From the NCBI GenBank assembly GCA_022825725.1, contig JAJDWE010000055.1:28919-92918 (forward strand): a DNA stretch of 64,000 nucleotides, in the 5' to 3' direction. This document shows positions 1 through 64,000 of the stretch, one piece after another. Within the stretch, counting starts at the first letter, position 1; each line of letters opens with the position of its first letter. The position numbers were made by a program, and so were the translations under genes. The notes beneath the pieces are model-generated. The model made no database searches. It saw only the letters and a program-made list of their open reading frames with translations, and was not told where the DNA came from. This DNA is from Gemmatimonadota bacterium (lineage in GTDB: Bacteria > Gemmatimonadota > Gemmatimonadetes > Palauibacterales > Palauibacteraceae).

Positions 1-205
1 ACGTGCCTGAGACGAGGCACGCGCGACATGCGCCGGACGAACTTGAAGGGCGGCCCGTGGCCGCGCTGCGGGAAGTCGGCGGTGTCCGGCGCGTCCGGTA
101 CCGTGCTCTCGTCGAGCGGTTGATAGATGCCGTCCCGGTACCGGCGTCCCTCCTCGTCGCTCGCGGCGATCGCGTCCGGCGCCAGGGCCCCGGATCCGGG
201 TTCGT

Positions 206-1045
206 TCAAGATGTGGGCGGGTCGAAGCGTCCCTCGGGCACCGTCTCGCCCGCGGCGACGTCCTCGAAGTAGATGAAGCGGCCTCCGCCATCGAGAAGCC
301 GGGTCATGGCGAACCGGATGTCGCCGACGGGCTCCCAGTCGGACCACCAAATGACGTCCCCGGGCGCCTCCGCCCGCCCCAGGTGATACTGCCAGGCGAC
401 CATCCGTCCGGACTCATCGAGGAAGCCCCAGTACTGGTCCTCGGTCACACCCAGGCCCTGGTCGAAGCCGAGGTGGATCACGTCGTAGACCTTGCCGTCG
501 GAGAGCGTGCGAGTGCCCTCATACGTGAGGTGCACGCCCGGGTCTTCCCACTTGTAGGGCATGATCGCCCAGTAGGTGTCGTTGATGAAGGCACCATAGC
601 CGCGCCGGAGCGCGGAATCCCGCGCGGCGCCGGCCAGCTCCTCGCCCCCGACCCACGCGCGTCCGGACGGAACCTTCTCGAGCTCGGCGTGCGGCTCGAC
701 TTCGTTCACGTTGAAGAGCAGGAGGTGGGACGTTCCGTCCTCCGCCCAGGCGACGCGATACCGTCCGTCGTACCGGTCCCACGAATGTTCGCGGTTTGCC
801 ACCACCTCGCCATCGCGTTCCACGATCCAGCGGAACGACAGGTATCGCGTTCGATCCCACGCCTCCCGTCCACCGAGACTTTCGGCGAGACGCGCGGCGT
901 GCATGGCCGCGGTGTTGTCCGGCGCCGCGGCCGCTGCGGCGGTCCCTCCGCCGTCTTCCTGCGCCCCGTCGGCACACCCGACGAACGCGGACACCGCCAA
1001 CACCACAATGGGTCTGTGCATGGGACCTCTCCGGACGGGCTCCAA
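206..1045 (-). CDS. hypothetical lipoprotein. Probable true start is the ATG at 1021 (MHRPIVVLAVSAFVGC, signal peptide plus lipobox). No recognisable domain.
   Basis: ORF 206..1045. Hydrophobic N-terminus with an L-A-V-S-A-F-V-G-C lipobox, and the ATG at 1021 was checked in the sequence. Trp/Tyr/Asp-rich body with no family I can name. Confidence 0.5.
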   Translation of the reverse strand: MEPVRRGPMHRPIVVLAVSAFVGCADGAQEDGGGTAAAAAAPDNTAAMHAARLAESLGGREAWDRTRYLSFRWIVERDGEVVANREHSWDRYDGRYRVAWAEDGTSHLLLFNVNEVEPHAELEKVPSGRAWVGGEELAGAARDSALRRGYGAFINDTYWAIMPYKWEDPGVHLTYEGTRTLSDGKVYDVIHLGFDQGLGVTEDQYWGFLDESGRMVAWQYHLGRAEAPGDVIWWSDWEPVGDIRFAMTRLLDGGGRFIYFEDVAAGETVPEGRFDPPTS

Positions 1046-1108
1046 AAGCGAAGCCGGAAGCTAGTGTCGTGTCCCGGAAATTCGCCATGCGAGCACCGGA
1101 GACCGCTG

Positions 1109-3604
1109 TCAACCTTCGAACTCGAACTCGGCCTGCGAATCCTCGCCGGTTTCGCCGCGGGGAGGAGATCCGGCGCGCGCAGGGCGTCCCGAGTGCATCG
1201 GGTGTACCGCCTCGACCGCAACGCCCGCCGGCAGTCGCACGGCCGGGCGCCCGGCCTCGCGAGGAGAGCGACGGATCACGCTGGCCGCCGACGTCGCCTC
1301 CACGGAGCCATCGGACAGTTCCCACGCGACCTCGTCCGCGTCGTGCGCTTCGGTGAATCCCACGAGGCCGCCGGTCCGCTCTCGCTCGGGGAGGACGGTG
1401 AACCCCTTGCCCGCCCGTCCCTGGACCTTGAATTCCGTGAACGGAATGCGCTTTCCGTAGCCCGCGGCTGTCGCCACGAGCAGGTCTGAATCCGCGCGCG
1501 GAGCCGCTGCGGCGACTACGACATCGTCCCGCGCGAGGTCGATGGCTTTGACCCCGCGCGCCGTGCGGCCCATCACGCGGGTGGCGGACTCGGGGAACCG
1601 GATCGCCTGGCCCGACCGCGTCGCGAACAGGAGGTCCCTGCTCCCGTCGGTGACGAACGCGGCCGCGACCTCGTCGCCGCGCGCGATGCCGGCACCGATG
1701 ATCCCTGCGCTCCGGGCGTTCGCGTACTCGGACAGCGCCGAGCGCTTCACGTGCCCCCGTCTGGTGGCGATGACGAGGAACCGGTCATCGGCGAAGGTCT
1801 CCGCTGCGAGCAGCGCGACGATCTCGTCTCCCAGCTCCAGCTCGATGAACTCTTCCAAGTGGCGGCCCCGGGAACTCCGCGTGCCCCTCGGCAGCGCCGA
1901 GACGGGTAGCGCGTGCGCGTTGCCGCGGGCCGTGATCGCGAGGAGCGTATGCGCTCCCCGCGTCAGGAATGCGTGGCGCGCGAAGTCGCCTTCGCGGGCG
2001 GACAGCACTTCGGCGCCCGCCATCCCCCCGCCGGTCGCGGCCGGCTGCGCCTTCACGTAGCCGCCGCGACTCACCAGCACCAGCTGCGGCTCGCCCCCGC
2101 CACCCTTCGACAGCCGGAACTCCGCGTCATCGTCGAGGATCTCCGTCCGCCTGGGGTCGTTATAGCGGAGTGCGAGTTCCCGGATCTCGTCGCGCAGGAA
2201 TCCCCGCCGGGCCGCCTCGTCCTCTACGAGCGCGGTCAGACGCGTGATCTCCTCTCGCAGCGTCTGCAGTTCCTCCGCCAGCCTGTCCCGCTCCAGACCC
2301 GTCAGTCGGACGAGCCGCATCGCAAGAATCGCGTCCGCCTGCCGCTCCGTGAGGTTGAACGCCGCGAGGAGTGCCTTCCGCGCGCCTGCCGGCGTCTTCG
2401 AGCCGCGGATGATGTCGATGACGCGGTCGATTTCGTCGAGCGCCGTCCGCAGCCCCTCGACGACGTGGGCGCGGTCCCGGGCGCGGTCGAGGTCGTGCGC
2501 CGCGCCGCGGCGGATCACGGAGAGGCGGTGGTCGATCCACGTACCGAGGACTGTTCTCAGGTCCAGCTCCTCGGGCTTGCCATCGACGAGCGCGAGCATG
2601 ATGACGCCGAACGTGTAGCGGAGCTGCGTCTTCTTGAACAGGGTCGCGAGCACCTTCTTCGGCTTCGCGTCGCGCTTGAGTTCGATCACGAGCCGGATCC
2701 CGTCCCGGTCCGACTCGTCGCGCAGGTCGGTGATCGCGTCCGCCCGCCCGGCGCGCACGAGCTTCGTGATCTGCTCAATGACGCGCGTCTTGTTCACCTG
2801 GTAGGGAAGTTCCGTGACGATCAGCGAACTCTTACCGAACCGACCTTCCTCCAGGTGGACCCTCGCGCGCATGTCGAGTCGTCCGCGCCCGGTCCGGTAG
2901 GCGGACTCGATGCCGGCCCGGCCCTGGATGTATCCGCCCGTCGGGAAGTCCGGCCCGGGCAGGCGGGCGAGCAGCTCGTCGCTGTCGCAATGCGGGTTCG
3001 CGACGAGGTGGTCGACCGCGGCGAGGAGCTCCCCGGCGTTGTGCGGCGGGATCTTCGTCGCCATGCCGACCGCGATCCCGTCGCTGCCGTTCAGCAGGAG
3101 GTGCGGCAGCCGACACGGCAGAACCACCGGTTCGGTCAGGCGCCCGTCGAAGTTGGGCCGCGTGTCGACGGTGTCGCGCTCGATGTCGGCGAGGAGGTCC
3201 ATCGCGACCGGCGTCATCCGCACTTCGGTGTAGCGGTAGGCAGCGGCCGAATCGCCATCGATCGAACCGAAGTTCCCCTGACCGTCGATGAGCGGATAGC
3301 GCAGCGAGAAATCCTGGACCATGCGGACGATGGTGTCGTACACCGCGCCATCCCCGTGCGGGTGATACCGGCCCAGCACGTCGCCCACGACCGTCGCGCT
3401 CTTCTTGTGCGGGCGCGAGGGGCGCATCCCCTCCTCGAGCATCGCGTACAGGATTCGGCGATGAACGGGCTTCAGACCGTCGCGGGCATCGGGGAGCGCG
3501 CGCTGCACGATGACGCTCATGGAGTAGTCGATGAACGACTCGCGCATCTCCTGCTCGAGCGCGCGGCGTTCGATGCGTTCGTGCTGCAGGGTGCCTTGCG
3601 TCAC
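1109..3604 (-). CDS. gyrA: DNA gyrase subunit A
   Basis: 831 aa. N-terminal ...[27 protein letters not shown]...[50 protein letters not shown] is the canonical GyrA/ParC catalytic region including the active-site tyrosine. The C-terminal β-pinwheel region contains QGRAGKG, close to the GyrA-box QRRGGKG, and the length fits GyrA rather than ParC. Confidence 0.85.
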
Positions 3605-3681
3605 TGCCGTGCCTCCTCTTCCGCCTCAACCATCCTCGTCATCATCATCCCGCGCCGGCCCCGGCCGGCGGGACCCTGGTG

Positions 3682-4158
3682 CTACTCACACAGCAGGTCG
3701 GCCGTCGCGCGCTGCGCTTCGGAAGGTGTCGCGGGCATGGCGATCAGGAAGCCCTTGCGGTTCGCCGCATCGGGCAGATGGATCAGCATGGGACCCGTCG
3801 GGAACGGGTCCGGCGCGCGCGCCGCGAGTCCTTCCTCCGAAATCGTGAAGAGGCTTCCGGGCTCCAGGCGGGAAGCGAGCCACGCCCCATAGGAAAGCCA
3901 CGCCGCCAGCGCCTCTCCGCCCCCCGCCACGCCTTCCACCTCCGACCGGTAGCGTGCGACGGCACGCTCGTAGGCTCCCGCATCGCGGGTCTTCAACCGC
4001 CGAAGGAGTGGCCGGTAGAGGGGTTGTACGTCCTCGATCCCGTGCTCGGCCAGCGCCTGCGCGTAGGTCTCCGTCATCCCATCCTCTCCGTCCACCTGGT
4101 GTGGCGTCGCAGAATCCGCCACACTGCCCCGCGCGTCCGTTTCACGGGTCCGCCACAT
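3682..4158 (-). CDS. hypothetical protein. The start may be the internal Met at about 4077 (MTETYAQALAEHG...).
   Basis: 158-aa ORF co-directional with fmdB and gyrA and 78 nt upstream of the gyrA start. No recognisable motif. Confidence 0.4.
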   Translation of the reverse strand: MWRTRETDARGSVADSATPHQVDGEDGMTETYAQALAEHGIEDVQPLYRPLLRRLKTRDAGAYERAVARYRSEVEGVAGGGEALAAWLSYGAWLASRLEPGSLFTISEEGLAARAPDPFPTGPMLIHLPDAANRKGFLIAMPATPSEAQRATADLLCE

Positions 4159-4189
4159 TCACATGTCCCGGGGCGTCCGCCCGCGGGGA

Positions 4190-4435
4190 TCAGTCGTTAT
4201 GGGCCAGTTCGTACTCCCGCTGCGCTCGCGTGCGTTCGCTCCCGAGCTTCGCGTCGCGTTTCTTCGCCGCGGCGAGCGACCGTTCCCTGCGGGCATCGGA
4301 GTGGACGCGTGGGAGGGAGATGAGTCGGTCCAGCTCCGCACTCCCGCATGAAGCGCACGCGGGCGTCATCGACCCCCTCACGAGGAGTTCGAACTCGTGT
4401 GAGCACTCGCGGCACCGGTACTCGTATATCGGCAT
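4190..4435 (-). CDS. FmdB-family zinc-ribbon putative regulatory protein
   Basis: MPIYEYRCRECSHEFE...CASCGS is the hallmark FmdB CxxC...CxxC zinc ribbon. 81 aa. Confidence 0.8.
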   Translation of the reverse strand: MPIYEYRCRECSHEFELLVRGSMTPACASCGSAELDRLISLPRVHSDARRERSLAAAKKRDAKLGSERTRAQREYELAHND

Positions 4436-4600
4436 GGCCCCTCCAGTCGCGCGGTACTCCGCAGCATGCTTTTCAACGGTCTCGCGGGCAAGTCGCCCCC
4501 TGCCTCACCGATCCCCCGCGCGGTTCCGGCTTTGACAGACTCCGACCGCCGGTCGGATAATGCCGGATCGCTACCCGGATCCGCACCGAGAGAAGACTCC

Positions 4601-7423
4601 ATGCCATACGCATCGCGCACCTGCGCCCCCTCGACGATCGTGCTCGCGCTCCTTGCGGCCGTACTCGCGCCGTCAGCGCCCGCCCATGCCCAGGACGGAA
4701 CGCGTGATGACGATGCGGAGACCGTCATCAACACCCCCGGGCACCCGCTGCTCCAGGGGTTCCGGTGGCGGTCCATCGGCCCGACGGAGCAGGGCGGCCG
4801 CGTCGACGACCTCGCGGTCCACCCCGAGGACACGCGGATCTTCTACGTCGGCTTCGCGACCGGCGGCCTGTGGAAGACGACGAACAACGGGACGACATTC
4901 GAGTCGATCTTCGACAGCTACGAGACGCACTCCATCGGCGCCCTCGCCCTCGCGCCCTCCGATCCCGAGGTCCTCTATGTGGGCACCGGGGAGGCGAACA
5001 ACCGGCAGAGTTCGTCCTTCGGTTACGGGGTCTACAAGAGCACCGACGGCGGCGCCACGTTCGCGCACATGGGACTCCGGGAGACGCAGAGCATCGCCCG
5101 CGTCCTCGTCCACCCGACGAATCCGGATGTCGTTTGGGTAGCCGCGGTCGGCCACCTCTTCGGCCCCAACGCCGAGCGCGGCGTCTTCAAGTCCAGCGAC
5201 GGAGGGGAGAGCTGGCGTCACGTGCTCGCGGTGGACGAGGACACCGGCGCGACGGATCTCGTCATGGACCCTTCGGATCCCGACGTCCTGTTCGCCTCCA
5301 CCTATCAGCGTCGACGCAACGTCTGCTGTTTCGTCGGCGGAGGGCCGGGAAGCGGAATCTGGCGGTCCGGGGACGGCGGAGAGAGCTGGTCGCCCGTCGA
5401 GGGAGGCGGGCTGCCCGCCGGCACGCTGGGCCGCATCGCGCTCGCCATGACGCCCGCCGACCCCGATGTCGTCTACGCCCAGATCGAAGTCGCCGCGGAT
5501 CGTGAGACGCCGCTATCCGAGGAGGAGCAGGACGAATGGCGCAGGCTCGCGAGAGTCGATTCCCTCCCTCCCGACCCGCAATGGTCCGGAGTCTGGCGCT
5601 CGGCGGACAAGGGCCGCACGTGGGAGTTCCGGAGCAACGAGAACGGACGCCCCATGTACTTCAGCCAGATCCGCGTCTCCCCCGAGGATCCGGATCTCGT
5701 CTATACCGTGGATCAGCGGGTGTCGAAGTCGCGCGACGGCGGCCGCACCTGGGAGGTGCTGAGCGGGTACGGTCACGTCGATCAGCACGCCGTCTGGATC
5801 AATCCGGCCGACCACGATCACCTCGTGATCGGCAACGACGGGTCGGTCGATGTGAGTTGGGACCAGGGCGAGACCTGGGAGGCGCTGCGGCCGTGGGCCG
5901 TCGGGCAGCCCTATCACGCCTCCGTGGACATGCGGCGCCCCTACTACGTGTGTACGGGCCTTCAGGACAACGGAAGCTGGTGCGGGCCGAGTTCCGTGCG
6001 CTCGGGGCCGATCCTCTCGGAGGACTGGTATCGCGTCGGCGGCGGGGACGGGTTCTACACGCAGGTGGACCCGACGGACCCGGCGATCGTGTTCGTCGAA
6101 TCCCAGAACGGGCGGCTCCGGCGCGTGGATCTGCGCGAGGGCGTCACGCGACCCATCACGCCCCAGGCTCCGGATGAGGAGGATCCCGCGGACACGAACA
6201 TCGCCCCCGCCCCGTCGCCGGACACCGGGATCCGGTGGAACTGGAATACGCCCTTCCTCCTCTCCCCGCACAACCCGCGCACGCTGCATGCGGGCGGCAA
6301 CCGCTTCTTCACGTCGCGCGACCGGGGAGAGACGTGGACGATGAGCCCGGACCTCTCGAAGGACATCGACCGGGACGCCGAGGTTCTGATGGGGGTGGCC
6401 AACCGCGTCCCGCGATGCAACCAGTTCGAACGCGGGACGGAGTGCACCCTGTCGCGCAACGACGGCGTCTCGATGTGGGGCAGCATGACGTCCATCGCCG
6501 AGTCGCCCATCGTCCCGGGCCTTCTCTGGGCCGGGACCGACGACGGCAACATCCAGGTGAGCCGCGACGGCGGGGCGACGTGGACCGAGGTGAGCCGGAA
6601 TCTCCCCGGCGGTACGACGCGGCACTACGTGTCCCGGGTGGAAGCCTCGCACGTGGATGCGGCGACCGCGTACGTCTCGATCGACGGGCACAAGAACGAC
6701 GACCTGCGCCCCTACGTGTACGTGACCCGCGACTACGGCGCGACGTGGGAGGACATCACGTCGAATCTGCCCTCGTTCGGAAACGTGAACACGGTCCGAC
6801 AGGACCCGCGGAATCCCCGCCTCCTCTATGTGGGCACCGAGTTCGGCTTCCACGTCTCGTTCGACGAGGGCGGCACATGGCACGATTTCATGCCGGGCCT
6901 GCCCGTGGTCCGCATCGACGACGTGCTCGTCCACCCCCGCGAGAACGACCTTGTGCTCGCGACACACGGCCGCAGCATCTACGTGCTCGACGACGTCACG
7001 GCCCTCCAGGCGATGACCGACAGCATCCAGGCGAGCGACGCACACCTCTTCGACCCGCGTCCCGCCGTCCTCTGGAAGAACGACATCCAGCGCCGCCGCT
7101 CCCTCACGGGCGACAAGAACTGGACGGGCGAGAGCGCCCCCGCCGGCACGATGATCCAGTACTACCTGGGCTCTCCGGCCGACGTGTCGATCGAGGTCTC
7201 GGAACTCGCCACGGGGAGAGTCGTGCGGGACCTCGAGGGGACCGGCCGGCCGGGCCTGAACCGCGTCGCCTGGGATCTGCGCATGAACCCGGGCCTCCAG
7301 AATCAGGGCGGGGCCGGACTGCCCGTGTCCCCGGGCATGTACCGCGTGACGCTGACGGTGGGGGAGGCCACGCGCTCGGCGCTGCTGGAGGTGCTGGAAG
7401 ACCGCTGGCTGCAGGCGCCGTGA
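4601..7423 (+). CDS. secreted BNR/Asp-box repeat protein, sortilin/VPS10-like or glycosyl-hydrolase-like
   Basis: ORF 4466..7423. The ATG at 4601 (MPYASRTCAPSTIVLALLAAVLAPSAPAHA signal peptide) was verified and is preceded by GAGAGAAG. There are about 10 Asp-box motifs (S-x-D-x-G-x-T-W/F: STDGGATF, SSDGGESW, SGDGGESW, SADKGRTW, SRDGGRTW, SWDQGETW, SRDRGETW, SRDGGATW, TRDYGATW, SFDEGGTW). Confidence 0.8.
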   Translation: MPYASRTCAPSTIVLALLAAVLAPSAPAHAQDGTRDDDAETVINTPGHPLLQGFRWRSIGPTEQGGRVDDLAVHPEDTRIFYVGFATGGLWKTTNNGTTFESIFDSYETHSIGALALAPSDPEVLYVGTGEANNRQSSSFGYGVYKSTDGGATFAHMGLRETQSIARVLVHPTNPDVVWVAAVGHLFGPNAERGVFKSSDGGESWRHVLAVDEDTGATDLVMDPSDPDVLFASTYQRRRNVCCFVGGGPGSGIWRSGDGGESWSPVEGGGLPAGTLGRIALAMTPADPDVVYAQIEVAADRETPLSEEEQDEWRRLARVDSLPPDPQWSGVWRSADKGRTWEFRSNENGRPMYFSQIRVSPEDPDLVYTVDQRVSKSRDGGRTWEVLSGYGHVDQHAVWINPADHDHLVIGNDGSVDVSWDQGETWEALRPWAVGQPYHASVDMRRPYYVCTGLQDNGSWCGPSSVRSGPILSEDWYRVGGGDGFYTQVDPTDPAIVFVESQNGRLRRVDLREGVTRPITPQAPDEEDPADTNIAPAPSPDTGIRWNWNTPFLLSPHNPRTLHAGGNRFFTSRDRGETWTMSPDLSKDIDRDAEVLMGVANRVPRCNQFERGTECTLSRNDGVSMWGSMTSIAESPIVPGLLWAGTDDGNIQVSRDGGATWTEVSRNLPGGTTRHYVSRVEASHVDAATAYVSIDGHKNDDLRPYVYVTRDYGATWEDITSNLPSFGNVNTVRQDPRNPRLLYVGTEFGFHVSFDEGGTWHDFMPGLPVVRIDDVLVHPRENDLVLATHGRSIYVLDDVTALQAMTDSIQASDAHLFDPRPAVLWKNDIQRRRSLTGDKNWTGESAPAGTMIQYYLGSPADVSIEVSELATGRVVRDLEGTGRPGLNRVAWDLRMNPGLQNQGGAGLPVSPGMYRVTLTVGEATRSALLEVLEDRWLQAP

Positions 7424-7450
7424 GACGGCGCGAGCGAGCCGCGGGGCCGG

Positions 7451-8701
7451 CTATCCGCCGGCCATCGAGTCGAGGAACTCCTGGTTCGTTTCCGTGCGCT
7501 GCAGCCGCTCGATCATGAACTGAATCGCCTCGGCCGGCGGCATGTCGGAGAGGAAGTTCCGCAGCAGGTACATCCGGTTGAGTTCGACCTCGTTCAGGAG
7601 GAGTTCCTCCTTGCGCGTGCTCGAGCGGTTGAGGTCGATCGCGGGGTAGATCCGCTTGTCGGAGATCTGGCGGTCCAGGAGAACCTCGCTGTTCCCCGTG
7701 CCCTTGAACTCCTCGAAGATGACCTCGTCCATCCGACTGCCCGTCTCGATGAGCGCCGTCGCGATGATCGTGAGGCTGCCGCCCTCTTCGATGTTCCGCG
7801 CCGCGCCGAAGAACCGCTTGGGCCTGTGGAGCGCGTTCGCATCCACGCCGCCGGAGAGGATCTTGCCCGAGTGGGGGACCGTCGTGTTGTAGGCCCGCGC
7901 GAGTCGCGTGATCGAGTCGAGGAGGACCACGACATCGTGCTGGTATTCGACGAGCCGCTTCGCCTTCTCGATCACCATCTCCGCCACCTGAGTGTGGCGG
8001 TCCGCGGGTTCATCGAAGGTGGATGAGATGATCTCCGCCGGAACGTTCTCCTCCATGTCCGTGACCTCTTCGGGCCGCTCGTCGATGAGGAGCACGATCA
8101 CCTTCGCGTCCGGCTGGTTCTCCACGATCGCGTTCGCGATCTTCTGCAGCAGGATCGTCTTCCCGGCCTTGGGCGGCGAGACGATGAGGCTGCGCTGCCC
8201 TTTGCCGATCGGCGCGATGAGGTCGAGAATCCGCATCGACACGTCGCCGTCTTCCTGCTCGAGGACGAGCCGTTCCTCCGGATACCGCGGTCGCAGGTTG
8301 TCGAACGCGATCCGGTGCTTCGCCTTGTCCGGGTCCACGCCGTTCAGCGTCTCCACCTTCAGCAGGGCGAGGTAGCGCTCTCCCTCCTTCGGCGGCCGCA
8401 CGCGGCCCTGGATGGTGTCTCCCGTCCGCATGTCGAAGCGCTTGATCTGCGACGGGGAGACGTAGATGTCGTCCGGGCCGTACAGGTAGTTCCAGTCCTG
8501 GCTCCTCAGAAAGCCGTAACCCTCCGGCAGAATCTCGAGGACGCCCTCGCCCCGGAGGACGATGTCGGAATCGAGGAGATTCTGCTCGATCCGAAAGATC
8601 AGGTCCTGTTTTCGAAGGCCCGAGAAGTTGTGAATGTCGAGTTCTTCGGCCATGTCATGAAGTTCGCCGATCGACTTCGACTTGAGTTCGGCGATGTCCA
8701 T
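7451..8701 (-). CDS. rho: transcription termination factor Rho
   Basis: N-terminal [23 protein letters not shown] (Rho N-domain), an OB/CSD region, and Walker A in [11 protein letters not shown], with full-length colinearity to Rho. The true start is the ATG at 8701 preceded by GGAGGAAGG. The annotated ORF extends to 8812 but its N-terminal 37 aa are not Rho-like. Confidence 0.9.
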
Positions 8702-9254
8702 CGCCTTCCTCCGGAAGAGAGTGAGCCGGGCTGCAGTCATGCCGCGTGCGGCATGATCGGTTCGTGAGGTGTCCTGCTTGCGGCCGGGGGATGTGGTCCG
8801 AGGTGGACCCACCGACCATAATGGTGCCGCCGGGCACGGTCAAGGCGACCGCGCCTCAACGATCACTGCGACCCTCGAGCGCCGGATGGCCAGACACAAT
8901 CGCGAAGGAAGAGGACTCGACCAGCTCGGCAATCTCTGGCGGATAAGCTATCAGCCCGACTGGTTCCGTTTGTTGAAGTTGTCGCGGCCGGTGCCCGGCG
9001 GGCGCCGCTCCTCCCGCACGCTGTGCCGCAATCCGGCGCGTACGGCGGACGCGGAACCCGGCCGATCCGTGCGGACGCGGATCACGGCTGCGGATGGGTC
9101 CGTCGACGTGGCGGTCTCCATCGAAGACCGCGACCAGGTCGTCGACCATGTCATCATCGGGATTCGCCGAAAGCGCGGCAGGAAGACGGAACTGCTCAAG
9201 TTCGCGGTCCACGGCGGCCTTCCGAAGCGGAGGCTCTAGGAGGGCTACGGACGG

Positions 9255-10238
9255 CTAGAAGACGCGGACGCGCAGCCAGCGCGACGGGTTGTAGCCGAGA
9301 TCTTCCGCCAGTCCGGCGGCCGCCGTGCGCAGGGCGGCGAGTTGACGTCGGATTTCCTCATCCATCAGCGCCCGGCCCGCCGTTCCCTCGCCGCGGTCCA
9401 GCCGCTCGGTGATCGCCGAGAGTCGCGACATCACCGCGTCCAGCGCCTCGAGCGTCGTTTCCAGATTCTGAACGGCGCTCGCCATTTGGGGCGCGGCCTC
9501 CCAGGTCGCCAGCCGTCCATGCACCCGTCGCGCCGCCGCGCTCACGAGCGTGTCCGTCGCGAGCCCGACGAGCGAGGAGCGCCGAAGGTCTAGCTGGAGC
9601 AGTTCCTCCAGCGACTCGAGACTGCCTTGCAGTCCGGCCAGCGTGCCCGGATCCTCGCGAAAGCGGGCGAGCGAGCCCTGGTCCGAACCAAGCACGTCCC
9701 GCGCCTCGGTGGCGTCGACTTCGAGCGTGCGCACCGCCTGTAGCAGCGAATCCGACAGCGCCATGACCGTCTCCGGATCGATCGGCGGACCGGAAGCCCG
9801 CAGCGTGTCCGCGTAATTCCAGGGGGGCGCGGAGCCCGAGCCCGGGTTCACGGAGAGGACGACGGGCGCCACGAGATCCGATGGCCGGACGTCCGCGGTG
9901 GCATCCGCCCGCAAGATGGGCTCGGCGACCCGGTCGATGACGGCGTCGATGATGACGTGGCTCTCGAACGGCCCATCGCGGTCGCTCTCTTCGGGAGGCT
10001 GGAAAGAGACCGACAGGACGCGCCCCACCGCCCTCCCCGCCACCCAGACCGCGGAACCCGGCCCGAGCCCCTCGGCCGAATGGGCCAGCGCCGTGATTCG
10101 CGGGCCCTCGAGCGTCGCGCGGACGATGAGTTCGATGACGGAGACTGCGGCCGCAAGGACGATCGCGCAGGCAGTCAGGATCAGGCCCCGTCGGGCCCGG
10201 GTGCGCGCGGCGTCTGAAGTGAGGTCCGTTCGGATCAT
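9255..10238 (-). CDS. MlaD/MCE-family protein (outer-membrane lipid asymmetry / Mce domain)
   Basis: N-terminal TM (LILTACAIVLAAAVSVIELIV) followed by an Mce/MlaD domain (RITALAHSAEGLGPGSAVWVAGRAVGRV) and a long C-terminal helical region. Confidence 0.7.
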   Translation of the reverse strand: MIRTDLTSDAARTRARRGLILTACAIVLAAAVSVIELIVRATLEGPRITALAHSAEGLGPGSAVWVAGRAVGRVLSVSFQPPEESDRDGPFESHVIIDAVIDRVAEPILRADATADVRPSDLVAPVVLSVNPGSGSAPPWNYADTLRASGPPIDPETVMALSDSLLQAVRTLEVDATEARDVLGSDQGSLARFREDPGTLAGLQGSLESLEELLQLDLRRSSLVGLATDTLVSAAARRVHGRLATWEAAPQMASAVQNLETTLEALDAVMSRLSAITERLDRGEGTAGRALMDEEIRRQLAALRTAAAGLAEDLGYNPSRWLRVRVF

Positions 10239-10395
10239 CCCTGAGCAAACCCACTTCCGGTCGCGGCGTCAAGGTGGGACCCGCCAGTTCGGGCGGTGGG
10301 GGAGATGCGGTTTGAGGCGACCCCCTCGTACCGGAGATTCGCGTGCCTTGTTGCGCCCTGCCGCGCCCATTCACGCATCACAAAGGAGAGGAACC

Positions 10396-10764
10396 ATGTC
10401 GAGAACCGTGAACCGGGTCATTCTCGTCGGAAACGCCGGCAGCGACCCCGATGTGCGGGAGACCGCTTCCGGCACCGCCGTCGCACATCTGTCGCTCGCG
10501 ACCAACCGCGTGTTCCGCAAGAACGGGGAGACCCAGCGTCGTACCGATTGGCACCGGCTCACGTTCTGGCGTCGTCAGGCCGAGACCGTCGGCGAGTATG
10601 TGCACAAGGGTTCGCGCCTCTACGTCGAGGGCCACCTCGAGTACGGGTCGTTCGAGCGTGACGGAATCGCGATCCCCACCGTGGACGTGGTCGTGGAAGA
10701 CATGGTGATGCTGGATCCGCGACCGGACGACGCGGCGGCCGACAGCGCCGAACTTCCGCAGTAA
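10396..10764 (+). CDS. ssb: single-stranded DNA-binding protein, short tail-less form
   Basis: MSRTVNRVILVGNAGSDPDVRETASGTAVAHLSLATNR...WHRLTFWRRQAETVGEYVHKGSRLYVEGHLEYGSFERDG is a classic SSB OB fold. The ATG at 10396 was verified and is preceded by AAAGGAGAGG. Only 122 aa, ending ...AADSAELPQ with no acidic DDDIPF tip. Confidence 0.85.
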   Translation: MSRTVNRVILVGNAGSDPDVRETASGTAVAHLSLATNRVFRKNGETQRRTDWHRLTFWRRQAETVGEYVHKGSRLYVEGHLEYGSFERDGIAIPTVDVVVEDMVMLDPRPDDAAADSAELPQ

Positions 10765-10769
10765 ACCTC

Positions 10770-11429
10770 GTGCACCGCGCCACAATCGGCGAGCCATCGG
10801 CGACGCTCGCCGGCGCACTGGAGACCCGCCCCAGGAACGTGCATCTTCCCGTGCGTGGGGCGGGTCCGTCCACCAGCTCGAAGCGGAGGCATCCGATACA
10901 GACACACGATCCGGGGTTTCTGACCCTGTCGAATCTTCTGTCCCTGAGCCGCATACCGCTCGGCCTCGCCTTCATCGTGGTCTCGGACCCCGGCATGATG
11001 GCCGTGCTCGTGGCCACGGCCGGCGCGACGGACGTCCTCGATGGGTTCATCGCCCGGGTGAGCGGAACGCGCTCCCAGGTCGGACTCCTGCTCGACCCGC
11101 TCTGCGACAAGCTCTTCGTCCTGCTCGCTCTCTCCGGCTTCCTGGCGGCGGGCGGGCTCGACGCGGTGTCGTTCCTGATCCTGATCCTCAGGGATCTCTA
11201 TACCGCCGGGTGCTATCTCCTGGCCCGGCTGGTCTCCATCATCATCCCCTTCAGGCCCCGGTGGCCGGGAAAAATCGCGACCGGCCTGCAGTTTCTCACG
11301 CTGCTCGCCCTCATTTTCAACCCTCGGTATGTTCCCGCACTCGTTTTGCTCGTCGGCGTGACGTCGGCATGGGCGATCATCGATTACGGAACTCACTGCC
11401 TCCGGCGGAAGTGGAAGAGCGCGACCTGA
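10770..11429 (+). CDS. CDP-alcohol phosphatidyltransferase (PgsA-like). The true start is probably downstream, near 10900.
   Basis: D-x2-D-G-x2-A-R...G...D-x3-D motif in ATDVLDGFIARVSGTRSQVGLLLDPLCDKL and multiple TM helices. The N-terminal about 45 aa of the ORF are not family-like and overlap a hairpin after ssb. Confidence 0.7.
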   Translation: MHRATIGEPSATLAGALETRPRNVHLPVRGAGPSTSSKRRHPIQTHDPGFLTLSNLLSLSRIPLGLAFIVVSDPGMMAVLVATAGATDVLDGFIARVSGTRSQVGLLLDPLCDKLFVLLALSGFLAAGGLDAVSFLILILRDLYTAGCYLLARLVSIIIPFRPRWPGKIATGLQFLTLLALIFNPRYVPALVLLVGVTSAWAIIDYGTHCLRRKWKSAT

Positions 11430-11444
11430 CGATCGCCGGATGGC

Positions 11445-12461
11445 TTGAACGGTTTGGGTTTGAAGAACGAAACGGTCGACATAACGATCATCGGCGGCGG
11501 TCCGACCGGACTCTACGGATCCTTCTACGCCGGCATGCGCGGCGTCTCGGCCCGCATCATTGATGTCCTCCCCGAACTCGGAGGTCAGCTGACGGCGCTG
11601 TACCCCGAAAAGGATGTCTTCGACGTCGCCGGCTTCCCCCGGGTGCTCGCCAAGGATCTTGCGCGGGAACTCGTCACGCAGGGCCTGCAGTTCGACGCGG
11701 AGGTCTGCCTCGAGGAGCGCGTCCTCGAACTCAATCCGGGCAACGGCGGCTTCGATCTTCGCACGAACAAGGGGCCGCGGCCCACACGCACCGTCGTCAT
11801 TGCCGGGGGCAAGGGCGCTTTCAAGAGCCGGACGCTACGCGTGCCGGGGTGGGATGAGTTCCTGAACCGGGGCCTCGTGACGAACGTGAAAGAGCCAGCG
11901 ATGTTCCGCGGGAAACGCGTTCTCCTTGTCGGCGGGGGCGACTCCGCATTCGACTGGAGTTGGGCGTTGCGCGAGATCGCCGGCGAACTCACGCATATCC
12001 ACCGCACGGACCGCTATCGGGCTCACGAGAGCACGGTCGCGCAGGTCGAGGGTGCGCATGAACGGGGCGAACTCGAACTCCGCACCTTCTGCACCGTGAC
12101 GGAGATCCACGGGGGCGACCGGGTCGAGGCCGCGACGATCCAGCACACGAAGACGAAGGAAACGGAGCGAATCGAGGTGGACGACGTCATCGCGCTGATC
12201 GGCTTCGTTCCGAACATCGGGCCGATCGCCGAATGGGGGCTCGAGTTGCAGAAGAGGTGCATTGTGGTGGACTCGCGCATGCGCACGAACATCCCGGGCG
12301 TCTATGCCGCGGGGGACATCGCCACCTACGACGGGAAGCTGGAATTGATCTCGACCGGTTTCGGGGAGGCCGCGATCGCGGTGAACAACGCGGTCCACCA
12401 CATCGACCCGACCGCGAAGGTGAACCCGGGCCACTCGACCGACTACAAGGTCTTCAAGTAG
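11445..12461 (+). CDS. ferredoxin--NADP(+) reductase, thioredoxin-reductase-like type 2 (YumC family)
   Basis: FAD site ITIIGGGPTGLYGSFYAGMRG, NADP site LLVGGGDSAFDW, a GD motif in AAGDIATY, and full-length similarity to YumC-type FNR. Confidence 0.8.
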   Translation: MNGLGLKNETVDITIIGGGPTGLYGSFYAGMRGVSARIIDVLPELGGQLTALYPEKDVFDVAGFPRVLAKDLARELVTQGLQFDAEVCLEERVLELNPGNGGFDLRTNKGPRPTRTVVIAGGKGAFKSRTLRVPGWDEFLNRGLVTNVKEPAMFRGKRVLLVGGGDSAFDWSWALREIAGELTHIHRTDRYRAHESTVAQVEGAHERGELELRTFCTVTEIHGGDRVEAATIQHTKTKETERIEVDDVIALIGFVPNIGPIAEWGLELQKRCIVVDSRMRTNIPGVYAAGDIATYDGKLELISTGFGEAAIAVNNAVHHIDPTAKVNPGHSTDYKVFK

Positions 12462-12482
12462 CGGGAGCCACCCCGTTTCCTG

Positions 12483-15347
12483 CTAGAGCCGCCGCCCGGC
12501 GAGTTCGACGAGCCGGGCGCCGGATCCCGCGAGGTTCTCCCTCGCCCAGTCTCGCACATCCTCCTCGTGCGTGAATAGGATGACCTGGGTCGAGCCCGCG
12601 AGCGCGTGCAGCGTCTGCAGCACCGCCTGTTTCCGGACCGCGTCGGACGCGCCCACGACATCGTCGAGGATGAGGGGGCAGGTCTCGCCCTCCCGGGTGA
12701 GGTGCCGTGAGAGCGCGAACCTGAGCAGCAGGTAGATCTGCTCCGCCGTGCCGTGCGAGAGCAGTTCGGCGGAGCGCCAGCGCCCCCCCCGCGTCCGGAC
12801 CTCGACGAGCAGATTCTCCGGGTCGATGCGGCATCCGGTGTAGCGGCCGTCCGTCACTCCGGGAAGCCATTCGAGGACCGTCCGCGTCAGAACGGGCGCG
12901 ATGTCGCGCAGCACGCGCTCCTGCGCCTCTTCGAGGAATCCGATCGTGCAGTCCAGCGTGTCCTTGAGACGCGCGATCCTCGCCTGTTCCCGCTCGGCCG
13001 CCGCCAGCGCGTCCTCCGCGTCGGCGACGCTGGGCAGATGGTGCTCACGTTCGGTGAGCTGGCCGCCGGCGCGCAGTACCTCCTCGCGGGCCGCCTCCGC
13101 TTCCCGCCTCAGATTCTCCAGCGTCTCCCCGGTCGGCCGCCCCGCCCGAGCTTCGACGAGGAGGTCCGCCCCGAGCCGGTCGACGAGCCCGCTGGCCCGG
13201 AGGCGGCGTTGCTCCACTTCGTCCGCGAACTCCCCCAGCGTCCGCTCGCCGAGCAACTGTTGCAGGCGATCCCATGATTCGTTGCGTTCGCCGGCTTCCG
13301 CGAGCATCCGCTCCCGGCCCGCGCGCCACTCCTCCAGCGCGGTCGCCAGCTCCTCGGGGTCTTCGGCGGTCACGCCGATCTGCGACCCGGCTTCACGCAG
13401 CTTGTTCACGGCATCATCGGCCCGCTCCGACCGATGTGAGTGCCGCGTCTCTGCCGCCAGGCGCCGAGCCCGTTCGTCACTCCACTCTCGGCGCTGCTCC
13501 GCGGTCCGCCGTTCGAGTTCGTCCAACTCGCTCCGGGTGACGCCCCGGGTCCTCAACTCAGCGAGCGGGGCTCCGGCTGCATCCGCGAGGAGGGCATCGG
13601 CTGCGGCCCGAAGCCGATCCGTCTCGGCGGCAAGTGCGTCGAAGGATGAACCGGCAAGCAGCCCCTGAAGCTCATCCCACTGCGAGCCCCGCCGCGCCGC
13701 CTCTTCCCTTCCGGCCTGCCGGGATGCGGCCTGGCTGCGCAGCGACTCCGCGAGCGCTTCCGGTTCGAGCGAACCCGCGTCCTCCCCGCCGGCGAATTCA
13801 CGGAGGCGGTCGATCGCGTCGCGCCGAGTCCGCAGTTCGGCCTCGTACCGCCTGTGGGCCGAGCGTCCGGTCTCGAGTTCGCGCCGGAGACTGTCGCGCC
13901 GCACGTCCAGCGCAAGCGCAATCTCCGAGCCGTCGGCCCGCGTTCTCGCCAGTCGGTGAGACAGGACGCCTCCCGCTCCGACCGCGAACAGGATCAACCC
14001 CGCGGAGCGCGACTCCGGCCCCAGCAGCGCGAGGACGAGACCTCCGATCGTCACGGCCGCCGAAAGAGCCAGCCACGCCGCGGCTCGCGCGCGTGAACGT
14101 TCCCGGGGGGGCGCCGGCCTCCTCTCTTCGAGATCGGCCAGATCCCCCTCGATTTCCTCCAACCTCCGCCCCGCGGGCCGCTCGACCTCGGAAAGCGACT
14201 CCCAGGCGCGGAGCGCGTCGCGGATCTCCGCCAGGCGCGTGTCCTCCTCCGGGGAAACCCGGGGGCCGCCCTCCGGGAAGAGCGCCTGCAGCTCACGCGC
14301 ACCGGCGAGGCGAGCCTCGACTTCTGCGGCAGCGGCCTCCGCGACGACTGCCCGCGCGGCCGCCAGCGCCGCATCGCCGCCGTCGATCCTCTCCTCGATC
14401 TCTCGCGCCGAGGGCCCCGTCAGCTCCACCGGATCGGGGAGGTTGCGCCACGTCGTGAGCGCTTCGGTGACCGCCCGCGTGAGCCCGCCGCCCTCGGGGA
14501 TCGGGTGGGGCGCCCCCTCGGGGAACGCCTCGTGCAGGGCCCGCGCCTCCCGCAGCCGCTCCGCGTGCCTCTCCGCCTCGGCGCTCGCGAGCGCGGCCTC
14601 CGCCGCCTCCACGCGGTGGCGGGCCTCCCTCGCCGCCCGCTCCAGCGTTTCGACCTCGGCGCGACGCTCCTGAAAGTCCCGGTGCGCCTCGCGGGCCGCC
14701 TCCAGAGCCTTGCGCGCCTCCGCGACCCGCCGCGCCGTCGTCATGAGCGGCTTCGTCGGAGCCCGGGTCGATCCGACGCGTTCCCGGAGAACCTCCTCGA
14801 GCCGCTGCAGCGCGGCGGCCGCCGTCTGGTCCACCCCCGCCGTCGCCGCCGCGCGCTGCATGTCCTCCTGCAGCGATTCGGGGTCGTCCCGGACCCTGAG
14901 GATGTCCGTCTGACGCACACAGGCGGTGGCGAGAAACGAGCGGCGGTTCAGGCCCAGCCACCGCGAGCCGTCCGGTGCCCCGTCGAACAGGATCTCGCCC
15001 GAATAGTCCCGTCCCGCGACGCTCATATCCTCGGCCGAACTCTCGATCCTTCCCGCGAGATCGTGCCTCAATTCCACGCGCCGTCCGTCCTCGAGCGCGA
15101 CGATGGCTCCGATTTCCCACTCGTCGTCGTCCCACGGCCTGTGGCGCTCCGCGAACCGCTTCTCCTCCTTCCGCATCGCCCCCTTGCCACGCCGCATGCC
15201 GCAGAGTCCGGCGTACAGCGCCGCGTGCCAGGACGATTTCCCCGCTTCGTTGCGGCCGAAGACGACGTTCATTCCCGGCGCCAGTTCCAGCGTCTCATCC
15301 CGGAAGGGGCCGAAGCGGTGGGCCGTCACGGACTCGAAGCGCATCAC
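12483..15347 (-). CDS. YhaN/SbcC-like SMC-family AAA ATPase with an internal transmembrane hairpin
   Basis: Walker A GRNEAGKSS at the N-terminus. At the C-terminus, a signature/D-loop region with Walker B LILDDVVGASD and an FTHEED H-loop. In between, a long Ala/Arg/Glu-rich coiled coil interrupted by two hydrophobic helices (AAAWLALSAAVTIGGLVLALLG...GLILFAVGAGGVLS, about aa 423-465). Its start overlaps the stop of the upstream Mre11-like gene (ATGA at 15344-15347). Confidence 0.8.
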   Translation of the reverse strand: MMRFESVTAHRFGPFRDETLELAPGMNVVFGRNEAGKSSWHAALYAGLCGMRRGKGAMRKEEKRFAERHRPWDDDEWEIGAIVALEDGRRVELRHDLAGRIESSAEDMSVAGRDYSGEILFDGAPDGSRWLGLNRRSFLATACVRQTDILRVRDDPESLQEDMQRAAATAGVDQTAAAALQRLEEVLRERVGSTRAPTKPLMTTARRVAEARKALEAAREAHRDFQERRAEVETLERAAREARHRVEAAEAALASAEAERHAERLREARALHEAFPEGAPHPIPEGGGLTRAVTEALTTWRNLPDPVELTGPSAREIEERIDGGDAALAAARAVVAEAAAAEVEARLAGARELQALFPEGGPRVSPEEDTRLAEIRDALRAWESLSEVERPAGRRLEEIEGDLADLEERRPAPPRERSRARAAAWLALSAAVTIGGLVLALLGPESRSAGLILFAVGAGGVLSHRLARTRADGSEIALALDVRRDSLRRELETGRSAHRRYEAELRTRRDAIDRLREFAGGEDAGSLEPEALAESLRSQAASRQAGREEAARRGSQWDELQGLLAGSSFDALAAETDRLRAAADALLADAAGAPLAELRTRGVTRSELDELERRTAEQRREWSDERARRLAAETRHSHRSERADDAVNKLREAGSQIGVTAEDPEELATALEEWRAGRERMLAEAGERNESWDRLQQLLGERTLGEFADEVEQRRLRASGLVDRLGADLLVEARAGRPTGETLENLRREAEAAREEVLRAGGQLTEREHHLPSVADAEDALAAAEREQARIARLKDTLDCTIGFLEEAQERVLRDIAPVLTRTVLEWLPGVTDGRYTGCRIDPENLLVEVRTRGGRWRSAELLSHGTAEQIYLLLRFALSRHLTREGETCPLILDDVVGASDAVRKQAVLQTLHALAGSTQVILFTHEEDVRDWARENLAGSGARLVELAGRRL

Positions 15348-16459
15348 AGCACCTCGAGGTCGTCGCGTCCGTCGAGCGCCCGGAGTCCCATCCGCAGCAC
15401 ACGGCGCTTCTCATCTTCCGCCAACTCCGCTCCCATCACATCCTCGACGAACCGTCCTCTCACGGTGGGCTCCCCGCGGATCTCTTCGAGGTCGTACGCC
15501 AGGTGCAGTTCGGGTTTCCGGATCTGCACGGCGTCGAATGTTTCGAGCAACTGCTCGCGGATCGTGTCCTCCTGGAGGTCGAGCGACGGCTCGAGGTCGC
15601 CGCACACCGTGAGGCGCGCGAGTCCCGCGAGGCTCTCCGTCGTCGCGCGCAGCGTATCCCGGATCTGCTGGCGGCTCGTGAGGCCCGTGACATCGAGCCG
15701 CAGATCGTGAACCGGGGTGACCGCCACGACGCGGCGCTCGCGCGCGACCTCGCCCTCTGCGTCGATCGTCGCCACGACGGGTCCGCGCTCCCCTTCCTCT
15801 CCGAACTGCAGCGGGTCGGGGTTGCCGGGATAGGTGTGATGGGCGCCGTCCGCCGGCCGGTGATAATGGCCGAGGAACGCGTGATTCAGCCCGCTCTCCG
15901 GGATCTCGTCGGTCTCGAAGGGGGCGTGCGGCGCCTTCCCTTCACCCTGTGCCGCGAGCCACGACCGTTCCGCTCCGTGAAAGAGCGCCACGTGCGCCCC
16001 CGCCCCGGAGACGCGGAAGCCGTCGCCGAGGAAGTTGTCCGTGTTGGCGGGAGCGCAGTGCGCGCCCCCCCAGAGCGTGATGCCGGGCGCGAGGGGGACC
16101 GCCTGCAGCGCCGCATCGCGAAAGATGTGAACATTCCCGCTCCATCCCTCTGTCGCGTAGACGCTCGTCGGCCCGTACCAGTCGTGATTGCCGGGCGCGA
16201 TGTAGACGGGCACCGGGTCGAGGGAGGCGAAGGTCTGCCGCAGGAAGTTCGCCGTGTCGAGCGTGACGCGGTCGTGCTCGTACAGGTCGCCGCCGCAGAA
16301 GAGTGCGTCCGCGCCGGTCGAGCGCACGAGTTCCACGATCGCGAGCAGGGTATCGCGAAGCGCCTCGCGCCGCCGCCGCGCCACATCGCCCGTCGCCTCG
16401 CACCACGCGAACGGGGAGTCGAGATGGAGGTCGGCGAAGTGGACGATCGTCCGTTGCAC
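15344..16459 (-). CDS. YhaO/SbcD-like Mre11-family calcineurin-type metallophosphoesterase (nuclease)
   Basis: MQRTIVHFADLHLD (motif I), GGDLYEH (motif II), GNHD (motif III) and GHYH..., in the order typical of the SbcD/Mre11 fold. Translationally coupled to the downstream SMC-like ATPase. Confidence 0.8.
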   Translation of the reverse strand: MQRTIVHFADLHLDSPFAWCEATGDVARRRREALRDTLLAIVELVRSTGADALFCGGDLYEHDRVTLDTANFLRQTFASLDPVPVYIAPGNHDWYGPTSVYATEGWSGNVHIFRDAALQAVPLAPGITLWGGAHCAPANTDNFLGDGFRVSGAGAHVALFHGAERSWLAAQGEGKAPHAPFETDEIPESGLNHAFLGHYHRPADGAHHTYPGNPDPLQFGEEGERGPVVATIDAEGEVARERRVVAVTPVHDLRLDVTGLTSRQQIRDTLRATTESLAGLARLTVCGDLEPSLDLQEDTIREQLLETFDAVQIRKPELHLAYDLEEIRGEPTVRGRFVEDVMGAELAEDEKRRVLRMGLRALDGRDDLEVL

Positions 16460-16461
16460 AG

Positions 16462-17622
16462 TCAGGTGAGAAACGCCTCGATGCGGCCCCAGTTCGCCTC
16501 CGCGTCGGAGGCTCCGAGTTCCACGAGCGCCCGGATGTACTCGCTCTCGAACAGGAGATAACTCAGGAAGTCGGCGGTCTTGATGTCCGGCGTTCCCAAG
16601 CCTCGCACGAGAAACCTGAGCGCCGGGGGAAGTTCGATCTCGAAGTCGCGGGCGAGCTTCCCGATGTCCCGGGAGGGTCTCAGGATGAGCAGGTCGACGC
16701 GGCGCAGACCCTGGCTCTCGGAGACCTCGCGGGGGAGGCGGTCGACGAGGCAGTTGATCCGGCGCAGCGCGGCGGCGTCCCAGTCCAGCGTGTCGAGAAA
16801 GACCGAGTTCAGCAGCAGGCCCAGGACTCTCGCCGGCGGGGGATATCCGGTCGTGTCCGGCGCCCGCGCCTCCAGTTCGGATCGCCGGTAACGGGCCGAG
16901 ATCGTGAAGATGCGGTCCGCCCCCATGTGAATCGCGGGCGCCAGCGGCGCAGCGGTGCGGAAGCTCCCGTCCCCGTAATACTGCTGACCGAGCTTGATGG
17001 CCGGGAACACGAGCGGGATCGACGCGGAGGCGAGGATGTGGTCCACCGAAATGTCCGTCCGCACGAGTCGGTAGTGTGTGCTCGCGCGCCCGGGCCCCGA
17101 CTGCGGTTCGCCCTGCACGAAGAGGACCGTGCGCCCGGTCTGGTACGACATCGCGGTGAGACCGACCGCTTCGAGGTCCCCGGCCCGGATCCGGGCGGCG
17201 ATCTCTCCGCGGCCGACATCGCGCTCGATGAATTCCCGCAGCGGCGACGTGTCGACGAGGCTCTGGAAACGGGGGCTCAGCCCGGTCCCGCCGCCCAGCA
17301 GGGATCCCCCCATCCGCAGACCCACCTTGAGCAGGGAAGCGGGGTTGGTGCGCAGCACTTCCTCGGTCGTGAGCGAGAGCCAGCGGCGCTTCAGTGCCTG
17401 CGTCGCGCCGTGCAGATTTCCGTTGTAGGCGGCGAGGAACCCCACGTTGATTGCACCCGCCGAGACGCCGGTGAGGAGGGGGATCCGAAGCCCGGGCAGC
17501 CGTCTGCCGACATAGCTCAGCACGCCGGTCTGGTAGGCGGCCCTCGCGCCGCCGCCCGAGAGGGCGAAGGCCAGCTTCCCCCGCGCGGCGCCGGAAGCGC
17601 CGCTCCCAGGGGCTCTCGTCAC
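16462..17622 (-). CDS. patatin-like phospholipase
   Basis: Gly-rich oxyanion loop FALSGGGARAAYQTG (GGxR), nucleophile elbow GVSAG (GxSxG) and a catalytic Asp in a DGS/DGG context (YGDGSF). Its stop lies 2 nt from the start of the Mre11-like gene. Confidence 0.8.
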   Translation of the reverse strand: MTRAPGSGASGAARGKLAFALSGGGARAAYQTGVLSYVGRRLPGLRIPLLTGVSAGAINVGFLAAYNGNLHGATQALKRRWLSLTTEEVLRTNPASLLKVGLRMGGSLLGGGTGLSPRFQSLVDTSPLREFIERDVGRGEIAARIRAGDLEAVGLTAMSYQTGRTVLFVQGEPQSGPGRASTHYRLVRTDISVDHILASASIPLVFPAIKLGQQYYGDGSFRTAAPLAPAIHMGADRIFTISARYRRSELEARAPDTTGYPPPARVLGLLLNSVFLDTLDWDAAALRRINCLVDRLPREVSESQGLRRVDLLILRPSRDIGKLARDFEIELPPALRFLVRGLGTPDIKTADFLSYLLFESEYIRALVELGASDAEANWGRIEAFLT

Positions 17623-17635
17623 GCCGGTCCCCGCG

Positions 17636-18181
17636 TCAGGACCGTCCGCCGGGTCGGCCCAGGAGTTGCCGGTGCCAGGAACGGGCCGCCGGCCGCTCGA
17701 GTTCGCCCGCCCGGAGGGCCGCCAACGTGTCGATGGTCGGATCGAAGACGGGAGTCGCGTCGCCGATCGCTCCGGTCAGCGCCCGCGCCCGGAACTCCGA
17801 TCGCGCGCAACTCTCGATTGCGCCGGACTCGTCCCGGTAGAACACGCGTGTGCTGTCGAGAAGCGAGCAGCCCAGGCGTTCCTCGAGCGCGCCCAGCCGC
17901 CGGGACATCGCGTCGATCGAGCACCCGGACGCGGGTGCCGAAGCTTCGTCCACGGCGACGACCGCGAAACGGTCTTCGATCCATTCCACGCCCGCCCGCA
18001 GTGCCGCCCCGTGCGCGGTCCAGATGTCGACGAACGCGCGCAGGTCGACCATCAGCGCTTCGCGCTCCTCGGAGGTCAGCGGACGGTCCGCCCCGTAGAT
18101 CCAGACACGGGCGGAATCCGGAAGCGATGTCAGCGGAACACTCATGTCGGGACCATACGTCGGCCCGCGACCTCCCGCCAA
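17636..18181 (-). CDS. hypothetical protein. The ORF starts with TTG at 18181; an internal ATG at 18145 (MSVPLTSL...) is an alternative start.
   Basis: 181-aa ORF 13 nt upstream of the patatin gene and 25 nt downstream of the ABC permease, on the same strand. No Walker motif or other recognisable motif. Confidence 0.45.
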   Translation of the reverse strand: MAGGRGPTYGPDMSVPLTSLPDSARVWIYGADRPLTSEEREALMVDLRAFVDIWTAHGAALRAGVEWIEDRFAVVAVDEASAPASGCSIDAMSRRLGALEERLGCSLLDSTRVFYRDESGAIESCARSEFRARALTGAIGDATPVFDPTIDTLAALRAGELERPAARSWHRQLLGRPGGRS

Positions 18182-18206
18182 CCCGGGCCTGGCAGGCCGC
18201 GGGCCG

Positions 18207-19418
18207 CTATTCGTACCGCAGCGCTACGATCGGATCGAGGCTGGCCGCGCGCCGGGCGGGCCAGAGGCCGAAGAACACGCCGACCGCTGCGGCGAACACC
18301 ACGGCGAGGCCGATGGCCTGCGGCGCGATGGCCATCGTCCAGCCCGCCGACCGGGAGAGCATCTCGGCCGCGCCGTAGGCGAACGCGACGCCGAGAATCC
18401 CGCCCGTCATGCAGAGCGTCGTGGCTTCGAGCAGGAACTGGAGCAGGACCGCCTTTCTCGTGGCGCCGAGCGCCTTGCGCACGCCGATCTCCTTCGTCCG
18501 CTCGGTGACCGACACCAGCATGATGTTCATGATCCCGATGCCCCCGACGAGGAGGCTGACCGCGGCGATCCCGGCGAGCAGCATCGTGAACGTCTGTGTC
18601 GTCTCCTGCGCCATTTCGAGGAACTGCACGCTGTCCGAGATCCAGAAGTCGTTCTCCCGTCCCAGGGGAAGGCGGTGCTCACGCCGCAGCACGTCCTCGA
18701 TCTGCACCATCGCAACGGGGATCGCGGCCTCACTCTCGACGACGACCTTGAACTGGCTCACGCGATCGGTCCCGAGCAATCGGAACTGCGCCGTCTCCAG
18801 CGGGACGAAGATCTGCTCGTCCTGGTTGAACCAGCCCGATCCGCCCTTTTCTTCCAGCACGCCCACGACTTCGAAGGAGATGTTCCGGATGGAGATCGTC
18901 CGGCCGACGAGTTCGGCGGCGTCGGTGTTCAGCACCGCCGGGACCGCGCCCCCGAGCACGGCGACGCGCCGCCGGCCGCGGTCCTCGGATTCATCGAAGA
19001 AGCGGCCGAGCTGAAGCGTGTGATTCTCGACAGCCGCGTAGTTCGGCGTCGTACCGAGAATCCGTACGCTCGCGTTGTTGCGTCCGAACTGGACCTGCAA
19101 CTGTCCCTGCATCTCCGGGGCGACCTCCACGAGGGCCGGGGCCCCCCGCCGCACCGCTTCGACGTCTTCGGTCGTCAACCGGGCGTTCGACCCGCCGCGC
19201 ACGCCGCGGAACATCCCCTGCCCGGGGCGGACCGTGAGCACGTTGGTGCCGAGAGACTCGATCTGGTTCTCGACCTGCCGCTGGGCGCCCTCCCCGAGGG
19301 CGACCATCGTGATCACGGCGCCCACTCCGATCACGATCCCGAGCATGGTCAGGAAGGAGCGCAGCTTGTTGGCGCGGATCGCATCCATCGCGACCCGGAG
19401 AATCTCGAAGAAGATCAT
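18207..19418 (-). CDS. ABC transporter permease, MacB/FtsX family (permease only)
   Basis: N-terminal TM (LRSFLTMLGIVIGVGAVITMVAL), a large periplasmic MacB-PCD-like domain and a C-terminal FtsX 3-TM bundle (TMLLAGIAAVSLLVGGIGIMNIMLVSVTERTKEIGVRKALGA...). 403 aa with no nucleotide-binding domain. Confidence 0.8.
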   Translation of the reverse strand: MIFFEILRVAMDAIRANKLRSFLTMLGIVIGVGAVITMVALGEGAQRQVENQIESLGTNVLTVRPGQGMFRGVRGGSNARLTTEDVEAVRRGAPALVEVAPEMQGQLQVQFGRNNASVRILGTTPNYAAVENHTLQLGRFFDESEDRGRRRVAVLGGAVPAVLNTDAAELVGRTISIRNISFEVVGVLEEKGGSGWFNQDEQIFVPLETAQFRLLGTDRVSQFKVVVESEAAIPVAMVQIEDVLRREHRLPLGRENDFWISDSVQFLEMAQETTQTFTMLLAGIAAVSLLVGGIGIMNIMLVSVTERTKEIGVRKALGATRKAVLLQFLLEATTLCMTGGILGVAFAYGAAEMLSRSAGWTMAIAPQAIGLAVVFAAAVGVFFGLWPARRAASLDPIVALRYE

Positions 19419-19425
19419 CGGATCA

Positions 19426-20982
19426 TCACCCTCCCCCGATGCCCGGCAGCCCCGACCGGCTGCGGATTCGGTCCAGGAACTCCTGCTGCGCGATGAGCGA
19501 GGTGGGCACTGCGACGATCTCCTCGCCCTCCTCGAGTCCGCGGACGATCTGCGTGTGATCGAAGTCGCTGAGGCCGATCATGACGGGCTTCACGTCGAGG
19601 AGGCCGTTCGCATCGTACCTGAACACGAAGGCCGGGCGGGGCTCGTCGGGCCGCCGCGCCGGGCCGCCCCGGCCGCCCCCGGGTCCGCCGCCTCCCTGGT
19701 TGCGGAACTGCTGCATCATCCGCCGCCGCTCCTCGTCGGACATGTTCTGGAAGACCCGCATCCGCTCTTCCTGCGACATCGACTGGAACTCCGACATCGG
19801 AACCCCGCCGATCATCGCCTCCTCCTCGCCCTCCGCCGCTCCGTCCTCCGCCGCACCCTCCGGCCGATCCTGGCTCTGGAAGTCGCGCAGCAGCGCGTTG
19901 ACATCGGCGTCGATCTCGAGGGCCCGGACGATCTGGGCGGCCTCCTGCTGGGACTTGATGCCGCTGTTCGCCACCGCGAGCACGTCCTCCTGCCGCCCGA
20001 TCACGACTTCGACGTCCGCGTTCATCCCCGGCCGCAGCAGGTCCTCCTCGTTCGAGATGCGCGTGAGCACGGCGAACATGGTCACGTTTTGTTCGACCAC
20101 CGCCTGCGGTTCGATCTTGAGGACGGACCCCCGGAAGGTCCGGTTGGGATACGCTTCCACGGTGATGTCGGCGGGCAGTCCCGGCTGGAGCCGCCCGATG
20201 TCCGTTTCGTCGACGAGCATGCGCACCTGGACCTCGGTGAGGTCGGCCATCCGCATCAGCACGGTTCCGCCGGTGAGGTCGCGCGTCCCCGTGACGACCT
20301 GCCCCTGTTCCACCGTCCGCTCCACGATGGTGCCCGTGATCGGGGCCCGGAGCGTCACGTCGTCCAGCTTGTCCTCGGCCAGTTCGAGGTTGGTCGTCGC
20401 GCGGACCAGTGAAGCTCTCGCGTTCGCCGCCGAGAGGATCGCGCTCTCCAGCTCCTCCGAGGTCACGATATCGGACTCGTGGAGCGCTTCCACCCGCTCA
20501 AGCTGGCGTTCCGCGACATAGGCCTGGGCCTCGGCCACGTCCAGATCGGCCTGCGCCTGGGCGTGCGCGTTGTTCACGTCGCGCGGGTCGATCCGCACGA
20601 GGAGCGTTCCCAGTTCGACGTTGTCCCCGAGTTCGACGGGTAGCTGGAGAACCTCGCCTCCCGCCTGCGACTTGACCTCGATCACGCGGATCGGTTCGAC
20701 CGTCCCGGTCGCCTCGACGCTGGAGACGATGGTCTGGCGCCCCGCGGTCAGCGTTTGGAGTGTCTGCTCGGGTTCGTTGGCCTCGCCGGTCGCACAACCT
20801 GCGACCGCGAGTCCAAGCGCCGTGAGGACCGTGGCGTGGCCCGGGGAACCGCCTCGCAGGCGGGGGCGACGCCGGCAGCGTTCGAATATGGACATCGGAA
20901 TCTCGTCTCGTGTCGGGTCCGTGAAGGGCCAGCGGGGCGGCGAAACCGCGCCGTCGTAGCACGCTGAGAGGACACCCCGCAC
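19426..20982 (-). CDS. efflux membrane-fusion (periplasmic adaptor) lipoprotein, MacA/HlyD family
   Basis: Lipobox LGLAVAGC near the N-terminus (a likely start is the Met at about 20895). Coiled-coil hairpin, lipoyl/β-barrel regions and a C-terminal membrane-proximal domain (FVFRYDANGLLDVKPVMIGLSDFDHTQIVRGL). An unusual Met/Gln/Arg-rich and Gly-rich insertion lies before the C-terminal domain. Confidence 0.75.
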   Translation of the reverse strand: MRGVLSACYDGAVSPPRWPFTDPTRDEIPMSIFERCRRRPRLRGGSPGHATVLTALGLAVAGCATGEANEPEQTLQTLTAGRQTIVSSVEATGTVEPIRVIEVKSQAGGEVLQLPVELGDNVELGTLLVRIDPRDVNNAHAQAQADLDVAEAQAYVAERQLERVEALHESDIVTSEELESAILSAANARASLVRATTNLELAEDKLDDVTLRAPITGTIVERTVEQGQVVTGTRDLTGGTVLMRMADLTEVQVRMLVDETDIGRLQPGLPADITVEAYPNRTFRGSVLKIEPQAVVEQNVTMFAVLTRISNEEDLLRPGMNADVEVVIGRQEDVLAVANSGIKSQQEAAQIVRALEIDADVNALLRDFQSQDRPEGAAEDGAAEGEEEAMIGGVPMSEFQSMSQEERMRVFQNMSDEERRRMMQQFRNQGGGGPGGGRGGPARRPDEPRPAFVFRYDANGLLDVKPVMIGLSDFDHTQIVRGLEEGEEIVAVPTSLIAQQEFLDRIRSRSGLPGIGGG

Positions 20983-21023
20983 AGGTCCGACGTTGAAGAG
21001 ATTACGCCACGCGACGCGAGCGG

Positions 21024-22385
21024 TCAGGGTTGCGGCTGGTCGAGCCTCCGGCCGAGGAGGGCCTCGATTCCCGCGAGCGCCGCCTCGTACTGGAACCGGC
21101 CGCTGACGAGATCGACCTCCGCCTGCGTGAGCGTGATCTGCGCGTCCTGGAGTTCGAGGATGGTGGCGAGGCCGAGCTGGTACCGCTCCTGCACGACCCG
21201 GAGGCTCTCCTCGCTGAGTTCGACGTTCCGCTCTGCGAGATCCACCCCCGCGAGCGCGGACTGGGCCGTCGCGTAGCGCGCGTCGAGCAGTGAACTGATG
21301 TTCAGTCGCGCCGCCCGTTCGGATTGCCGGGCCTGGTCCGCCGAGGCCCGGGCGCGGAACACCTGGGTCTCGCGCTGGAAACCGTTGAAGAGGGGATAGC
21401 TGCCGCGAAGCGAAAAGGACCAGGAGCGGTTGGAGGGAGGGAACTCCTGGTTCGCCCAGCCGTAGCCCGCGCCGACCGTAATCGACGGCAGGTAGCTGGA
21501 GCGCGCGCTCGACACCGCCGCCTCGGCGGCCTCGACGGCCGCGGAGGCGGCCTGCAGCGCTGGAGCCGTCACATCGGCCATCGCGAACAGTTCGTCACGC
21601 GTGAAGGGGATCGCGGCCATCGCGAGTTCCGCCTCGGCGGTCGGCCCCACGAGGGTTTCGGAGCCGACGACCTCGGTGAGTTCGAAGGTCCGCGTGCGTG
21701 CGTTGTTCTCCGCGTTCAGAAGCGCGAGTTGCGCGTTGTTGAGGTCCACCTGCGAGCGGAGGGAGTCCGAGCGCGTCGCCCGTCCCAGCTCCAGCTGCTG
21801 CCTGACGAACTCGAGCTGGTCCGCCTGCCGCTGGACGCGGCGTTCCTCGACGGCGACGAGTTCACGTGCCGCGACGTTCGCCGAGTACGCCTGTTTCACC
21901 GCCTGGATGACCTGGAACTCGGCCTCGCGATAGCGGGCGTTCTGTTCGACGATTCCCAGACGGGCGCCCTTCAGGTCCGTGAACCGGCTCCAGCCGTTGA
22001 AGAGCGTGTATCCGGCGTTGATCTGAGTGGAGTAGCTCGTGGCGACGATCCCCTGGCTGAGGGCGTCGAGCCGTCCCGTCGATGAGTTCGAATAACCGAA
22101 GCTCATGTTGACTGACGGGAGGAGCTGGCCGATCGCGCTCAACTGGTTGTGCTCGGCCATCTCGATCTGCGAGTAGGCCTGGAGCAGCTGAGGGTTGCGG
22201 CGCAGCGCGATCTCGACCGCTTCATCGACCGTGATCTGGCGGACGTTGTCGCTCGCCTGCACCTGCGCCTCGGCCATCCGGGGCGACGCTCCCGCCAGCA
22301 GGATCGCCGGCAGCAGGACAAACCCCCATCGACGAAGACCGGCGCTCGGCCGGCCTCCGCACCCTGATCTATGTCGAATGGTCAT
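21024..22385 (-). CDS. TolC-family outer-membrane efflux protein
   Basis: 454 aa from the ATG at 22385 (MTIRHRS..., verified, GAGGAAAC SD). Signal peptide ending AEAQ, then the two-repeat TolC architecture with α-helical coiled-coil segments. The upstream 49 aa of the annotated ORF are non-homologous. Confidence 0.8.
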   Translation of the reverse strand: MTIRHRSGCGGRPSAGLRRWGFVLLPAILLAGASPRMAEAQVQASDNVRQITVDEAVEIALRRNPQLLQAYSQIEMAEHNQLSAIGQLLPSVNMSFGYSNSSTGRLDALSQGIVATSYSTQINAGYTLFNGWSRFTDLKGARLGIVEQNARYREAEFQVIQAVKQAYSANVAARELVAVEERRVQRQADQLEFVRQQLELGRATRSDSLRSQVDLNNAQLALLNAENNARTRTFELTEVVGSETLVGPTAEAELAMAAIPFTRDELFAMADVTAPALQAASAAVEAAEAAVSSARSSYLPSITVGAGYGWANQEFPPSNRSWSFSLRGSYPLFNGFQRETQVFRARASADQARQSERAARLNISSLLDARYATAQSALAGVDLAERNVELSEESLRVVQERYQLGLATILELQDAQITLTQAEVDLVSGRFQYEAALAGIEALLGRRLDQPQP

Positions 22386-22428
22386 CGTTTCCTCGCCCCC
22401 TGAGGGGCTGATTGACGTCTCTCGGTTG

Positions 22429-22890
22429 TCAGTTGTTTCGCTGCGGGTCGTCACGCCCTTGGGACCCCCGTTCGCCGCCGCGCTCCCGCCCGTCGCCGTA
22501 GCGCTGCCGCAGCAACTGCCGATAATCCTCACCCTGCTCCTCCGTCAGCGCCGACTCGATCTGCGTCCGGACCGAATCCATCAACGTCCGGTAGCTCCCG
22601 CGCAACGTCCGCATCCCGTCGCGGTAGTGATCGAGGAAGCCCTCGATCTGTGACCGTTGCTCGGCAGTCAAACCCAGTTCATCGGCGAATTGCTCGATCG
22701 TGGTCTGCCGTCCCCGCGACCCGTCATCGCGATCCCGCGTTTCGGGAGACGTAGTCTCCGCTGGCGGCTCGCCCACGGCTGCGTCGGCGAACAGATCGAG
22801 GCGGTCCGCCGCCACGCCGACTGCGGCGCCCGCCGCGAAGACGAGCGTCAGGAGCAGGATCGCCCGGAATCTCGAAGTGTCCATACGCAC
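22429..22890 (-). CDS. periplasmic LTXXQ-motif protein, CpxP/Spy/ZraP family
   Basis: Signal peptide (FRAILLLTLVFAAGAAVGVAA), two LTXXQ motifs (LGLTAEQRSQIEGFL, ALTEEQGEDYRQLL) and a charged C-terminal tail. It sits directly downstream of the sigma/anti-sigma pair. Confidence 0.65.
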   Translation of the reverse strand: MRMDTSRFRAILLLTLVFAAGAAVGVAADRLDLFADAAVGEPPAETTSPETRDRDDGSRGRQTTIEQFADELGLTAEQRSQIEGFLDHYRDGMRTLRGSYRTLMDSVRTQIESALTEEQGEDYRQLLRQRYGDGRERGGERGSQGRDDPQRNN

Positions 22891-22915
22891 CCGGTTCGTG
22901 TCGCGTTTCAGCGAG

Positions 22916-23359
22916 TTACGGATTGATGAGCGCGGCCGTCAGCACCGCGTCGCGGCTCGGTTCGACGAGGTCGATGAGCAGCGCGGGCGGGGCTTCGGCG
23001 TCCGGTGCCAGCGAACGCACCAGCCCGATCGGCTCCGGATCCACGTCCGCGGCGAGCGCGGGCGCATCCGGCAGGGAGATGCGATACAGCAGAACGCCGG
23101 CCGCGACGAGCAAACCCGCGGCCAGCGGCGCGAGCGCCGCGGACCAGCTTGCGGTCACGTCGAGCCAGGAGAGAGGCCGCCGCTCGAACAGCGCCTCCGC
23201 CGCAGCCATCACGCTCTGGCGCAGGCGGCGGCGCGTGACGTCATCGGGCCGCAGGGGCTCGAGATACTCGGCCCACGCGGGCCCGCGCCCGCCGTCCCGA
23301 TTCTGATCTCTCCTATTCGTCCTCATCTGTTCCTCCGGCGCCCGAGGCGGGCGCGTCAC
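22916..23359 (-). CDS. putative membrane-anchored anti-sigma factor
   Basis: Overlaps the 3' end of the ECF sigma gene by 47 nt. Charged N-terminus, single TM (ALAPLAAGLLVAAGVLLY) and a short periplasmic tail. Confidence 0.55.
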   Translation of the reverse strand: MTRPPRAPEEQMRTNRRDQNRDGGRGPAWAEYLEPLRPDDVTRRRLRQSVMAAAEALFERRPLSWLDVTASWSAALAPLAAGLLVAAGVLLYRISLPDAPALAADVDPEPIGLVRSLAPDAEAPPALLIDLVEPSRDAVLTAALINP

Positions 23360-23972
23360 CGAGAAGCCGGCGCAGCGCGTGCCTGCCGTGATGAAGGTTC
23401 GCCCTCGAAGTTCCGACTGCGATCCCGAGAATCTTCGCGATCTCCGCGTGGTCGTACCCTTCGAGGTCGTACATCATGACTGCCGTTCTCTGTCGTTCCG
23501 GAAGCTGCCCGAGTGCGTCGAGCACCCGCTTCCGTGCGTGTCTCCGCTCGAATTCACGATGCGGATCGTCCCGCGACGCCGCCGTGTCCGTCAGCTCCGA
23601 ATGCGTCCGCAGAAGCTCACGCCGCCGGAGGTTCAGGCACGTGCTCCGCAGCACGCGATAGAACCACGGACCGAAACGGCTTCCCGGCCGCAACTGCCCG
23701 ATCCGCTCAAGGGCGCGAATGAACGCGGCCTGCACCGCGTCTTCCGCGTCCTGCTCGTGGCGAAGAATCGACAGCGCCACCGCGTAGGCCGGGTCCGTGT
23801 ATCTCGTCACGAACAGGGAAAACGCCCGCGAATCGCCGGCCTGCACGGCCTCCACGAGGCCGGGCTCGTCCGCGCCGGGATCCGGCCGCTCCGCAGGTCC
23901 GGAGCCGGGGCCGGTCGCGTCGCCCGGCGATCCGTTACGCGTTCGCGTTTCCTCCGCCAAAGGCATCCCCAT
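23313..23972 (-). CDS. ECF (group IV) RNA polymerase sigma-70 factor
   Basis: Region 2 (FSLFVTRYTDPAYAVALSILRHEQDAEDAVQAAFIRA) and region 4 HTH (ERQRTAVMMYDLEGYDHAEIAKILGIAVGTSRANLHHGRHALRRLL). Confidence 0.8.
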   Translation of the reverse strand: MGMPLAEETRTRNGSPGDATGPGSGPAERPDPGADEPGLVEAVQAGDSRAFSLFVTRYTDPAYAVALSILRHEQDAEDAVQAAFIRALERIGQLRPGSRFGPWFYRVLRSTCLNLRRRELLRTHSELTDTAASRDDPHREFERRHARKRVLDALGQLPERQRTAVMMYDLEGYDHAEIAKILGIAVGTSRANLHHGRHALRRLLGDAPASGAGGTDEDE

Positions 23973-24172
23973 CGCTTGGGTAACACGCCCTCGATGCCGG
24001 CCGTTGCACCGGCTCCGGGCGGCGTTTGCCCCGGCGCTTGTTCCTTCACCGTGGCCGTCGCATCTTCGGCTCCGTGAACAACGAAACGCAAGCCCGGCCC
24101 GCCGCCGCCGAAACGCCCGATCGAGCCCACGCTCTGGCCGGCCGAACCCTCATCCAGGAACGCATCCGCGGT

Positions 24173-24622
24173 ATGAAAAAAGTCGTGGGGCGAAGGCTCT
24201 CGCCCGGCGACATCGTCCTCAGGAAAGCACCTCCCGAAGTGCGGCGCCATCTCTTCGAGGAGGCGTGCGAGCTGTACTGGAACGAGATGAGTTGGGAGGA
24301 GATCACCGAAGAGGAACTCATCGGCGACGAGGAACTCACGGAGATGATCTTCCCCGGGCTGCTCGCGCTCATCGACGCGTTCCTTCCGAAAGCTCCGAAC
24401 GGGGAGCCGGATCGAGACCGCGAGCACCGCGACGTCGTACACGACTTTCTGGATTGGCTGGCCGCTCGGCTCGTGACGCTGCGCGAGGCGCGACCCGCCG
24501 CGGAAGACGCGAGGGCGCGCAACCTCCGCCAGAAGAATGTGACGGATTCCCTCATCGACCTCATCGCGTTCCGCGTGTGCGCACTGACGATCGACGAGAT
24601 CGAGACCTACCAGAACGCCTGA
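24173..24622 (+). CDS. hypothetical acidic protein. The start is uncertain; the ORF extends to 24026.
   Basis: Start at the in-frame Met 24173 (MKKVVGRRL...). Glu/Asp-rich with no recognisable family. Divergent from the ECF sigma gene. Confidence 0.35.
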   Translation: MKKVVGRRLSPGDIVLRKAPPEVRRHLFEEACELYWNEMSWEEITEEELIGDEELTEMIFPGLLALIDAFLPKAPNGEPDRDREHRDVVHDFLDWLAARLVTLREARPAAEDARARNLRQKNVTDSLIDLIAFRVCALTIDEIETYQNA

Positions 24623-24644
24623 ATTCCATTCGAAGAAAAGACGG

Positions 24645-25394
24645 ATGAATACGATAGTCTGCATGAAACGCGTGCCGGACTCGGCCACGCGGGTGAGAGT
24701 GACCCCCGACGGCGCGGGACTGGACCCGGCCGGCGTCAAGTACGTCGTGAACCCCTACGACGAGTTCGCGCTCGAGGATGCGATCCGCCGCAAGGAAGAG
24801 GCGGGGGAGGGGAAGGTGACGGTCATCGCCCTCGGCCCCCCGGAGACCGCCGAATCGATCCGCCAGGCGCTCGCGATGGGGGCGGATGAGGGCATCCTGC
24901 TCGCGTGCGCGGGCTCGCACGACGCGCTCTCCGTGGCGCGGGCGCTCGCCGACGAGATTCGCGGCCGCGAAGTCGACCTCGTGCTGTTCGGGAAGCAGGC
25001 GATCGATGACGACAACATGCAGGTCCCGCAGATGGTGGCCGAGTTCCTGGGCCTCCCGTGCGCGACCGTCGTCGTCGGCCTCGAGATCGAGGGAGGGAAG
25101 GCGACGGCCCGTCGCGAGGTGGAAGGGGGCCACGAGGTCGTCGAGTTCTCGCTGCCGGCCGTCGTGTCGACGCAGAAGGGGCTCAACGAGCCGCGGTATC
25201 CGAGCCTCAAGGGGATCATGGCGGCGAAGCGGAAGCCTCTCGAGGAACGGGAGGTGACGCTCGATGCGCCGACCATCGAATTCCTCCGCCTCGACGAACC
25301 GCCGGCGCCGGCCGAGGGCCGGATCGTCGGAGAGGGGGTGGACGCCGTTCCCGAGCTGGTGCGGGCGCTGCGCGACGAAGCGGGGGTGCTCTGA
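24645..25394 (+). CDS. etfB: electron transfer flavoprotein subunit beta
   Basis: MNTIVCMKRVPDSATRVRV...VKYVVNPYDEFALEDAIRRKEE...VTVIALGP is the canonical EtfB N-terminus with full-length colinearity. Its stop overlaps the etfA start (ATGA at 25391-25394). Confidence 0.9.
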   Translation: MNTIVCMKRVPDSATRVRVTPDGAGLDPAGVKYVVNPYDEFALEDAIRRKEEAGEGKVTVIALGPPETAESIRQALAMGADEGILLACAGSHDALSVARALADEIRGREVDLVLFGKQAIDDDNMQVPQMVAEFLGLPCATVVVGLEIEGGKATARREVEGGHEVVEFSLPAVVSTQKGLNEPRYPSLKGIMAAKRKPLEEREVTLDAPTIEFLRLDEPPAPAEGRIVGEGVDAVPELVRALRDEAGVL

Positions 25395-26377
25395 TGCCCG
25401 GGGCGCTGGCGTACGCCGAGATCCGCGAGGGATCGGTGAGCCGGGCCTCGCGGGAGGCGGTCGGGCTCGCGCGGCGCATCGCCGCTGACGCGGGGGGAGA
25501 GACCCACGCGGTCGCGCTCGGTCCGCCCGGTACGGAGGCGGCGGCCGCGCAACTCGCCGGCTTTGGCGCCGACCGCACCTGGGTCGGCGAGTCCGAGTCT
25601 CTCGAGCTGTGTCAGCCGGACATCGCCGCCGCGGCCATCGCCCGGCTCGTCGAGGCCGGGGACTACGACGCCGTGATCTTCGCGGCGACCGCCCAGGGGA
25701 GGGACATCGCTCCCCGCGTCGGCGCGCGGCTCGGGCGGAGCGTGGCCTCGGAAGTCATCGAATGCCGCCGAGAGGACGGCGCCATCGTCGTCCGTCGACC
25801 CATGTATGCCGGGAAGGCGATCGCGACCCTGCGCTTCACCCCGGGTCCGGCCGTGATGACGATCCGGGCCAACGTCTTCGCGCCGGCCGAGGAGAGCGCG
25901 GCGGGGCAGGTCTCGAGCCTGGATCTCGAGAGTCTCGACGGCCGGGTGCGGACGACCGCCCTGGAGCAGGGGGATCGCGACCGGCTCGATGTGAGCGAGG
26001 CGACGACGATCGTCTCGGGCGGCCGCGGGATGCAGGGGCCGGAGCACTGGCCGCTGCTCGAGGGGCTCGTGGAAGCACTCGGCGACGAGGCGGCGCTCGG
26101 CGCGAGCCGGGCGGTGGTGGATGCGGGCTGGCGGCCGCATGGCGAACAGGTGGGCCAGACCGGCAAGACCGTGTCCCCCAACCTGTACTTCGCGGTCGGG
26201 ATCAGCGGCGCGATCCAGCACCTGGCCGGGATGCGCACGGCCAAGGTCATCGTGGCAATCAACCGCGATGCGGATGCGCCGATCTTCGGGGTCGCGGACT
26301 ACGGTCTCGTGGGGGACGTGTTCGAGGTGCTGCCCGCGCTCACCGAGGCGGTTCGCGAAGCCCGCCAGGGCAGTTGA
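25394..26377 (+). CDS. etfA: electron transfer flavoprotein subunit alpha
   Basis: FAD-binding C-terminal signature (TIVSGGRGMQGPEHW...AVGISGAIQHLAGMRTAKVIVAINRDADAPIF). The ATG at 25394 was verified and is translationally coupled to etfB. Confidence 0.9.
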   Translation: MPGALAYAEIREGSVSRASREAVGLARRIAADAGGETHAVALGPPGTEAAAAQLAGFGADRTWVGESESLELCQPDIAAAAIARLVEAGDYDAVIFAATAQGRDIAPRVGARLGRSVASEVIECRREDGAIVVRRPMYAGKAIATLRFTPGPAVMTIRANVFAPAEESAAGQVSSLDLESLDGRVRTTALEQGDRDRLDVSEATTIVSGGRGMQGPEHWPLLEGLVEALGDEAALGASRAVVDAGWRPHGEQVGQTGKTVSPNLYFAVGISGAIQHLAGMRTAKVIVAINRDADAPIFGVADYGLVGDVFEVLPALTEAVREARQGS

Positions 26378-26393
26378 GTCCGGATCGGCCGGC

Positions 26394-27434
26394 ATGAGTC
26401 TCCGGGCCGTGCGCGACGACATCGCGCGTTGGGCGGAACAGGGCGACCCCATCGCCATGGCGACGCTCATCGCCGTGCGCCGTTCGGCCCCGCTGCCCCC
26501 GGGCGCGCGGTTCGCGATCTCGGCCGCCGGGGAGTTGAGCGGTTCGATTTCGAGCGGGTGCGTGGAGGGCGACTTGCACGAACGGCTCTCCGCGCTGCTG
26601 GGCGGCGGCGCGCCGGCCTCCGTCACGTACGGAATCACGGACGAGATGGCCGCGGGCGTGGGCCTCTCCTGCGGAGGGGAGATCGACGTCCTCCTCGACC
26701 ATTACGATCCCGGCGACCCCGTCTGGCATCGCCTCTGGCAGCTCCAGGAGGCCGGCGCCCCGGGCGTCCTCCTCACCGGCGCGGCGCCGCCCACGTGCTC
26801 GCGGCAACTCCTCCTCGAACCGGACCGGTCGCTGGGAACGCTCGGGTCCGCCGAACTCGACCGGGCGGCCCGCTCCCGCGTCGACGATTGGCTCGGCCGG
26901 TCGGACGCCCGCGTCGTCGAACTCGTGCGGGACGATCCGGACAGCCTCGTCTTCGTCGAGTCCTTCGCCCCTCCGCCGCGGCTCGTCATCGTGGGGGCGA
27001 CCCCGATCGGGCATGCGCTGTGCGCCATGGCGCATCGAACCGGCTTCGAGGTCGTGGTCGTGGATCCGCGCGAGGCCTTCCTGCGGCCGGAGCGGTTTCC
27101 GGACGCCGCGTCGCTCGATGCGCGCTGGCCGGACGAGGCGATGGCCGCGCTCGATCTCGACCCCCGGACGAGCGTCGTCATCCTCACGCACGACGAGAAG
27201 CTGGATGAGCCCGCGCTGGAGACGGCGCTCAACTCCCGCTGCGGCTACATCGGTCTCCTCGGCGGACGCCGGACGCAGCAGCAACGACGAGCCGCGCTCC
27301 TCGCGCGGGGGCTGGACGAGGCGGCATGCGACCGCATCCACGGTCCGGTCGGGCTGCGGATCGGCGCCCGCTCGCCCGCGCAGATCGCCGTCTCCATCCT
27401 CGCGCAGCTCATCGACCTCGACCGAGCGCCCTGA
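26394..27434 (+). CDS. XdhC/CoxI-family accessory protein (molybdo-enzyme maturation factor-like)
   Basis: N-terminal XdhC_CoxI domain (ATLIAVRRSAPLPPGARFAISAAGELSGSISSGCVEGD) and a C-terminal Rossmann domain (LVIVGATPIGHALCAMAHRTGFEVVVVDPRE...YIGLLG). The ATG at 26394 was verified, 17 nt after etfA. Confidence 0.75.
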   Translation: MSLRAVRDDIARWAEQGDPIAMATLIAVRRSAPLPPGARFAISAAGELSGSISSGCVEGDLHERLSALLGGGAPASVTYGITDEMAAGVGLSCGGEIDVLLDHYDPGDPVWHRLWQLQEAGAPGVLLTGAAPPTCSRQLLLEPDRSLGTLGSAELDRAARSRVDDWLGRSDARVVELVRDDPDSLVFVESFAPPPRLVIVGATPIGHALCAMAHRTGFEVVVVDPREAFLRPERFPDAASLDARWPDEAMAALDLDPRTSVVILTHDEKLDEPALETALNSRCGYIGLLGGRRTQQQRRAALLARGLDEAACDRIHGPVGLRIGARSPAQIAVSILAQLIDLDRAP

Positions 27435-27476
27435 TGCTGGCGCGAGATCGCGCCCCTCAGTTTCAGTGGCGCGCGT

Positions 27477-28592
27477 TCAGTCGCGCGCGCGCCGGATCTT
27501 CCATCGGTCCACCACGCGCCGCCCCCGCACGACCTCGAAATGATCGAAGTGCGCGACTGTGAGGCAGGCGTGATTCGGAAGGACGCGGACCTGCTCGCCC
27601 ACGGCGAACCGCCCGGACAGGCGCCCGTGTTCCTGGCTCACGGAGTTCACCCGATGGTCGCTCAGCTCCCGTCCGGACGTGTCGCGGAAGAGGCGGCCGT
27701 AGTGAGGCGGATCGTCCGGTCCCACGTCCTTGGACAAGGCGAGCGCGCCGCAGTCCGCGATCGCCCCGCCGGATCCTTCGCGCGCCGAAACGACCGTCGC
27801 GAGCACCGTGACCGCGCAGTCGCGCACCGCGCAGGACCCCAGCCGCGTCTGGGTGTAATCGTAGAGCGCGTAGTTTCCCGGCCGGGCCTCGTCGATCCCC
27901 TCCAGCGTCTCGACCCGGCTCATCCCCGGCGTCGAACCGAGCGAGAGCACCCCCGGTTCGAGCCCCGCCGCGCGGAGCGCGCGTCCTACCTCGACCATCG
28001 CCCGTCGCTCCTCCTCCGCCAGCGCGGCGATGGCGGCCGACGAACCCGCTCCGTAGGTGTGGCCGGCGTGCGTGAGGCAGCCGCGCAGCGCGAGCCGCCC
28101 CGCGCGTGAGATCCGCCTCGCGATCTCGACGACCCGGCCGCTGTCCTGCGGGACGCCGGAGCGTCCGTAGCCACAGTCGATTTCGAGCCACACCGGGAAG
28201 GAAACGCCCGCGGCTTCGAGCGCCTCGACGGCCGTGAGGGAGTCCACCGTCACGCCGAGTTCGACGCGCCGGGAGAGCGCGGCCGCCTCGCCGATCCGTG
28301 AGAGATTGAGGGGAAAGGCCCACAGGATGTCGTCGAAGCCCGCCTCCGCGAAGATCCGGGCCTCCGCGAGCGTGGAAACGGCGATGCCCGAGGCGCCGCG
28401 CGATCGCTGGCGTTCGGCGATCTCCACGCATTTGTGCGTCTTCACGTGGGGGCGAAGCCGAACGCCGAGGGCGTCCGTGCGTTCCTGCATGACCCGGAGG
28501 TTGTTCTCCAGGACATCGAGATCGAGGATAAGCGCCGGAGTGCGGAGATCGGACAGGTCCGGCGCGTGGGTGGCAGCGTTCCCGGCGTTCAC
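27477..28592 (-). CDS. PLP-dependent alanine-racemase-fold enzyme, DSD1-family (D-serine dehydratase-like / D-threonine aldolase-like)
   Basis: TPALILDLDVLENNLRVM...RPHVKTHKC gives the PLP-lysine motif of the fold-type III DSD1 family. A C-terminal β-domain is present. Confidence 0.7.
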   Translation of the reverse strand: MNAGNAATHAPDLSDLRTPALILDLDVLENNLRVMQERTDALGVRLRPHVKTHKCVEIAERQRSRGASGIAVSTLAEARIFAEAGFDDILWAFPLNLSRIGEAAALSRRVELGVTVDSLTAVEALEAAGVSFPVWLEIDCGYGRSGVPQDSGRVVEIARRISRAGRLALRGCLTHAGHTYGAGSSAAIAALAEEERRAMVEVGRALRAAGLEPGVLSLGSTPGMSRVETLEGIDEARPGNYALYDYTQTRLGSCAVRDCAVTVLATVVSAREGSGGAIADCGALALSKDVGPDDPPHYGRLFRDTSGRELSDHRVNSVSQEHGRLSGRFAVGEQVRVLPNHACLTVAHFDHFEVVRGRRVVDRWKIRRARD

Positions 28593-28766
28593 GTCTCAAA
28601 GGTAGTTGGGGGATCACCGTTCCGCTAAGTTGCGAAGAGGGTTGCGGGCCGATGGCGGGTCGAGTGACCGCAAAGCCGTAGAGGTCGTCTTATTCACGAA
28701 GAGAAGATCTTTCGGATCGGGCCGGAGGGTCGGGTTCCGGACGATGAACCGAGCGACGCGGATGTC

Positions 28767-29282
28767 GTGACCGCCGTAATCGAAGGCGATCGCGAGGCGT
28801 ACGGGGTTCTCGTGCGCCGGTACAAGGACGTGCTGTACCGCTACGCGGAGCGCATGACCGGGCGCGCGGACGACGCCGCGGATATCGTGCAGCGCACGTT
28901 CATTCGCGGCTTTCGGAGCCTCGACCGCTGCCGCGACCGGGAACGGGTGGGAGGCTGGTTGTTTCGAATCGCCGTCAACCTGTGCAAGGATCAGTTGAAG
29001 GGGCGGGCACGGCGGGAGGTGTCGCTGGAGGCGGCCGGCCCGCTGACGGCGACGCGGGGTCTTCCCGAGGCGCGCGCCGAACGGGCGGAAATACGGGAAC
29101 AGATATACCGGGCCTTGCAGTCGCTGAGCGAAGAACAGCGTGAAGCTTTCGTCCTCAAGCACGTCGAGGGCTGGTCGTACGAAGAGATGGCTGAGAGACT
29201 TGGAGCGTCGGTGTCCGCGTTGAAGATGCGCGTCCATCGGGCTCGGGATCAGTTACAGGTGCTGTTAGAGAACTACCGATGA
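28767..29282 (+). CDS. ECF RNA polymerase sigma-70 factor (GTG start)
   Basis: Region 2 (YGVLVRRYKDVLYRYAERMTGRADDAADIVQRTFIRGFRSL) and region 4 (EEQREAFVLKHVEGWSYEEMAERLGASVSALKMRVHRARDQL). The stop overlaps the downstream anti-sigma start (ATGA at 29279-29282). Confidence 0.8.
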   Translation: MTAVIEGDREAYGVLVRRYKDVLYRYAERMTGRADDAADIVQRTFIRGFRSLDRCRDRERVGGWLFRIAVNLCKDQLKGRARREVSLEAAGPLTATRGLPEARAERAEIREQIYRALQSLSEEQREAFVLKHVEGWSYEEMAERLGASVSALKMRVHRARDQLQVLLENYR

Positions 29283-29920
29283 ACGACGATCTGAAGCTGT
29301 ACCTGGATGGAGAAATCGACCGTTCGGAGCTCTCGCGGGAGTTTCGCAGGGAAGCCGAGCGGTGGGATGCCCTCCTTTCGGACGTGCGGGATTCGGGGGT
29401 GCAGGGAGCTCCGGTCGGACTCGAGTCGAGGGTCATGGCCGAGGTTCGCCAGGAGAGGCGCCGGCCCTTGCCGAGTCTCGTGGACTGGTGGGTGCATCCC
29501 CGCTCCGTGCGCGTCCGGCCGTGGCTGGGACTCGCGGCTGCCGCCGTGCTTGCAACGTTCTTCCTCTTGCCGCGGGAGAACGTATACACCGAGCCGGCGG
29601 GGGCGGCGACGGCGCTCGTGGGTGAAGAAGTCCACTACGTGCAGTTCCGTTTCGAGGCGCCCGGCGCGGCGTCGGTCCACGTTGCGGGCGACTTCAACGA
29701 CTGGCAGCCGGAGGTCGCCCTGGCCGATCCCTACGGGACCGGCGTGTGGACCGGTCGGGTGAAGCTCCCGCCCGGCGTGCACAAGTACATGTTCCTCGTG
29801 GACGGCGAGACCTGGATCACGGATCCGCACGCGGAACGTTATGTGGAGGACGGTTACGGCAACCAGAATGCCGTGATCGCCATCACGGGCGGCGCGGGCG
29901 CCCGCTCGCTGGCCCCCTAG
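29279..29920 (+). CDS. anti-sigma factor with a C-terminal CBM48 / AMPK-β glycogen-binding-like module
   Basis: The N-terminal anti-sigma helix region (MNDDLKLYLDGEIDRSELSREFRREAERW) is translationally coupled to the sigma gene. Single TM (WLGLAAAAVLATFFLL). The C-terminus VHYVQFRFEAPGAASVHVAGDFNDWQPEVAL...GVWTGRVKLPPGVHKYMFLVDGETWITDPHA matches the AMPK1_CBM/CBM48 β-sandwich consensus. Confidence 0.7.
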   Translation: MNDDLKLYLDGEIDRSELSREFRREAERWDALLSDVRDSGVQGAPVGLESRVMAEVRQERRRPLPSLVDWWVHPRSVRVRPWLGLAAAAVLATFFLLPRENVYTEPAGAATALVGEEVHYVQFRFEAPGAASVHVAGDFNDWQPEVALADPYGTGVWTGRVKLPPGVHKYMFLVDGETWITDPHAERYVEDGYGNQNAVIAITGGAGARSLAP

Positions 29921-29936
29921 CCAGAGCAGGCAGCCC

Positions 29937-30674
29937 GTGGCAAAAGCCCTGTGGCGCCGTTCTCCCGCGGCCGTGTGCCTCGGCGCCATCCTGCTCGGGC
30001 TCGCGATGCCGCTTGCGGGTCAGGACACGCGCGCGCGCTTCAGCCGTCATCTGGGCGCGGTCTACGCGGCGCGTACCCTTTCCGTCATAGAGGCGGGTGT
30101 GCAGGACGGTCTGCCCCGAGGTCTCCTGATCGACAAGGCCATGGAGGGCGTGGCGAAGGGGATGTCTCCGGAGGTCGTCCTCGCCGCGGTCGACACCTTC
30201 GCCGCGGAGTTGCGGGATGCGGCGTCCGTCGTCGGTCCGGGGGCGGCGCCGATCGCGCTCGAGAAAGCCGCGGATGCCCTTCGCCGCGGCGTGGGGCGCG
30301 AGCTTCTGATGCGGCTGGGACGTGATCGCGCCGATTTTGCTCTCCTGGTCGTCTCCCTCGAGGAGTTGCTGGACGCCGGCGTGGAAAGGGGTCTGGCCGA
30401 AGATCTCCTGCGCTACGCGGTGGCCGAGGAGTTCGACAGCGACGCGGTCCTCCGACTGCCCGCCAGCGTGAAACTGCTCATTCGGGAGTGCGGCGATGGT
30501 CAGCCCGACTCCTGCTGGTCGCAGGCGAGCATGAGGGAGTGCGCCCGCGTGATGCCGACGCGGCCGTGTCCGACTCGAACGCTTGCGGATGCGGCCCGCT
30601 CGGCCGCGGCGCGGCTCCTGCTCGCCCGTTCCCCGCCTCCCCGCAGCCTGCGGACGTCTGCGACACCGGGCTAG
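29937..30674 (+). CDS. hypothetical secreted protein, third gene of the sigma/anti-sigma operon
   Basis: Signal peptide (AAVCLGAILLGLAMPLAG), an Ala/Leu-rich helical body and a low-complexity C-terminus. It starts 17 nt after the anti-sigma stop. Confidence 0.45.
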   Translation: MAKALWRRSPAAVCLGAILLGLAMPLAGQDTRARFSRHLGAVYAARTLSVIEAGVQDGLPRGLLIDKAMEGVAKGMSPEVVLAAVDTFAAELRDAASVVGPGAAPIALEKAADALRRGVGRELLMRLGRDRADFALLVVSLEELLDAGVERGLAEDLLRYAVAEEFDSDAVLRLPASVKLLIRECGDGQPDSCWSQASMRECARVMPTRPCPTRTLADAARSAAARLLLARSPPPRSLRTSATPG

Positions 30675-30789
30675 CACCCTTCCCGGTCTCTGCCGTATAC
30701 TCTCGGACTTTCCGGCGGCCGAGCCCGCCGACGCAGGGTTTTGCCATGGGCGCTGGCCCACGGATCTCACCCGCGGATCTTGCCCACGG

Positions 30790-31872
30790 ATGATGGAGAG
30801 GGCCTTGGCAGCCAGAGTGACCGCGGCGGTCACGGGTACCGGGAGCTACCTGCCGCCGGACAGCATCGACAACTTCCAGCTTCTCGGCATGGGCACGCTG
30901 CGCGAGTCGTTCGATGTCGGGCAGGCGCGGTCCGCGCTCAGGGGTGTCGAGGGTGCCAACGGGCTGTCGGCCCCCGAGGTCTTCGATCAGTGGGCGTACC
31001 AGTTGACCGGCATCCGGTCGCGCCGGCGGATCCCGCCGGAGAGCGACCTGACGACGGAGGACATGTGTGCCCGGGCGGGGCTCGCCGCGCTGGAGGCGGC
31101 CGGACGCGAGCCGGACGAGATCGATCAGCTCTACGTCGCGACCGTGTCGCCCTCCGACGAAGTTCCGAACAGTGCCTGTACCGTGGCGACGAAGATCGGG
31201 AATCCACGATTGGGAGGATTCGCGATCAACGCGGCGTGCGCCGGCTTCGTGTACGGCGTGGGGGCGGCCTGGTCGGCGATCGTCAGCGGTATGGCGGAGC
31301 GGGTCCTGGTGGTTTCGGGCGACGCCCTCACGCGGCTCGTGGACTACACGGACGTGCGGACGGCCGTGCTCTTCGGCGACGGCGCCGGGGCGGTCGTGCT
31401 GGAGCGGAGCGAAACGGACCACGGCGTGCTCGGCCCAATGGTGGCGTCCGGCTGGTTCGCGCGCGACCCGCTGTACCTCGTCGGGCAGAGCTGGCGGGAC
31501 GATCGGGACCGGATCCCCATTCTCCACATGGAAGGCGGGCCGAGGATCGTCCGCAACGCGATCGTCAAGATGGCCGAAGTGGGCGATCAGGCGCTTCAAA
31601 AGGCGGGTCTCGACTGGTCCCACGTGGATTTCGTGATTCCTCACCAGGCGAACGCGCGGATCACGCAGGGCCTCGAGCAGAGGCTGGAACTCCCGAAAGG
31701 GCGCGTCGTCCACAACATCGTCGACTACGGCAACATGTCCGCCTCGACCGTCGCCGTGACGCTCGATGAGGTTGTCCGCGGAAAGCACGGACCCGTGCCG
31801 GATCCGGCCACGATCGTGCTCACCTCTATCGGCGGCGGCTACACGATGGCGGCGGCGGTCGTCCGCATCTGA
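30790..31872 (+). CDS. fabH: 3-oxoacyl-[ACP] synthase III (KAS III, FabH-like)
   Basis: Active-site Cys region (FAINAACAGFVYGV), His region (DFVIPHQANARI) and Asn region (HNIVDYGNMSASTVAV). The ATG at 30790 was verified. 360 aa. Confidence 0.8.
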   Translation: MMERALAARVTAAVTGTGSYLPPDSIDNFQLLGMGTLRESFDVGQARSALRGVEGANGLSAPEVFDQWAYQLTGIRSRRRIPPESDLTTEDMCARAGLAALEAAGREPDEIDQLYVATVSPSDEVPNSACTVATKIGNPRLGGFAINAACAGFVYGVGAAWSAIVSGMAERVLVVSGDALTRLVDYTDVRTAVLFGDGAGAVVLERSETDHGVLGPMVASGWFARDPLYLVGQSWRDDRDRIPILHMEGGPRIVRNAIVKMAEVGDQALQKAGLDWSHVDFVIPHQANARITQGLEQRLELPKGRVVHNIVDYGNMSASTVAVTLDEVVRGKHGPVPDPATIVLTSIGGGYTMAAAVVRI

Positions 31873-31911
31873 TTCGACGGGCGGTCCGGCCGTCCGTGTC
31901 AGAACCCCGCG

Positions 31912-33162
31912 TCAGGCGGGACTCGCCCACTCCCTGAGCGGAATCACGTCGACGCGGTCCCCGGCGCCGATGGCGTCGGTCCCGACGGGGATCGCGAGGA
32001 GCCCGTCGGCCAGCATGGACCCCAGGTTGCCCGAACCCTGCGGACCGCTCAGGCGAGCCGTGAGGACGCCGGACTCGGCTGATCCGATGAGCACGCGCAC
32101 GAACGAGAGCACGTCCCGGAGCCCGCGCAGGTCGTGTGCCGCGACGCACTGCAGCGGTCGCCGGCAGGGGCGCGCGAACCCCGCCATCTTGCGGATCGCC
32201 GGCCTTACGAGCGTTTCGTACGTGACGAGCGCCGAGGCCGGATTACCCGGGACCCCCCAGAACGGCCGGCCGCCGAGCAGGCCGAAGACGGCGGCGCTGC
32301 CGGGGCGCATCCGCAGGCGCCAGAAGGAGCGCTCGAAGCCGAGTTCGTCGAGCACCTGCTTCACATAGTCGTGTTCGCCGACGCTCACGCCGGCCGCGGA
32401 GACGATCGCGTCGCAGGCTCCGGCCCGCGCGAGACAACGGTGCAGGTCGTCGGGATCGTCCCGGGCGATGCCGAGCGGCACCGGTTCCGCCCCGGAATCC
32501 GCGATCTGGGCAGCCAGCGCGTGCCCGTTCGAGTTCATGATCTTCCGCCCGGCCCGCACCTCGTCGAATTCATCGAAATCCGCGAGTTCGTCTCCGTTCG
32601 CAAGCACGCCGACGCGGGGTCGCCGGCCCACATCGACCTGGTCGAGGCCGGCCGACGCGAGCAGCGCCACCGCCGCCGCCCCAAGTTCCTCCCCACGCTC
32701 CACCACCGTGTCGCCCGCCTTGACATCCTCCCCGAGGAAACGGATGTGCCGCTCCCCGTCCGCATCGTCGAATATGCTCACGCGCCCGTCCGGGCCTCCG
32801 TCCGTGTGCTCCACGCGGACGACGCCCGTGGCGCCCTCCGGCACCGGCGCCCCCGTCATCACGCGCGCCACGGAGCCGGGCTCCAGCGGCCCGCTCGGAA
32901 AGGAGCCGGCCGGGATGTCGTCGGAGATCGGAAGGACCACGGGCCGTTCCAGGCTCGCGCCGCGAACCTCGTCGATCCGCACCGCGAATCCGTCCATGGC
33001 GCTGTTGTCCCAGGGCGGGTGCGGGGCGACGGCTTTCGCCTCGCGTGCGAGGGAGCGGCCGAGGGCGGAGGAGAGCGGAACGCGCTCCGTCTCCAGCGGC
33101 GACACGGCGTCGAGCACGAGAGCGAGCGCCTCGTCGAAGGAGATCCAGTCCGCGTCGTTCAT
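31912..33162 (-). CDS. moeA: molybdopterin molybdotransferase MoeA
   Basis: MoeA N and linker domains (PPWDNSAMDGFAV), a MoCF-biosynthesis domain (GVLANGDEL... GGVSVGEHDYV) and a C-terminal β-barrel. 416 aa. Confidence 0.85.
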   Translation of the reverse strand: MNDADWISFDEALALVLDAVSPLETERVPLSSALGRSLAREAKAVAPHPPWDNSAMDGFAVRIDEVRGASLERPVVLPISDDIPAGSFPSGPLEPGSVARVMTGAPVPEGATGVVRVEHTDGGPDGRVSIFDDADGERHIRFLGEDVKAGDTVVERGEELGAAAVALLASAGLDQVDVGRRPRVGVLANGDELADFDEFDEVRAGRKIMNSNGHALAAQIADSGAEPVPLGIARDDPDDLHRCLARAGACDAIVSAAGVSVGEHDYVKQVLDELGFERSFWRLRMRPGSAAVFGLLGGRPFWGVPGNPASALVTYETLVRPAIRKMAGFARPCRRPLQCVAAHDLRGLRDVLSFVRVLIGSAESGVLTARLSGPQGSGNLGSMLADGLLAIPVGTDAIGAGDRVDVIPLREWASPA

Positions 33163-33194
33163 GTCTCACCGCCGAGGGGATTCGCCACCGGAAG

Positions 33195-33917
33195 CTAGAA
33201 ATAATACCAGATGGAGATGCTGAACTCCGGGTTGTGACCCCACACGGAACCCTGCGGCGCCGGCGCTCCGGAGGCCTCGAACAGGTCCAGCGTGGTCCCG
33301 AAGAGGAATCCATCCGGCGACGTCACGCGGACCAGGTAGTCGCGGATCTCGAAGCCGATCCCGATCGTCTCCGACGGAAAGATCTCGAACCCCAGCCCCA
33401 CGAAGATGTGCGGCGCGGTGGAGATGTCGTACCGGTAGGGTTCGAGCGCCTGGTCGGCGAGGAACTCGGAGGCGCCCTCGTCGACCCCGAACACGAAGCC
33501 GCCGCCGATGAGCCCGTAGGGGTGGATCCCGTTCCACGTCCGCGCTCCGGTGAGGCCGATCTGCGCGCCGACGTCGGCCCGCAGCCAGCCTGCGGCGACG
33601 GTGTCGACGACCATCGGTCCGGCCGGGTCGAGGACGTCCAGCGTCCATCGGTCCGCCGCCCCGTACGTGGCGCCAAGCTCGAGGGAAAGGGGACTCGATG
33701 CCCGGACGCGCATTCTGGCGCCCGCCACGTTGGTGGGTCCCTGCGCGAACTCGAGCCGCCCCCGGTTCCCCGCGTGGTGGCCCCCGAAGAGGCCGACGCG
33801 GAAGCCTCGCTCGCGCCAGCGGAAGGGGGAGTCGATGCGTTCGGCCTGCGCCTCGAGCGTCGCCGGGGCTGCGGCGAGCAGGGCGAGTCCGACGACGAGG
33901 ATCAGTCTGTTTGACAC
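33195..33917 (-). CDS. outer-membrane β-barrel protein (porin-family/OmpA-like barrel). Probable GTG start.
   Basis: Signal peptide SNRLILVVGLALLAAAPATLEAQA, then alternating amphipathic β-strands ending in an aromatic C-terminal ...FSISIWYYF. The annotated 413-aa ORF has an Arg/Ser-rich N-terminus that is not credible; the GTG at 33917 is the first plausible start. Confidence 0.55.
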   Translation of the reverse strand: MSNRLILVVGLALLAAAPATLEAQAERIDSPFRWRERGFRVGLFGGHHAGNRGRLEFAQGPTNVAGARMRVRASSPLSLELGATYGAADRWTLDVLDPAGPMVVDTVAAGWLRADVGAQIGLTGARTWNGIHPYGLIGGGFVFGVDEGASEFLADQALEPYRYDISTAPHIFVGLGFEIFPSETIGIGFEIRDYLVRVTSPDGFLFGTTLDLFEASGAPAPQGSVWGHNPEFSISIWYYF

Positions 33918-34017
33918 TGGGTTGACGCGGATTCCATATCTTGGATGAATCGGATCTCGAACGGAAACGGCCCCAGCACGCGAGTCTCGCGACGGGGTCG
34001 CGGCGCGAGGAATGTAG

Positions 34018-34824
34018 GTGGAGGACCGGGTCCTAACCAGAAAAACGTCTCGTCGCCGTCGCCTGCGACGCCGGCTTCTCCTGCCGGCCGTCCTGGTGTG
34101 TGCGTACCCGCCGCTCCCCGCTGCCGCACAGGTGCGCGAAATCGTCATCGACGGCGAGGCCTTCCGGAGGACGGCGGACGGCCGCCGGCTGGCCGAACTC
34201 GCGCTGCGCACGCCGGTTATCCTCAAGCGTACGGAAGGGATCTGGGCGGAGGTGGAGATCGAGGGTTGGGTCCCGTCCGGCTCGGTTGCGCCATCCACCC
34301 GCGAGGGCCGCAACGGCGTCATCGCCAGCCGGGGAGGCGAACGTCTCAGGTCCGAACCCGCCGGGTCCGTGACCGGACTGCTCCTCGAGGGCTTCCTCGT
34401 CGATCGGCTTGAGGAACGGGGGGACTGGAGCCGCATTCGCCGCTCGGGCTGGGTACGCGAGGCCGCGCTCGGGGCGAGCGACGCCGCCGGTGGTGAAGCC
34501 GGCGTCCTGGCCGGCGTCTCGGCCGCGGATCTGCGCGCGAACCCGGATGACCATGCCGGCGCGACCCTCCGCTGGACCGTCCGGTTCTTGTCGCTGGAAC
34601 GGGCCGAACCGGAACGGATCGACTTCTACGAGGGGGAGCCCTTCCTGCTCGCGCGGGCCCCCGACCCCGGGGACGGCCTGGTCTACATCGCCGTCCCTCC
34701 CGACTTGGTGGCCGCGGCCGAAAAACTCCGGCCCCTCCAGACCCTCGACGTGCTCGTGAAGGTCCGGACGGGCCGGTCGGCGCTACTGAGGGTCCCGATC
34801 CTGGACCTGCTCGAACTCTACTGA
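34018..34824 (+). CDS. hypothetical secreted protein
   Basis: Arg-rich n-region plus a hydrophobic stretch (LLLPAVLVCAYPPLPAAAQ), then SH3b-like repeats (GIWAEVEIEGWV..., GDWSRIRRSGWVRE). Confidence 0.45.
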   Translation: MEDRVLTRKTSRRRRLRRRLLLPAVLVCAYPPLPAAAQVREIVIDGEAFRRTADGRRLAELALRTPVILKRTEGIWAEVEIEGWVPSGSVAPSTREGRNGVIASRGGERLRSEPAGSVTGLLLEGFLVDRLEERGDWSRIRRSGWVREAALGASDAAGGEAGVLAGVSAADLRANPDDHAGATLRWTVRFLSLERAEPERIDFYEGEPFLLARAPDPGDGLVYIAVPPDLVAAAEKLRPLQTLDVLVKVRTGRSALLRVPILDLLELY

Positions 34825-34873
34825 GCCGATTCCGGTCCGGGACCCTCCGCGGGGCCGGGCAGGCGGAGAGCCG

Positions 34874-36481
34874 CTAACGGTTCCCCTGGTTCCCCTCGCT
34901 CTCGGCCTCGTTCAGGAAGGCCTCGGCCTCCATCAAGCCGGCGTGCGCAAGGCCGCTCCAGAGGTTGGCGACCTTCGCGTAGGCCTCGGCGGCGAGCACC
35001 GCGTCGCCGTTGGCGGCGTGCGCCCGGGCCAGGCCGAGGAGCGAACGCGGCCGGTTCGGCATCCGCAGCAGCGACGTCTCGAACTTCTCGACCGCCTTGT
35101 CGGGCATCCCGAGTTCGAGCAGCAGTTCGCCGTAGAGTTCGTGGAGGGGCTTGACCGGGCTCGCGGAGCCGCGAGGCGGCGCCATGCTCATGACCTCCGC
35201 CTCGGCCTCGTCCATGAGACCGGTCGCCACGTCGGGATGGCCCATCGCGGCGTGCCGGAGCGCCCCGACCTGCTTGTGCATGACGTGCGTGTAGCCCTCG
35301 CCGTCCGACAGTTCCTTCAGGGCGGCCTCTGCCTCGGTCACGATCGCCTGGTCGCCCATGCGGTGGGCGCTGAGTCCCGTGGCGAGGAGTTCGTGCGCCG
35401 GGGAGTCTTCGGTGATCGGCTGGGTCTCCCACTGCTCGGTCTCGACGATGTAGCGCGCCTTGAGGAGCGAGACCGCGTTCTGCGCCCGCGCGATGCCGGC
35501 CGCGCCGCGTGCCCCGCCCGTCGTCGCGAAGCCCTCGTTGTCGACCATGTCCGCGAGCCGGTCCATCCATAGCCGCGCCTTGTCGTAGTCGCCGCGCTGG
35601 AGGTCGCCGTACTGGCCCCAGTCGAGCGAGTGCACCGCGTCGCCCACCGCGTCGCCGGGCTGCCACAGCTCCTGCGCCACGTCGTAGGCCGACTGGTTGT
35701 TGCCGGACACGCGTTCCCACATCCCGTGCTGGATGAAGATGTGCGTCGGCATGTGCCGTGCATGGGAAACCGCCGGCGCGATGTCCGCGAAGGCGTACGC
35801 CGCGTCCAGGGCGAGCGGCGCCATGATCGGATTGTCGAACGAGTGGATCGTGTAGTGCGCCGCGCCCGGGTGCAGCGGGTTGGCGTTGAACAGCCGGAGC
35901 GCGATCGCGCCCGCCATCACGTTCCAGCGCTGGCTCAGGTCGCGCGTCGCCGCCGTCGCGCTGAGGAGGGACAGCGCGTAGAAGGCCGCGATCTCCGGGT
36001 CATCCGGATAGGCCTCGTACAGGTCACGCATCGCCTCCATGTACCCCACGCGCCGGTCGACGTGATCCTTTTCGCTCCACAGGATCTCGACCGCCTTGAT
36101 GAAGCCCTTCTCCCGATCCGTCGGCGCCTTCGCGAGCCGCTCGGCCGGTGTCGCGCCCAGCCTCTGGAGCGCCTCGCGCGGCTCGGTCGGATCCATCTGG
36201 GACACGAGCGGGTGATTGTAGGCGAGCGACTCGCCCCAGTAGGCCATCGCGAAGTCCGGGTCCAGTTCCTGTGCCGCGTGGAACTGCTCGCGCGCCTGCT
36301 TCCAGCCGAAGCTGTGCAGGATCGCCACGCCCCGGAGGAAGCGCTCCTGCGCCTCGCCCGTCGCGGAGGTCGGGAAGGTGATCGATCCGACCTCATCGAA
36401 CTGTGCCTCGACCTGCGCGGGAACCGCCGACAGCATCGCGCCGAGGAGGAACGCCGGAAGCATCATGGACCATCTTTTCAT
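34874..36481 (-). CDS. secreted tetratricopeptide-repeat protein
   Basis: Signal peptide MKRWSMMLPAFLLGAMLSAVPAQVEAQ, with many TPR-like helical pairs throughout its 535 aa. Confidence 0.65.
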   Translation of the reverse strand: MKRWSMMLPAFLLGAMLSAVPAQVEAQFDEVGSITFPTSATGEAQERFLRGVAILHSFGWKQAREQFHAAQELDPDFAMAYWGESLAYNHPLVSQMDPTEPREALQRLGATPAERLAKAPTDREKGFIKAVEILWSEKDHVDRRVGYMEAMRDLYEAYPDDPEIAAFYALSLLSATAATRDLSQRWNVMAGAIALRLFNANPLHPGAAHYTIHSFDNPIMAPLALDAAYAFADIAPAVSHARHMPTHIFIQHGMWERVSGNNQSAYDVAQELWQPGDAVGDAVHSLDWGQYGDLQRGDYDKARLWMDRLADMVDNEGFATTGGARGAAGIARAQNAVSLLKARYIVETEQWETQPITEDSPAHELLATGLSAHRMGDQAIVTEAEAALKELSDGEGYTHVMHKQVGALRHAAMGHPDVATGLMDEAEAEVMSMAPPRGSASPVKPLHELYGELLLELGMPDKAVEKFETSLLRMPNRPRSLLGLARAHAANGDAVLAAEAYAKVANLWSGLAHAGLMEAEAFLNEAESEGNQGNR

Positions 36482-36604
36482 CGTACTATCCCTCTCAGGA
36501 AAGAAACGCCGGCCTGTTTCGTCCGGTGCTGCACTGAAATCACGGTGTCAAAACCGGAAGCGGGCGGCAAGGCGTGATGCCGCGGCGCGGCGTCGCCCGC
36601 CGCC

Positions 36605-37018
36605 TCACGCGTCCGGAAGTTCGTAGTCGATCGTCAGCGTGTGCGCTCCGTCGCCGTCCACGGCGATCTCGACGGAACCCGTCAGTCCCTTCAGATCGCC
36701 GGTCGCCGACCCCGGCACGATCTGTCCGCCCGTCTGTTCGCGGCCGCTCGCGCTCAACCCCCAGTGCTGCATGACGAACGTCCCCTCCCGTCCGCCGAGC
36801 GCTCCCCGCACGACCTCGCGAGCGATGTAGCCCGCTCCGGCGGTGATGTCCGCCACATCCGCCTGACACATGAGGAGCCGGGCCTCGCTCTCCGCCACGA
36901 GGTCCCCGCCGAACCGCTTCAGGACGGTGGCGTGCGAGAGGGTCGGCCCCCCGTTGCCGGACTCGGGTTCGCCCTGGTCCCAGCCGGTGACCTCGAAAGA
37001 GGCGACCGCGCGCGCCAT
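36605..37018 (-). CDS. DUF3224-family protein
   Basis: MARAVASFEVTGWDQGEPESGNGGPTLSHATVLKRFGGDL...GTFVMQHWGLSASGREQTGGQIVPGSATGDLKGLTGSVEIAV matches my memory of the DUF3224 fold. The ATG at 37018 was verified; the upstream part of the annotated ORF overlaps the neighbouring gene. Confidence 0.55.
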   Translation of the reverse strand: MARAVASFEVTGWDQGEPESGNGGPTLSHATVLKRFGGDLVAESEARLLMCQADVADITAGAGYIAREVVRGALGGREGTFVMQHWGLSASGREQTGGQIVPGSATGDLKGLTGSVEIAVDGDGAHTLTIDYELPDA

Positions 37019-37061
37019 GCCGGACTTCTCTGTCGCCGTCCCTGTTGCCGCCGGGCTCTCG

Positions 37062-38429
37062 CTAGAGCTCCGCGACGGCGGTGGACAGGTTGTCGAGGGC
37101 ACGCTGCACGAGCGTGCGCGAGGTCGCGATGTTCATCCGCATGTGCCCCTCGCCGCCGGTCCCGTAGCTGGGCCCGTTGTTGAGATAGATGCGCGCATTC
37201 TCGGCGAGCCAGCGCTGGAGGATGCTCTCCGGCGACACCGGATCCGCGGCCGTCCGGTTCTCGTAGTCCGCCTTCCCCTGCGCGTCGATGCGGTCCATCA
37301 ACCCGCTCATGTCGAGCCACGCGAGGAAGGTGCCCTCCGCCTTCGTGTACTTCACGCCCGGCACGTTGTCGCGAATGTACGACTCGGTGAGGTCGTGGTT
37401 GCCGTCGAGGTAGACGAGGAGCTGGTCGAGCCATTCATCGCCCTCGTTGTTGGCGGCGCGGGCGGCGTACATGCCCAGCGTGCTGAGGTCCGCCCGCGTG
37501 TACTGGCGCAGGCGCGTCATGAAGGAGGGGTTGGTCGAGAAGTACCAGGCGACCTTGTTGGCGGCGAGGCTGAAGGTCTTGCTGTTGGATTTGAAGGTGA
37601 CGCTGTTGTCGGCGATCTTCGGGTCGAGGCTGGCGAACGGCGTGTACTTCTGTCCCTTCGTCACGAAATCGCAGTGGATCTCGTCGGAGAGCACCGGCAC
37701 GCCGTGCTCGAGACAGATCTCGCCCATGCGCGTCATGTCTTCCGCCGACCAGCAGTTTCCGGTCGGGTTCTGCGGGTTGCACAGGATGAAGGCGTGGACC
37801 CGCTGTACGCGGCGCTCGAAATCGTCCCAGTCGATCTCGTAGACGCCGTCGACCACCTTCATCTCGCTGTCCTCGGCCACGTTCCGCGCGAAGCGCAGGT
37901 CCGAGTAGAAGCCGTTGTAGGTCGGGGTCGTCATGAGGACCCGGCTGCCGGGAGGCGCGAAGGTGTGCAGTCCCGCGATGATTCCCGGGTGGACCCCGCT
38001 GGTCCAGACGATCGTCGAGGGGTCGATGTCGAGGTCGTAGCGGCGCTGGTTCCAGGCCACGACGGCATCCGTGAAGGAGCTGTCGCGGTGCTGGTAGCCC
38101 CAGTTCTCGTGCGCGGAGCGCTCGGCGATCGCCTGGGTGATGCACGGCGCGGCGCGGAAGTCCATGTCGGCGATCCCCATGCCGACCTCGATCTCCGGGC
38201 CGAACTGCTCGATGGCGCGGTCCCACTTGACGCAGTCGGTCCCGCGCCGGTCGTAGATCTCGTCGAAGTCGAAATCCTCGCGGGCGGCGAGCCCGGCCGG
38301 GGTGACACCGGTCGCGGCCACCTCGCTCGCGAGCGCCGAACGCGCGCCGACGGCGCCCAGAACGGCGGTGGCTCCCGTGCTCTTGAGAAACGCCCGGCGG
38401 TTCAGACCGTGATTCCGCAGCATTTGCAC
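37062..38429 (-). CDS. PLP-dependent aminotransferase class I/II C-S lyase (MalY/PatB-like) with a Tat signal peptide
   Basis: Twin-arginine motif NRRAFLKSTGATAVLGAVGARSALA at the N-terminus. Aminotransferase fold with PLP lysine SKTFSLAANKVAW, MalY/PatB-like overall. Confidence 0.7.
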   Translation of the reverse strand: MQMLRNHGLNRRAFLKSTGATAVLGAVGARSALASEVAATGVTPAGLAAREDFDFDEIYDRRGTDCVKWDRAIEQFGPEIEVGMGIADMDFRAAPCITQAIAERSAHENWGYQHRDSSFTDAVVAWNQRRYDLDIDPSTIVWTSGVHPGIIAGLHTFAPPGSRVLMTTPTYNGFYSDLRFARNVAEDSEMKVVDGVYEIDWDDFERRVQRVHAFILCNPQNPTGNCWSAEDMTRMGEICLEHGVPVLSDEIHCDFVTKGQKYTPFASLDPKIADNSVTFKSNSKTFSLAANKVAWYFSTNPSFMTRLRQYTRADLSTLGMYAARAANNEGDEWLDQLLVYLDGNHDLTESYIRDNVPGVKYTKAEGTFLAWLDMSGLMDRIDAQGKADYENRTAADPVSPESILQRWLAENARIYLNNGPSYGTGGEGHMRMNIATSRTLVQRALDNLSTAVAEL

Positions 38430-38533
38430 GCCCTCCTCGGATATTTCCCTCGTGGCGGATCGAGGCCGCCAATCCGATTCAGGGTGGTCGAAACATCGCG
38501 CTCAGGCAAGACTCGCGGCGTCTCGGCCGACCG

Positions 38534-39103
38534 TCAGTCGAGGCGCCCGATGCGGGCCGAACTCTCCGCCACGCCGGCTTCGACGCCCGCCTCCCGGTAG
38601 AGGTCCCGGGCCTCCCGCCACAGTGCCCGCGCTTCGTCGTGCTCGCCGAGGGTCTCGCGAAGGATTGCCATCGGTCGCACCGCGTTGGCGAAGTCCAGCG
38701 CCTGGCGGGCAGGGTGCGCCCGGTAAACGGTCAGCGCCTCCGCGTAGCAGCGCTCGGCTTCCCGAGGGTCGCCCGTCTCGCGCAGGACGTCGCCCAGGTG
38801 GCGCACGGTGTGAGCGAGCACAAGCGGATCATCTCCCCGGCGGCAGAGCGGGACGGCTTCGCGATACAGCCGGAGGGCGACATCGAGTCGTCCCCGGCCG
38901 CGTTCGACGTTCGCGCGGCCATGCAGCGCGCGGGCGAGCGCAACCGGATCGTCGTGCTCCCGCGCCAGCGCGACTGCCGCCTTCATGTGCCGCATCGCCT
39001 CGCGCGGCCGGTCCTCCCGCCGCGCGGCCATCCCCCGCAGGACGAGCGACTCGACGACGTGCCGGGGCGCATCGCCGGTTTCCAGGGGAACCCCTTCCGG
39101 CAT
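38534..39103 (-). CDS. small tetratricopeptide-repeat protein
   Basis: 189 aa of TPR-like helical hairpins (ALARALHGRANVERGRGRLDVALRLYREAV...). Confidence 0.5.
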   Translation of the reverse strand: MPEGVPLETGDAPRHVVESLVLRGMAARREDRPREAMRHMKAAVALAREHDDPVALARALHGRANVERGRGRLDVALRLYREAVPLCRRGDDPLVLAHTVRHLGDVLRETGDPREAERCYAEALTVYRAHPARQALDFANAVRPMAILRETLGEHDEARALWREARDLYREAGVEAGVAESSARIGRLD

Positions 39104-39107
39104 GGGC

Positions 39108-39689
39108 CTATCCTCCGCGCGGGACCGGAGCCGAAGAGTGGCCGGACAGGATCCGCCACCCTCCCGTCTCGTGGACCCACAGCATCGTCACGGCGCCCCC
39201 GTAGCTGAACTCGAATCCACCCTCCCCGCTGAGGGTGCTCTCAAAGCGGGACCGCACCTGTGCGAGGCCGGGTGCCAGCGGCTCGATGTCCGTCTCCGAG
39301 TACTCCGTCGTGACCCGCATCCCCGGACCGAGATCCGCGAGGGCGGCGCGTACGTCGCCGGCGGACTCGTAGCGCAATTCCCCGTTTTCGTAGAAGCGGA
39401 ACGAGGGTGAGTCCGAATAGAAATCGCCCGCGGCCTCCCAGGCCGACGCGATCCCCATGGCCCGGAACTCCTCGAGAGTCGCCACCACGCTGTCGCGAAT
39501 CGCCTCGGCGTGCGCATCCGTCAACGTCGCGGGAGTCGATTGGCATCCGACGCCGAGCAAGATGGCGAGGCCGGCCAGATACGCGCGTGACGGCGGGCGG
39601 GGGCGATGCGGGTGCGGCTGGAGTCTCACTGGTCCTCCCGTGCAGGGGTTGATCGATTGTGCGGCCGAGGCTGTGGGCCGCTGCAACAT
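39108..39689 (-). CDS. lipoprotein with an NTF2-like/SnoaL-like (DUF4440-type) domain. The start is uncertain.
   Basis: Lipobox LAILLGVGCQ followed by AIRDSVVATLEEFRAMGIASAWEAAGDFY...MLWVHETGGWRI, typical of the NTF2-like fold. The annotated ORF to 40337 has a non-credible Arg-rich N-terminus. Confidence 0.5.
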   Translation of the reverse strand: MLQRPTASAAQSINPCTGGPVRLQPHPHRPRPPSRAYLAGLAILLGVGCQSTPATLTDAHAEAIRDSVVATLEEFRAMGIASAWEAAGDFYSDSPSFRFYENGELRYESAGDVRAALADLGPGMRVTTEYSETDIEPLAPGLAQVRSRFESTLSGEGGFEFSYGGAVTMLWVHETGGWRILSGHSSAPVPRGG

Positions 39690-39806
39690 ATCGCGGGCTG
39701 CTGCAACGCGGATGGGCCCGGCGCGCCGCGCATGCCGCTTGCGGAGGGTCCTCGGGGGGGTCCAGCTTTGGACCTTCGCACCGCCCCACCTCGCCCCAGG
39801 AGTTCG

Positions 39807-42356
39807 ATGATGAGGATCCTCCGCAGCCTTCCCGTCTTCTTCGCTCTCGCGTCGGCTGGCGCCGCGCCTCCGCCGCTGGCCGCCCAGGATGAAGAGGAGA
39901 AGGCCGGGCTCGATATCCCGCAGGGGTACATACTGCCCGATGCGACGGTGCAGGATCTCTTCGCGACCGACCCCAACTACGCGACGCTGGACCATGTGAG
40001 TCCGGACGGCGACCACTTCGTCGTCCCGCTCTCCACCGAGCTCTCGACGCTGGCCGAGGTGGGGGAGGAGACGCTCCGCCTCGGGATGCTGGAACTCCGG
40101 GCGCGCACGGACCGCCCGTGGCACCTCGACATCTACGGCCTGTATGGCTTCCGCTTCTATTCGCTGAGCGCGCGCGCCTTTACGGACGTAGATCTGCCGG
40201 AGGGGATCTACGTGAGCGACCTCATGTGGTCGCCGGACGGGTCCCGGCTCGCCTTCCTCGCGCACCTCGAGGAGCGCACGGAGGTCTGGATCGCCGATAC
40301 GGCCGACGGCAGCGTGACGTCGGCCGGCGACGTCCACGTAATCAGCTCCATCGGGACCTCGTCGAGGGGCCAGGGATCCGCGCCCTCCCGCATGCTGCAG
40401 TGGACCGCTTCAGGTTCGCTGCTCACGCTCGCGGAGCCGGCGGACCGCGGATCCTCGCCGCCGGCTCCGGCGCTGCCGTCGGGACCGACGATCCGCCACA
40501 CGCGCGCGGAGGCGACGCCGACGCGCACGATGCCTTTTCTGCTGGAGGACGCGCACGGCGCGGACCTGTTCGAGCACTACACGCGCAGCCAGATCGTGGA
40601 ACTGGCGCCCGGCCGGTCGCCCCGGGCGGTCGGCGAGCCGGGGATGTACGAGTCGCTGTCGGCGAGCCCCGACGGACGTCACGTGATCGCGACGCGCCTC
40701 ACCCGTCCCTTCTCCTACATCGCGAGCTATACCGCCTTCCCGCGCGTCACCGAGGTGCTCGACGTGGAGAGCGGGGATGTGCTCGCCACGCTGGAAGAAC
40801 GCGAACTGCGGGAGAGCGGTCGCGGCGGCGGACCGGGAGGCGGAGGCAGCGACCCGCGCGCATGGTCATGGCGTCCGGATGGGAGCGGGATCTCCTACCT
40901 GCAGCGCGCGGAGGCCGGAGACGACGCGGAGGCCGGCGAAGGCGACGACGGCGAAGACCGTCCCGACCGGGTCATGCTGCTGCGCGCGCCGTTCGATGGC
41001 GATGCGGAGGTCGTGGCGACGAGCGAGGACCGGATCTCGGACGTCACCTACTCCGCGGACGGCCGCCACGCCTTCGCCGCCGTGCGCCGCGGCGGGGATG
41101 CCGCGCTCGTGCACTACGGGCTGGGCGGGAGCGATCCGGAAGGACACACGCTCGTCCCCTTCCACGATCCCGGCGACGCGCTCGAACTCCCGGGTGATCT
41201 CCTCACGGCGCGGAGCGGGAACGGGATCGAGTACGCGTGGGTGTCGTCCGATGGGGGCAGCGCCTACCTGCGCGGCGATGGTTGGAAGGAGGACTTCCGG
41301 CCGCAGCCCTTCGTCGACCGGCTGTCGATCCCCGACGGGGCCACGGAGCGCCTGTTCGAAGGGTTGCGCGACAGCTTCGACCAGCCGCTGGTCCCGCTCG
41401 ACGCCGATCTGGAACGCATGGTCGTGAGCCGGGAAGGGAAGAACACGTTCCCGGACAGCTACCTGTGGACCGGGGACGGCGGGATGGAGAATCTGACGCG
41501 GAACGTGGATCCGTTCCCGCAGCTCACCGCCGCGCGGCGCATCGACTTCGAGTTCACCCGCCGCGACGGGCTCGAGGTCCAGGGGCGGGTGTCGCTGCCC
41601 GTCGACTACGTCGAGGGCTCGCGGGTGCCCGCCATCTTCTGGACCTATCCCCGCGAGTACCGGAGCGAGGACGACTTCGACAACGCGACGATCCGCGCGC
41701 GCAACCTCAACGCGTACACGAATCTGACCTGGCTGCGCTGGTCCGACATCTGGCTCACGCAGGGGTACGCGCTCGTCTATCCCGACATCCCGATCGTCGG
41801 CGAGAACTACAACGACTACTACATCTCGAACATGGTCGACGGTATGTACGCGGCAATCCGCGCAGTCGACGCGCTCGGCGTCGTCGACATGGACCGGATC
41901 GGGCACGGCGGCCACAGCTACGGCGCCTTCGCGACGGCGAACTTCCTCGCCCACACGCCCTTCTTCAAGGCGGGGATCGCGGGGGACGGCGCCTACAACC
42001 GCTCGCTCACGCCGATGGGCTTCCAGGCCGAGCCGCGCGATATCTGGGAGGCGCCCCACGTCTACATGGAGATGTCCCCGTTCTTCAAGGCGGACCAGAT
42101 CAACACCCCGCTCCTGCTCTACCACGGGGCGGACGACAACAACCCGGGCACCTATCCCATCCAGTCGAGGAGGATGATTCAGGCGCTCACGGGGCTCGGG
42201 AAGACGGCGGCGCTGTTCGAGTACCCCTTCGAGTCGCACACGCCGCGCGCGATCGAGAACAACCTCGACATGTGGGCGCGCTGGATCGGCTGGTTCGACC
42301 AGTACGTGAAGGGCGCCGGGAAGGACGACGCGCGCACGACGACCGACTCGCCGTGA
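39807..42356 (+). CDS. S9-family serine peptidase (prolyl oligopeptidase/DPP-like) with an N-terminal β-propeller
   Basis: Signal peptide MMRILRSLPVFFALASAGAAPPPLAAQ (ATG 39807 verified). C-terminal α/β-hydrolase with nucleophile GHGGHSYGAF (GxSxG) and the YHGADDNNPG Asp/His region. Propeller-like N-terminal two-thirds. Confidence 0.8.
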   Translation: MMRILRSLPVFFALASAGAAPPPLAAQDEEEKAGLDIPQGYILPDATVQDLFATDPNYATLDHVSPDGDHFVVPLSTELSTLAEVGEETLRLGMLELRARTDRPWHLDIYGLYGFRFYSLSARAFTDVDLPEGIYVSDLMWSPDGSRLAFLAHLEERTEVWIADTADGSVTSAGDVHVISSIGTSSRGQGSAPSRMLQWTASGSLLTLAEPADRGSSPPAPALPSGPTIRHTRAEATPTRTMPFLLEDAHGADLFEHYTRSQIVELAPGRSPRAVGEPGMYESLSASPDGRHVIATRLTRPFSYIASYTAFPRVTEVLDVESGDVLATLEERELRESGRGGGPGGGGSDPRAWSWRPDGSGISYLQRAEAGDDAEAGEGDDGEDRPDRVMLLRAPFDGDAEVVATSEDRISDVTYSADGRHAFAAVRRGGDAALVHYGLGGSDPEGHTLVPFHDPGDALELPGDLLTARSGNGIEYAWVSSDGGSAYLRGDGWKEDFRPQPFVDRLSIPDGATERLFEGLRDSFDQPLVPLDADLERMVVSREGKNTFPDSYLWTGDGGMENLTRNVDPFPQLTAARRIDFEFTRRDGLEVQGRVSLPVDYVEGSRVPAIFWTYPREYRSEDDFDNATIRARNLNAYTNLTWLRWSDIWLTQGYALVYPDIPIVGENYNDYYISNMVDGMYAAIRAVDALGVVDMDRIGHGGHSYGAFATANFLAHTPFFKAGIAGDGAYNRSLTPMGFQAEPRDIWEAPHVYMEMSPFFKADQINTPLLLYHGADDNNPGTYPIQSRRMIQALTGLGKTAALFEYPFESHTPRAIENNLDMWARWIGWFDQYVKGAGKDDARTTTDSP

Positions 42357-42976
42357 AGCCGGCCCGCGCCGCGGCGCTGGGTCTTCTGGCCGGCGTCGTT
42401 GTGGGCGGCGCCGGCGGGGTCGCGCTGGGCGGCTTCGGCGGGTTCGGTCGCGGGAGCGCGGACGGCGGTGCGGCGGCGGACATCCTGGCGGGGCTGGTGG
42501 AGCGGCAGGACGAGCGCCTCGGGCAACTCGCGCAGGCCGCCGACGAATCCGCGCAGCTGCAGCGCGAACTCGCCCTCGCCCTCTTCTACCGCCTGCAGGA
42601 GTTCCGGCGCTTCGGGCTCGAGGGGCAGATCGTGACCTGGGTCGTACCGGGAGCTTCGGCGGGCTCCGCCGACCCGCTGGGCGGCGCTCTGGCCGGCGCC
42701 GTCCGCCTGCCCCAGTTGGCCGTGGACGCGGCGACGCGGGCGGAATGGCGCGCCGTCTCCGAGCGTCTCGCCGCCGTCGGGGCCGAGGTGGACCCCACCG
42801 TGTTCTCCGCCTTCGAGGACGTGCTCGAGTTCGTCGGACGCCGCCCCTGGCCGGGACGCTCGGGGCTGGCGGCGGCCACCGCCTCGGGTTGGGCGGATCC
42901 CGCGACGGTGGAGGCGTGGCTGTCGCTCAACCGGGCCCTCGTCGGCCGCGCGGATGCCATCCTCTCCGGATTCTGA
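42353..42976 (+). CDS. hypothetical membrane-anchored protein (GTG start overlapping the peptidase stop)
   Basis: GTG at 42353 overlaps the TGA at 42354-42356. Hydrophobic Gly-rich N-terminus (AAALGLLAGVVVGGAGGVALGG) and an Ala/Leu-rich helical remainder. Weak call. Confidence 0.3.
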   Translation: MKPARAAALGLLAGVVVGGAGGVALGGFGGFGRGSADGGAAADILAGLVERQDERLGQLAQAADESAQLQRELALALFYRLQEFRRFGLEGQIVTWVVPGASAGSADPLGGALAGAVRLPQLAVDAATRAEWRAVSERLAAVGAEVDPTVFSAFEDVLEFVGRRPWPGRSGLAAATASGWADPATVEAWLSLNRALVGRADAILSGF

Positions 42977-42992
42977 GCGCTCCCCCCGCTTC

Positions 42993-45900
42993 ATGAACCG
43001 CCCCGGCAGCCCGCGGCGAAGGCCCGCGTCGTACCCGTCACGGTCCGCAGGACCCCGGATCGCCAGCCGTAGCGCTTACAGCGTGCTGCTGGCCGCGGCC
43101 GGCGCCTGTGGTCCGACCGACTTCTCCGCTCCCTCGCAGCCGGTGGAGTGGACGGAGGTGCCGGGCGCCCGCTGGCGGCCGTTGGCAGTGGAAGGCGGCG
43201 AGCCCGGGTTCACCTCCGTTCCGCCCTCCTGGTCCGGGGTCGGCTTCGGCAACGTGCTGTCGGATTCGAGCTTCATCGAGAACCAGATGCGGGGCAACGG
43301 CTCGGGAGTGGCGGCGGGCGACGTGAACGGGGATGGCCGGCCGGACCTCTACCTCGCTCGTCTCGAGGGGCCCAACGCCCTCTACCTCAACCTGGGCGAC
43401 TGGCGGTTCCGTGAGGCGGCTGCGGAGAACGGCGTTGCCGCAGGAGACCGGTTCTCGACCGGCGCCACGCTCGTGGACGTGGACGGAGACGGCGACCTCG
43501 ATCTCCTGCTCACCTCCATCGAGGGTCCGAAGTCCCTCTTCCTCAACGACGGAGCGGGGCGATTCGCGGAGGCACCGGCGGCCGGACTCCTGGACTCGCG
43601 GGGAGGGATGTCGAGCGCGCTGGCCGACATCGACGGAGACGGGGATCTCGACCTCTATCTCACGCGTTACAAGAGCCGCTCCGTACTCGATCTCTTTCCC
43701 GGGGACGAGGTCGCCTTCCCCAATACGGTGCGGCGGACGGGGCGGGGGTTCGAGGTCGTGGAGCGCTTCGCCGGCCACTACGAACTCGCGTGGCGGGCGG
43801 ACGGCGTCGTGCGGCTCGAAAGGGGGGAGGCCGACGAACTCTATCTGAACGAGTTCAACGAAGGCGGCGGAGAAGGCGGCGGCGGCTTTCGTCACGTCCC
43901 TTTCTCCTCCGGCGCCTTCCTCGACGCCGACGGCACGCCGCTGGGGGGCGCCCCGACCGAATGGGGGCTGGCGGCCCGCTTCGGGGATCTGGACGACGAC
44001 GGGGACCCGGACCTCTACGTCGCGAACGATCTCCACAGTCCCGACCGGCTGTGGATCAACCGTGGGGACGGCACCTTCCGCCTGCCGCCGCCCCACGCGC
44101 TTCCCATGACGAGCGCTTCCTCGATGGCGGTGGACTTCTCGGACGTCGACCGGGACGGCGACGCGGACGTCTTCGTGCTCGACATGCTGGCCCGCGACTC
44201 GCGCTCAAGGAAAACCCAGGATCCGGTGTCGCGCGTGGAGCACACGCCGCCCGGCGAGGCCTCCGGGGCGCAGCAGGTGAACCGCAACACGCTGCTCGCC
44301 AGCCGAGGGGACGGCACGTGGGCGGAGATCGGGCGCCAGGCGGGGGTCGAGGCGTCCGGGTGGTCGTGGTCGGCGCTCTTCGTCGACGTGGACCTGGACG
44401 GATTCGAGGATCTCCTCATCCCGAACGGCCACATCCGGGACCTCATGGACGCGGACACCCAGATCTCGATCCGGGAGGCCGGGCTCTCCGGCGAGCGCGA
44501 GTCCACCCTCCTTTACCGTCCGCTGCCTTTGCACAACGTGGCCTTCCGGAACCTGGGCGGGACCGGATTCGAGGAGGTGGGGCGCGCGTGGGGCGTGGCG
44601 CCGGAGCCGGACGTGTCGCACGGGGCGGCGCTGGCGGACTTCGACGGAGACGGGGATCTGGACGCGGTCGTGAACCGGCTGGGCAGCCCGGCGCTCCTGC
44701 TGCGCAACGACGCCGCGGCGCCCCGGCTCGCCGTCCGCCTCCGGGGGGAGGCGCCCAACACGGCCGGGGTCGGCGCCATGGTGTGGCTCGAGGTCGAGGG
44801 CCTGCCGCGCCAGACGAAAGAGGTCGCGGCGGGCGGCGGGTATCTCTCGGGTTCGGAGGCGATCGTCTCGTTCGCGATGGGGGACGCCGCCGAGGGCACG
44901 CTGGGCGTGGAGTGGCGTGGCGGAGGCCGGTCGGTCGTGCGCGTCGAGGGCCCGAACCGGCTGTACGAGGTGTTCGAGGCGGAGGCGTCGGAGGCGAGCG
45001 GGGCGGGGACGCCTGCACCGGCACCCACCCCTGCGGCGGCCCCGTGGTTCGAACTGGACGAGAGCTTCGGGCCGATCCACGACGAGCCGCCGTTCGCGGA
45101 GGCGGCGCGGCAGCCGCTCCTCCCGCTGCGGCTGTCCCGGATGGGGCCGAGCGTGGCGTGGCACGACCTGGACGGCGACGGGGACCCCGACCTGCTCATG
45201 AGTTCCGGGGCGAACGCGGCGCCGGTGCTCTTCCGGAACGACGGGGGGACGCTCGTCCGCGTGACGCTGGCCGGGCCGCGGGCGCCCGTCGACCAGACCG
45301 CGGTGATCCCGCTCCCGGCGGCGGACACGGCCCGAGTGCTGCTCGGGCTGTCGAGCTACGAGGCGCCGCCGGCGGAGGTGATGCAGGTGCCGGCCGTCGT
45401 GTCGGCGGCGTGGCCTGCGGGCGCCATGACGAGCGTGGCGGTGACGCCGGTCAACCGCGGCGTCGCGCCGGGGACATCGGGCTCGGTGGGCCCGCTGGCC
45501 GTCGCGGACTACGACCTCGACGGACGGCTCGACCTCTTCGCGGGCTCGCGGGTCATGCCGGGCGGCTACCCGCTTGCCGGCCCCTCCCGGCTCTTCCGCG
45601 GCCGTCCGGGCGGCGGCTTCGAGGAGGACCCGCGGGACGCGTCGGTCTTCGAGCGTCTCGGCATGGTGACCGGCGCCGTGTTCACGGATTACGACACGGA
45701 CGGCGACCCGGACCTCGCGCTCTCCGTCGAGTGGGGCCCCGTCCGGCTGCTGCGGAACGACCGGGGGCGCTTCTCCGACGTCACGGAGGCGATCGGCCTG
45801 TCCGCGCACGCCGGGCGCTGGAACGGCGTGTCCGCGGGCGACTTCGACGGGGACGGTCGTCCGGACCTGGTGGCGATCTCGTGGGGAGACAACACCGAGT

Positions 45901-46784
45901 ATCGCCCGACGCCCGCCGCCCCGCTCGAACTCCATTTCGGCGACGTGGACCGCAACGGCACCCTCGACCTCGTGGAGGCGCAGCGGGACGAACGCCTCGG
46001 CGCCGTGGCGCCGCTGGCCGCGCTGGGCCGCCTCGCCGAACACATCCAGCCCGTCGGTGCGCGCATGCCGACGCGCGCGGCCTACGCCGAAGCGGACGTG
46101 GGCCAGGCGCTGGGCGCGTGGCCGGAGGGTCGGCTGGAGGCGGCGGAGCTGCGGCACACGGTGTTCCTGAACCGGGGCGACCGCTTCGAGGCGGCACCGC
46201 TGCCGCGCGAGGCGCAGCAAGCCCCTTCGCTCGGAGTCCTGGTGGCGGACGCGAACGGAGACGGCCGCGAGGACCTGTTCCTGTCCCAGAACTTCTTCGC
46301 CACGGACGAGGACACTCCGCGTTATGACGCCGGCCGCGGGCTGTGGCTCGCGGGCGATGGGCGCGGCGGGTTCCGCCCGGTCTCGGGGCAGGAGTCCGGG
46401 GTCGCCGCCTACGGAGACCAGCGCGGCGCCGCGGCCGCGGACATCGACGGCGACGGACGCCTCGATTTCGTGCTGGGGATCAACGGCGGCGCCGCGCGCC
46501 TCTTCCGCGGAGCCGGCACTTCCCCGGGCCTGCGGGTGCGCCTCGCCGGACCGGCCGGAAACCCCCACGGAATCGGGGCCGTCCTGCGCATGGCGTACGC
46601 CGACGGCCTCGGTCCCGCGCGCGAAGTCAGGGCCGGGTCCGGGACCGGCTCCCACGACGACCCGGTTCAGATCCTGGGACTCTCGGACGACCCCGTCGCC
46701 ATCGAGGTCCGCTGGCCGGGCGGCGTCGTCGAGCGCGTCGACGTCCCCCCCGGCGCCCGCGAGGTCACCATCGGCCCGCCCTGA
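42993..46784 (+). CDS. CRTAC1-family FG-GAP/VCBS-repeat protein with ASPIC/UnbV domains, tandem-duplicated (two units fused)
   Basis: Repeated D-x-D-G-D-G-x-x-D (FG-GAP/calcium-binding) motifs: DVNGDGRPDLYL, DVDGDGDLDLLL, DIDGDGDLDLYL, DLDDDGDPDLYV, DFDGDGDLDAVV, DLDGDGDPDLLM, DFDGDGRPDLVA and DIDGDGRLDFVL. There are two ASPIC/UnbV-like β-sandwich ends (about aa 600-660 and the C-terminus). The N-terminus has a lipobox-like LAAAGACG. Confidence 0.75.
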   Translation: MNRPGSPRRRPASYPSRSAGPRIASRSAYSVLLAAAGACGPTDFSAPSQPVEWTEVPGARWRPLAVEGGEPGFTSVPPSWSGVGFGNVLSDSSFIENQMRGNGSGVAAGDVNGDGRPDLYLARLEGPNALYLNLGDWRFREAAAENGVAAGDRFSTGATLVDVDGDGDLDLLLTSIEGPKSLFLNDGAGRFAEAPAAGLLDSRGGMSSALADIDGDGDLDLYLTRYKSRSVLDLFPGDEVAFPNTVRRTGRGFEVVERFAGHYELAWRADGVVRLERGEADELYLNEFNEGGGEGGGGFRHVPFSSGAFLDADGTPLGGAPTEWGLAARFGDLDDDGDPDLYVANDLHSPDRLWINRGDGTFRLPPPHALPMTSASSMAVDFSDVDRDGDADVFVLDMLARDSRSRKTQDPVSRVEHTPPGEASGAQQVNRNTLLASRGDGTWAEIGRQAGVEASGWSWSALFVDVDLDGFEDLLIPNGHIRDLMDADTQISIREAGLSGERESTLLYRPLPLHNVAFRNLGGTGFEEVGRAWGVAPEPDVSHGAALADFDGDGDLDAVVNRLGSPALLLRNDAAAPRLAVRLRGEAPNTAGVGAMVWLEVEGLPRQTKEVAAGGGYLSGSEAIVSFAMGDAAEGTLGVEWRGGGRSVVRVEGPNRLYEVFEAEASEASGAGTPAPAPTPAAAPWFELDESFGPIHDEPPFAEAARQPLLPLRLSRMGPSVAWHDLDGDGDPDLLMSSGANAAPVLFRNDGGTLVRVTLAGPRAPVDQTAVIPLPAADTARVLLGLSSYEAPPAEVMQVPAVVSAAWPAGAMTSVAVTPVNRGVAPGTSGSVGPLAVADYDLDGRLDLFAGSRVMPGGYPLAGPSRLFRGRPGGGFEEDPRDASVFERLGMVTGAVFTDYDTDGDPDLALSVEWGPVRLLRNDRGRFSDVTEAIGLSAHAGRWNGVSAGDFDGDGRPDLVAISWGDNTEYRPTPAAPLELHFGDVDRNGTLDLVEAQRDERLGAVAPLAALGRLAEHIQPVGARMPTRAAYAEADVGQALGAWPEGRLEAAELRHTVFLNRGDRFEAAPLPREAQQAPSLGVLVADANGDGREDLFLSQNFFATDEDTPRYDAGRGLWLAGDGRGGFRPVSGQESGVAAYGDQRGAAAADIDGDGRLDFVLGINGGAARLFRGAGTSPGLRVRLAGPAGNPHGIGAVLRMAYADGLGPAREVRAGSGTGSHDDPVQILGLSDDPVAIEVRWPGGVVERVDVPPGAREVTIGPP

Positions 46785-46795
46785 CACTCCGCGCC

Positions 46796-48076
46796 TCAGC
46801 TGGAGGGCGTGATCCTCGCCCGAACGACGTACTGGACATCGAAGGCGTCGGTCGCGACGGCCCAGAACTCGTCGCCATGGACGACGGGCGGCAGGAACGG
46901 CAGGGGACTCAGCCCCGGAGAGGTCACCCGTCCGACGTAGACGCCGTCCGCCGAGAAGAGGTCCCAGGTGGCTTCCGAGCCGTTCGCGCTGGCCGAGGGC
47001 GTGCGAACCCAGATATTGCCTTCCACCGAGGTGAAGAGGTTGGCGATGGCGGGTTTGACGTCCGGGATTTTCGACCAGTCGCGGTCGGTGTCCGCACCCC
47101 GTTCGCGGAGGCGCTCCCGGATCCCTTCGATCGCCGCGTCACGATCTTCCCGCGTGACGGGGACATGAGGCTTCTGCGCAACGACGATCAGAGCCGTATC
47201 TCCAGTCAGGTGCTGCCGCCTGATGCGATAACCCGGCGGGTCAGCTTCGTGACCGCCTGCCCAGGCCATCCCCTCTCGGTCGTAGTACCGGACACCGCGG
47301 GGGTAGAAGGGTACGTTCATGAACCCCTGCCTGCGTCCGTCACCCGACTGCCAGGCGAAGCTGGAGGGAGTCCCGCGTCCCCTTCGCTGAAGGGCCTCCT
47401 CGGGAGTAATCCCCCTGCCGGGGTCGCTGGGCGCGGAGATCGACTCCACCAGCTCCATGTTCAGGTCGTACACCTCGAAACCCTGCCGCGATCGGGTGGG
47501 ACGAACGATGCGGCCAGCCGCCGTCATGGTTCCCTGCCAGATATAGCTGTAGAACGAGAAGTGGTAGCGGAAGGACTCCACGAACCCGTTATCGGGGTCG
47601 AACACCGACACGCGGTCGTTCGCCGGATCCGTGACCCAGATGCGGCCGCGCGGATCGAGCATGAGCCCGTGGGCGTCCCGGAGTTCCCCGGGGCCTTCTC
47701 CCTCTCCTCCGTGGGTCGCCCGGTGGGAGCCATCGGCCGCGAAGACGCGGACTTCCTGCGCCTGCGAGTCGAGGACGGCGAAGCCGCCGTCGGGGAGCAC
47801 GACGAGGCCCCTCAACTCGCCGAAAACGTCGGGACCGTCTCCGTCGAAGGATCCGACGCGCAGTTCCTCGACGAGCGTCCACGTCGCAGACGGATTGTGG
47901 GGGACTACGTTGGTAACGCGCTCAACGCCCGATGGCAGCGTCTCCCGGGTTGTGATTCCGCCGGTACTCCCCGGCCGCTCCTGGGCGTAGGCGGGTGCGA
48001 TCAGGGTCAGCCCCGCGATCGTGGTCGACAGGAGTGCGTTCGGGACTCTTCTCGAGGCGCACGCGGTTCCGGGCAT
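46796..48076 (-). CDS. secreted six-bladed β-propeller protein (NHL/TolB-like)
   Basis: Signal peptide MPGTACASRRVPNALLSTTIAGLTLIAPAYAQ (the Met at 48076; the ORF extends to 48166). Repeated blade-like motifs (LRGLVVLPDGGFAVLD, AHGLMLDPRGRIWVTDPANDRVSVFD). Confidence 0.55.
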   Translation of the reverse strand: MPGTACASRRVPNALLSTTIAGLTLIAPAYAQERPGSTGGITTRETLPSGVERVTNVVPHNPSATWTLVEELRVGSFDGDGPDVFGELRGLVVLPDGGFAVLDSQAQEVRVFAADGSHRATHGGEGEGPGELRDAHGLMLDPRGRIWVTDPANDRVSVFDPDNGFVESFRYHFSFYSYIWQGTMTAAGRIVRPTRSRQGFEVYDLNMELVESISAPSDPGRGITPEEALQRRGRGTPSSFAWQSGDGRRQGFMNVPFYPRGVRYYDREGMAWAGGHEADPPGYRIRRQHLTGDTALIVVAQKPHVPVTREDRDAAIEGIRERLRERGADTDRDWSKIPDVKPAIANLFTSVEGNIWVRTPSASANGSEATWDLFSADGVYVGRVTSPGLSPLPFLPPVVHGDEFWAVATDAFDVQYVVRARITPSS

Positions 48077-48215
48077 GCTCCATCTCCGGCTGAAGGTCTT
48101 CAACCCTCGTAACCGCCGACTCGCGATTGGGTCCCGCGCTGTCGGCGGGCGGCACGGGTCAGGCATCGAGAACGGGGCCGGCGATGGGCGCGGCCTCAGG
48201 GCGAGATCGGGTTGG

Positions 48216-48671
48216 TCAGCGGGGGGCGGCGCCGCGCGCGAGCCAGCCGTCCAGGCTGAGGCGGTCGTCCTCGTACAGGAGGAGGACGATGACGAGCAGG
48301 AGCGTGCGCGGGATCACGTGCGCGCTGAAGACGTAGAGGGGTTCGGCGAGCAGGTGGCCGAAGGTGACGAGGATGAGGACCCCGCCCAGCCCCAGCGCGG
48401 CGATCCGGCGCCGCCAGCCCGCCAGCATCAGCGCCCCGCAGACGAGTTCGATGAACGGGATCGCGACCCCGGCGGCCCACAGCGACCAGGTGGGAAGAAA
48501 CGTGTCGGCGTAGGCTTCCACGAACAGGCCCCGCGCGTGCTGGACGGCCCCGAGTTCGAACACCTTCCAGAACCCCGCCATGAAGAAGATGAGGCCGAGG
48601 ATCGTCCGCGCCGTGAACGCGGCCCAGCTCCTCGGCGCGAGCGCCTCTCCCGTGTCGGACTCCCGGTTCAT
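48216..48671 (-). CDS. DoxX-family membrane protein
   Basis: 151 aa with 4 TM helices (ILGLIFFMAGFWKV..., PTWSLWAAGVAIPFIELVCGALMLAGW, LGLGGVLILVTFGHLL, TLLLVIVLLLY). The ATG at 48671 was verified; the annotated 659-aa ORF is spurious upstream of it. Confidence 0.7.
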   Translation of the reverse strand: MNRESDTGEALAPRSWAAFTARTILGLIFFMAGFWKVFELGAVQHARGLFVEAYADTFLPTWSLWAAGVAIPFIELVCGALMLAGWRRRIAALGLGGVLILVTFGHLLAEPLYVFSAHVIPRTLLLVIVLLLYEDDRLSLDGWLARGAAPR

Positions 48672-48800
48672 GAATAAAAAGTATCCGGCGTCGGCCCGGT
48701 CGGCGACGCGGCCCGGGGCTCTTGCATCCCGTTTCGAACCGCTTAGATTGGCCGGTCCGATTTTCGGTTTTTCTTCGGTTTTTGGGTTTGGAAGAGTCGC

Positions 48801-50099
48801 ATGGACGCAGGTCGCGGGAGCCGGATGGCGCTCTGCCTCTGGTGGCCGGGGTTCGAACTGGAACTGGAGCGGGTCCGGACTCCGTCGCTCGCGGACCCGC
48901 CGCTCGCGCTGCCGACGGCGGGGGACCGCCGCCGCATCGAGATGGGGTGCGCGCTCGCGGCCTCCTTCGGGGTCGAGCCGGGGATGATCGTCTCGCAGGC
49001 GATCGCGCTCTGCCCTTCGCTCGTCCTCTGCGAACCGGATCCGGATTTCCACGACGCGGCGCGCGACCGGATCGCGGAAGTCCTCCGCGGCTGGAGTCCG
49101 GTCGTTGAGCGCTCGGCCGAGCGGGGACGGTTCTTCGTGGGGGTCGACGGACTCGAACGACTGTACGGTCCGCCGGAGCGTCAGATCGCGGGGCTCCGGG
49201 CGAAGCTCGAGGCGCTGTCGCCGTGGCTCGCGGCGAGCGCCCGGATCGGCTGCGCGCCGGGGAAGTTCGCGGCCTGGGTCGCGGCGCGGTCGGCGGAGCC
49301 TGTCCGGCCGGCGGGGTCGGCGGGCTCCGGTCGGCCGGGCGCGGCCGTCTGCGTGGCACCGGCCGACCTCGCCGCGTTTCTGGCCCCGCAGCCGGTCGAT
49401 GTGCTGCCGGTGTCGCCGCGCATGGTCGAGCGGCTGAAGCGGCTCGGGGTCGAGCGGCTGGCGGGGATCGCGCGCATGCCCGAGCCGGCGCTCGTGTCGC
49501 AGTTCGGGGCCGATGGGCGCCGGGCGCTCGCCTGGGCGCGGGGGACGCGCATCGACCGTGTGCGGCCGGAGGCGCCGGCCCGGCCGATTCGCGTCGCGCT
49601 CGACTTTCCGAGCCCGATCGGGCAGCTCGAACTGCTGCACGCCGCGCTCGACCGGCTCATCGGCCGCGCGCTCGCGCATCCGCGGCGGCGAGGCAAGAGC
49701 GTCCGGGGGCTCAGGGTGTCGGCGAGCCTCGAGGATGGAGGCTCCTGGTCCATTCGCGCGATTGCCCGGGAACCCACGAGCGAGCCGACACGGATCGGGG
49801 CGTTCCTCCGCTCGCGGATCGCGCTCGACCGGCCCCGCCGCGCGGTCGAGACGTTGCGGCTCGAACTCTTCCGCTTCGGCCCGGCGAGCGCGCAGACCGG
49901 GCTCTTCGACCCGAAGGCCGGCGCGCCCCGCGCCTTCGGTTCGCTGGAGACGAAGGATGGCGAGCTGCTGCCCCCGTTCCGGCGCGCGGCGCGCGTACTG
50001 CGGTTGCGGCTGGGCGCCGCCGCGCTGTACCGGGTGCTCGAACTCGAGCCGAACTCCCGGCTCCCCGAGCGCCGGCACGCGCTCATGGAAATCGCGTAG
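48801..50099 (+). CDS. imuB: ImuB, Y-family-polymerase-like mutasome subunit (catalytically inactive type)
   Basis: UmuC/DinB-like fold (LCLWWPGFELE... at the N-terminus, little-finger region). It sits immediately upstream of dnaE2, and the conserved ImuB C-terminal domain is in the next ORF. Confidence 0.75.
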   Translation: MDAGRGSRMALCLWWPGFELELERVRTPSLADPPLALPTAGDRRRIEMGCALAASFGVEPGMIVSQAIALCPSLVLCEPDPDFHDAARDRIAEVLRGWSPVVERSAERGRFFVGVDGLERLYGPPERQIAGLRAKLEALSPWLAASARIGCAPGKFAAWVAARSAEPVRPAGSAGSGRPGAAVCVAPADLAAFLAPQPVDVLPVSPRMVERLKRLGVERLAGIARMPEPALVSQFGADGRRALAWARGTRIDRVRPEAPARPIRVALDFPSPIGQLELLHAALDRLIGRALAHPRRRGKSVRGLRVSASLEDGGSWSIRAIAREPTSEPTRIGAFLRSRIALDRPRRAVETLRLELFRFGPASAQTGLFDPKAGAPRAFGSLETKDGELLPPFRRAARVLRLRLGAAALYRVLELEPNSRLPERRHALMEIA

Positions 50100-50124
50100 C
50101 AGCCGTGGCAGAAGCTGGTGACCC

Positions 50125-50427
50125 ATGGCGAAACCCGGCGTGACACCGAGGTCGCGGAAGCCTAAGCCGCCCGCGGGGAAGCTGCGGCCGCTCAACCGCC
50201 CGCGGCCGGTGCGGGTCCGGCTCGGCGGCGCCGGGGTGCCCGTGAGCCTCGAAATCCGGGGGCGCTGGCGACGGATCGGCGACGTGTTCGACCAGTGGCG
50301 GATCGATGACGAGTGGTGGAGGGAACCGATCTCGCGCGTCTACTTCTCGATCGTGCTCGAGAACGGCGCCCACCTCACGGCGTACCACGATCTGATGCTG
50401 GATCGCTGGTTCCTGCAGCCGGAATAG
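50125..50427 (+). CDS. ImuB C-terminal domain encoded as a separate +1-frame ORF
   Basis: Pro/Arg-rich linker then VRVRLGGAGVPVSLEIRGRWRRIGDVFDQWRIDDEWWREPISRVYFSIVLENGAHLTAYHDLMLDRWFLQ, which matches the conserved C-terminal domain normally fused to ImuB. An in-frame TGA lies 4 nt before its ATG. Either a real split or an indel. Confidence 0.6.
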   Translation: MAKPGVTPRSRKPKPPAGKLRPLNRPRPVRVRLGGAGVPVSLEIRGRWRRIGDVFDQWRIDDEWWREPISRVYFSIVLENGAHLTAYHDLMLDRWFLQPE

Positions 50428-50431
50428 CGCC

Positions 50432-53400
50432 GTGGACGCCCGGCCGCGCGTGACCCCCCGGAGCAGCGTCGACTACGTCGAACTGCACGCGCACTCCGCC
50501 TACTCCTTTCTCGATGGGGCGTCGCGGCCGGAGGAACTCGCGGCGCGCGCGCTCGAACTGGACTATCCCGCGCTCGCGCTCACCGACCACGACGGGCTCT
50601 ACGGCTCGATGGAGTTCGCGCAGTTCGCCCGCGCCCACGGACTCCAGCCGATCACGGGCGCCGAACTCACCCTCGCCTCGCCGTTCGCCGCCGGAGACGT
50701 TCCCGCGGGAACGTCCGGAGGCTGCGCGCCGGCGGGACGGGCGGCGGAAACGGCCGACTGCCACGTCACGGTGCTGGCGGAGAGCGCGGCGGGATACGCG
50801 AACCTGTGCCGGCTCATCACCCGGGCGCACATGGAGAGTCCGCGCGGGGAACCCCGGCTCGACCTCGACGCGCTCCTCGAGCGGCCCGAGGGACTCATCC
50901 TCCTCACGGGGTGCCGCCGGAGTCCCCTTCTCACGGCGCTCGAACGGGGGACGGACGAAGCCGAGCGACTGGCGGGCCGCCTGCGCGACGCCTTCGGTCC
51001 CGGCAGCCTCTTCGTCGAACTCCAGAACAACGCGGTCCACGGCGACCTCGCGCGCGGCCGGGCGCTGAGCGCGCTGGCCGACCGGCTCCGCATCCCGGTC
51101 GTGGCCACGGGCAACGTCCACTACCACGTCGCCGACCGGCACCGTCTCCAGGACATCCTGGTCGCGATCCGGAACCGGACGACGGTCGACGATTCGCACG
51201 ACCTCCGCCGCCCCAACGCCTGCTTCCATCTCGCCTCGCCCCGGGAGATGGCGTGGCGCTTCGCGTCGCGGCCCGACGCGCTCCGCAACACGCGCGCGAT
51301 CGCCGAGCGCTGCCGGGCGTTCGATCTCACGGCCGATCTCGGCTACCGCTTCCCCGATTTCAAGGGGAGCGGCTTCGCCCCCGCCATGCGCGTACTCCAC
51401 CAGGTCTGCCACAGAGCGTTCGAGGTCCGCTACCCCCCCGGCAGCCGATACCGCCGCGAAGCCGAGGAACGGCTCGCCACCGAACTCGCGCTCGTCGACC
51501 GCCATGACCTGGCCGGGTTCTTCCTCGTCTATCACGACATCCTCGAACTCGCCCGGGAGGTCGCGCACCGCGTGCGGGGCGACTCGATGCCGCGCCAACT
51601 GCTCCCCCCCGGCCGCGGTCGCGGGTCCTCGGTCTCCTCCATCATCTGTTATCTGATCGGACTCTCCCACGTGGATCCGGTGCGGACGAACCTCTTTCTC
51701 GGCCGGTTCCTGAACGACGCCATGGAGAGCGTCCCGGACATCGACATCGACTTTGCGCGCGATATTCGCGAGGAACTGATCCTCGCGGTCTACGAGTGCT
51801 ACGGGTACGACCACGTCGGGCTCGTGTGCACCTTCCCCACCTACCGCACGCGCTCGATCGTGCGCGAACTGGGCAAGGCGCTCAGCCTCCCGGTCGGCGA
51901 CGTGGAAAAGCTGGCCAAGCTCGCCGAACCCGGAGAGGACGGGTTCATGGCCGAACTCGAGCGCATTCCCGGCCTCGAGGCGCGCGCGAACTCGCGGATC
52001 TGGCGGGCCTTCGCCGAACTGGCCGAGGAGATCAAGGGGCTCCCGCGGCACATCTCCCAGCATGTGGGCGGGATGATCATCTCGAGCCGGCCGCTGGTGG
52101 AGATCGTCCCGCTCGAGCCCGCCGCGTGGGAGGGGCGCGTCCTCTGCCAGTGGGACAAGGACTCCTGCGACGATGCGAGGTTCATCAAGATCGACTTTCT
52201 CGCGCTCGGAATGCTGTCGCTCGTCGAGGAGGCGGTGGAGACGATCCACGCGCGCCACGGCGAGGCCCCCGACCTCTCCCGCATCGACTACGAGGACGAG
52301 AGGATCTACGACCGCATCTGTTCGGGGGACACGGTGGGCCTCTTCCAGGTCGAGAGTCGCGCGCAGATCCAGATGCTGCGGCGGGTGCGGCCCCGGAACC
52401 TGGGCGACCTCGCGGTCCAGGTCGCGATCGTCCGGCCGGGTCCGATCGTCGGCGGGGCGGTCAACCCCTACGTCCGGCGGCGCGAGCAGCTGCGCAGGGA
52501 CCCGGACTATGTCGTCCCCTACGACCATCCGCTGCTCGAGGAAGTGCTCGGCGAGACGCTGGGCGTGATCATCTTCCAGGACCAGGTGCTGCAGGTGTGC
52601 AAGGCGCTCGCGGGCTTCAGCGACGGGCAGGCCGAGGGACTGCGGCGCGCCATGAGCCGCAAGCGCTCGCGCGAGGCGCTGCTGGGGTACTGGACGACGT
52701 TCCGGGACGGCGCGGCGGCGAAGGGGGTCGGCGGCCCCACGGCGAAGAAAGTGTTCGAGCAGGTCGTCGCGTTCTCGGAATTCGGGTTCCCGAAGTCGCA
52801 CGCGGTGGCGTTCGGGCTCCTCGCCTTCCAGTCCGCCTGGCTCCGCGACCGCTACCCGGCCGAGTACTACGTGGGGCTCTTCAACAACCAGCCGATGGGG
52901 TTCTATTCACTCGACGCGATCGGGCGCGACGCGCGCCGGCACGGGGTCGGCGTCCTGCTGCCGGATCTGAACGTCAGCCGGGTCGCCTGCACCGCCGAGG
53001 GGGACGATGTCCGGATCGGGCTCGGCATGGTCCGCGACTGGGGGACGGAGGCGGCCGAACTCGTGGTGGCCGAGCGCGAGCGCGGCGGACCGTTCGCGTC
53101 GCTGCCCGACTTTCTGCGCCGCACCCCGGCCGCGCTCAAGCGGGCCGCGATCGAGAACCTGATCTGGGTCGGGGGGCTCGACTCGCTGGGGATCGAACGC
53201 CGCGACCTGCTGTGGCAGACGGGGCTCTGGCTGGGTCCGGAGGCCGAGACGGAGGCGGAGCGCCGACGCCGCGAACTCGCGACGAACGCCGCGGGGCTGG
53301 GCGGGGACGCGTCGCCCGTCCGCGGACGGCGAAGCGCCGACCGCTCGGACCAGGGCCAGATCGAACTCGCGCTCGACGACCCCTGTGCGGATCTGCGGTT

Positions 53401-54046
53401 CGCGGGCACGCACGACATGGAGAAGATGATCGCGGAGTACCGCATCCTCTCCCTCGCCGCCTCGCTCCATCATCCGTTCGCGCTCGTGGGGGACCACCTG
53501 CCCGAGCGCACGGTCTCCTCGGCGCGCTTCCCCGATCTCCCCAACGGGAGCCGGGTCCGAGCGGCGGGGATCGTGGTGGCCCGCCAGCGCCCGCACACGG
53601 CCCGTGGATACATCTTCATCCTCATGGAGGACGAGTTCGGACCCATCAACGCGATCGTGAGGCCCGAGGTCTATCGGGAGTGTCGCGCCGCGATCCGCCT
53701 CGAACCCTTCCTCTACATCGATGGCGCGCTTCAGAAGGACGGCGCGACGTACAACGTGCTCGCCGAGGGGGTGTATCCCCTGCGCCTGAGTCCCGAACTC
53801 CGGCTGAGTCGCGAGACGGTCCCCGCCGTGGAGGGAGAGGCGGACACCGCGCCTGCTCCAATCGACCTGGACCCGGAGCCGGATCCTCTGACCCCCGCCC
53901 CGAACCGGATTCCGGCCGGCCATCGGATCGCGGCTGCGACCAACCGGAATCGGCTCGCCGAGCCGGATCCGTTCGCATATCTGGAAGCGCTGAGACGCGA
54001 CCCGCCCCCCACCATGAGCTGGGGCCGCGGCGGCGGCTGCCGTTGA
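50432..54046 (+). CDS. dnaE2: error-prone DNA polymerase DnaE2 (ImuC)
   Basis: PHP domain (VELHAHSAYSFLDGASRPEEL...ALTDHDGLYG), Pol III α core (ISQHVGGMIISS, PDIDIDF) and an OB domain. 1204 aa. Confidence 0.9.
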   Translation: MDARPRVTPRSSVDYVELHAHSAYSFLDGASRPEELAARALELDYPALALTDHDGLYGSMEFAQFARAHGLQPITGAELTLASPFAAGDVPAGTSGGCAPAGRAAETADCHVTVLAESAAGYANLCRLITRAHMESPRGEPRLDLDALLERPEGLILLTGCRRSPLLTALERGTDEAERLAGRLRDAFGPGSLFVELQNNAVHGDLARGRALSALADRLRIPVVATGNVHYHVADRHRLQDILVAIRNRTTVDDSHDLRRPNACFHLASPREMAWRFASRPDALRNTRAIAERCRAFDLTADLGYRFPDFKGSGFAPAMRVLHQVCHRAFEVRYPPGSRYRREAEERLATELALVDRHDLAGFFLVYHDILELAREVAHRVRGDSMPRQLLPPGRGRGSSVSSIICYLIGLSHVDPVRTNLFLGRFLNDAMESVPDIDIDFARDIREELILAVYECYGYDHVGLVCTFPTYRTRSIVRELGKALSLPVGDVEKLAKLAEPGEDGFMAELERIPGLEARANSRIWRAFAELAEEIKGLPRHISQHVGGMIISSRPLVEIVPLEPAAWEGRVLCQWDKDSCDDARFIKIDFLALGMLSLVEEAVETIHARHGEAPDLSRIDYEDERIYDRICSGDTVGLFQVESRAQIQMLRRVRPRNLGDLAVQVAIVRPGPIVGGAVNPYVRRREQLRRDPDYVVPYDHPLLEEVLGETLGVIIFQDQVLQVCKALAGFSDGQAEGLRRAMSRKRSREALLGYWTTFRDGAAAKGVGGPTAKKVFEQVVAFSEFGFPKSHAVAFGLLAFQSAWLRDRYPAEYYVGLFNNQPMGFYSLDAIGRDARRHGVGVLLPDLNVSRVACTAEGDDVRIGLGMVRDWGTEAAELVVAERERGGPFASLPDFLRRTPAALKRAAIENLIWVGGLDSLGIERRDLLWQTGLWLGPEAETEAERRRRELATNAAGLGGDASPVRGRRSADRSDQGQIELALDDPCADLRFAGTHDMEKMIAEYRILSLAASLHHPFALVGDHLPERTVSSARFPDLPNGSRVRAAGIVVARQRPHTARGYIFILMEDEFGPINAIVRPEVYRECRAAIRLEPFLYIDGALQKDGATYNVLAEGVYPLRLSPELRLSRETVPAVEGEADTAPAPIDLDPEPDPLTPAPNRIPAGHRIAAATNRNRLAEPDPFAYLEALRRDPPPTMSWGRGGGCR

Positions 54047-54074
54047 TGCCTACAGGCGCGGCTGGCGGAGCATC

Positions 54075-54103
54075 TTCGCATGACAACGTGGATCACGTAT
54101 AGT
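54075..54103 (+). promoter_or_regulatory. sigma-70-like promoter (TTCGCA-17-TATAGT) placing the TSS about 2-9 nt before the ATG of the FGE-domain gene (leaderless or near-leaderless)
   Basis: A local AT-rich island in a 70% GC background. The -10 TATAGT lies at 54098-54103 and the -35-like TTCGCA at 54075-54080 (17-nt spacer). The start codon is at 54112 with no Shine-Dalgarno sequence. Confidence 0.35.
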
Positions 54104-54111
54104 TTTAGCTA

Positions 54112-55488
54112 ATGCCGCAGCAAAGCCTTGTCGTCGGGGCCGTCGCGCACGCGGCGGCGGGTCTCATGCTGTTCGCCGGGAGCGTTCCGGCCAGCGCGCA
54201 GTCCGAGGCGGGGACGGTGGTGTGCGTCGGAAGCGAGCTGTCCACGCCGCGGACACCGGATCCCGACCGCCGCTTCGGCTGGGAGGGCATGGCCGTCGTC
54301 TACCGGTCCGATGTGGCGCTCGCCTACCGGGTCGGCGTCCCGCTCGATGGCCGGCAGCGTGTGGAACGAGCCCTGCGCTCGGAACTCGGCGACCACCCGG
54401 AAGTTTCGTGTATCTGGTCGAACCGGGGTGACCATCACGTCGCGATCATCAGGTATACGTCGGCGATCCGTCTCGCCCCGACGTCGGATCCGGACGGCTC
54501 CGTGTTCGAGCGCCTTGCCATCGGATTCGGGGCGAGCGCGGAGGCGGCCGAGACGAACGCGACGACCGGCAACGATCATTTCGCGAGGTATTACGACGGG
54601 GGCGGCTACGAAGTCCTCGCCCGGGAGAGCTGGGGCGTCGAGGAAGGCGGCGCGGCGCCCGGGACGGCGGACCGGCCCCCGGCACAGGTATTCGAGGTGT
54701 TCGCCACGTTCCGCGACTGCGCGTTCTGTCCGGAGCTGGTCGTGGTGCCGCCGGGAACGTTCACGATGGGCTCCCCGGAGTCGGAGGAGTTCCGGGGAGC
54801 CGTCGAAGGTCCGCAGCACTCGGTGACGATCGGGGCTCCATTCGCGGTCGGGGTGCATGAAGTCACATTCGCGGAGTGGGACGCGTGCGTGCGGATGGGA
54901 GGGTGCCGCTACACGCCGGCCGACCGGCGCTGGGGCCGCGAGCGTCGTCCGGTGATCCACGTGAGTTGGGAGGACGCGCAGGCGTACGTGTCGTGGCTTT
55001 CGGGACTGACGGGACAGCGGTACCGGCTTCCGAGCGAGGCGGAGTGGGAGTACGTGGCGCGGGCCGGCACGGTGACGGCCCGGCATTGGGGGGAGGACTT
55101 GTCGGACCTGTGCCGCTACGCGAACGGCGCCGCGCGGCGCCCCGGGCGGCTCCGGGTCGCGGGTCTCTCCGGCTACGTGGCCGACGGACCGTGTGCCGAC
55201 GACTACGGAACCACGGCGCCGGTGGGGTCCTTCGCGCCGAACGCGTTCGGGCTGTACGACGTGCTGGGGAACGTGTCGGAGTGGACGCAGGACTGCTGGA
55301 ACGACAGCTACGCGGGCGCGCCGACGGATGGGAGCGCCTGGGAATCCGGGGACTGCGACCGTCGCGTCCTCCGCGGCGGATCCTGGTTCGTCACCGCGTG
55401 GTTCCTCCGCTCGGCCAACCGGTCCGGAAATCTCCCCGACGCCAGGGACATGTACTACGGATTCCGCGTGGCCCGGACGCTCCCCTGA
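54112..55488 (+). CDS. formylglycine-generating-enzyme (FGE/SUMF1) domain protein with a novel N-terminal domain
   Basis: Signal peptide (AAGLMLFAGSVPASAQS). An unknown N-terminal domain of about 200 aa. C-terminal FGE-sulfatase domain (FTMGSPESEE..., HRLPSEAEWEYVARAG, RVLRGGSWF, YGFRVAR). Confidence 0.75.
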   Translation: MPQQSLVVGAVAHAAAGLMLFAGSVPASAQSEAGTVVCVGSELSTPRTPDPDRRFGWEGMAVVYRSDVALAYRVGVPLDGRQRVERALRSELGDHPEVSCIWSNRGDHHVAIIRYTSAIRLAPTSDPDGSVFERLAIGFGASAEAAETNATTGNDHFARYYDGGGYEVLARESWGVEEGGAAPGTADRPPAQVFEVFATFRDCAFCPELVVVPPGTFTMGSPESEEFRGAVEGPQHSVTIGAPFAVGVHEVTFAEWDACVRMGGCRYTPADRRWGRERRPVIHVSWEDAQAYVSWLSGLTGQRYRLPSEAEWEYVARAGTVTARHWGEDLSDLCRYANGAARRPGRLRVAGLSGYVADGPCADDYGTTAPVGSFAPNAFGLYDVLGNVSEWTQDCWNDSYAGAPTDGSAWESGDCDRRVLRGGSWFVTAWFLRSANRSGNLPDARDMYYGFRVARTLP

Positions 55489-55525
55489 CGTCGTACGGCA
55501 TCGCCGAGCCGCGTCGTGGAGGAGG

Positions 55526-56221
55526 TCAGGTACCGGGCGTAGCTTCGAGCGTTTCCAGCCAGCGATAGCCGTGGGTCGGGACGTTCGGCGACCCGGTCAT
55601 GCCTTCGGGGAACATGTCGAACCTCTCGACGCGCAGGCGGTAGTCGACTTCGTGCCGAGGCTGGAAGCCCACGATCTCGCCGCGGTAGGGGGCGCCGTTG
55701 ACGACCTTGCAGTAACCCGGATGGCCGTCGCCGCACTCCACCCGATGGCGCTCGACCGAGATCTCCTCTTCGGTACCGGCTGCCATGGTCCTGGAGACGA
55801 CCTCGCTCGCCACGTACCGGCCATCGCCATACCGGCTGGTTTCCAGGAGGTAGTGGTAGCCGCCCTCGTATTCGAAACTGTTGATGAGGTCGTCGTACGG
55901 CGCGCCATCCACCACCGGGCAGAAATCATCGCTCCGGGCGCATATGACCCGCGCGGGACCCACCGAGAGGGTTGCAGGGGTGGATGGCGCCGGGGTCTTC
56001 TCCAGTTGCTCCAGCAGGCGGTATGCGTACGCGCCGGCGTCCTGCGGCGGTTCTTCCCCATCCCACGGATCGTACTTGCCGACCCGAAGTCGATAGTCGT
56101 AGCCGGCCTCGTACTCGAATCCCTCGATTCCGTCGTAGAACAACCCGCCGTCGACCACCATGCACGACCGCAGGCCCACGCCGTAACACTTGGCGAGGGT
56201 GGGGCCGACGGTCATCTCCAC
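55526..56221 (-). CDS. DUF4377 triple-repeat protein, probable lipoprotein. The true start lies upstream (non-canonical; see findings).
   Basis: Three repeats of C..V.G.PY..I.GFEYE.GY.Y.L.V. The annotated start is a GTG. The in-frame upstream sequence encodes RSFAFVLLPALVLAGCGG (signal plus lipobox) back to a TGA at 56336-56338, with no ATG/GTG/TTG. Confidence 0.6.
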   Translation of the reverse strand: MEMTVGPTLAKCYGVGLRSCMVVDGGLFYDGIEGFEYEAGYDYRLRVGKYDPWDGEEPPQDAGAYAYRLLEQLEKTPAPSTPATLSVGPARVICARSDDFCPVVDGAPYDDLINSFEYEGGYHYLLETSRYGDGRYVASEVVSRTMAAGTEEEISVERHRVECGDGHPGYCKVVNGAPYRGEIVGFQPRHEVDYRLRVERFDMFPEGMTGSPNVPTHGYRWLETLEATPGT

Positions 56222-56466
56222 GACCTCGAGGTATGCGGGCTCGCCCGGTCCCGTGGAACCGCCACAGCCGGCAAGGACCAGGGCCGGGAGCAGAACGAAA
56301 GCAAAGCTTCTGCCGCGAATGGGAGTGCTCCTTTCTCAACCGGTCTCCGATGACTCGACCGATAATCGTACCCGTCAGCCGCCCAGGGGTTCTCGCGCCG
56401 CGGACATCCGGTCCGCCCGATTCCGACCCCGGCATCGCGGCGGCCGCCTTTGTATCATGTCACACC

Positions 56467-56889
56467 ATGGAACGGCATACGGCAGGGGCCGGGCGCACGT
56501 CTGAACCCATCCACGAAGAGGAGCGGGAGACGGCGGGCCGCGGCGAGCCCCGAATCGTGGACAAGCCCTGGGGGCGCGAGGTGTGGTACGCCCACACGGA
56601 CCGCTACGCGGGGAAGATACTCGAAGTCGACAAGGGGCACGTCCTCTCGCTGCAGAAGCACCTCGTGAAGCACGAGACGATGCTGCTCCAGTCCGGGCGC
56701 ATGCTTTTTACGCTCAACGACGAAGTCTTCGAGTGGCTCCCGGGCGAGGTCGTCTCCATTCCTCCGGGGAACGTGCACCGCATGGAGGCGCTCGAGGACA
56801 GCGTCATCCTCGAGGTGAGCACGCCGGAACTGGACGACCTGGTGCGCCTCGAGGACCGCTACGGACGGGCCGGTCGGAAGGGCTGCTGA
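56467..56889 (+). CDS. cupin-domain protein
   Basis: Two-motif cupin pattern (GKILEVDKGHVLSLQKHLVKHE ... VSIPPGNVHRMEA). The ATG at 56467 was verified. It ends 60 nt before gdh. Confidence 0.6.
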   Translation: MERHTAGAGRTSEPIHEEERETAGRGEPRIVDKPWGREVWYAHTDRYAGKILEVDKGHVLSLQKHLVKHETMLLQSGRMLFTLNDEVFEWLPGEVVSIPPGNVHRMEALEDSVILEVSTPELDDLVRLEDRYGRAGRKGC

Positions 56890-56949
56890 CGGCTAACGAA
56901 GCGCCTCGAAGGTCCCGACTCCGACTCCGGCACCTGCGCCGTTGACCGT

Positions 56950-59900
56950 GTGCGGCACAATGGGGTATCTACGGGCATGAAAAACAAGCATGCGCAGCAG
57001 TCGGACCTCGGCCCCCTGATCCGCGAGGTCGAATCGCGACTCCCGGACGCGCCCGGCGAAGCCGTCCGCAATCTCTCCCGCCGTCTCTTCAGCCGCGGCT
57101 ACGCCCACATCGCGGATGGACGTCCGGTGCGCGCTCTGGCCGACGATGTCGCAGCCCTCTACCGCCTCCTGGCCGGCGCCGCCGACGGCGAAATCGCGAT
57201 CCGCCTCGCCTGGGACGAGGACGATCCATCGCGCGGCGTCCTTCAGACGGTGATGGAGGACCGGCCCTTCATCGTCGACACGCTGCGCGAGTATCTCCAC
57301 TCGGCGGGGATCGACATCCCGCACCTGCTCCACCCGGTCGTCGTGGTGGACCGGGACGCCTCCGGCCGCGTGCTCGACATCCGCGACCATTCCGCCGAGG
57401 GCACGCGCGTATCGGTCGTCCACATCGTGCTCGACGACGCGCACCACGCCGAGGTCCGCGAGACGTTGGAAGCCGAGGTACGGCAGCGCCTCGAACTCGT
57501 GAGGGCGGTCACCGCGGACTTCTCCGCCATGATCGAGCAGGTGGGGACGCTCGTCAGCGAACTCGAGACCAAGCGGGTCGAGACGCCGTGGCGGAGCGCC
57601 GAATTCGAGGAGATCCAGGACCTGCTCCGGTGGCTCGTGGACCCCGGGTTCGTCTTCCTCGGCTATCGCGCGTACCAAATCGAGACGGACGACGCGGGCC
57701 GCGACTGGATCCGCGTCGACGAGGGAAGCGGCCTCGGGATCCTCAGGGACGACGACAAATCGAAATACTACGAACCCCGGCCCCTCGACGAACTCCCCGC
57801 CTACCTCCGCGCCCGGGTGCTGGGCGGCCCGCTTCTCATCATCTCCAAGACCAACGCCCAGAGTCCGATTCGGCGCAACGTCCGCATGGACTACGTGGGC
57901 ATCAAACGTCTGCGCCCGGACGGGACGGTGTACGGCGAGTACCGGTTCCTCGGTCTGTTCACCGCGAAGGCGTTCTCGCAGGACGCCTCCTCCATCCCGA
58001 TCCTGCGCCGCAAGCTGCGCGAGATCCTTCAGCTGGAAGCCGCGCCCCCGGGATCGCACGACTACAACGTCATCCTGGGGACGTTCAACTCGATGCCGAA
58101 GGAGGAACTGTTCCTCGCCTCGGTGGAGGAGATCCGCTCGGTCGTCGATGCGGTCATGGCGACCGGAGGCGGGGACGATGTGCGGGTCACGGCGCGTCCC
58201 GACCAGCTCGGCCGCGGCGTCCAGCTCATGGTCATCCTCCCCAGGACCCATTTCTCCGGGCAGGTGCGGAGGCGGCTGCAGACGGCGCTGATCGAGGCCT
58301 ACCGGGGGACGCTCCTCAACTACCACCTCGCGCTCGGCCAGGGCGACCAGGCGCGCCTCCATTTCTATCTGGCCCACGACCCGGACGAGGTGGGGGCGGT
58401 CGACCTCGACGCCGTCCAGGCCAAGGTCCGCTCGATCGTCCGCACCTGGGAGGAGCGCCTCGAGGACGCGCTCGATGCCGTCCACGGCCCTTCGCGGGGC
58501 CACGAACTCGCAACGCACGTCGTGCGCTTCTCGACCGGCTACCAGGCGGCGATGGACATCGACACCGCCATCGAGGACGTCGCGTGTCTCGCGCGGCTGG
58601 CCGAGACGGGCGAGAGCCAGGTGCTGCTGAAACGGTCCCTGACGGAAGCGGACGGACGGCACTACCAGTTGCGGCTGTATGCCCGGAAGGGTCACTACGT
58701 CCTGAGCGACGTGATCCCCACGCTCGAGAACCTGGGGCTCCGGGTGCTCGACTCGCTCCGCTTCACGATCCAGCTCAAGGATGAGACGCCCGACGCCACG
58801 GAGGAGACGTTCGCGGCGCGCGTCCAGTCCTTCGAAGCCGAGGCGCGACGCGCCGGCGACCTCGACATCGCGGCGGCGCAGGACCGGATCGGAGACATGC
58901 TGCGGGCCATCCGGGCGGGAGTCGCCGAAGATGACCGGCTGAACGAACTCATCGTGACCGCCGGTCTCACGTGGCCGGAGGTATCCGTCCTCCGGGCCTA
59001 TGCGGGCTACACCTTCCGCATCGGCGCCGTCGCCGCCCCCACCGGCGGCCAGTTTCCGCTCACGGCGTACCCCGACATCGCACGCTGCATCTTCCGTGCC
59101 TTCGAGGCGCGCTTCGATCCGGAGGCACAGGAGGGGGCGGCCGACACGATGCGGCATCTGAAGCGCGAGTTCGCGCGGGCGCTGGCTTCGGTGCGCGGGA
59201 TCGAGGACGACCGGACGCTGCGGCGGATGATGGAACTCGTCCACGCCACCGTGCGCACGAACCACTACCGGGGCGAGTTGCGCCGGTCACCTCTCCTCGC
59301 GCTCAAGATCTCGAGCCGCTCCGTCGACTTCATTCCGAAGCCGAAGCCGAAGCACGAGGTCTACCTGCGCGGGCCTCGGACGGAGGCCGCCCACCTGCGC
59401 ATGGACGACGTGGCGCGCGGCGGCATCCGGTGGAGCGACCGCTACGGGGACTTCCGGGTGGAAGTGCTCGGACTCGTGAAGACGCAGAGGGTGAAGAACG
59501 CCGTCATCGTGCCCGGCGGCGCGAAGGGCGCCTTCATCGTGAAGGGACTGCCGGATGAGCGCGAAGCGCGGCTTGCGGCGGGGCTGGACAGCTACCGGGA
59601 CTTCATTCGCGGGCTGCTGGAAGTCTCCGACGACGTCGTCGATGGCGAAGTGACGCAACCCCGGGGGATGGTGATCCACGACGGACCCGACCCGTACCTC
59701 GTCGTGGCGGCGGACAAGGGGACGGCGAAGAACTCGGATACGGCCAATGAACTCGCGGCGGAAGCGGGCTTCTGGCTCGACGACGCCTTCGCCTCCGGCG
59801 GATCGCAGGGGTACGACCACAAGAAAGAGGGAATCACGGCCCGCGGTGCGTGGGAATGCGTGAAGCGCCACTTCCGGGAAGCGGACATCGACTACGAGCA

Positions 59901-61818
59901 CGAACCCTTCACGGCGGTCGGGATCGGAGACATGAGCGGCGACGTGTTCGGCAACGGGATGCTGCTCAGCAAGCAGATCCAGCTCGTCGCCGCCTTCGAT
60001 CACCGCGACATCTTCCTCGATCCGAACCCGGATCCGGAGGCGTCGTGGGAGGAACGGAAACGGCTGTTCGAACTCCCGGCCTCGTCGTGGGCCGACTACG
60101 ACGCCGAGCTGCTGAGCGAGGGGGGTGGCGTCTACGACCGTACCGAGAAGCAGATCCACCTCTCGCCGCAGATCCGGGAGCGCCTCGGCATCGATCACGA
60201 GGAGATGAACGGGAACGAGCTGATCCGCGCGATCCTGTCAGCGCCGGTCGACCTCCTCTGGAACGGCGGCATCGGCACGTACGTGAAGGCGAGTTCGGAA
60301 CGCCACGCCGACGTCGGCGACCCGAGCGGCGATCCCACGCGGGTCGATGCGACGGGCATTCGGGCGCGCGTCGTGGGCGAGGGCGGCAATCTCGGCTTCA
60401 CGCAGCGCGCGCGGGTCGAATACGCGCTCCGCGAGGGGAGCATCAACACGGACGCCGTCGACAACTCCGCCGGGGTCGACATGTCCGACCACGAGGTCAA
60501 CCTCAAGATCCTCCTCGGCGCGCCGCTGTCGCGCGGGGGGATCGATTACGAGGCGCGAAACGATCTGCTCCGGGAGTGCACGGACGAGGTCGCGTGGAAG
60601 GTGCTCCGCAACACGTACAATCAGAGCCTCGCGATCAGCCTCGACTACATCCGGGCGCGGCGCGCCCCCGCCGCATTCCGCGAGGTGATCCAGCGCTTCG
60701 AGCGGGAGGGGATCCTCGATCCGGCCCTCGAATACCTGCCGGCGGGCGAGGAACTCATCGAACGGGAGAACGTCGGGGCGCACCTCACGAGGCCGGAACT
60801 CGCGACGGTCATGGCCTACTCGAAGCTCCACCTCAAGCATGCGCTCACGGAGTCCAGCGTGTCGCGCGACCCGGCGATGATGGAACTGGTGGAGGACTAC
60901 TTTCCGTTCGGGGCGCTGAAGGAGGTCGAGACGTCGGACCTCGAGGAACACCGGCTGCGGCCGAACATCTCGAGCATGCTGCTGACGAACCGCTTCGTGG
61001 ACCGCATGGGCGCCACGAGCCATATCCGGCTCATGGAGGAGACCGGCCGCGCCGCCGCGACCGTCGCCCGCGCCTGGTACGTCGCGTCACGGATCGCGGA
61101 CGCCGAGGACCTGTACGAGCGGCTGCGCGTCGCCGACGTCCGGATGCGGAGCGGGGCGCAGAACGAGTGCTACCTCGCCATGGCCGACGCGCTGACGCGC
61201 GCGACTCGATGGCTCCTGCAGCGGACCAACCCCGGCGAGCCGATCAGCGAGGCGATCGAGTGGCTGCACGACCCCGTGCGGGGGGTCCGCGACGCCCTGC
61301 CGAAACTGCTCACCGCAGAGCGGCGGGAACGTTTCGAATCCACCTGCTCGCTGCACGAGATGGACGGACTCGATCCGGAGGGCGCGGCGCAGCTCGCGAC
61401 CTTCCGCTACGTGGACGAACTGCTGCCGATCGCCAGCCTCATCCGCGAAACGGGTGCCGGCACGCGCGAGGTCGGCGCCGTGTACTTCGGCCTCGCCGAG
61501 GAGATCGACTTCCCATGGCTGCGGAGCCGCGTCTACTCGCAAGCCACGGACGATCCGTGGGACCAGAGGGCGGCGCGCATCCTCGTCACGCGACTCGAAC
61601 TCGCGCGTTCCCGCATGGCGGCGCAGATCATCGCCCGTGCCGAGGCGTCGACGACGGAAGATGCGATGAGATCCTTCCGGCGCCGGAACGCCGTGGGGTT
61701 GAGCCGAATACGGAACGTGATCGCCGACGTCCGGAGCACGGGAGCGGAACTCCCCGGGCTCGTCGTGGCCGTCGATGCCGTCAACGATCCGGGGATCCTG
61801 GAACCCCCGGACCGCTGA
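56950..61818 (+). CDS. gdh: NAD-specific glutamate dehydrogenase, large (~180 kDa) GdhB class
   Basis: 1622 aa. Catalytic core with KGGIRWSDRYGDFRVEVLGLVKTQRVKNAVIVPGGAKGAFIV and a GDMSGDVFGNGML Rossmann glycine motif, with the long N- and C-terminal extensions typical of the large NAD-GDH family. Confidence 0.8.
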   Translation: MRHNGVSTGMKNKHAQQSDLGPLIREVESRLPDAPGEAVRNLSRRLFSRGYAHIADGRPVRALADDVAALYRLLAGAADGEIAIRLAWDEDDPSRGVLQTVMEDRPFIVDTLREYLHSAGIDIPHLLHPVVVVDRDASGRVLDIRDHSAEGTRVSVVHIVLDDAHHAEVRETLEAEVRQRLELVRAVTADFSAMIEQVGTLVSELETKRVETPWRSAEFEEIQDLLRWLVDPGFVFLGYRAYQIETDDAGRDWIRVDEGSGLGILRDDDKSKYYEPRPLDELPAYLRARVLGGPLLIISKTNAQSPIRRNVRMDYVGIKRLRPDGTVYGEYRFLGLFTAKAFSQDASSIPILRRKLREILQLEAAPPGSHDYNVILGTFNSMPKEELFLASVEEIRSVVDAVMATGGGDDVRVTARPDQLGRGVQLMVILPRTHFSGQVRRRLQTALIEAYRGTLLNYHLALGQGDQARLHFYLAHDPDEVGAVDLDAVQAKVRSIVRTWEERLEDALDAVHGPSRGHELATHVVRFSTGYQAAMDIDTAIEDVACLARLAETGESQVLLKRSLTEADGRHYQLRLYARKGHYVLSDVIPTLENLGLRVLDSLRFTIQLKDETPDATEETFAARVQSFEAEARRAGDLDIAAAQDRIGDMLRAIRAGVAEDDRLNELIVTAGLTWPEVSVLRAYAGYTFRIGAVAAPTGGQFPLTAYPDIARCIFRAFEARFDPEAQEGAADTMRHLKREFARALASVRGIEDDRTLRRMMELVHATVRTNHYRGELRRSPLLALKISSRSVDFIPKPKPKHEVYLRGPRTEAAHLRMDDVARGGIRWSDRYGDFRVEVLGLVKTQRVKNAVIVPGGAKGAFIVKGLPDEREARLAAGLDSYRDFIRGLLEVSDDVVDGEVTQPRGMVIHDGPDPYLVVAADKGTAKNSDTANELAAEAGFWLDDAFASGGSQGYDHKKEGITARGAWECVKRHFREADIDYEHEPFTAVGIGDMSGDVFGNGMLLSKQIQLVAAFDHRDIFLDPNPDPEASWEERKRLFELPASSWADYDAELLSEGGGVYDRTEKQIHLSPQIRERLGIDHEEMNGNELIRAILSAPVDLLWNGGIGTYVKASSERHADVGDPSGDPTRVDATGIRARVVGEGGNLGFTQRARVEYALREGSINTDAVDNSAGVDMSDHEVNLKILLGAPLSRGGIDYEARNDLLRECTDEVAWKVLRNTYNQSLAISLDYIRARRAPAAFREVIQRFEREGILDPALEYLPAGEELIERENVGAHLTRPELATVMAYSKLHLKHALTESSVSRDPAMMELVEDYFPFGALKEVETSDLEEHRLRPNISSMLLTNRFVDRMGATSHIRLMEETGRAAATVARAWYVASRIADAEDLYERLRVADVRMRSGAQNECYLAMADALTRATRWLLQRTNPGEPISEAIEWLHDPVRGVRDALPKLLTAERRERFESTCSLHEMDGLDPEGAAQLATFRYVDELLPIASLIRETGAGTREVGAVYFGLAEEIDFPWLRSRVYSQATDDPWDQRAARILVTRLELARSRMAAQIIARAEASTTEDAMRSFRRRNAVGLSRIRNVIADVRSTGAELPGLVVAVDAVNDPGILEPPDR

Positions 61819-61826
61819 TCGGCTCA

Positions 61827-61847
61827 GGCAGCCGGAGCGCGGCTGCC
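61827..61847. terminator. GC-rich hairpin between the convergent gdh and glnA genes (candidate bidirectional terminator)
   Basis: GGCAGCCG-gagcg-CGGCTGCC: a perfect 8-bp stem with a 5-nt loop, 9 nt after the gdh stop and 12 nt before the glnA stop. No U-tract on either side. Confidence 0.4.
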
Positions 61848-61858
61848 CTCAACTGCGG

Positions 61859-63259
61859 CTAGTAGTTGATGTACTGCTCGAGCTCCCACTCGGAGACCGA
61901 CGCCACGTAGTCGCTCCACTCGGACTTCTTGCGGCTCACGAACTGCCCGAAGATGTGGTCGCCGAGCGCGTCCTTCATCACGTCGTTCGCCTCGAGTTCC
62001 TCCACCGCCTCGCCGAGGTTGGCGGGCAGCACCTCGAGACCGATCTCCGCGCGCTGTTCGTCGGTCAACTGCCACACGTTCGTGTCGAGCGGCGGCCCCG
62101 GATCGATCTGGTTCTCGATGCCGTCGAGGCCGGCCGCGAGCTGGACGGCGAGCGCCAGGTAGCCGTTGCAGGACGGATCGGGCATGCGGAACTCGAGCCG
62201 CGTGCCGAGGCCGCGCTGCTCCGGAATGCGGATCATCGGCGACCGGTTCCGCTGCGACCACGCGATGGAAATCGGCGCCTCGTAGCCGGGCACGAGCCGC
62301 TTGTAGCTGTTCACGATCGGGTTGGTGACCGCCGCGATGGCCCGCGCGTGCTTCTTCAGGCCGCCGATGTAGTGGAGCATGACATCGGCCAGCTCGTAGT
62401 CGGCGTTCGCGTCGTGGAAGATGTTCTTCCCGTCCTTGAACAGCGACTGGTGCGTGTGCATGCCGGAGCCGTTCGCGCCGAAGATCGGCTTCGGCATGAA
62501 CGTCGCGTGGAGCCCGTGCGCGTGCGCGATATTGCGGACGATGAACTTGAAGGTCGAGAGGTCGTCGGCCGTGCGCAGCGCCTGGGCGTACTTGTAGTCG
62601 ATCTCGTGCTGGCCCTCGGCGACCTCGTGGTGCGCGGCCTCGATATCGAGGCCCATCGACTCCATGCCGGTGACCATCTCGCGCCGCGCGCGCTCGGCGA
62701 GATCCGACGGCGTGAGGTCGAAGTACCCGCCATCGTCGTCGGTGACGAAATTGCAGCTGCCGTCCTCGTTCGTCTTGAAGAGGAAGAACTCGGCCTCGAC
62801 GGCGGCGTACATCGTGAAGCCCATCGACTCCGCCCTGGAGACGACGCGCTTCAGCGCCGCGCGCGGGCAGCCCCCGAACGGCTTGTTGTAGGGACGGCGG
62901 ACGTCGCAGTACATCTGGGCCACCCGGGCGTCCGGGTTCCCCCACGGGAAGATCCGGAACGTGTCGAGGTCCGGCCTGAGGAGCATGTCGCTCTCCTCGA
63001 TGCGGACGTAGCCGCCGATGGAGGAGCCGTCGAACATGACCTTGGCGTCGAACCCTTCCTCGAACTTGCTCGCCGGGACCTCGACGTTCTTCGCGAAGCC
63101 GTCGATGTCGATGAAGATGAGACGAAGGAAACGGACGTTCAGATCCTCGCAGAGCTTCAGGATCGCGTCCCGGTCGCCCGTGGCGACGGTGCTCCCGTAG
63201 TCGTCGTATCGAATGTGCGAGGGGTGTTCACTGGGTGCCGCAAAAACGGCGTCGGACAT
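61859..63259 (-). CDS. glnA: glutamine synthetase type I
   Basis: 466 aa. FDGSSIGG, the GSHMHTH-like region (ANGSGMHTHQSLF), the NPYL-like region (NPIVNSYKRLVPGYEAP) and full GSI colinearity. Confidence 0.85.
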   Translation of the reverse strand: MSDAVFAAPSEHPSHIRYDDYGSTVATGDRDAILKLCEDLNVRFLRLIFIDIDGFAKNVEVPASKFEEGFDAKVMFDGSSIGGYVRIEESDMLLRPDLDTFRIFPWGNPDARVAQMYCDVRRPYNKPFGGCPRAALKRVVSRAESMGFTMYAAVEAEFFLFKTNEDGSCNFVTDDDGGYFDLTPSDLAERARREMVTGMESMGLDIEAAHHEVAEGQHEIDYKYAQALRTADDLSTFKFIVRNIAHAHGLHATFMPKPIFGANGSGMHTHQSLFKDGKNIFHDANADYELADVMLHYIGGLKKHARAIAAVTNPIVNSYKRLVPGYEAPISIAWSQRNRSPMIRIPEQRGLGTRLEFRMPDPSCNGYLALAVQLAAGLDGIENQIDPGPPLDTNVWQLTDEQRAEIGLEVLPANLGEAVEELEANDVMKDALGDHIFGQFVSRKKSEWSDYVASVSEWELEQYINY

Positions 63260-63381
63260 GGCGCGACCTCCGGGTCACTTGGGGGCGTACTGAAGGGGGG
63301 TGCGTACGTCCGGTTCCGCGCCTGGCGGTCGGGCACGACCCGCAATGTCGCGAGGCACTATGGGGAGCGGATCGGCCATCG

Positions 63382-64000
63382 TCAACCTCGTCCGCCGACG
63401 CCCGACCGTCGGCGGCCCCGCCGCGGTAACCGCCAACTCCACAGCCGGACGGTTTCCGGCCTCCGGGCGCACGCCACGGCGCCCGTGAAACCTTCCCCGG
63501 GGAAGAGGTCCATCAACCACCAGGAGCGCCCGTCGAGTTCCCCGCGAATCGTGTCGACGCGGTTCAGCGGACGCGACAGACCGAGCCCGGCGGCCTTGAG
63601 GATCGACTCCTTCCGGGCCCAGATCCGGAAGAACTCCGGCCTCGCCGCCGGGGTCTCCCAGTCGGACCGGAGGCGCCGTTCCTCGGGGGAGAGGTGGTCG
63701 CGGGCGAGGCCCCCCGGGTAGCTGAGCGGCCGGATGCGTTCGATGTCCACGCCAATCTCGCCGAGTTGGCCCACCGCGCAGAGCGCGAGTCCGCCCGAGT
63801 GGCTGAGGTTGAAGAAGAACGGGGGAGCGTCGCCGGCCCCGTCGCTCCTTTGTGCCGACACCAGCCGGGGCTTTCCGTGCTCTCCGTACTCCATCGTCAA
63901 GTTGCCGGGCGGAACGCGCAGGTACTCGGAGAGGAGACGTCGCAGCGCGATGCGGGCGCAACGGAAGCGAGCGCGCGCCTCCGCGTTGACGAGTCGCTCG
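63382..64000 (-). CDS. 4'-phosphopantetheinyl transferase (Sfp/EntD type), 5'-partial at the window edge
   Basis: GKPRL...FNLSHSGGLA...GVDIE...WARKESILKAAGLGL carries the PPTase motifs. The reading frame stays open upstream of the annotated Met through 64000 (…RFRCARIALRRLLSEYLRVPPGNLT), so the gene continues beyond the window. Confidence 0.6.
   Translation of the reverse strand, partial: ERLVNAEARARFRCARIALRRLLSEYLRVPPGNLTMEYGEHGKPRLVSAQRSDGAGDAPPFFFNLSHSGGLALCAVGQLGEIGVDIERIRPLSYPGGLARDHLSPEERRLRSDWETPAARPEFFRIWARKESILKAAGLGLSRPLNRVDTIRGELDGRSWWLMDLFPGEGFTGAVACARRPETVRLWSWRLPRRGRRRSGVGGRG

Follow-up and report, generated by a model that had tools for sequence, protein, structure and literature searches.

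Ten genes run head to tail on one strand of a bacterial chromosome (the host is described as a marine Gemmatimonadota genome), and together they combine an ECF sigma factor, an efflux pump, a patatin-like phospholipase and a pair of Mre11- and SMC-like proteins. Do they work as one system? A preliminary description of the window, by which we mean the whole stretch of 64 kb that was analyzed, answered largely in the affirmative: it saw one or two transcription units that place a lipase/nuclease module under an envelope-stress sigma factor together with an efflux system, and it called the combination unusual. Our analysis favors a different answer. The train is probably a composite of three head-to-tail units in a Candidatus Palauibacter-like (Gemmatimonadota) chromosome rather than one system, and the combination looks unusual mainly because these three units are so closely packed.

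Gene content and layout of the train

The ten open reading frames lie on the minus strand from 23972 to 12483 and show coding-type GC3 in the window (Table 1). The co-directional train is thus borne out, and the order and identities of its genes match the domain names first proposed. The spacing is less tight than was thought: the gaps were said to be 45 nt or less throughout, and those between the outer membrane factor (OEP) and adaptor (MFP) genes and between the permease gene and hyp169 are longer, while the "several overlaps" reduce to two real ones. Orthologue lengths and alignment support four refined starts, namely, ATG 23326 for the anti-sigma gene, ATG 22388 for the OEP gene (in agreement with 454-aa orthologues), ATG 20895 instead of GTG 20982 for the MFP gene (the ATG is kept in the alignment), and ATG 18145 instead of TTG 18181 for hyp169. 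The convergent trxB gene, syntenic in relatives, forms the 3' boundary, and the 5' side is bounded by a divergent plus-strand gene followed by etfBA. Inside the train, neither a terminator signal above chance nor an Rfam element was found. For a compact bacterial genome, ten co-directional genes in a row are not statistically remarkable.

Table 1. Genes and promoter-like footprints of the train and its 3' neighbor, numbered from the first nucleotide of the window
Feature	Position	Strand	Basis or remarks	Junction with next gene of the train
P-sigma, ECF-type promoter-like site GGTGCAACG-N15-GTGTTA	23979..24010	-	Ends 8 nt before sigma ATG	
ECF sigma factor, 219 aa	23313..23972	-	Sigma70_r2 and Sigma70_r4_2 (Pfam); TIGR02937 sigma70-ECF, 103 bits (cutoff, 42.9)	14-nt overlap
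Putative anti-sigma factor, 136 aa, one TM helix	22916..23326	-	Position and topology only	31 nt
CpxP/Spy-like periplasmic LTXXQ protein	22429..22884	-	PF07813, 22.5 bits; N-terminal signal or anchor; two LTxxQ motifs	40 nt
TolC-family outer membrane factor (OEP), 454 aa	21024..22388	-	Pfam OEP, two repeats, 204.9 bits	128 nt
P-mfp, second ECF-type promoter-like site TCTTCAACG-N15-GTGTCC	20968..20999	-	In OEP-MFP gap	
Membrane fusion (adaptor) lipoprotein MFP, 489 aa	19426..20895	-	TIGR01730, 180 bits; HlyD_D23 and HlyD_3; lipobox LAVAGC	7 nt
MacB-type permease without nucleotide-binding domain	18207..19418	-	MacB_PCD, 165 bits; FtsX, 77 bits	61 nt
P-hyp, sigma-70-like promoter footprint TTGGCG-N18-TATGGT	18152..18181	-	6 nt before hyp169 ATG	
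hyp169, 169-aa cytoplasmic protein	17636..18145	-	No Pfam match; NCBI name "ABC transporter ATPase"	13 nt
Patatin-like phospholipase, 386 aa, no signal peptide	16462..17622	-	PF01734, 79 bits	2 nt
SbcF/YhaO-like (Mre11/SbcD-type) metallophosphoesterase, 371 aa	15344..16459	-	Metallophos, 51.7 bits	4-nt overlap (GTGA)
SbcE/YhaN-like SMC-type ATPase, 954 aa	12483..15347	-	AAA_27/AAA_23; AAA_27 head	
Thioredoxin-reductase-like trxB	11445..12461	+	Pyr_redox_2; convergent with the train	

The sigma factor has regions 2 and 4 only and matches the ECF model, as do the ECF (group 4) members of the sigma-70 family. Neither the 136-aa protein encoded in the anti-sigma position nor six of its orthologues match a Pfam family or carry a recognizable anti-sigma domain (zf-HC2, RskA, or CnrY-type). 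The score of the LTXXQ protein lies just below the PF07813 gathering score of 24.3 bits; this family matches all seven orthologues tested, weakly (best E-value, 4.5e-05), and PF13801 (Metal_resist) matches two of the seven.

The pump genes supply a MacAB-TolC-type parts list (OEP, MFP, and a MacB_PCD plus FtsX permease) that is complete apart from the ABC nucleotide-binding domain. The match of the permease to Escherichia coli MacB is restricted to positions 254-646 of 648, and NF007826 (MacB) is matched over the membrane half at 3.3e-74. An LSGGQ signature was found nowhere in the 64 kb, the sole in-gene Walker A being that of the SMC-like gene, and no ABC ATPase for the pump is fused or adjacent to it, here or in 14 related blocks. 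In Acidobacteriota and Gemmatimonadota, orphan permeases of the FtsX type (the "ADOP" family) are common. In Pseudomonas, the ECF sigma factor PvdS controls the MacB-type pump PvdRT-OpmQ.

Promoter-like footprints

ECF-type promoters had been anticipated upstream of 23972 and of 22385. The first was found directly before the sigma gene (P-sigma); the second is not there, and another copy of the motif lies instead upstream of the MFP gene (P-mfp). These are the two occurrences of CAACG-N15-GTGT in the window. When the spacer is allowed to vary (N14-16), there are three matches against 0.73 expected, two of which are on the gene strand, in these two intergenic regions. Only P-sigma and P-mfp exceed 12 bits in position-weight scans of the window, with or without spacer columns, using a matrix built from a set that includes these two sites themselves. 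Since P-sigma ends so near the sigma ATG, the leader would be very short or absent. With an AAC-containing -35 element in front of the sigma gene, the site has the form of an autoregulatory promoter.

Both sites are conserved in 14 distinct related genomes, with the spacing fixed at 15 nt and the spacer sequence variable. P-sigma is kept at the equivalent position in L001-L015, L020, L033, and L061, and P-mfp is kept in L001-L006, L008-L015, L020, L033, and L061. In the most distant relative (L007/L018), P-sigma is retained and no P-mfp is recognizable; in L046, which has lost the genes from sigma to OEP, no P-mfp-type site precedes the MFP gene. Because both copies of the motif are conserved across relatives, the placement of the efflux system under the envelope-stress sigma factor is well supported at the sequence level.

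A third footprint, P-hyp, is of a sigma-70-like type. TTGGCR-N18-TATGNT is unique in the window (0.01 matches expected by chance), and P-hyp is conserved in 11 related loci (L001-L003 and L008-L015), which represent 10 distinct genomes, L002 and L003 being duplicates. The spacer around it is unalignable, and the permease-hyp169 intergenic length ranges from -4 to 295 nt across relatives. The conserved footprints inside the train sit in its two sizeable gaps. From this conservation we infer that P-sigma, P-mfp, and P-hyp are candidate promoters, as well as which sigma factor would use each of them. Given a conserved sigma-70-like footprint exactly at the permease/hyp169 junction, the lipase and nuclease genes are probably independent of the ECF sigma factor, and the earlier placement of a lipase/nuclease module under its control loses its support.

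These footprints also bear on the view that all ten genes make up one or two operons driven by the ECF sigma factor, such that envelope stress would switch on the pump together with the phospholipase and the nuclease/SMC pair, all belonging to one functional system. The conserved internal footprints at the only two sizeable gaps speak against it, as do the lineage-specific addition of the last two genes, whose equivalents in sister lineages are usually on the opposite strand, convergent with patatin, and elsewhere distant or absent, and the occurrence of hyp169 away from any pump in Gemmatimonadaceae. Its strengths are the shared direction of all genes, the shortness of six of the nine junctions (overlapping or at most 31 nt), the ECF-type motif at the head of the train, the lack of a terminator-like signal above chance, and the conservation of an eight-gene block; moreover, the 2-nt gap between patatin and the Mre11-like gene implies that at least those genes share a transcript. 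With two conserved promoter footprints inside it and two last genes that switch strand or are absent in relatives, the train does not fit the picture of a single ten-gene operon, and we consider co-induction as one system unlikely. A single long read-through transcript from P-sigma may nonetheless be made, no terminators having been found between the units.

Conservation of the pump-phospholipase block

The eight genes from sigma to patatin are co-directional in 15 distinct genomes, the one studied here included, with identities down to 49% for patatin and 66% for the sigma factor. A synteny break at 18181/18207, which the preliminary description had named as one result that would refute its reading, does not occur within the pump-bearing lineage. 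The surroundings are syntenic in relatives as well, from etfBA through the block to trxB, a CDP-alcohol transferase, SSB, MlaD, and Rho.

Such extensive synteny raises the possibility that the pump and the phospholipase pair are functionally unrelated and are neighbors only because gene order is frozen in this strongly syntenic part of the core genome. The promoter footprint of hyp169 itself would fit, as would the situation in Gemmatimonadaceae, where the hyp169 homologue in several loci lies near a Na+/H+ exchanger gene. However, insertions and losses have spared the MFP-permease-hyp169-patatin core: L007 gained four genes after patatin, and L046 lost the sigma-to-OEP genes before the MFP gene. 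At all loci of the lineage the core genes share one direction, with a hyp169-patatin gap of 0 to about 120 nt, and we regard mere frozen order as unlikely.

Origin of the nuclease/SMC pair

The similarity of the Mre11-like protein to TIGR00619 (sbcD) and to Mre11/SbcD structures is weak. The SMC-like ATPase lacks a CxxC hook and carries a central hydrophobic segment (approximately aa 422-443). When the window's Mre11-like protein is compared with its syntenic counterparts in L002, L005, L006, and L007, identities are 26-29%; the counterparts share 49-67% among themselves, in line with the patatin tree. Many proteins elsewhere, one of them from a Dehalococcoidia genome, reach 62-69% identity to it, and copies of the window's type of pair in unrelated genomes reach 48-69%; in those genomes the cassette sits in unrelated contexts. 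Of the 46 cassette loci for which 1.5 kb or more of upstream sequence was present, only 2, both Palauibacter-like, carry patatin, and the other 44 lack it. The pair abuts patatin only in Ca. Palauibacter and is co-directional with it only in genus-level relatives. By its foreign sequence affinity, the pair was probably acquired horizontally, and what had been described as a patatin/Mre11/SMC module resolves into a patatin gene and a separate two-gene cassette.

A nuclease/SMC pair stands beside patatin in nearly all genomes of the lineage, even where it was replaced in its slot, which could reflect a functional tie where the three-unit reading sees coincidence. One such tie would be an anti-phage or anti-plasmid defense module parked beside the pump, in which patatin is the lipase effector and the membrane-associated SbcE/F-like pair supplies a DNA sensor of the SMC type, much as in Lamassu or CBASS. 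Besides this persistence, the in-place replacement by a distant homologue and the fast evolution of the ATPase (62-91% identical within the genus, versus 81-98% for the nuclease) would suit a defense function, and the ATPase has partial PADLOC matches to mad3 (1.3e-16) and LmuB (9.3e-12); a relative of the cassette lies in a Dehalococcoidia island with SMODS/ThiF/JAB/SAVED-TIR and RES genes. Yet PADLOC does not match patatin at all, and its hit to the Mre11-like protein is weak (PDC-S10, E = 0.0084). Patatin is inherited vertically with the pump and not with the cassette, which lacks it almost everywhere else and is convergent with it in most sister lineages, and ordinary metabolic genes surround the cassette in two of three contexts inspected. 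The closest characterized relatives, Bacillus subtilis SbcE and SbcF, act in double-strand-break repair (PMC2811018). We hold a defense module to be very unlikely. Lamassu in particular was rejected, given a partial LmuB match (model positions 290-592) and a patatin that PADLOC does not match and most cassette loci lack.

Discussion

The three-unit reading builds on what the sequence shows directly: what the genes encode, how synteny is distributed among relatives, the promoter-like footprints and their conservation, and the foreign affinity of the nuclease/SMC cassette. In the first unit, the sigma factor, the membrane protein in the anti-sigma position, the CpxP/Spy-like protein, and the TolC-type channel would be read from an autoregulated P-sigma, and the adaptor lipoprotein and MacB-type permease would be read from P-mfp, a promoter of the same type. 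A periplasmic signal would free the sigma factor from the membrane protein, upon which P-sigma and P-mfp would both fire, yielding a periplasmic chaperone-like protein and a tripartite exporter whose ATPase would have to be encoded elsewhere.

The second unit would comprise hyp169 and the cytoplasmic patatin-like phospholipase, always located after the pump in this lineage. Having their own sigma-70-like P-hyp, the two are probably expressed constitutively, perhaps with a boost from P-mfp read-through. The third unit would be the SbcF/SbcE (YhaO/YhaN)-like cassette, apparently acquired horizontally by an ancestor of the sampled Palauibacter genomes, where it would have taken over the slot of an older pair to which it is distantly related. 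Now 2 nt from the patatin stop codon, it is most likely cotranscribed with patatin in this genus.

It is highly improbable that the adaptor, the ATPase-less MacB-type permease, the Cys-containing hyp169, patatin, and the adjoining SbcE/F-like pair form a single machine for envelope-lipid surveillance that the ECF sigma factor turns on. On that reading, the in-place replacement of the pair would mean that selection maintains a nuclease/SMC partner next to the lipase, and the misnamed "ABC transporter ATPase" family would serve membrane transporters as cytoplasmic partners of a new kind.

ECF281, ECF290, and ECF291 (CnrH), groups derived from ECF20, provide precedents for the layout in which the sigma factor is followed first by its anti-sigma factor (+1) and then by a CpxP-like "heavy-metal resistance" protein (+2); efflux operons controlled by ECF factors also have precedents there (Casas-Pastor et al. 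2021, PMC7826278). The likeness is one of gene order, with a membrane protein at +1 and the weakly matching, putatively CpxP-like LTXXQ protein at +2, and extends to the efflux operon in the sigma neighborhood, as for CnrH, and to the motif upstream of the sigma gene, which suggests autoregulation. Unlike theirs, the +1 protein has none of the zf-HC2, RskA, or CnrY-type domains, and the pump belongs with the MacB-type tripartite systems of the ABC family rather than with the RND metal pumps.

Like E. coli MacAB-TolC, the pump combines an outer membrane factor with a lipoprotein adaptor in the periplasm and a permease that has a MacB periplasmic core and an FtsX four-helix domain. It differs from it in the nucleotide-binding domain, which is neither fused nor adjacent here or in related blocks, in a long C-terminal low-complexity insertion in the adaptor, and in the predicted ECF-type promoter control of the locus.

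The phospholipase, predicted to be cytoplasmic, resembles bacterial patatins (RssA/YchK type, CapV of CBASS, and ExoU) in its PF01734 domain with the oxyanion GGGxR (GGGAR), GxSxG (GVSAG), and DG (DGS) motifs. It differs from them in having no cyclic-nucleotide system or secretion signal nearby and in its vertical inheritance within a pump-linked block. As in Lamassu, an SMC-like ATPase with a partial LmuB match adjoins hydrolytic enzymes; however, Lamassu combines LmuB with the effector LmuA and with LmuC, of which there are no equivalents here. The ATPase is paired with an Mre11-type nuclease, and its association with the lipase is not conserved.

The closest parallel for the cassette is B. 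subtilis SbcE/SbcF (YhaN/YhaO). Here too, the gene for an SbcD/Mre11-type metallophosphoesterase comes first, as the SbcF counterpart, and is followed by that for an SMC-like ATPase with the features described for SbcE (PMC2811018): long coiled coils, a head of the AAA_27 type, a hydrophobic middle domain, and the lack of a CxxC zinc hook. The similarity is distant, visible only through Pfam, PDB, and NCBIfam profile matches, and, unlike in B. subtilis, the pair lies behind a phospholipase gene in a phylum of the Gram-negative type.

Architecture of the gene train

The window has a G+C content of about 70%, and its proteins share 96-99% identity with their counterparts in Candidatus Palauibacter sp. 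genomes, which belong to a marine Gemmatimonadota group. ORF listing, third-position G+C, and Pfam/NCBIfam scans bear out the ten minus-strand genes and the order first assigned to them, with a convergent trxB at one edge and a divergent plus-strand gene followed by etfBA at the other. Start codons were refined from orthologue lengths and alignments; with these starts, seven junctions overlap or span at most 40 nt. The preliminary description had put every gap at 45 nt or less, which fails between the genes of the TolC-type channel (OEP) and the adaptor lipoprotein (MFP) (128 nt) and between the permease gene and hyp169, encoding a 169-residue protein (61 nt). These two oversize gaps turn out to matter. 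Our best reading is that the train is a composite of three units: an ECF-controlled efflux module, a hyp169-patatin pair, and a nuclease/SMC cassette.

Positions of the genes and sites discussed (an L number denotes a locus of a related or compared genome)
Feature	Position	Strand	Basis or remark
Gene train	12483-23972	-	ten genes
ECF sigma factor		-	first gene; Pfam/NCBIfam scans
Small one-TM protein		-	second gene, overlaps sigma gene; ORF listing
LTXXQ-like periplasmic protein		-	third gene; Pfam/NCBIfam scans
TolC-type channel (OEP)	ATG 22388	-	fourth gene; start set by orthologue lengths/alignments
Adaptor lipoprotein (MFP)	19426-20895 (ATG 20895)	-	fifth gene; start 5' of lipobox, conserved in alignment
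MacB_PCD + FtsX permease		-	sixth gene; Pfam/NCBIfam scans
hyp169, without family match	17636-18145 (ATG 18145)	-	seventh gene; start set by orthologue lengths/alignments
Patatin-like phospholipase	16462-17622	-	eighth gene; Pfam/NCBIfam scans
Mre11/SbcD-type metallophosphoesterase		-	ninth gene; Pfam/NCBIfam scans
AAA_27/SMC-like ATPase		-	tenth gene; Pfam/NCBIfam scans
ECF-type core before sigma gene	23983-24006	-	gene-strand match
ECF-type core before MFP gene	20972-20995	-	gene-strand match
Third ECF-type core match	53752-53774	+	14-nt spacer
-10 element to sigma gene start	23972-23986	-	
-10 element to hyp169 start	18145-18157	-	
Counterpart of sister-lineage intergenic region	23973-24172		
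Second ECF module	L003 2757-3344; L005 2719-3315; L006 2903-3517; L007 2972-3553	all -	
Permease gene of L001	8117-9481		called as 454 aa
Cassette of L091	725-6633		Dehalococcoidia MAG

Conservation of the sigma-to-patatin block

Patatin homologues were traced to their own contigs, and 80 genome loci, fetched by hyp169 protein alignment, were searched by tblastn with every window protein. In the Palauibacter and Longimicrobiales-like lineage, 15 distinct genomes (window counted) have the eight genes from sigma to patatin uninterrupted and in one direction; patatin identity across them ranges from 49 to 97%. In most sister lineages, a divergent second ECF module (sigma, zf-HC2 anti-sigma, and Metal_resist protein) separates etfB from the sigma gene of the train, and the shared intergenic region carries another conserved motif, e.g., GACGGTAAGAC...ATGTTAAG; this second module has been lost from the Palauibacter genomes, the window included. 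In L001, an 82%-identity relative, the permease gene runs into the start of hyp169, and the resemblance of its product to the window permease ends at residue 343, which points to either a frameshift or a misassembly.

Beyond the patatin gene the arrangement dissolves. Only the window and its relatives at genus level (L001, L008-L013, and the metagenomic L093 and L096) have the nuclease/SMC cassette directly next to patatin and on its strand. In L002, L005, L006, L014, L015, L016, and L063, the pair converges on patatin and runs in the direction of trxB; in L007, four unrelated genes stand between it and patatin; in L046 and L060, it is found about 1.1 kb downstream of patatin; and L004 lacks it. 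Since the placement of the cassette varies in this way, synteny breaks at 16459/16462 and not, as had been considered, at 18181/18207.

Twin ECF-type promoter footprints

The search for ECF-type promoters proposed in the preliminary description proved productive. Upstream of the sigma gene, the alignment across loci reads GTGCAACG-N15-GTGTTA, ending 8 nt before the ATG, and the OEP-MFP gap holds TTCAACG-N15-GTGTCC; the core common to both is CAACG-N15-GTGT. GTGCAAC...GTGTTA, an initial pattern allowing at most 3 mismatches, missed the MFP site, the core being visible only from the OEP-MFP alignment. In the window, CAACG-N14-16-GTGT has 3 matches versus 0.73 expected, two of them being the gene-strand sites; the remaining one, inside a distant 1204-aa gene, stays below 12 bits with the weight matrix and probably arose by chance. 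Position-weight scans of the window, with spacer columns in or out, returned only the sigma and MFP sites above 12 bits; as the training set took in these two sites, the informative part is that no further match appears elsewhere. Both sites occupy equivalent positions in L001-L006, L008-L015, L020, L033, and L061, and their spacing is invariant across relatives while the spacer sequence varies. L046, which has lost the sigma-to-OEP genes, has no ECF-type site upstream of MFP, and L007, the most distant relative, keeps only the sigma-proximal site. The first unit is best read as an envelope-stress and efflux module under putative ECF control from twin promoter-like sites.

Of Escherichia coli MacB, the permease matches the membrane half only. 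An LSGGQ-type ABC signature motif is absent from every frame of the 64-kb window, as it is from 14 related blocks; therefore, the MacB-type permease is an orphan at this regional scale, and the ATPase that energizes the regulon's pump is not encoded in the locus. Among the envelope components, the putative anti-sigma protein has one TM helix and no family match, and the LTXXQ-like protein carries two LTxxQ motifs; its seven orthologues all give weak matches to PF07813, and two of the seven match Metal_resist. MFP orthologues exceed E. coli MacA in length by about 100 aa. At approximately residues 395-460 of the long ORF, in the C-terminal part of the window MFP, is a low-complexity insertion that contains a Gly-rich stretch as well as repeats of an MSxEER motif; these repeats look like the LTxxQ motifs of the adjoining periplasmic protein. 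Literature searches combining ECF and MacB with anti-sigma or with patatin found no relevant report.

The hyp169-patatin pair

The spacer between permease and hyp169 ranges from -4 to 295 nt among relatives and is otherwise unalignable, yet it contains a conserved TTGGCR-N18-TATGNT, found in 11 related loci (10 distinct genomes) and unique in the window versus 0.01 expected. In the window this site ends 6 nt before the hyp169 ATG. A sigma-70 and terminator consensus scan gave no promoters, and its terminator-like matches were at chance level (7 versus 4.7 expected); the hyp169 site, at 8/12 under the detection threshold of that scan, was recovered only through intergenic alignment. A hairpin past the permease stop (-41.6 kcal/mol in the window) was rejected as a terminator or attenuator because it is not conserved even in relatives of 96-99% identity. 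Hairpin covariation around the site is weak and inconsistent, and an Rfam scan of 11000-25000 found no family. The sigma gene and hyp169 begin 6-8 nt past the -10 elements of their footprints, which implies that their mRNAs would be leaderless or nearly so in this genus; leaders are longer in more distant relatives.

The second unit is best read as a hyp169-patatin pair, always 3' of the pump, with what appears from these alignments to be its own sigma-70-like promoter. The catalytic motifs of the patatin are intact, and it lacks a signal peptide. The hyp169 family is large (about 2978 clusters at 50% identity) and uncharacterized, and its database name is misleading: NCBI calls it "ABC transporter ATPase," though it has no P-loop. 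The idea that hyp169 supplies the pump's missing ATPase was rejected because it has neither a Walker A nor an ABC signature motif. Its invariant motifs are SGCSID, W..H, and TPVFD, and a confident structure prediction is ferredoxin-like, with no solved homologue. Domain fusions join it to DUF2911 and, in one cluster, to rhodanese; none to patatin or transporter domains was found among the fusion partners. Gemmatimonadaceae homologues (about 45-50% identical) have neither pump nor patatin within 10 kb, and several have a Na+/H+ exchanger gene nearby.

Discussion

The preliminary description suggested a lipase/nuclease module under an envelope-stress sigma factor. Gene content and order stand; that proposal finds no support, and the apparent module vanishes when relatives are compared. 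The window Mre11-like protein is only 26-29% identical to the syntenic copies of sister lineages, which share 49-67% identity among themselves, in step with patatin. Its identity to many proteins elsewhere, one encoded in a Dehalococcoidia genome among them, is 62-69%. On three such contigs both genes occur together, surrounded by Rieske oxygenase genes, a CBASS/RES island, or metabolic genes. In a metagenome scan, patatin was present only in the two Palauibacter-like loci among 46 with at least 1.5 kb upstream, the nuclease-SMC pairing was kept in 28 of the 33 loci having enough downstream sequence, and the G+C content of cassette loci spanned 0.45-0.76. We conclude that the cassette is, on sequence grounds, a self-contained and widespread two-gene unit of which patatin is not part, and that a foreign version would have replaced an older pair in the same slot, in opposite orientation, in an ancestor of the sampled Palauibacter genomes. 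The 64% identical cassette of L091 adjoins a CBASS-like set (SMODS, ThiF, Prok-JAB, and SAVED-TIR), near a RES-domain gene and an HTH/M78 pair, a defense-island context.

Some read-through between the three units may occur. Because throughout the lineage patatin keeps a nuclease/SMC pair as its neighbor, there is also a slight possibility that the two are functionally linked. Under the three-unit reading, the third would be an acquired cassette joined to the end of the patatin transcript in this genus. Tight co-directional runs in compact, high-GC genomes can thus join units differing in origin and regulation. The twin conserved ECF-type footprints, the MacB-type pump without its ATPase, and the hyp169 family are worth keeping. 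One ECF sigma, two candidate promoter copies, and a MacB-type pump make a concrete, testable regulon for Palauibacterales, an uncultured marine order.

The first unit resembles ECF281 and ECF290, in which an anti-sigma occupies position +1 relative to sigma and a CpxP-like protein position +2, as well as the ECF-controlled efflux operons of ECF291/CnrH (PMC7826278). In the third unit, every version of the SMC-like ATPase has a hydrophobic segment midway along its coiled coil, and the six examined all lack a CxxC hook, save for one off-center CxxC in L007. Taken with the AAA_27 head and the nuclease-first order, these features match the description of SbcE/SbcF (YhaN/YhaO), a Bacillus subtilis pair that acts in double-strand-break repair (PMC2811018), and the cassette may accordingly be called SbcF/SbcE-like.

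Follow-up and report, generated by a model that had tools for sequence, protein, structure and literature searches.

A predicted membrane hairpin at the zinc-hook position of a YhaN/SbcE-type, Rad50-like ATPase from Candidatus Palauibacter

Background

Current models of how DNA ends are tethered and processed give the apex of Rad50/SbcC a central role, and the locus described here raises the question of what takes the place of the zinc hook in an SMC-like ATPase whose apex carries two hydrophobic helices. The window that we analysed, a stretch of 64,000 nucleotides of Gemmatimonadota (Candidatus Palauibacter) DNA, holds such a gene on its minus strand. A first-pass annotation had placed a membrane hairpin in the coiled coil of its product, had treated it as a peculiarity of the gene and had raised the possibility of a link to a patatin gene nearby. 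We hence examined whether this hairpin is of the membrane type, how widely it is conserved and which neighbouring genes belong with it.

The published record bearing on these points is short. For YhaN/SbcE, Rad50-like or COG4717/AAA_27 proteins in connection with a membrane, the literature search yielded nothing beyond the 2009 study of Bacillus subtilis SbcE (PMC2811018), which described a 'unique', hydrophobic, insoluble and Pro-containing central domain and never called it membrane-spanning. Reviews and papers on SMC-like proteins mentioned neither SbcE nor a membrane, and a mechanistic analysis of the family's membrane apex was not found in the literature searched.

Results

The ATPase and its SbcD-like partner

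The ATPase gene (positions 12483-15347, minus strand; ORF list, Pfam, NCBIfam, PDB, AlphaFold2 and Foldseek) encodes 954 amino acids if translation starts at the GTG at 15347, or 953 if it starts at the ATG at 15344 (public gene calls), and the exact 953-residue sequence is present in public collections as an 'AAA family ATPase' of Candidatus Palauibacter. The protein matches AAA_27, AAA_23 and SMC_N in Pfam, with an N-terminal AAA_27-type P-loop domain above the gathering score (PF13514, E = 9.4e-10) that is also the precomputed annotation on all its homologues, and it gives partial matches to Rad50 and RecF in NCBIfam. Like those obtained with PHROGs and PADLOC, the NCBIfam matches of the ATPase concern only the generic head domain. 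Rad50 heads were matched in the PDB search, with alignments reaching amino acids 826-936. The AlphaFold2 model (mean pLDDT 79) shows a beta/alpha head and is helical from amino acid 200 to 831; Foldseek related it to Rad50 (7zr1, E = 1e-13) and also to Smc5/6, MukB, JetC and LmuB.

Motifs, alignments and the model place one half of the head at the N-terminus (amino acids 1 to about 200; 14748-15347, minus strand), with the Walker A motif GRNEAGKS at residues 31-38 and the Q-loop VRQ at 144-146. The other half lies at the C-terminus (amino acids about 800-954; 12483-12950, minus strand; motifs, alignments and PDB Rad50), with the signature LSHG at 863-866, the Walker B motif LILDD at 892-896 and the H-loop FTHE at 925-928. 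All these head motifs are invariant columns in alignments A1 and A2. An Asp replaces the usual Glu in Walker B (D-D rather than D-E), so that the kinetics of this ATPase may differ from those of Rad50. As the first-pass annotation had stated, there is no CxxC zinc hook anywhere among the five cysteines of the protein, nor is there one at the midpoint of the homologues examined. The protein is thus a Rad50/SbcC-type, SMC-like ABC ATPase without a zinc hook.

Directly upstream lies a gene for an SbcD/Mre11-type metallophosphoesterase of 371 amino acids (15344-16459, minus strand), supported by Pfam Metallophos, a partial match to TIGR00619 (sbcD), PDB matches to SbcD/Mre11 and a PHROG match named 'SbcD-like', and with all the phosphoesterase motifs present (DLH10, GGD56, GNHD90, LFHG159 and GHYH197). 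Its TGA stop codon (15346-15344) overlaps the ATPase start, and judging from this junction sequence the ATPase start is translationally coupled to the SbcD-like gene. This arrangement, with the SbcD-like gene immediately preceding the ATPase, recurs in 79 of 79 loci, and no other neighbour of the ATPase is conserved across them; a scan of the operon for promoters and terminators gave nothing above shuffled controls.

The hairpin at the apex

The hairpin consists of two uncharged helices (amino acids 421-464; window positions 13956-14087, minus strand) joined by a turn, G-P-E-S-R. The peptide that had first drawn attention lies at amino acids 422-463 (13959-14084), so that its original placement at 13953-14081 (amino acids 423-465) was right to within one or two residues. 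The feature is read from the minus strand, and the plus-strand translation of this segment is meaningless. Helix 1 (amino acids 421-444, AAAWLALSAAVTIGGLVLALLGP; 14016-14087, minus strand), which hydropathy and the AlphaFold2 helix at 420-441 predict to be membrane-spanning, has 23 uncharged residues and the highest 19-residue Kyte-Doolittle mean of the whole protein (2.18; protein mean -0.56, sd 0.77), and its summed biological hydrophobicity ranges from -0.8 to -1.2. G436 within it is nearly invariant in alignments A1 and A2. The tight turn (amino acids 444-448, P-E-S-R-S; 14004-14018, minus strand) carries the charges of E445 and R447 in this ATPase and a P-D/E motif conserved in the close clade; it is predicted to face the outside, provided that the hairpin crosses the membrane. 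Helix 2 (amino acids 448-464, SAGLILFAVGAGGVLSH; 13956-14006, minus strand; AlphaFold2 helix 447-467) is Gly/Ala-rich, and its summed hydrophobicity of +3.8 is marginal here and is 0 or below in many homologues. These sums come from a simple additive scale, and the membrane call rests on proxy measures of this kind. AlphaFold2 models a helix-turn-helix at amino acids 420-467 with modest confidence (pLDDT about 60), and the Arg-rich flanks that had been noted are seen on both sides (RRPAPPRERSRAR on the N-terminal side and HRLARTRADG on the C-terminal side).

To what extent such a segment might arise by chance was assessed with 20,000 composition-preserving shuffles of the ATPase, 34% of whose residues are charged. 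The observed hydrophobicity of the 44-residue window was matched in 13 of the 20,000 shuffles and that of the 17-mer in 124 of 20,000. As the hairpin is moreover conserved across phyla (see below), a chance origin can be set aside.

Conservation of the hairpin and the arms across the family

The ATPase family is very widespread, 1,590 clusters at 50% identity reaching E <= 1e-30. A hairpin at the midpoint was found in 129 of 150 diverse representatives (50% identity; 553-1367 amino acids), in 58 of the 76 full-length proteins from the species loci, which cover six phyla (Gemmatimonadota, Chloroflexota, Acidobacteriota, Actinomycetota, Gammaproteobacteria and Spirochaetia), and in all 120 Clostridia homologues, a set obtained by a search with the Monoglobus homologue, in which every entry found was a Clostridia 'AAA family ATPase'. 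Two Firmicute relatives, from Monoglobus (L081) and Clostridium (P0333), carry the same midpoint hairpin. The hairpin is therefore the norm throughout a very large family, rather than a peculiarity of this gene as had been supposed, and the gene is an ordinary member of that family. The assignment to YhaN/SbcE was made from the published description, the AAA_27 domain and the architecture shared with the Firmicute relatives. The likeness to B. subtilis SbcE/SbcF (YhaN/YhaO) includes an SbcC-like ABC ATPase with long arms, no CxxC, an AAA_27 domain and a hydrophobic, Pro-containing centre, and an SbcD-like gene directly upstream (PMC2811018); the locus studied here differs in being from Gemmatimonadota and in having no yhaM-like neighbour.

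Sequence statistics, computed on the 129 hairpin-bearing representatives, are of the membrane type. The uncharged span has a median length of 44 amino acids, and the number of Lys and Arg per 15 residues is 3.9 in one flank and 3.5 in the other, compared with 2.0 in the background and only 0.36 within the uncharged span as a whole. The flanks obey the positive-inside rule, with the N-terminal one depleted in acidic residues, and Trp/Tyr reaches a frequency of 0.084 at the C-terminal end of the hairpin against 0.024 in the background. The turn varies between 2 and 12 residues across the family, with a central Pro or Gly in 122 of the 129, and insertion sums are strongly negative in many homologues, down to -3.7. 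Taken together, these features fit an N-in/C-in membrane hairpin that would have both ends in the cytoplasm.

The position of the hairpin within the protein is nearly constant (0.474 +/- 0.017 of the length, over lengths of 553-1367 amino acids), and the lengths before and after it are tightly correlated in the 129 representatives (r = 0.93, slope 1.55), which bears out the claim that it occupies the site of the Rad50/SbcC zinc hook, halfway between two arms whose lengths vary together. These arms are built of repeats. In the N-terminal arm there are two tandem repeats of about 80-85 amino acids (248-332 and 330-410; 14118-14606, minus strand) that align with each other by BLASTP at 38% identity (E = 8e-13) and appear as segmented helices in the AlphaFold2 model. 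In the C-terminal arm BLASTP identified two repeats of about 110 amino acids (510-621 and 645-755; 13083-13820, minus strand; 34% identity, E = 6e-15). Comparison of short and long homologues showed that apex-proximal repeats of the two arms are lost or gained in pairs. The system shares with Rad50-Mre11/SbcC-SbcD a head split between the termini, antiparallel arms, an Mre11/SbcD-type partner and matches in sequence and fold, but differs from it in lacking the zinc hook, in having a hydrophobic hairpin at the apex, in the D-D form of Walker B and in arms made of repeated helical modules shared unequally between the N- and C-terminal sides.

A sister clade carries at the position of the hairpin a cationic, Phe-rich helix predicted to be amphipathic (for example GLFATLFRAIRAVFAALFRLFGGGR), devoid of acidic residues, with Arg on the polar side, Phe/Leu on the other and a hydrophobic moment of 0.52-0.60. 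Moments of this size also occur in coiled-coil segments; the hydrophobic moment alone was therefore dropped as a criterion for this clade and the argument is based on composition. Amphipathic helices that target proteins to the membrane are known from MinD and FtsA; the helix of the sister clade resembles them in being cationic and without acidic residues, but it lies within the chain, where it caps a coiled arm, and not at the C-terminus, and its membrane binding is a prediction.

Could the apex instead be a soluble dimerisation hinge, in which the hairpins of two protomers, away from any membrane, would bury themselves against each other as a four-helix bundle and stand in for the zinc hook? 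Ala and Gly make up 39% of the hairpin span in the 129 representatives, which favours close packing of helices; helix 2 of our protein is only marginally hydrophobic, the sister-clade helix could also bundle, and any exposed hydrophobic surface would agree with the insolubility reported for the B. subtilis central domain (PMC2811018). Such a hinge, however, needs neither the long uncharged span nor the twofold enrichment of Arg/Lys in the flanks, the depletion of acidic residues on the N-terminal side or the belt of Trp/Tyr where helix 2 ends, and the strongly negative insertion sums of many homologues also speak against it. We consequently regard a soluble hinge as unlikely and favour the membrane hairpin.

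Genomic neighbourhood

Upstream of the SbcD-like gene, and separated from it by only 2 nt (junction sequence), lies a gene for a patatin-like phospholipase of 386 amino acids (16462-17622, minus strand; Pfam Patatin; motifs GGGAR, GVSAG and DGS), itself preceded by a genus-restricted ORF of 181 amino acids (17636-18181, minus strand) with no significant Pfam, NCBIfam, PADLOC or PHROG family. The first-pass annotation had asked whether patatin always accompanies homologues with the hairpin. It does not: patatin is adjacent in 15 of 15 Candidatus Palauibacter loci and in none of the 64 others (+/-8 kb; tblastn and hmmsearch --max), and among the 79 loci compared the 181-residue ORF occurs only in those same 15. 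The whole neighbourhood is syntenic among the Palauibacter loci, and a link limited to them therefore amounts to genus-level synteny. The patatin gene stands outside the conserved module and is no component of the SbcD-like/ATPase system. Of the original interpretation, then, the hairpin at the hook site, the missing CxxC, the fit to an N-in/C-in hairpin and the YhaN/SbcE architecture were retained and the association with patatin was not.

These observations weigh on a second explanation, according to which the system defends against phages or plasmids, with the ATPase as a membrane sensor of incoming DNA ends, the SbcD-like nuclease degrading them and the Palauibacter patatin acting as an abortive-infection effector. 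SMC/Rad50-like ATPases do act as sensors in Lamassu, Wadjet and Gabija, a membrane location would suit the sensing of injected DNA, and the tight linkage of patatin in this locus would agree with such a role. The head and arm fold resembles that of Lamassu LmuB, Wadjet JetC and other defence SMC-like ATPases, and PADLOC gives weak, partial matches to mad3 (1.3e-16), LmuB (9e-12), GajA and PtuA. Those matches, however, span only the generic ABC head; LmuB, JetC and the other defence ATPases have no membrane apex, and the present locus has no LmuA/LmuC or JetA/B/D partners. Moreover, patatin and the 181-residue ORF are confined to one fully syntenic genus, the loci elsewhere lie in unrelated metabolic gene contexts and not in defence islands, and viral contigs are all but devoid of the family, giving two weak N-terminal matches only. 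The data on B. subtilis SbcE/SbcF indicate repair and competence (PMC2811018). A defence function thus seems improbable to us.

A third explanation would have the ATPase and patatin act with the nearby MacAB, MlaD and CDP-alcohol phosphatidyltransferase genes as a machine for membrane or lipid homeostasis, working on the envelope and not on DNA. It draws on the lipid-related genes nearby and on the run HlyD-MacB-181aa-patatin-SbcD-ATPase, whose genes share a strand and lie 2-25 nt apart. Nevertheless, the only conserved partner of the ATPase is a nuclease of SbcD/Mre11 type whose catalytic motifs are intact, the ATPase head is Rad50/SbcC-like and the lipid-gene neighbours are restricted to one genus, so that we give this explanation very little credence.

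Discussion

We propose that the product of the gene pair at 15344-16459 and 12483-15347 is probably an Mre11-Rad50-type complex that is tethered to the membrane and belongs to the YhaN/YhaO (SbcE/SbcF) family. In such a complex the ATPase would fold back on itself, its N- and C-terminal halves forming one ABC head and its two repeat-built helical arms running antiparallel. The apex, at the site of the CxxC hook, would be formed by two helices of about 20 residues and a Pro/Gly turn of 2-12 residues, inserted in the cytoplasmic membrane with both ends cytoplasmic. Within the bilayer, two protomers probably pack against each other through their Gly/Ala-rich helices, and on this proposal membrane insertion would replace the zinc-mediated dimerisation of the apex. 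The heads, with the SbcD-like nuclease, would hang into the cytoplasm and may bind and process DNA ends near the membrane in an ATP-dependent manner. The design is normal for a large and little-studied family, as its sequences suggest, and is not new to this gene; the earlier remark that its functional meaning was unknown was too strongly worded.

A wider and more doubtful possibility is that throughout the family the membrane does the job of the Rad50 zinc hook, by means of a spanning hairpin or, in the sister clade, of an in-plane amphipathic helix. Arm length would then be tuned by the paired repeats, and the complex might serve as a ruler-like, membrane-mounted sensor and nuclease of DNA ends that surveys DNA at a set distance beneath the envelope, for instance DNA entering by transformation, conjugation or phage infection, or breaks close to the membrane. 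Lineage-specific additions such as the Palauibacter patatin could couple to it.

The family points to a class of DNA-end processing proteins that may be fixed to the cell membrane, and a large natural family in which a putative membrane hairpin or amphipathic helix replaces the hook offers a ready-made test of the role of the apex. The gene studied here is best read as a typical member of that family, and its patatin neighbour is not to be read as part of the system. As to nomenclature, PGAP applies the name 'YhaN family protein' to some plasmid relatives, and one protein so named, encoded on a plasmid of Sphingomonas, lacks a hydrophobic apex, which counts against the proposal; the family is otherwise annotated only as 'AAA family ATPase' and 'metallophosphoesterase'.

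Identity of the ATPase and its SbcD-like partner

The ATPase is encoded on the minus strand (12483-15347) and matches the Pfam families AAA_27, AAA_23 and SMC_N, with partial matches to the NCBIfam Rad50 and RecF models, to Rad50 heads in the PDB and to a PHROG labeled 'SbcC-like'. Its set of ABC motifs is complete and invariant across the family (Walker A GRNEAGKS, Q-loop, signature LSHG, Walker B LILDD and H-loop FTHE). The AlphaFold2 model, built with 61 homologues as input (mean pLDDT 79), placed a beta/alpha head at the N and C termini and made aa 200-831 a series of segmented helices. Comparison of this model with the PDB using Foldseek returned Smc5/6, Rad50, MukB, JetC and LmuB. Upstream of the ATPase lies the gene for an SbcD/Mre11-type phosphoesterase (15344-16459, minus strand; motifs DLH, GGD, GNHD, H and GHYH), whose TGA stop codon (15346-15344) overlaps both candidate ATPase starts in the sequence GTGATG, an overlap that, judged from sequence, indicates translational coupling of the two genes. 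An SbcD-like gene sits immediately upstream of the ATPase homologue in 79 of 79 loci.

Public gene calls in Candidatus Palauibacter (Gemmatimonadota) name the pair 'AAA family ATPase' and 'metallophosphoesterase', nothing more specific. The ATPase start is ambiguous (15342-15347), with GTG at 15347 giving 954 aa and ATG at 15344 giving 953 aa; the shorter form is the one chosen in the public calls and agrees with homologues starting MRFESV. Walker B (aa 892-896; 12660-12674, minus strand) has two Asp residues invariant in the family, one of them at the site of the catalytic Glu usual in ABC ATPases.

A hydrophobic hairpin in place of the zinc hook

The first-pass annotation had described two hydrophobic helices with Arg-rich flanks in an ATPase devoid of a CxxC hook, and both points were borne out. 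The peptide it quoted is aa 422-463 of the 954-aa protein (13959-14084, minus strand); the interval it reported corresponds to aa 423-465 and is meaningless in plus-strand translation. Helix 1 (aa 421-444, minus strand) has the top hydropathy in the protein, with a Kyte-Doolittle 19-residue mean of 2.18 against a whole-protein mean of -0.56 (sd 0.77) and a negative summed biological hydrophobicity (-0.8 to -1.2). Helix 2 (aa 448-464, minus strand) is Gly/Ala-rich and its summed hydrophobicity of +3.8 is only marginal. The turn between them is G-P-E-S-R, and Arg-rich flanks are found on both sides. A 44-residue window equally hydrophobic appeared in 13 of 20,000 composition-preserving shuffles of this protein, 34% of whose residues are charged. 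The AlphaFold2 model shows a helix-turn-helix here (aa 420-441 and 447-467, pLDDT about 60). CxxC is absent from the whole ATPase, which has five Cys.

Conservation of the hairpin

In 120 close homologues, the hairpin and the P-D/E motif of its turn persist to identities as low as about 43%. Screening one genome per species yielded the 79 loci, spanning Gemmatimonadota, Chloroflexota, Acidobacteriota, Actinomycetota, Gammaproteobacteria and Spirochaetia, and a midpoint pair of hydrophobic 17-mers separated by 2-12 residues was present in 58 of the 76 full-length locus proteins. When 1.84 billion representatives were searched by profile, 1,590 clusters reached E <= 1e-30; among the best 150 of these (553-1367 aa), a crude criterion detected the double hairpin in 129, and the 16 'one-helix' calls were mostly mis-registered hairpins. 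The hairpin was also found in 120/120 Clostridia homologues and in a 701-aa ATPase of Monoglobus that adjoins a metallophosphoesterase (helices 338-362 and 365-389), so that the design is common to Firmicutes members.

In the 129 hairpin representatives the median length of the uncharged span is 44 aa (interquartile range 42-46), and K+R per 15 residues amount to 3.9 in the N-flank, 3.5 in the C-flank and 0.36 in the whole uncharged span against a background of 2.0. The N-flank is poor in acidic residues, Trp/Tyr are enriched where helix 2 ends (frequency 0.084, background 0.024), and the center holds Pro or Gly in 122. The apex could instead be a soluble four-helix hinge, a reading to which the marginal helix 2 of the window's ATPase would be congenial; set beside these membrane-type statistics, we consider it unlikely. 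The hairpin midpoint falls at 0.474 +/- 0.017 of protein length, and pre-hairpin and post-hairpin lengths are correlated (r = 0.93, slope 1.55). The hairpin is therefore a family trait at the arm apex and not a peculiarity of the window's gene.

The arms are tandem repeats rather than plain coiled coil, two in the N-arm (aa 248-332 and 330-410, within 14118-14606, minus strand; 38% identity, E 8e-13) and two in the C-arm (aa 510-621 and 645-755, within 13083-13820, minus strand; 34% identity, E 6e-15). Across the length classes of the family (553-1367 aa), hairpin-proximal repeats on both sides are gained or lost as pairs, as expected of an antiparallel arm tipped by a hairpin.

Some loci carry broken copies: in L014/L082 (6893-8001) the SbcD-like gene is divided into parts of 171 and 63 aa, and the ATPase is truncated in L042, L045, L048 and L055, these being either pseudogenes or long-read frameshift errors. 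Several close cross-phylum relatives (Dehalococcoidia, Caldilineaceae, Vicinamibacterales, Azotimanducaceae) have names suggesting sponge- or coral-associated MAGs and share up to 65% head-domain identity with Palauibacter, which hints at horizontal spread within holobiont communities.

A putative membrane-tethered nuclease

The sole experimental work we found on the family concerns SbcE/SbcF of B. subtilis (PMC2811018). It reports a 'unique central domain' in SbcE whose first half is hydrophobic and insoluble, with a conserved proline, functions in repairing double-strand breaks and in transformation, and polar foci in competent cells. These data fit a membrane anchor, although the paper never states one; the apex as membrane element is under-appreciated rather than new. 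Compared by published description, the window's ATPase shares with YhaN/SbcE the AAA_27 match, the upstream SbcD-like gene, the missing CxxC and a hydrophobic, Pro-containing center. It would work like Rad50/SbcC, yet it bears no zinc hook. By these features we assign it to the YhaN/SbcE type, of which it appears an ordinary member. The family itself, a variant of Mre11-Rad50, has received little attention and is of mechanistic interest.

The ATPase and SbcD-like pair is most likely a membrane-tethered Mre11-Rad50-like nuclease. The hairpin would insert into the membrane N-in/C-in, the sole possible spanning topology because both arms must re-enter the cytoplasm to form one head; the Gly/Ala-rich helices of two protomers would probably pair, taking the place of the zinc hook, and the heads and nuclease may then work on DNA ends close to the membrane.

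Patatin and the genomic neighborhood

Of the first-pass interpretation, the apex hairpin and the YhaN-type architecture stood and the link to patatin fell, since hairpin homologues co-occurring with patatin are restricted to 15 Palauibacter loci, against 79/79 for the SbcD-like gene. The patatin gene (16462-17622, minus strand) is separated by 2 nt from the start of the SbcD-like gene, a tight linkage that a defense system with patatin as effector might display, and its product is catalytically intact (motifs GGGAR, GVSAG and DGS). By tblastn, ORF clustering and an unfiltered HMM search, patatin and the adjoining 181-aa ORF occur in those 15 of the 79 loci only, and all flanking genes are likewise conserved there. 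The contexts of other ATPase homologues hold unrelated metabolic genes, and viral contigs have next to no members of the family; nothing supports patatin as a system component, and we hold the defense reading to be improbable. An envelope or lipid function might be read from the neighboring genes for MlaD (9255-10238), a CDP-alcohol phosphatidyltransferase (10770-11429), MacB (18207-19418) and an HlyD-like protein (19426-20982), the last two in the same-strand run with the ATPase, but is very improbable. An SSB gene (10396-10764) is also near the run.

The same-strand run (HlyD-like, MacB, 181-aa ORF, patatin, SbcD-like, ATPase) has gaps of 2-25 nt, and the whole arrangement (9255-20982) is conserved in Candidatus Palauibacter only. 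The 181-aa ORF (17636-18181, minus strand), present in 15/15 Palauibacter loci at 74-98% identity, remained without significant hits to Pfam, NCBIfam, PADLOC and PHROG families, HTH_1 being sub-threshold only.

Other apex states

A sister clade, mainly Chloroflexota, has a single apex helix in precisely the hairpin's place (for example, GLFATLFRAIRAVFAALFRLFGGGR), at about aa 410-445 in loci L018-L024, L034, L036-L038, L070 and L077, and also in the proteins P0085, P0088-P0091, P0099, P0103, P0135 and P0175. This helix is cationic, rich in Phe/Leu and amphipathic: it lacks acidic residues, carries Arg on one side and Phe/Leu on the opposite side, and its hydrophobic moment is 0.52-0.60. We infer that it may be a peripheral membrane anchor, though it may also form a hydrophobic bundle; as an anchor, it would imply that selection on the apex has favored membrane association and not dimerisation alone. 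For this clade, as for the modular arms, we found no earlier description. On a Sphingomonas paucimobilis plasmid (L080, 1661-6432), a 'DNA repair exonuclease' is paired with a 1154-aa 'YhaN family protein' having neither hydrophobic apex nor CxxC, so that not every member of the wider superfamily has a hydrophobic apex, and this protein represents a third apex state. A GIY-YIG nuclease gene lies downstream of that pair.

Follow-up and report, generated by a model that had tools for sequence, protein, structure and literature searches.

A CBM48-fold periplasmic domain in a predicted anti-sigma factor encoded beside an ECF sigma factor across the Gemmatimonadota

In the RpoE–RseA–RseB system the sigma gene is followed by genes for a single-pass anti-sigma factor and a periplasmic protein, RseB, which is β-rich. 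RseA has an unstructured periplasmic domain and, like RsiW, exposes an Ala-rich C-terminus once site-2 cleavage has occurred. In Clostridium (Acetivibrio) thermocellum, CBM-bearing anti-sigma factors of the RsgI type sense extracellular polysaccharide and proteolysis then frees the sigma factor SigI (PMC10328401, PMC4711584, PMC6852018). SigI is not an ECF sigma factor and the SigI/RsgI complex is of a distinct type (PMC6582324). FecR-type anti-sigma factors in the polysaccharide-utilisation loci of Bacteroidota (ECF10/ECF240) belong to ECF systems associated with carbohydrate scavenging, where a carbohydrate-binding domain is conserved nearby (PMC7826278). As CBM-bearing anti-sigma factors such as RsgI are already known, the sensing principle considered below is not new.

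The window analysed here, a 64-kb stretch of DNA from Candidatus Palauibacter, a marine member of the Gemmatimonadota, contains a locus of three co-oriented ORFs on the forward strand: an ECF sigma factor (ORF1, minimally 28767–29282, 171 aa), a single-pass protein (ORF2, 29279–29920, 213 aa) and a secreted protein (ORF3, 29937–30674, 245 aa) that starts 16 nt past the stop codon of ORF2. The stop codon of ORF1 and the start codon of ORF2 overlap as ATGA, which can be read in the sequence at 29279–29282. This three-gene set is kept phylum-wide. Relatives are encoded in at least 503 species genomes of Gemmatimonadota; an orthologue of the sigma gene lies immediately 5′ of the ORF2 gene, abutting or overlapping it, in all 80 loci examined, and an ORF3 homologue lies 3′ of it in 64 of the 65 loci whose flank exceeds 2.5 kb. 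An Rfam search of 28550–30900 gave no match, and a scan for sigma-70 promoters and terminators gave nothing useful on the forward strand.

ORF1 is an ECF (group 4) sigma factor with Pfam matches to Sigma70_r2 (61.8 bits) and Sigma70_r4_2 (68.5 bits) and a match of 108 bits to TIGR02937 (sigma70-ECF), for which the cut-off is 42.9. It fell short of every NCBIfam equivalog cut-off, the best being SigM (113.7 against 190). The protein, 171 aa long or about 188 aa when the extension described next is included, has only the σ2 and σ4 domains and lacks any regulatory domain such as a C-terminal extension. Translation is unlikely to start at the GTG at 28767. The sigma gene probably begins upstream of it, because the codon is not kept in close relatives (it is GTT or GTC in L010, L011, L018, L019, L021 and L022) and the upstream peptide (28707–28766, forward strand) is conserved. 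This peptide, which includes IGPEGRVPDDEPSDADVV, matches the N-termini of distant orthologues, for example MTGGASELSDGAVV in L023, and the variable columns of the alignment number 10, 8 and 17 by codon position in codons −17 to −1, against 5, 4 and 5 farther upstream. The interval from the in-frame TGA (28665) to the GTG (28767) contains no ATG, GTG or TTG; the candidate start is a non-canonical ATC at 28716 or 28707.

A predicted ECF-type self-promoter is located at 28664–28693 on the forward strand, comprising a −35 element GTGACC (28664–28669), a 16-nt spacer and a −10 element CGTCTTAT (28686–28693). This agrees with the ECF pattern of a conserved −35, a CGT-containing −10 and a fixed spacing. 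Searching the orthologous loci with the pattern GTGAC[N]-N15-17-CGTC showed a GTGAC(C/G)-N16-CGTC-type motif ahead of the sigma gene in 55 of 79, the spacer being 16 nt in 52. The sole other N16 match in the window, at 51505, begins with ATGACC, is imperfect and lies inside a 1204-aa ORF, so it is probably a chance occurrence. An earlier note on this DNA had proposed that the regulon could be identified from an ECF promoter motif; the motif scan of the 64-kb window gave the self-promoter but no second regulon promoter, and the visible regulon is confined to the operon.

The N-terminal region of ORF2 (aa 1–65, 29279–29473, forward strand) is predicted to be a cytoplasmic helical domain. AF2 places helices at residues 3–9, 20–38 and 48–60, with pLDDT of 82–86 over the first 30 aa and lower values thereafter. 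Conserved features include LDGE and W29. On these 65 aa every anti-sigma model of Pfam and NCBIfam stayed below its cut-off: the match to NF052375 ‘antisigma’ was sub-threshold, scoring 31 bits where 100 are required. Among the 117 family members, zf-HC2 matches the N-terminal domain in 14 and DUF2275 in 19. Searching PDB profiles gave weak matches to the N-terminus of RseA (1or7_C, E=0.078) and to RsiW (5wuq_C, E=0.95). The translation and the alignment contain no Cys/His motif of the HxxxCxxC zinc type within aa 1–65 so that the domain, if it is an anti-sigma domain, is a non-zinc one, class-I-like in other respects. The sub-threshold profile matches, taken together with the genomic context, suggest that it belongs to the anti-sigma class.

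A single transmembrane helix is predicted at aa 79–97 (VRPWLGLAAAAVLATFFLL; 29513–29569, forward strand). It is Ala-rich, is the best Kyte–Doolittle 19-mer of the protein and is modelled by AF2 as a helix at 81–95; P81 is invariant, A89 is kept by 90% or more of the family and the LAAAAA run is conserved. Its N-terminal flank carries five K/R and one D/E, and its C-terminal flank one K/R and four D/E. By the positive-inside rule these flanks predict a cytoplasmic N-terminus and a periplasmic CBM.

Both its profile matches and its predicted fold place the periplasmic module (aa 118–205, 29630–29893, forward strand) in the CBM48/AMPK1_CBM family. Residues 122–203 match AMPK1_CBM with E=1.8e-13 (50.9 bits, cut-off 26.8) and residues 117–185 match CBM_48 with 28 bits (cut-off 22.4); both models score above cut-off in 117 of 117 family members. 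The AF2 model has a β-sandwich at residues 119–202 with pLDDT of 90–96, for which the top Foldseek matches are the CBMs of AMPK β. The match to 1z0m_B, the AMPK β1 module, has a target TM of 0.86, an rmsd of 2.1 Å and 29% identity, and those to AMPK β1/β2 have a probability of 1.00 and an rmsd of 1.5–2.1 Å over about 85 residues; SEX4 was matched too. The best sequence and fold matches of the domain are all α-glucan binders, namely AMPK β, SEX4, GlgB and pullulanase. In public databases the relatives of ORF2 are named ‘isoamylase early set domain-containing’ or ‘glycoside hydrolase family 13’ and never anti-sigma.

The architecture described so far had largely been anticipated in the earlier note. 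The translational coupling of an ECF sigma factor and a predicted anti-sigma factor is confirmed by the ATGA overlap and the ECF domains; the proposed N-terminal cytoplasmic helix, single membrane segment and C-terminal β-sandwich agree with AF2, hydrophobicity and flanking charges; the Pfam scan and the fold comparison bear out the AMPK1_CBM/CBM48 assignment; and the signal peptide of ORF3 (see below) supports the claim that the third gene product is secreted. An unrelated Ig-like family with no conserved sugar-binding residues would have counted against the assignment, and the domain proved not to be of that kind: two Trp and an Asn of the binding face are conserved.

These residues were identified from an alignment to 2f15. 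The surface sugar-stacking positions of AMPK are W100, W133 and N150 (PMC4032982), and their equivalents in ORF2 are W142 (117/117), W179 (117/117) and N197 (116/117). G194 and M171 are also invariant, and the equivalent of G147 of AMPK is conserved. M171 occupies the position of K126 of AMPK β1, a Lys that hydrogen-bonds the sugar, and is Met in 117 of 117 family members; Lys occurs at this position in none of 42 anti-sigma-like representatives, as against 340 of the 425 related repeats, also CBM48-like, that other secreted proteins contain. In AMPK β1 the mutation K126Q abolishes glycogen binding (PMC6274970). Nevertheless the loss of Lys is not decisive, since AKINβ2, which lacks both K126 and N150, still bound starch in vitro (PMC4032982), and the conservation of Trp/Trp/Asn argues that the canonical binding face is functional. 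Of the W/K/N platform that the earlier note had described, both Trp and the Asn are thus in place but the Lys is an invariant Met.

A neighbourhood survey of the relatives found no glucan-metabolism or sugar-uptake genes conserved around the locus. We know of no classical periplasmic α-glucan in Gemmatimonadota. Gating by an α-glucan, as put forward in the earlier note, retains the support of family, fold and Trp/Trp/Asn; because the Lys is absent and sugar genes are not conserved nearby, it is a suggestion drawn from the fold, and the binding partner could about equally well be another glycan or a protein.

ORF3 begins with a signal peptide (aa 1–28, 29937–30020, forward strand) that has a KxxxRR n-region, a hydrophobic core and a site between LAG and QD. 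A site of the form A-x-A/G followed by Q was present in every homologue checked, the Gln at +1 being invariant. The AF2 model (pLDDT 90.1, pTM 0.77) is all-α, with 12 helices. ORF3 gave no match in Pfam or NCBIfam, no sequence match in the PDB and no fold match there, the best being to designed repeats (E=0.1).

About 45 of the 80 loci contain an extra gene for a secreted protein of about 376 aa with a second C-terminal AMPK1_CBM domain (42.9 bits; E=8.4e-10 to 1z0n), in which the Lys position is an invariant Gly339. Its N-terminal 280 aa gave no match in a PDB profile search and, without a detectable homologue for this region, an outer-membrane location is a guess from composition. No second CBM48 gene and no homologue of the extra gene is found in the present window. 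Here ORF2 ends in a clade-specific conserved tail, GGAGARSLAP (29888–29917, forward strand). The tail occurs in 23 of the 23 qualifying loci in which both the extra gene and the PVPPGS motif of ORF3 are missing, and it is absent from all loci carrying the extra gene. Loss of the extra gene co-varies perfectly with gain of the tail and an altered ORF3 C-terminus, a pattern that points at protein–protein contacts at least as much as at sugar.

The likeness to RsgI is that of a single-pass anti-sigma factor ending extracytoplasmically in a carbohydrate-binding module (CBM3, PA14 or GH-like in RsgI). RsgI differs in having its own N-terminal and autoproteolytic periplasmic domains and in being Gram-positive, with no CBM48 reported, whereas ORF2 has only 213 aa, a diderm host and a CBM without the key Lys. 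Only about 20 residues separate its membrane helix from the CBM, and a Pfam scan of ORF2 found no RsgI or SEA-like family at E≤1. With RpoE–RseA–RseB the locus shares the order of sigma factor, single-pass anti-sigma factor and periplasmic protein, the weak profile match to RseA, a self-promoter and an Ala-rich membrane segment that may be suited to site-2 cleavage. It differs in that RseA has no CBM, no DegS/OMP-peptide logic is evident at the locus, and ORF3 is all-α with no homology to RseB/MucB; no protease gene was found in the 64-kb window. The periplasmic domain has the Pfam family, the fold and the equivalents of W100, W133, N150 and G147 in common with AMPK β and SEX4, but K126 is replaced by Met, and the domain is periplasmic and fused to a predicted anti-sigma factor and is not part of a kinase scaffold or a phosphatase. 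Like the FecR systems, this is an ECF system linked with a carbohydrate-binding domain; however, ECF10/ECF240 use a TonB-dependent transducer and a FecR domain, and no FecR, SusC or TonB-dependent element was found at the locus or in its neighbourhood.

The reading that we favour, tentatively and with confidence a little short of even, is that the three genes form a self-activating unit in which the CBM48-fold domain is a glycan sensor whose recognition differs from that of AMPK and which frees the ECF sigma factor. In the resting state the cytoplasmic helical domain (aa 1–65) would hold the sigma factor. The face formed by Trp142, Trp179 and Asn197 of the periplasmic domain would bind a periplasmic or envelope glycan, which need not be an α-1,4-glucan; with Met invariably in place of the key Lys, recognition would be unlike the glycogen binding of AMPK. 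When ligand occupancy changes, the anti-sigma factor might become open to regulated proteolysis via its Ala-rich membrane helix, and the released sigma factor would act at GTGACC-N16-CGTCTTAT to give more sigma factor, anti-sigma factor and ORF3. ORF3 may be a periplasmic modulator of the sensor domain, in the place that rseB has within rpoE-rseA-rseB. What the data show is the order of the genes, the domains and their fold, the predicted topology, and the conservation of promoter and residues; that the sigma factor and a glycan are bound, that proteolysis frees the sigma factor and that ORF3 has this part are inferred. The weight against this reading comes from the invariant Met, the want of conserved glucan genes nearby and of a periplasmic α-glucan known to us in the phylum, an anti-sigma assignment drawn from sub-threshold matches and gene context, the failure to find a protease gene or a second regulon promoter in the 64-kb window, and the co-variation of tail, extra gene and ORF3 C-terminus.

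The same domain could serve protein interaction, docking ORF3 and, in other loci, the CBM48 domain of the extra protein to form an envelope-spanning relay that reports the state of the envelope or outer membrane to the sigma factor. This is unlikely overall, if a serious contender. The co-conservation of ORF3, the insertion of a second AMPK1_CBM protein in over half of the loci, the lack of Lys in both families (Met in one, Gly339 in the other), the perfect co-variation of gene loss, tail and ORF3 C-terminus, and the absence of sugar genes nearby would all be expected of it; the invariant surface Trp/Trp/Asn, the hallmark of a sugar platform, would not. Against it also count the extra protein's guessed outer-membrane location, its N-terminal 280 aa having no detectable homologue, and the absence of its gene from the present window. 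A more specific form of this idea, which we regard as improbable, makes the CBM48 domains couplers and not glucan sensors: an inner-membrane anti-sigma factor, a secreted and perhaps outer-membrane-embedded CBM48 protein and a new-fold helical periplasmic protein would relay a surface signal to the ECF sigma factor, and Palauibacter would have a reduced version with the tail replacing the partner. Such a relay, not recognised before, would parallel FecA/FecR cell-surface signalling with different components.

Binding of α-1,4/α-1,6-glucan or malto-oligosaccharide in the manner of AMPK β and SEX4, with the system switched on by periplasmic breakdown products of starch or glycogen, is what the best matches (AMPK β, SEX4, GlgB, pullulanase), the conserved equivalents of W100, W133, N150 and G147, and starch binding by AKINβ2 (PMC4032982) would favour. 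We nevertheless consider it quite improbable, given an invariant Met where most related bacterial repeats (340/425) keep Lys and where K126Q abolishes binding in AMPK β1 (PMC6274970), the lack of amylase, maltodextrin-transport and glg genes both among the conserved neighbours and within ±8 kb, and a visible regulon limited to the operon. Finally, ORF2 might be no anti-sigma factor but a membrane-anchored CBM48 protein sharing an operon with an otherwise regulated ECF sigma factor, as the want of an above-threshold anti-sigma model and of HxxxCxxC in its first 65 aa would allow. This is very improbable: in every one of the 80 loci its gene adjoins or overlaps that of the sigma factor, the only PDB profiles other than CBMs that ORF2 matches are those of the RseA and RsiW anti-sigma domains, with the matches falling where expected, it has the standard anti-sigma layout of cytoplasmic helical domain, one membrane helix and outside sensor, and the sigma factor has no regulatory domain of its own.

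No paper was found in the literature on an anti-sigma factor with an AMPK1_CBM, CBM48 or glycogen-binding domain, nor relevant work on ECF sigma factors of Gemmatimonas, and the ECF re-classification paper does not mention CBM48. The description of this sensor type as uncommon in the earlier note stands for the architecture, but not for polysaccharide sensing by CBM-bearing anti-sigma factors, which is known from RsgI/SigI. The locus represents a real, phylum-wide variant of a known regulator type that apparently has not been described before; it extends a well-understood regulatory principle incrementally and does not introduce a new one.

In terms of annotation, the relatives encoded by 503 or more species genomes of Gemmatimonadota would become anti-sigma factors, and ECF signalling would gain the CBM48-fold module as a further sensor domain. 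The change from Lys to Met on an otherwise intact sugar platform offers a test case for CBM48 specificity or for the evolution of a switch to protein binding. The promoter motif GTGACC-N16-CGTC and the three-gene cassette could be rebuilt in a heterologous host. As the Gemmatimonadota are largely uncultured and their signal transduction is almost unstudied, the cassette may provide an entry point to it.

Three plus-strand genes make up the cluster: ORF1 (28767..29282, 171 aa), the sigma gene; ORF2 (29279..29920, 213 aa), encoding the proposed anti-sigma factor; and ORF3 (29937..30674, 245 aa), encoding a secreted helical protein. ORF1 and ORF2 overlap by ATGA and a gap of 16 nt separates ORF2 from ORF3, so the three-gene layout and the overlap described in the earlier note are borne out. 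ORF1 contains Sigma70_r2 and Sigma70_r4_2 domains and scored 108 bits against TIGR02937 (cut-off 42.9), attaining none of the named equivalogs among the NCBIfam models. By its domain content it is an ECF sigma factor.

The motif GTGAC(C/G)-N15-17-CGTC was found 5′ of the sigma gene in 55 of 79 loci, the spacer measuring exactly 16 nt in 52 of them, and is built like an ECF self-promoter. The candidate in the window consists of GTGACC (28664-28669) and CGTCTTAT (28686-28693). The regulon search by promoter motif that had been proposed gave this candidate self-promoter; a single further N16 match in the window begins ATGACC, is intragenic and was taken as chance. The 1204-aa ORF containing it (50432-54046, match at 51505) has PHP and polymerase-type motifs in its translation and presumably encodes an error-prone DnaE2-type DNA polymerase.

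A canonical start codon is seemingly absent from the sigma gene (28665-28767). There is no ATG, GTG or TTG between the in-frame TGA at 28665, which falls within the -35 hexamer, and GTG 28767, and six close relatives have GTT or GTC in place of this GTG. The peptide IGPEGRVPDDEPSDADVV upstream of GTG 28767 is conserved, shows third-codon-position variation and resembles the N-termini of distant orthologues. Candidate AUC starts are the in-frame ATC at 28716, preceded by GAGAAG, and the ATC at 28707; one orthologous locus (L015) has ATG at the position of ATT in two others (L013 and L014).

Pfam searches placed AMPK1_CBM on residues 122-203 of ORF2 (E = 1.8e-13, 50.9 bits, cut-off 26.8) and also matched CBM_48 (28 bits, cut-off 22.4). 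The AF2 model, built on an input alignment of 117 homologues, has three to four helices at its N-terminus, then one spanning 81-95 and, over 119-202, a β-sandwich (sandwich pLDDT 90-96). Its top Foldseek matches were the carbohydrate-binding modules of AMPK β1/β2 (1z0m_B: target TM 0.86, rmsd about 2 Å, 29% identity), with SEX4 next. From hydrophobicity and flanking charges, the N-terminus is predicted to be cytoplasmic and the C-terminus periplasmic; within the membrane helix, a run of LAAAAA is conserved and Pro81 is invariant. Thus the earlier observation of a cytoplasmic N-terminal helix, one membrane helix and a periplasmic CBM48 module was right in every structural detail, the profile scan and AlphaFold model suggested as checks both agreeing with it.

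No curated anti-sigma model reached its cut-off on ORF2, NF052375 ‘antisigma’ matching weakly at 31 bits; among family members there were weak matches to zf-HC2 in 14 and to DUF2275 in 19. Searched against the PDB, the family profile had just two non-CBM matches, also weak, both to anti-sigma domains: that of RseA (1or7_C, E = 0.078, residues 2-63) and that of RsiW (5wuq_C, E = 0.95, residues 6-63). Each of the 80 loci retrieved has a gene for an ECF sigma factor abutting, or overlapping, the CBM48 gene at its 5′ end, and the protein has the layout usual for anti-sigma factors, in which a cytoplasmic domain of helices is joined by a single membrane helix to a domain outside. On the combined evidence of the profile matches, the obligatory sigma adjacency, the translational coupling and the layout, ORF2 is accepted as a class-I-like, non-zinc anti-sigma factor that would bind the ORF1 product. 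That it is not an anti-sigma factor, as the curated models taken by themselves would allow, is very improbable.

The ORF2 gene is 100% identical to that of Candidatus Palauibacter sp. NZ_OZ253465.1, from a marine Gemmatimonadota lineage (PMC10469786). A search with the protein gave 352 proteins, and the 120 matches listed are all of about 200-225 aa or fragments thereof. A full-library HMM search yielded 514 representative proteins at E≤1e-30, and scanning one genome per species found relatives in at least 503 genomes. It is highly probable that the ECF sigma/anti-sigma pair with a CBM48-fold periplasmic domain is conserved across the phylum. Source names among the matches listed are ‘isoamylase early set domain-containing’, ‘glycogen-binding domain-containing’ and ‘glycoside hydrolase family 13’, never ‘anti-sigma’. 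The protein is real, conserved and mis-annotated; no description of it as an anti-sigma factor was found in the searchable literature, in line with the view that this sensor type is not commonly reported.

Of the 65 loci whose flank is long enough, 64 have an ORF3 homologue downstream. All homologues checked carry a signal peptide that ends in A-x-A/G|Q, the Gln being invariant, and the secreted third gene of unknown function noted earlier is on this basis predicted with confidence to be secreted. Its AF2 model has 12 helices (pLDDT 90.1); Pfam, NCBIfam and PDB sequences gave no match and PDB folds none of significance. In the Palauibacter clade the C-terminus (30500-30674, aa ~188-245) contains four conserved Cys, RECG.GQP.SCWS...RECAR...CPT, on two confidently modelled helices; other clades have a Pro/Gly/Lys-rich tail instead. 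In about 45 of the 80 loci, none of them in the Palauibacter clade, an extra gene separates those for the anti-sigma factor and ORF3 (e.g. L058 6649..7779, 376 aa); the window has no copy of it. Its product has a signal peptide, then ~280 Gly/Ala/Leu-rich residues, possibly a β-barrel, for which no homologue was detectable, and at the C-terminus a second AMPK1_CBM domain (42.9 bits; E = 8.4e-10 to 1z0n). One complete four-gene cluster labelled Akkermansiaceae (L050, CAXMRU010000096.1) is organised as the Gemmatimonadota locus L047, and its label is probably a MAG binning error.

The anti-sigma tail GGAGA(R/G)SLAP (29888-29917 in the window) occurs only in loci lacking the extra gene (L001-L022, L039), and of 32 four-gene loci, 24 have the proline motif PVPPGS in ORF3. 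Co-variation is perfect in 23 loci, where the extra gene is absent, the tail present and PVPPGS missing. The pattern points to contacts among the periplasmic parts.

Four residues, W100, K126, W133 and N150, are critical in AMPK β1 (PMC4032982), and glycogen binding is lost with W100G and with K126Q (PMC6274970). Equivalents in ORF2 were taken from a HMMER alignment to AMPK β2 and counted over 117 family members. W142 (W100), W179 (W133) and G194 (G147) are kept in 117/117 and N197 (N150) in 116/117; L146 corresponds to F/Y193 (F 104, Y 12, L 1), and K126 to M171 in 117/117. Of the W/K/N platform behind the proposed α-glucan gating, both Trp and the Asn therefore stood but the Lys did not. Lys occupies this position in 340/425 domain instances of tandem-repeat secreted proteins with a closely related module, against 0 of 42 anti-sigma-like single-domain representatives (M 24, A 8, S 4, others), so its loss is specific to the anti-sigma lineage and under selection. 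In the extra-protein family the position is an invariant Gly. The tandem-repeat proteins themselves, a large set (P0151-P0299 from the HMM search, e.g. P0154, P0157, P0190 and P0183), are bacterial and unannotated, with 2-18 copies of the module and the YKF Lys retained; alternating Tyr/Asn/Ser strands are abundant in the C-terminal region of P0183.

Replacement of Lys by Met weakens the literal glycogen-type reading, and gating by α-glucan or malto-oligosaccharide is accordingly unlikely. Sugar binding in general would stay compatible, because AKINβ2 bound starch without K126 and N150 (PMC4032982) and the Trp/Trp/Asn face is invariant. No glucan-metabolism or sugar-uptake genes were found in the conserved neighbourhood or within ±8 kb at two loci, where the neighbours were a D-serine dehydratase-like gene, KAS III and MoeA at one and RND and MacB-type transporters at the other. 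The CBM48 domains might instead be protein-docking elements of an envelope relay, to which contact among the periplasmic parts would be congenial; this is a real if doubtful alternative, and an invariant exposed Trp/Trp/Asn face without a ligand on it is hard to explain.

The preferred reading, plausible but held tentatively as a whole, is a self-activating ECF module in which the CBM48-fold domain would sense a periplasmic or envelope glycan through the Trp/Trp/Asn face, with non-AMPK specificity, ORF3 would act as a periplasmic modulator and the sigma factor would be set free by regulated proteolysis. The Ala-rich membrane segments of RseA and RsiW become degradation tags after site-2 cleavage; proteolytic release is proposed here because the Ala-rich helix of ORF2 resembles them.

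There is no terminator-like site between ORF3 and a FabH-like gene 115 nt downstream, and co-transcription of the two is possible. A second ECF sigma locus lies ~5 kb upstream on the minus strand (22429-23972), with genes for a sigma factor (23313..23972, 219 aa), a likely anti-sigma factor with one hydrophobic helix (22916..23359, 147 aa) and a secreted protein with LTAEQR-type helices (22429..22890, 153 aa), followed by a TolC-like outer-membrane protein gene (21024..22532).

Functionally, the nearest counterpart is RsgI/SigI of C. thermocellum, in which anti-sigma factors bear CBMs and sense polysaccharides. The present system lies outside that family, since its sigma factor is ECF rather than σI and RsgI-specific domains are absent. 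The rpoE-rseA-rseB cluster has its genes in a like order and an anti-sigma N-terminus that is weakly similar, but its periplasmic parts are unrelated, and unlike the ECF/FecR/SusC carbohydrate systems of Bacteroidota there is no FecR or TonB-dependent element. The ORF2 system thus follows a known regulator principle and differs in its CBM48-fold periplasmic domain.
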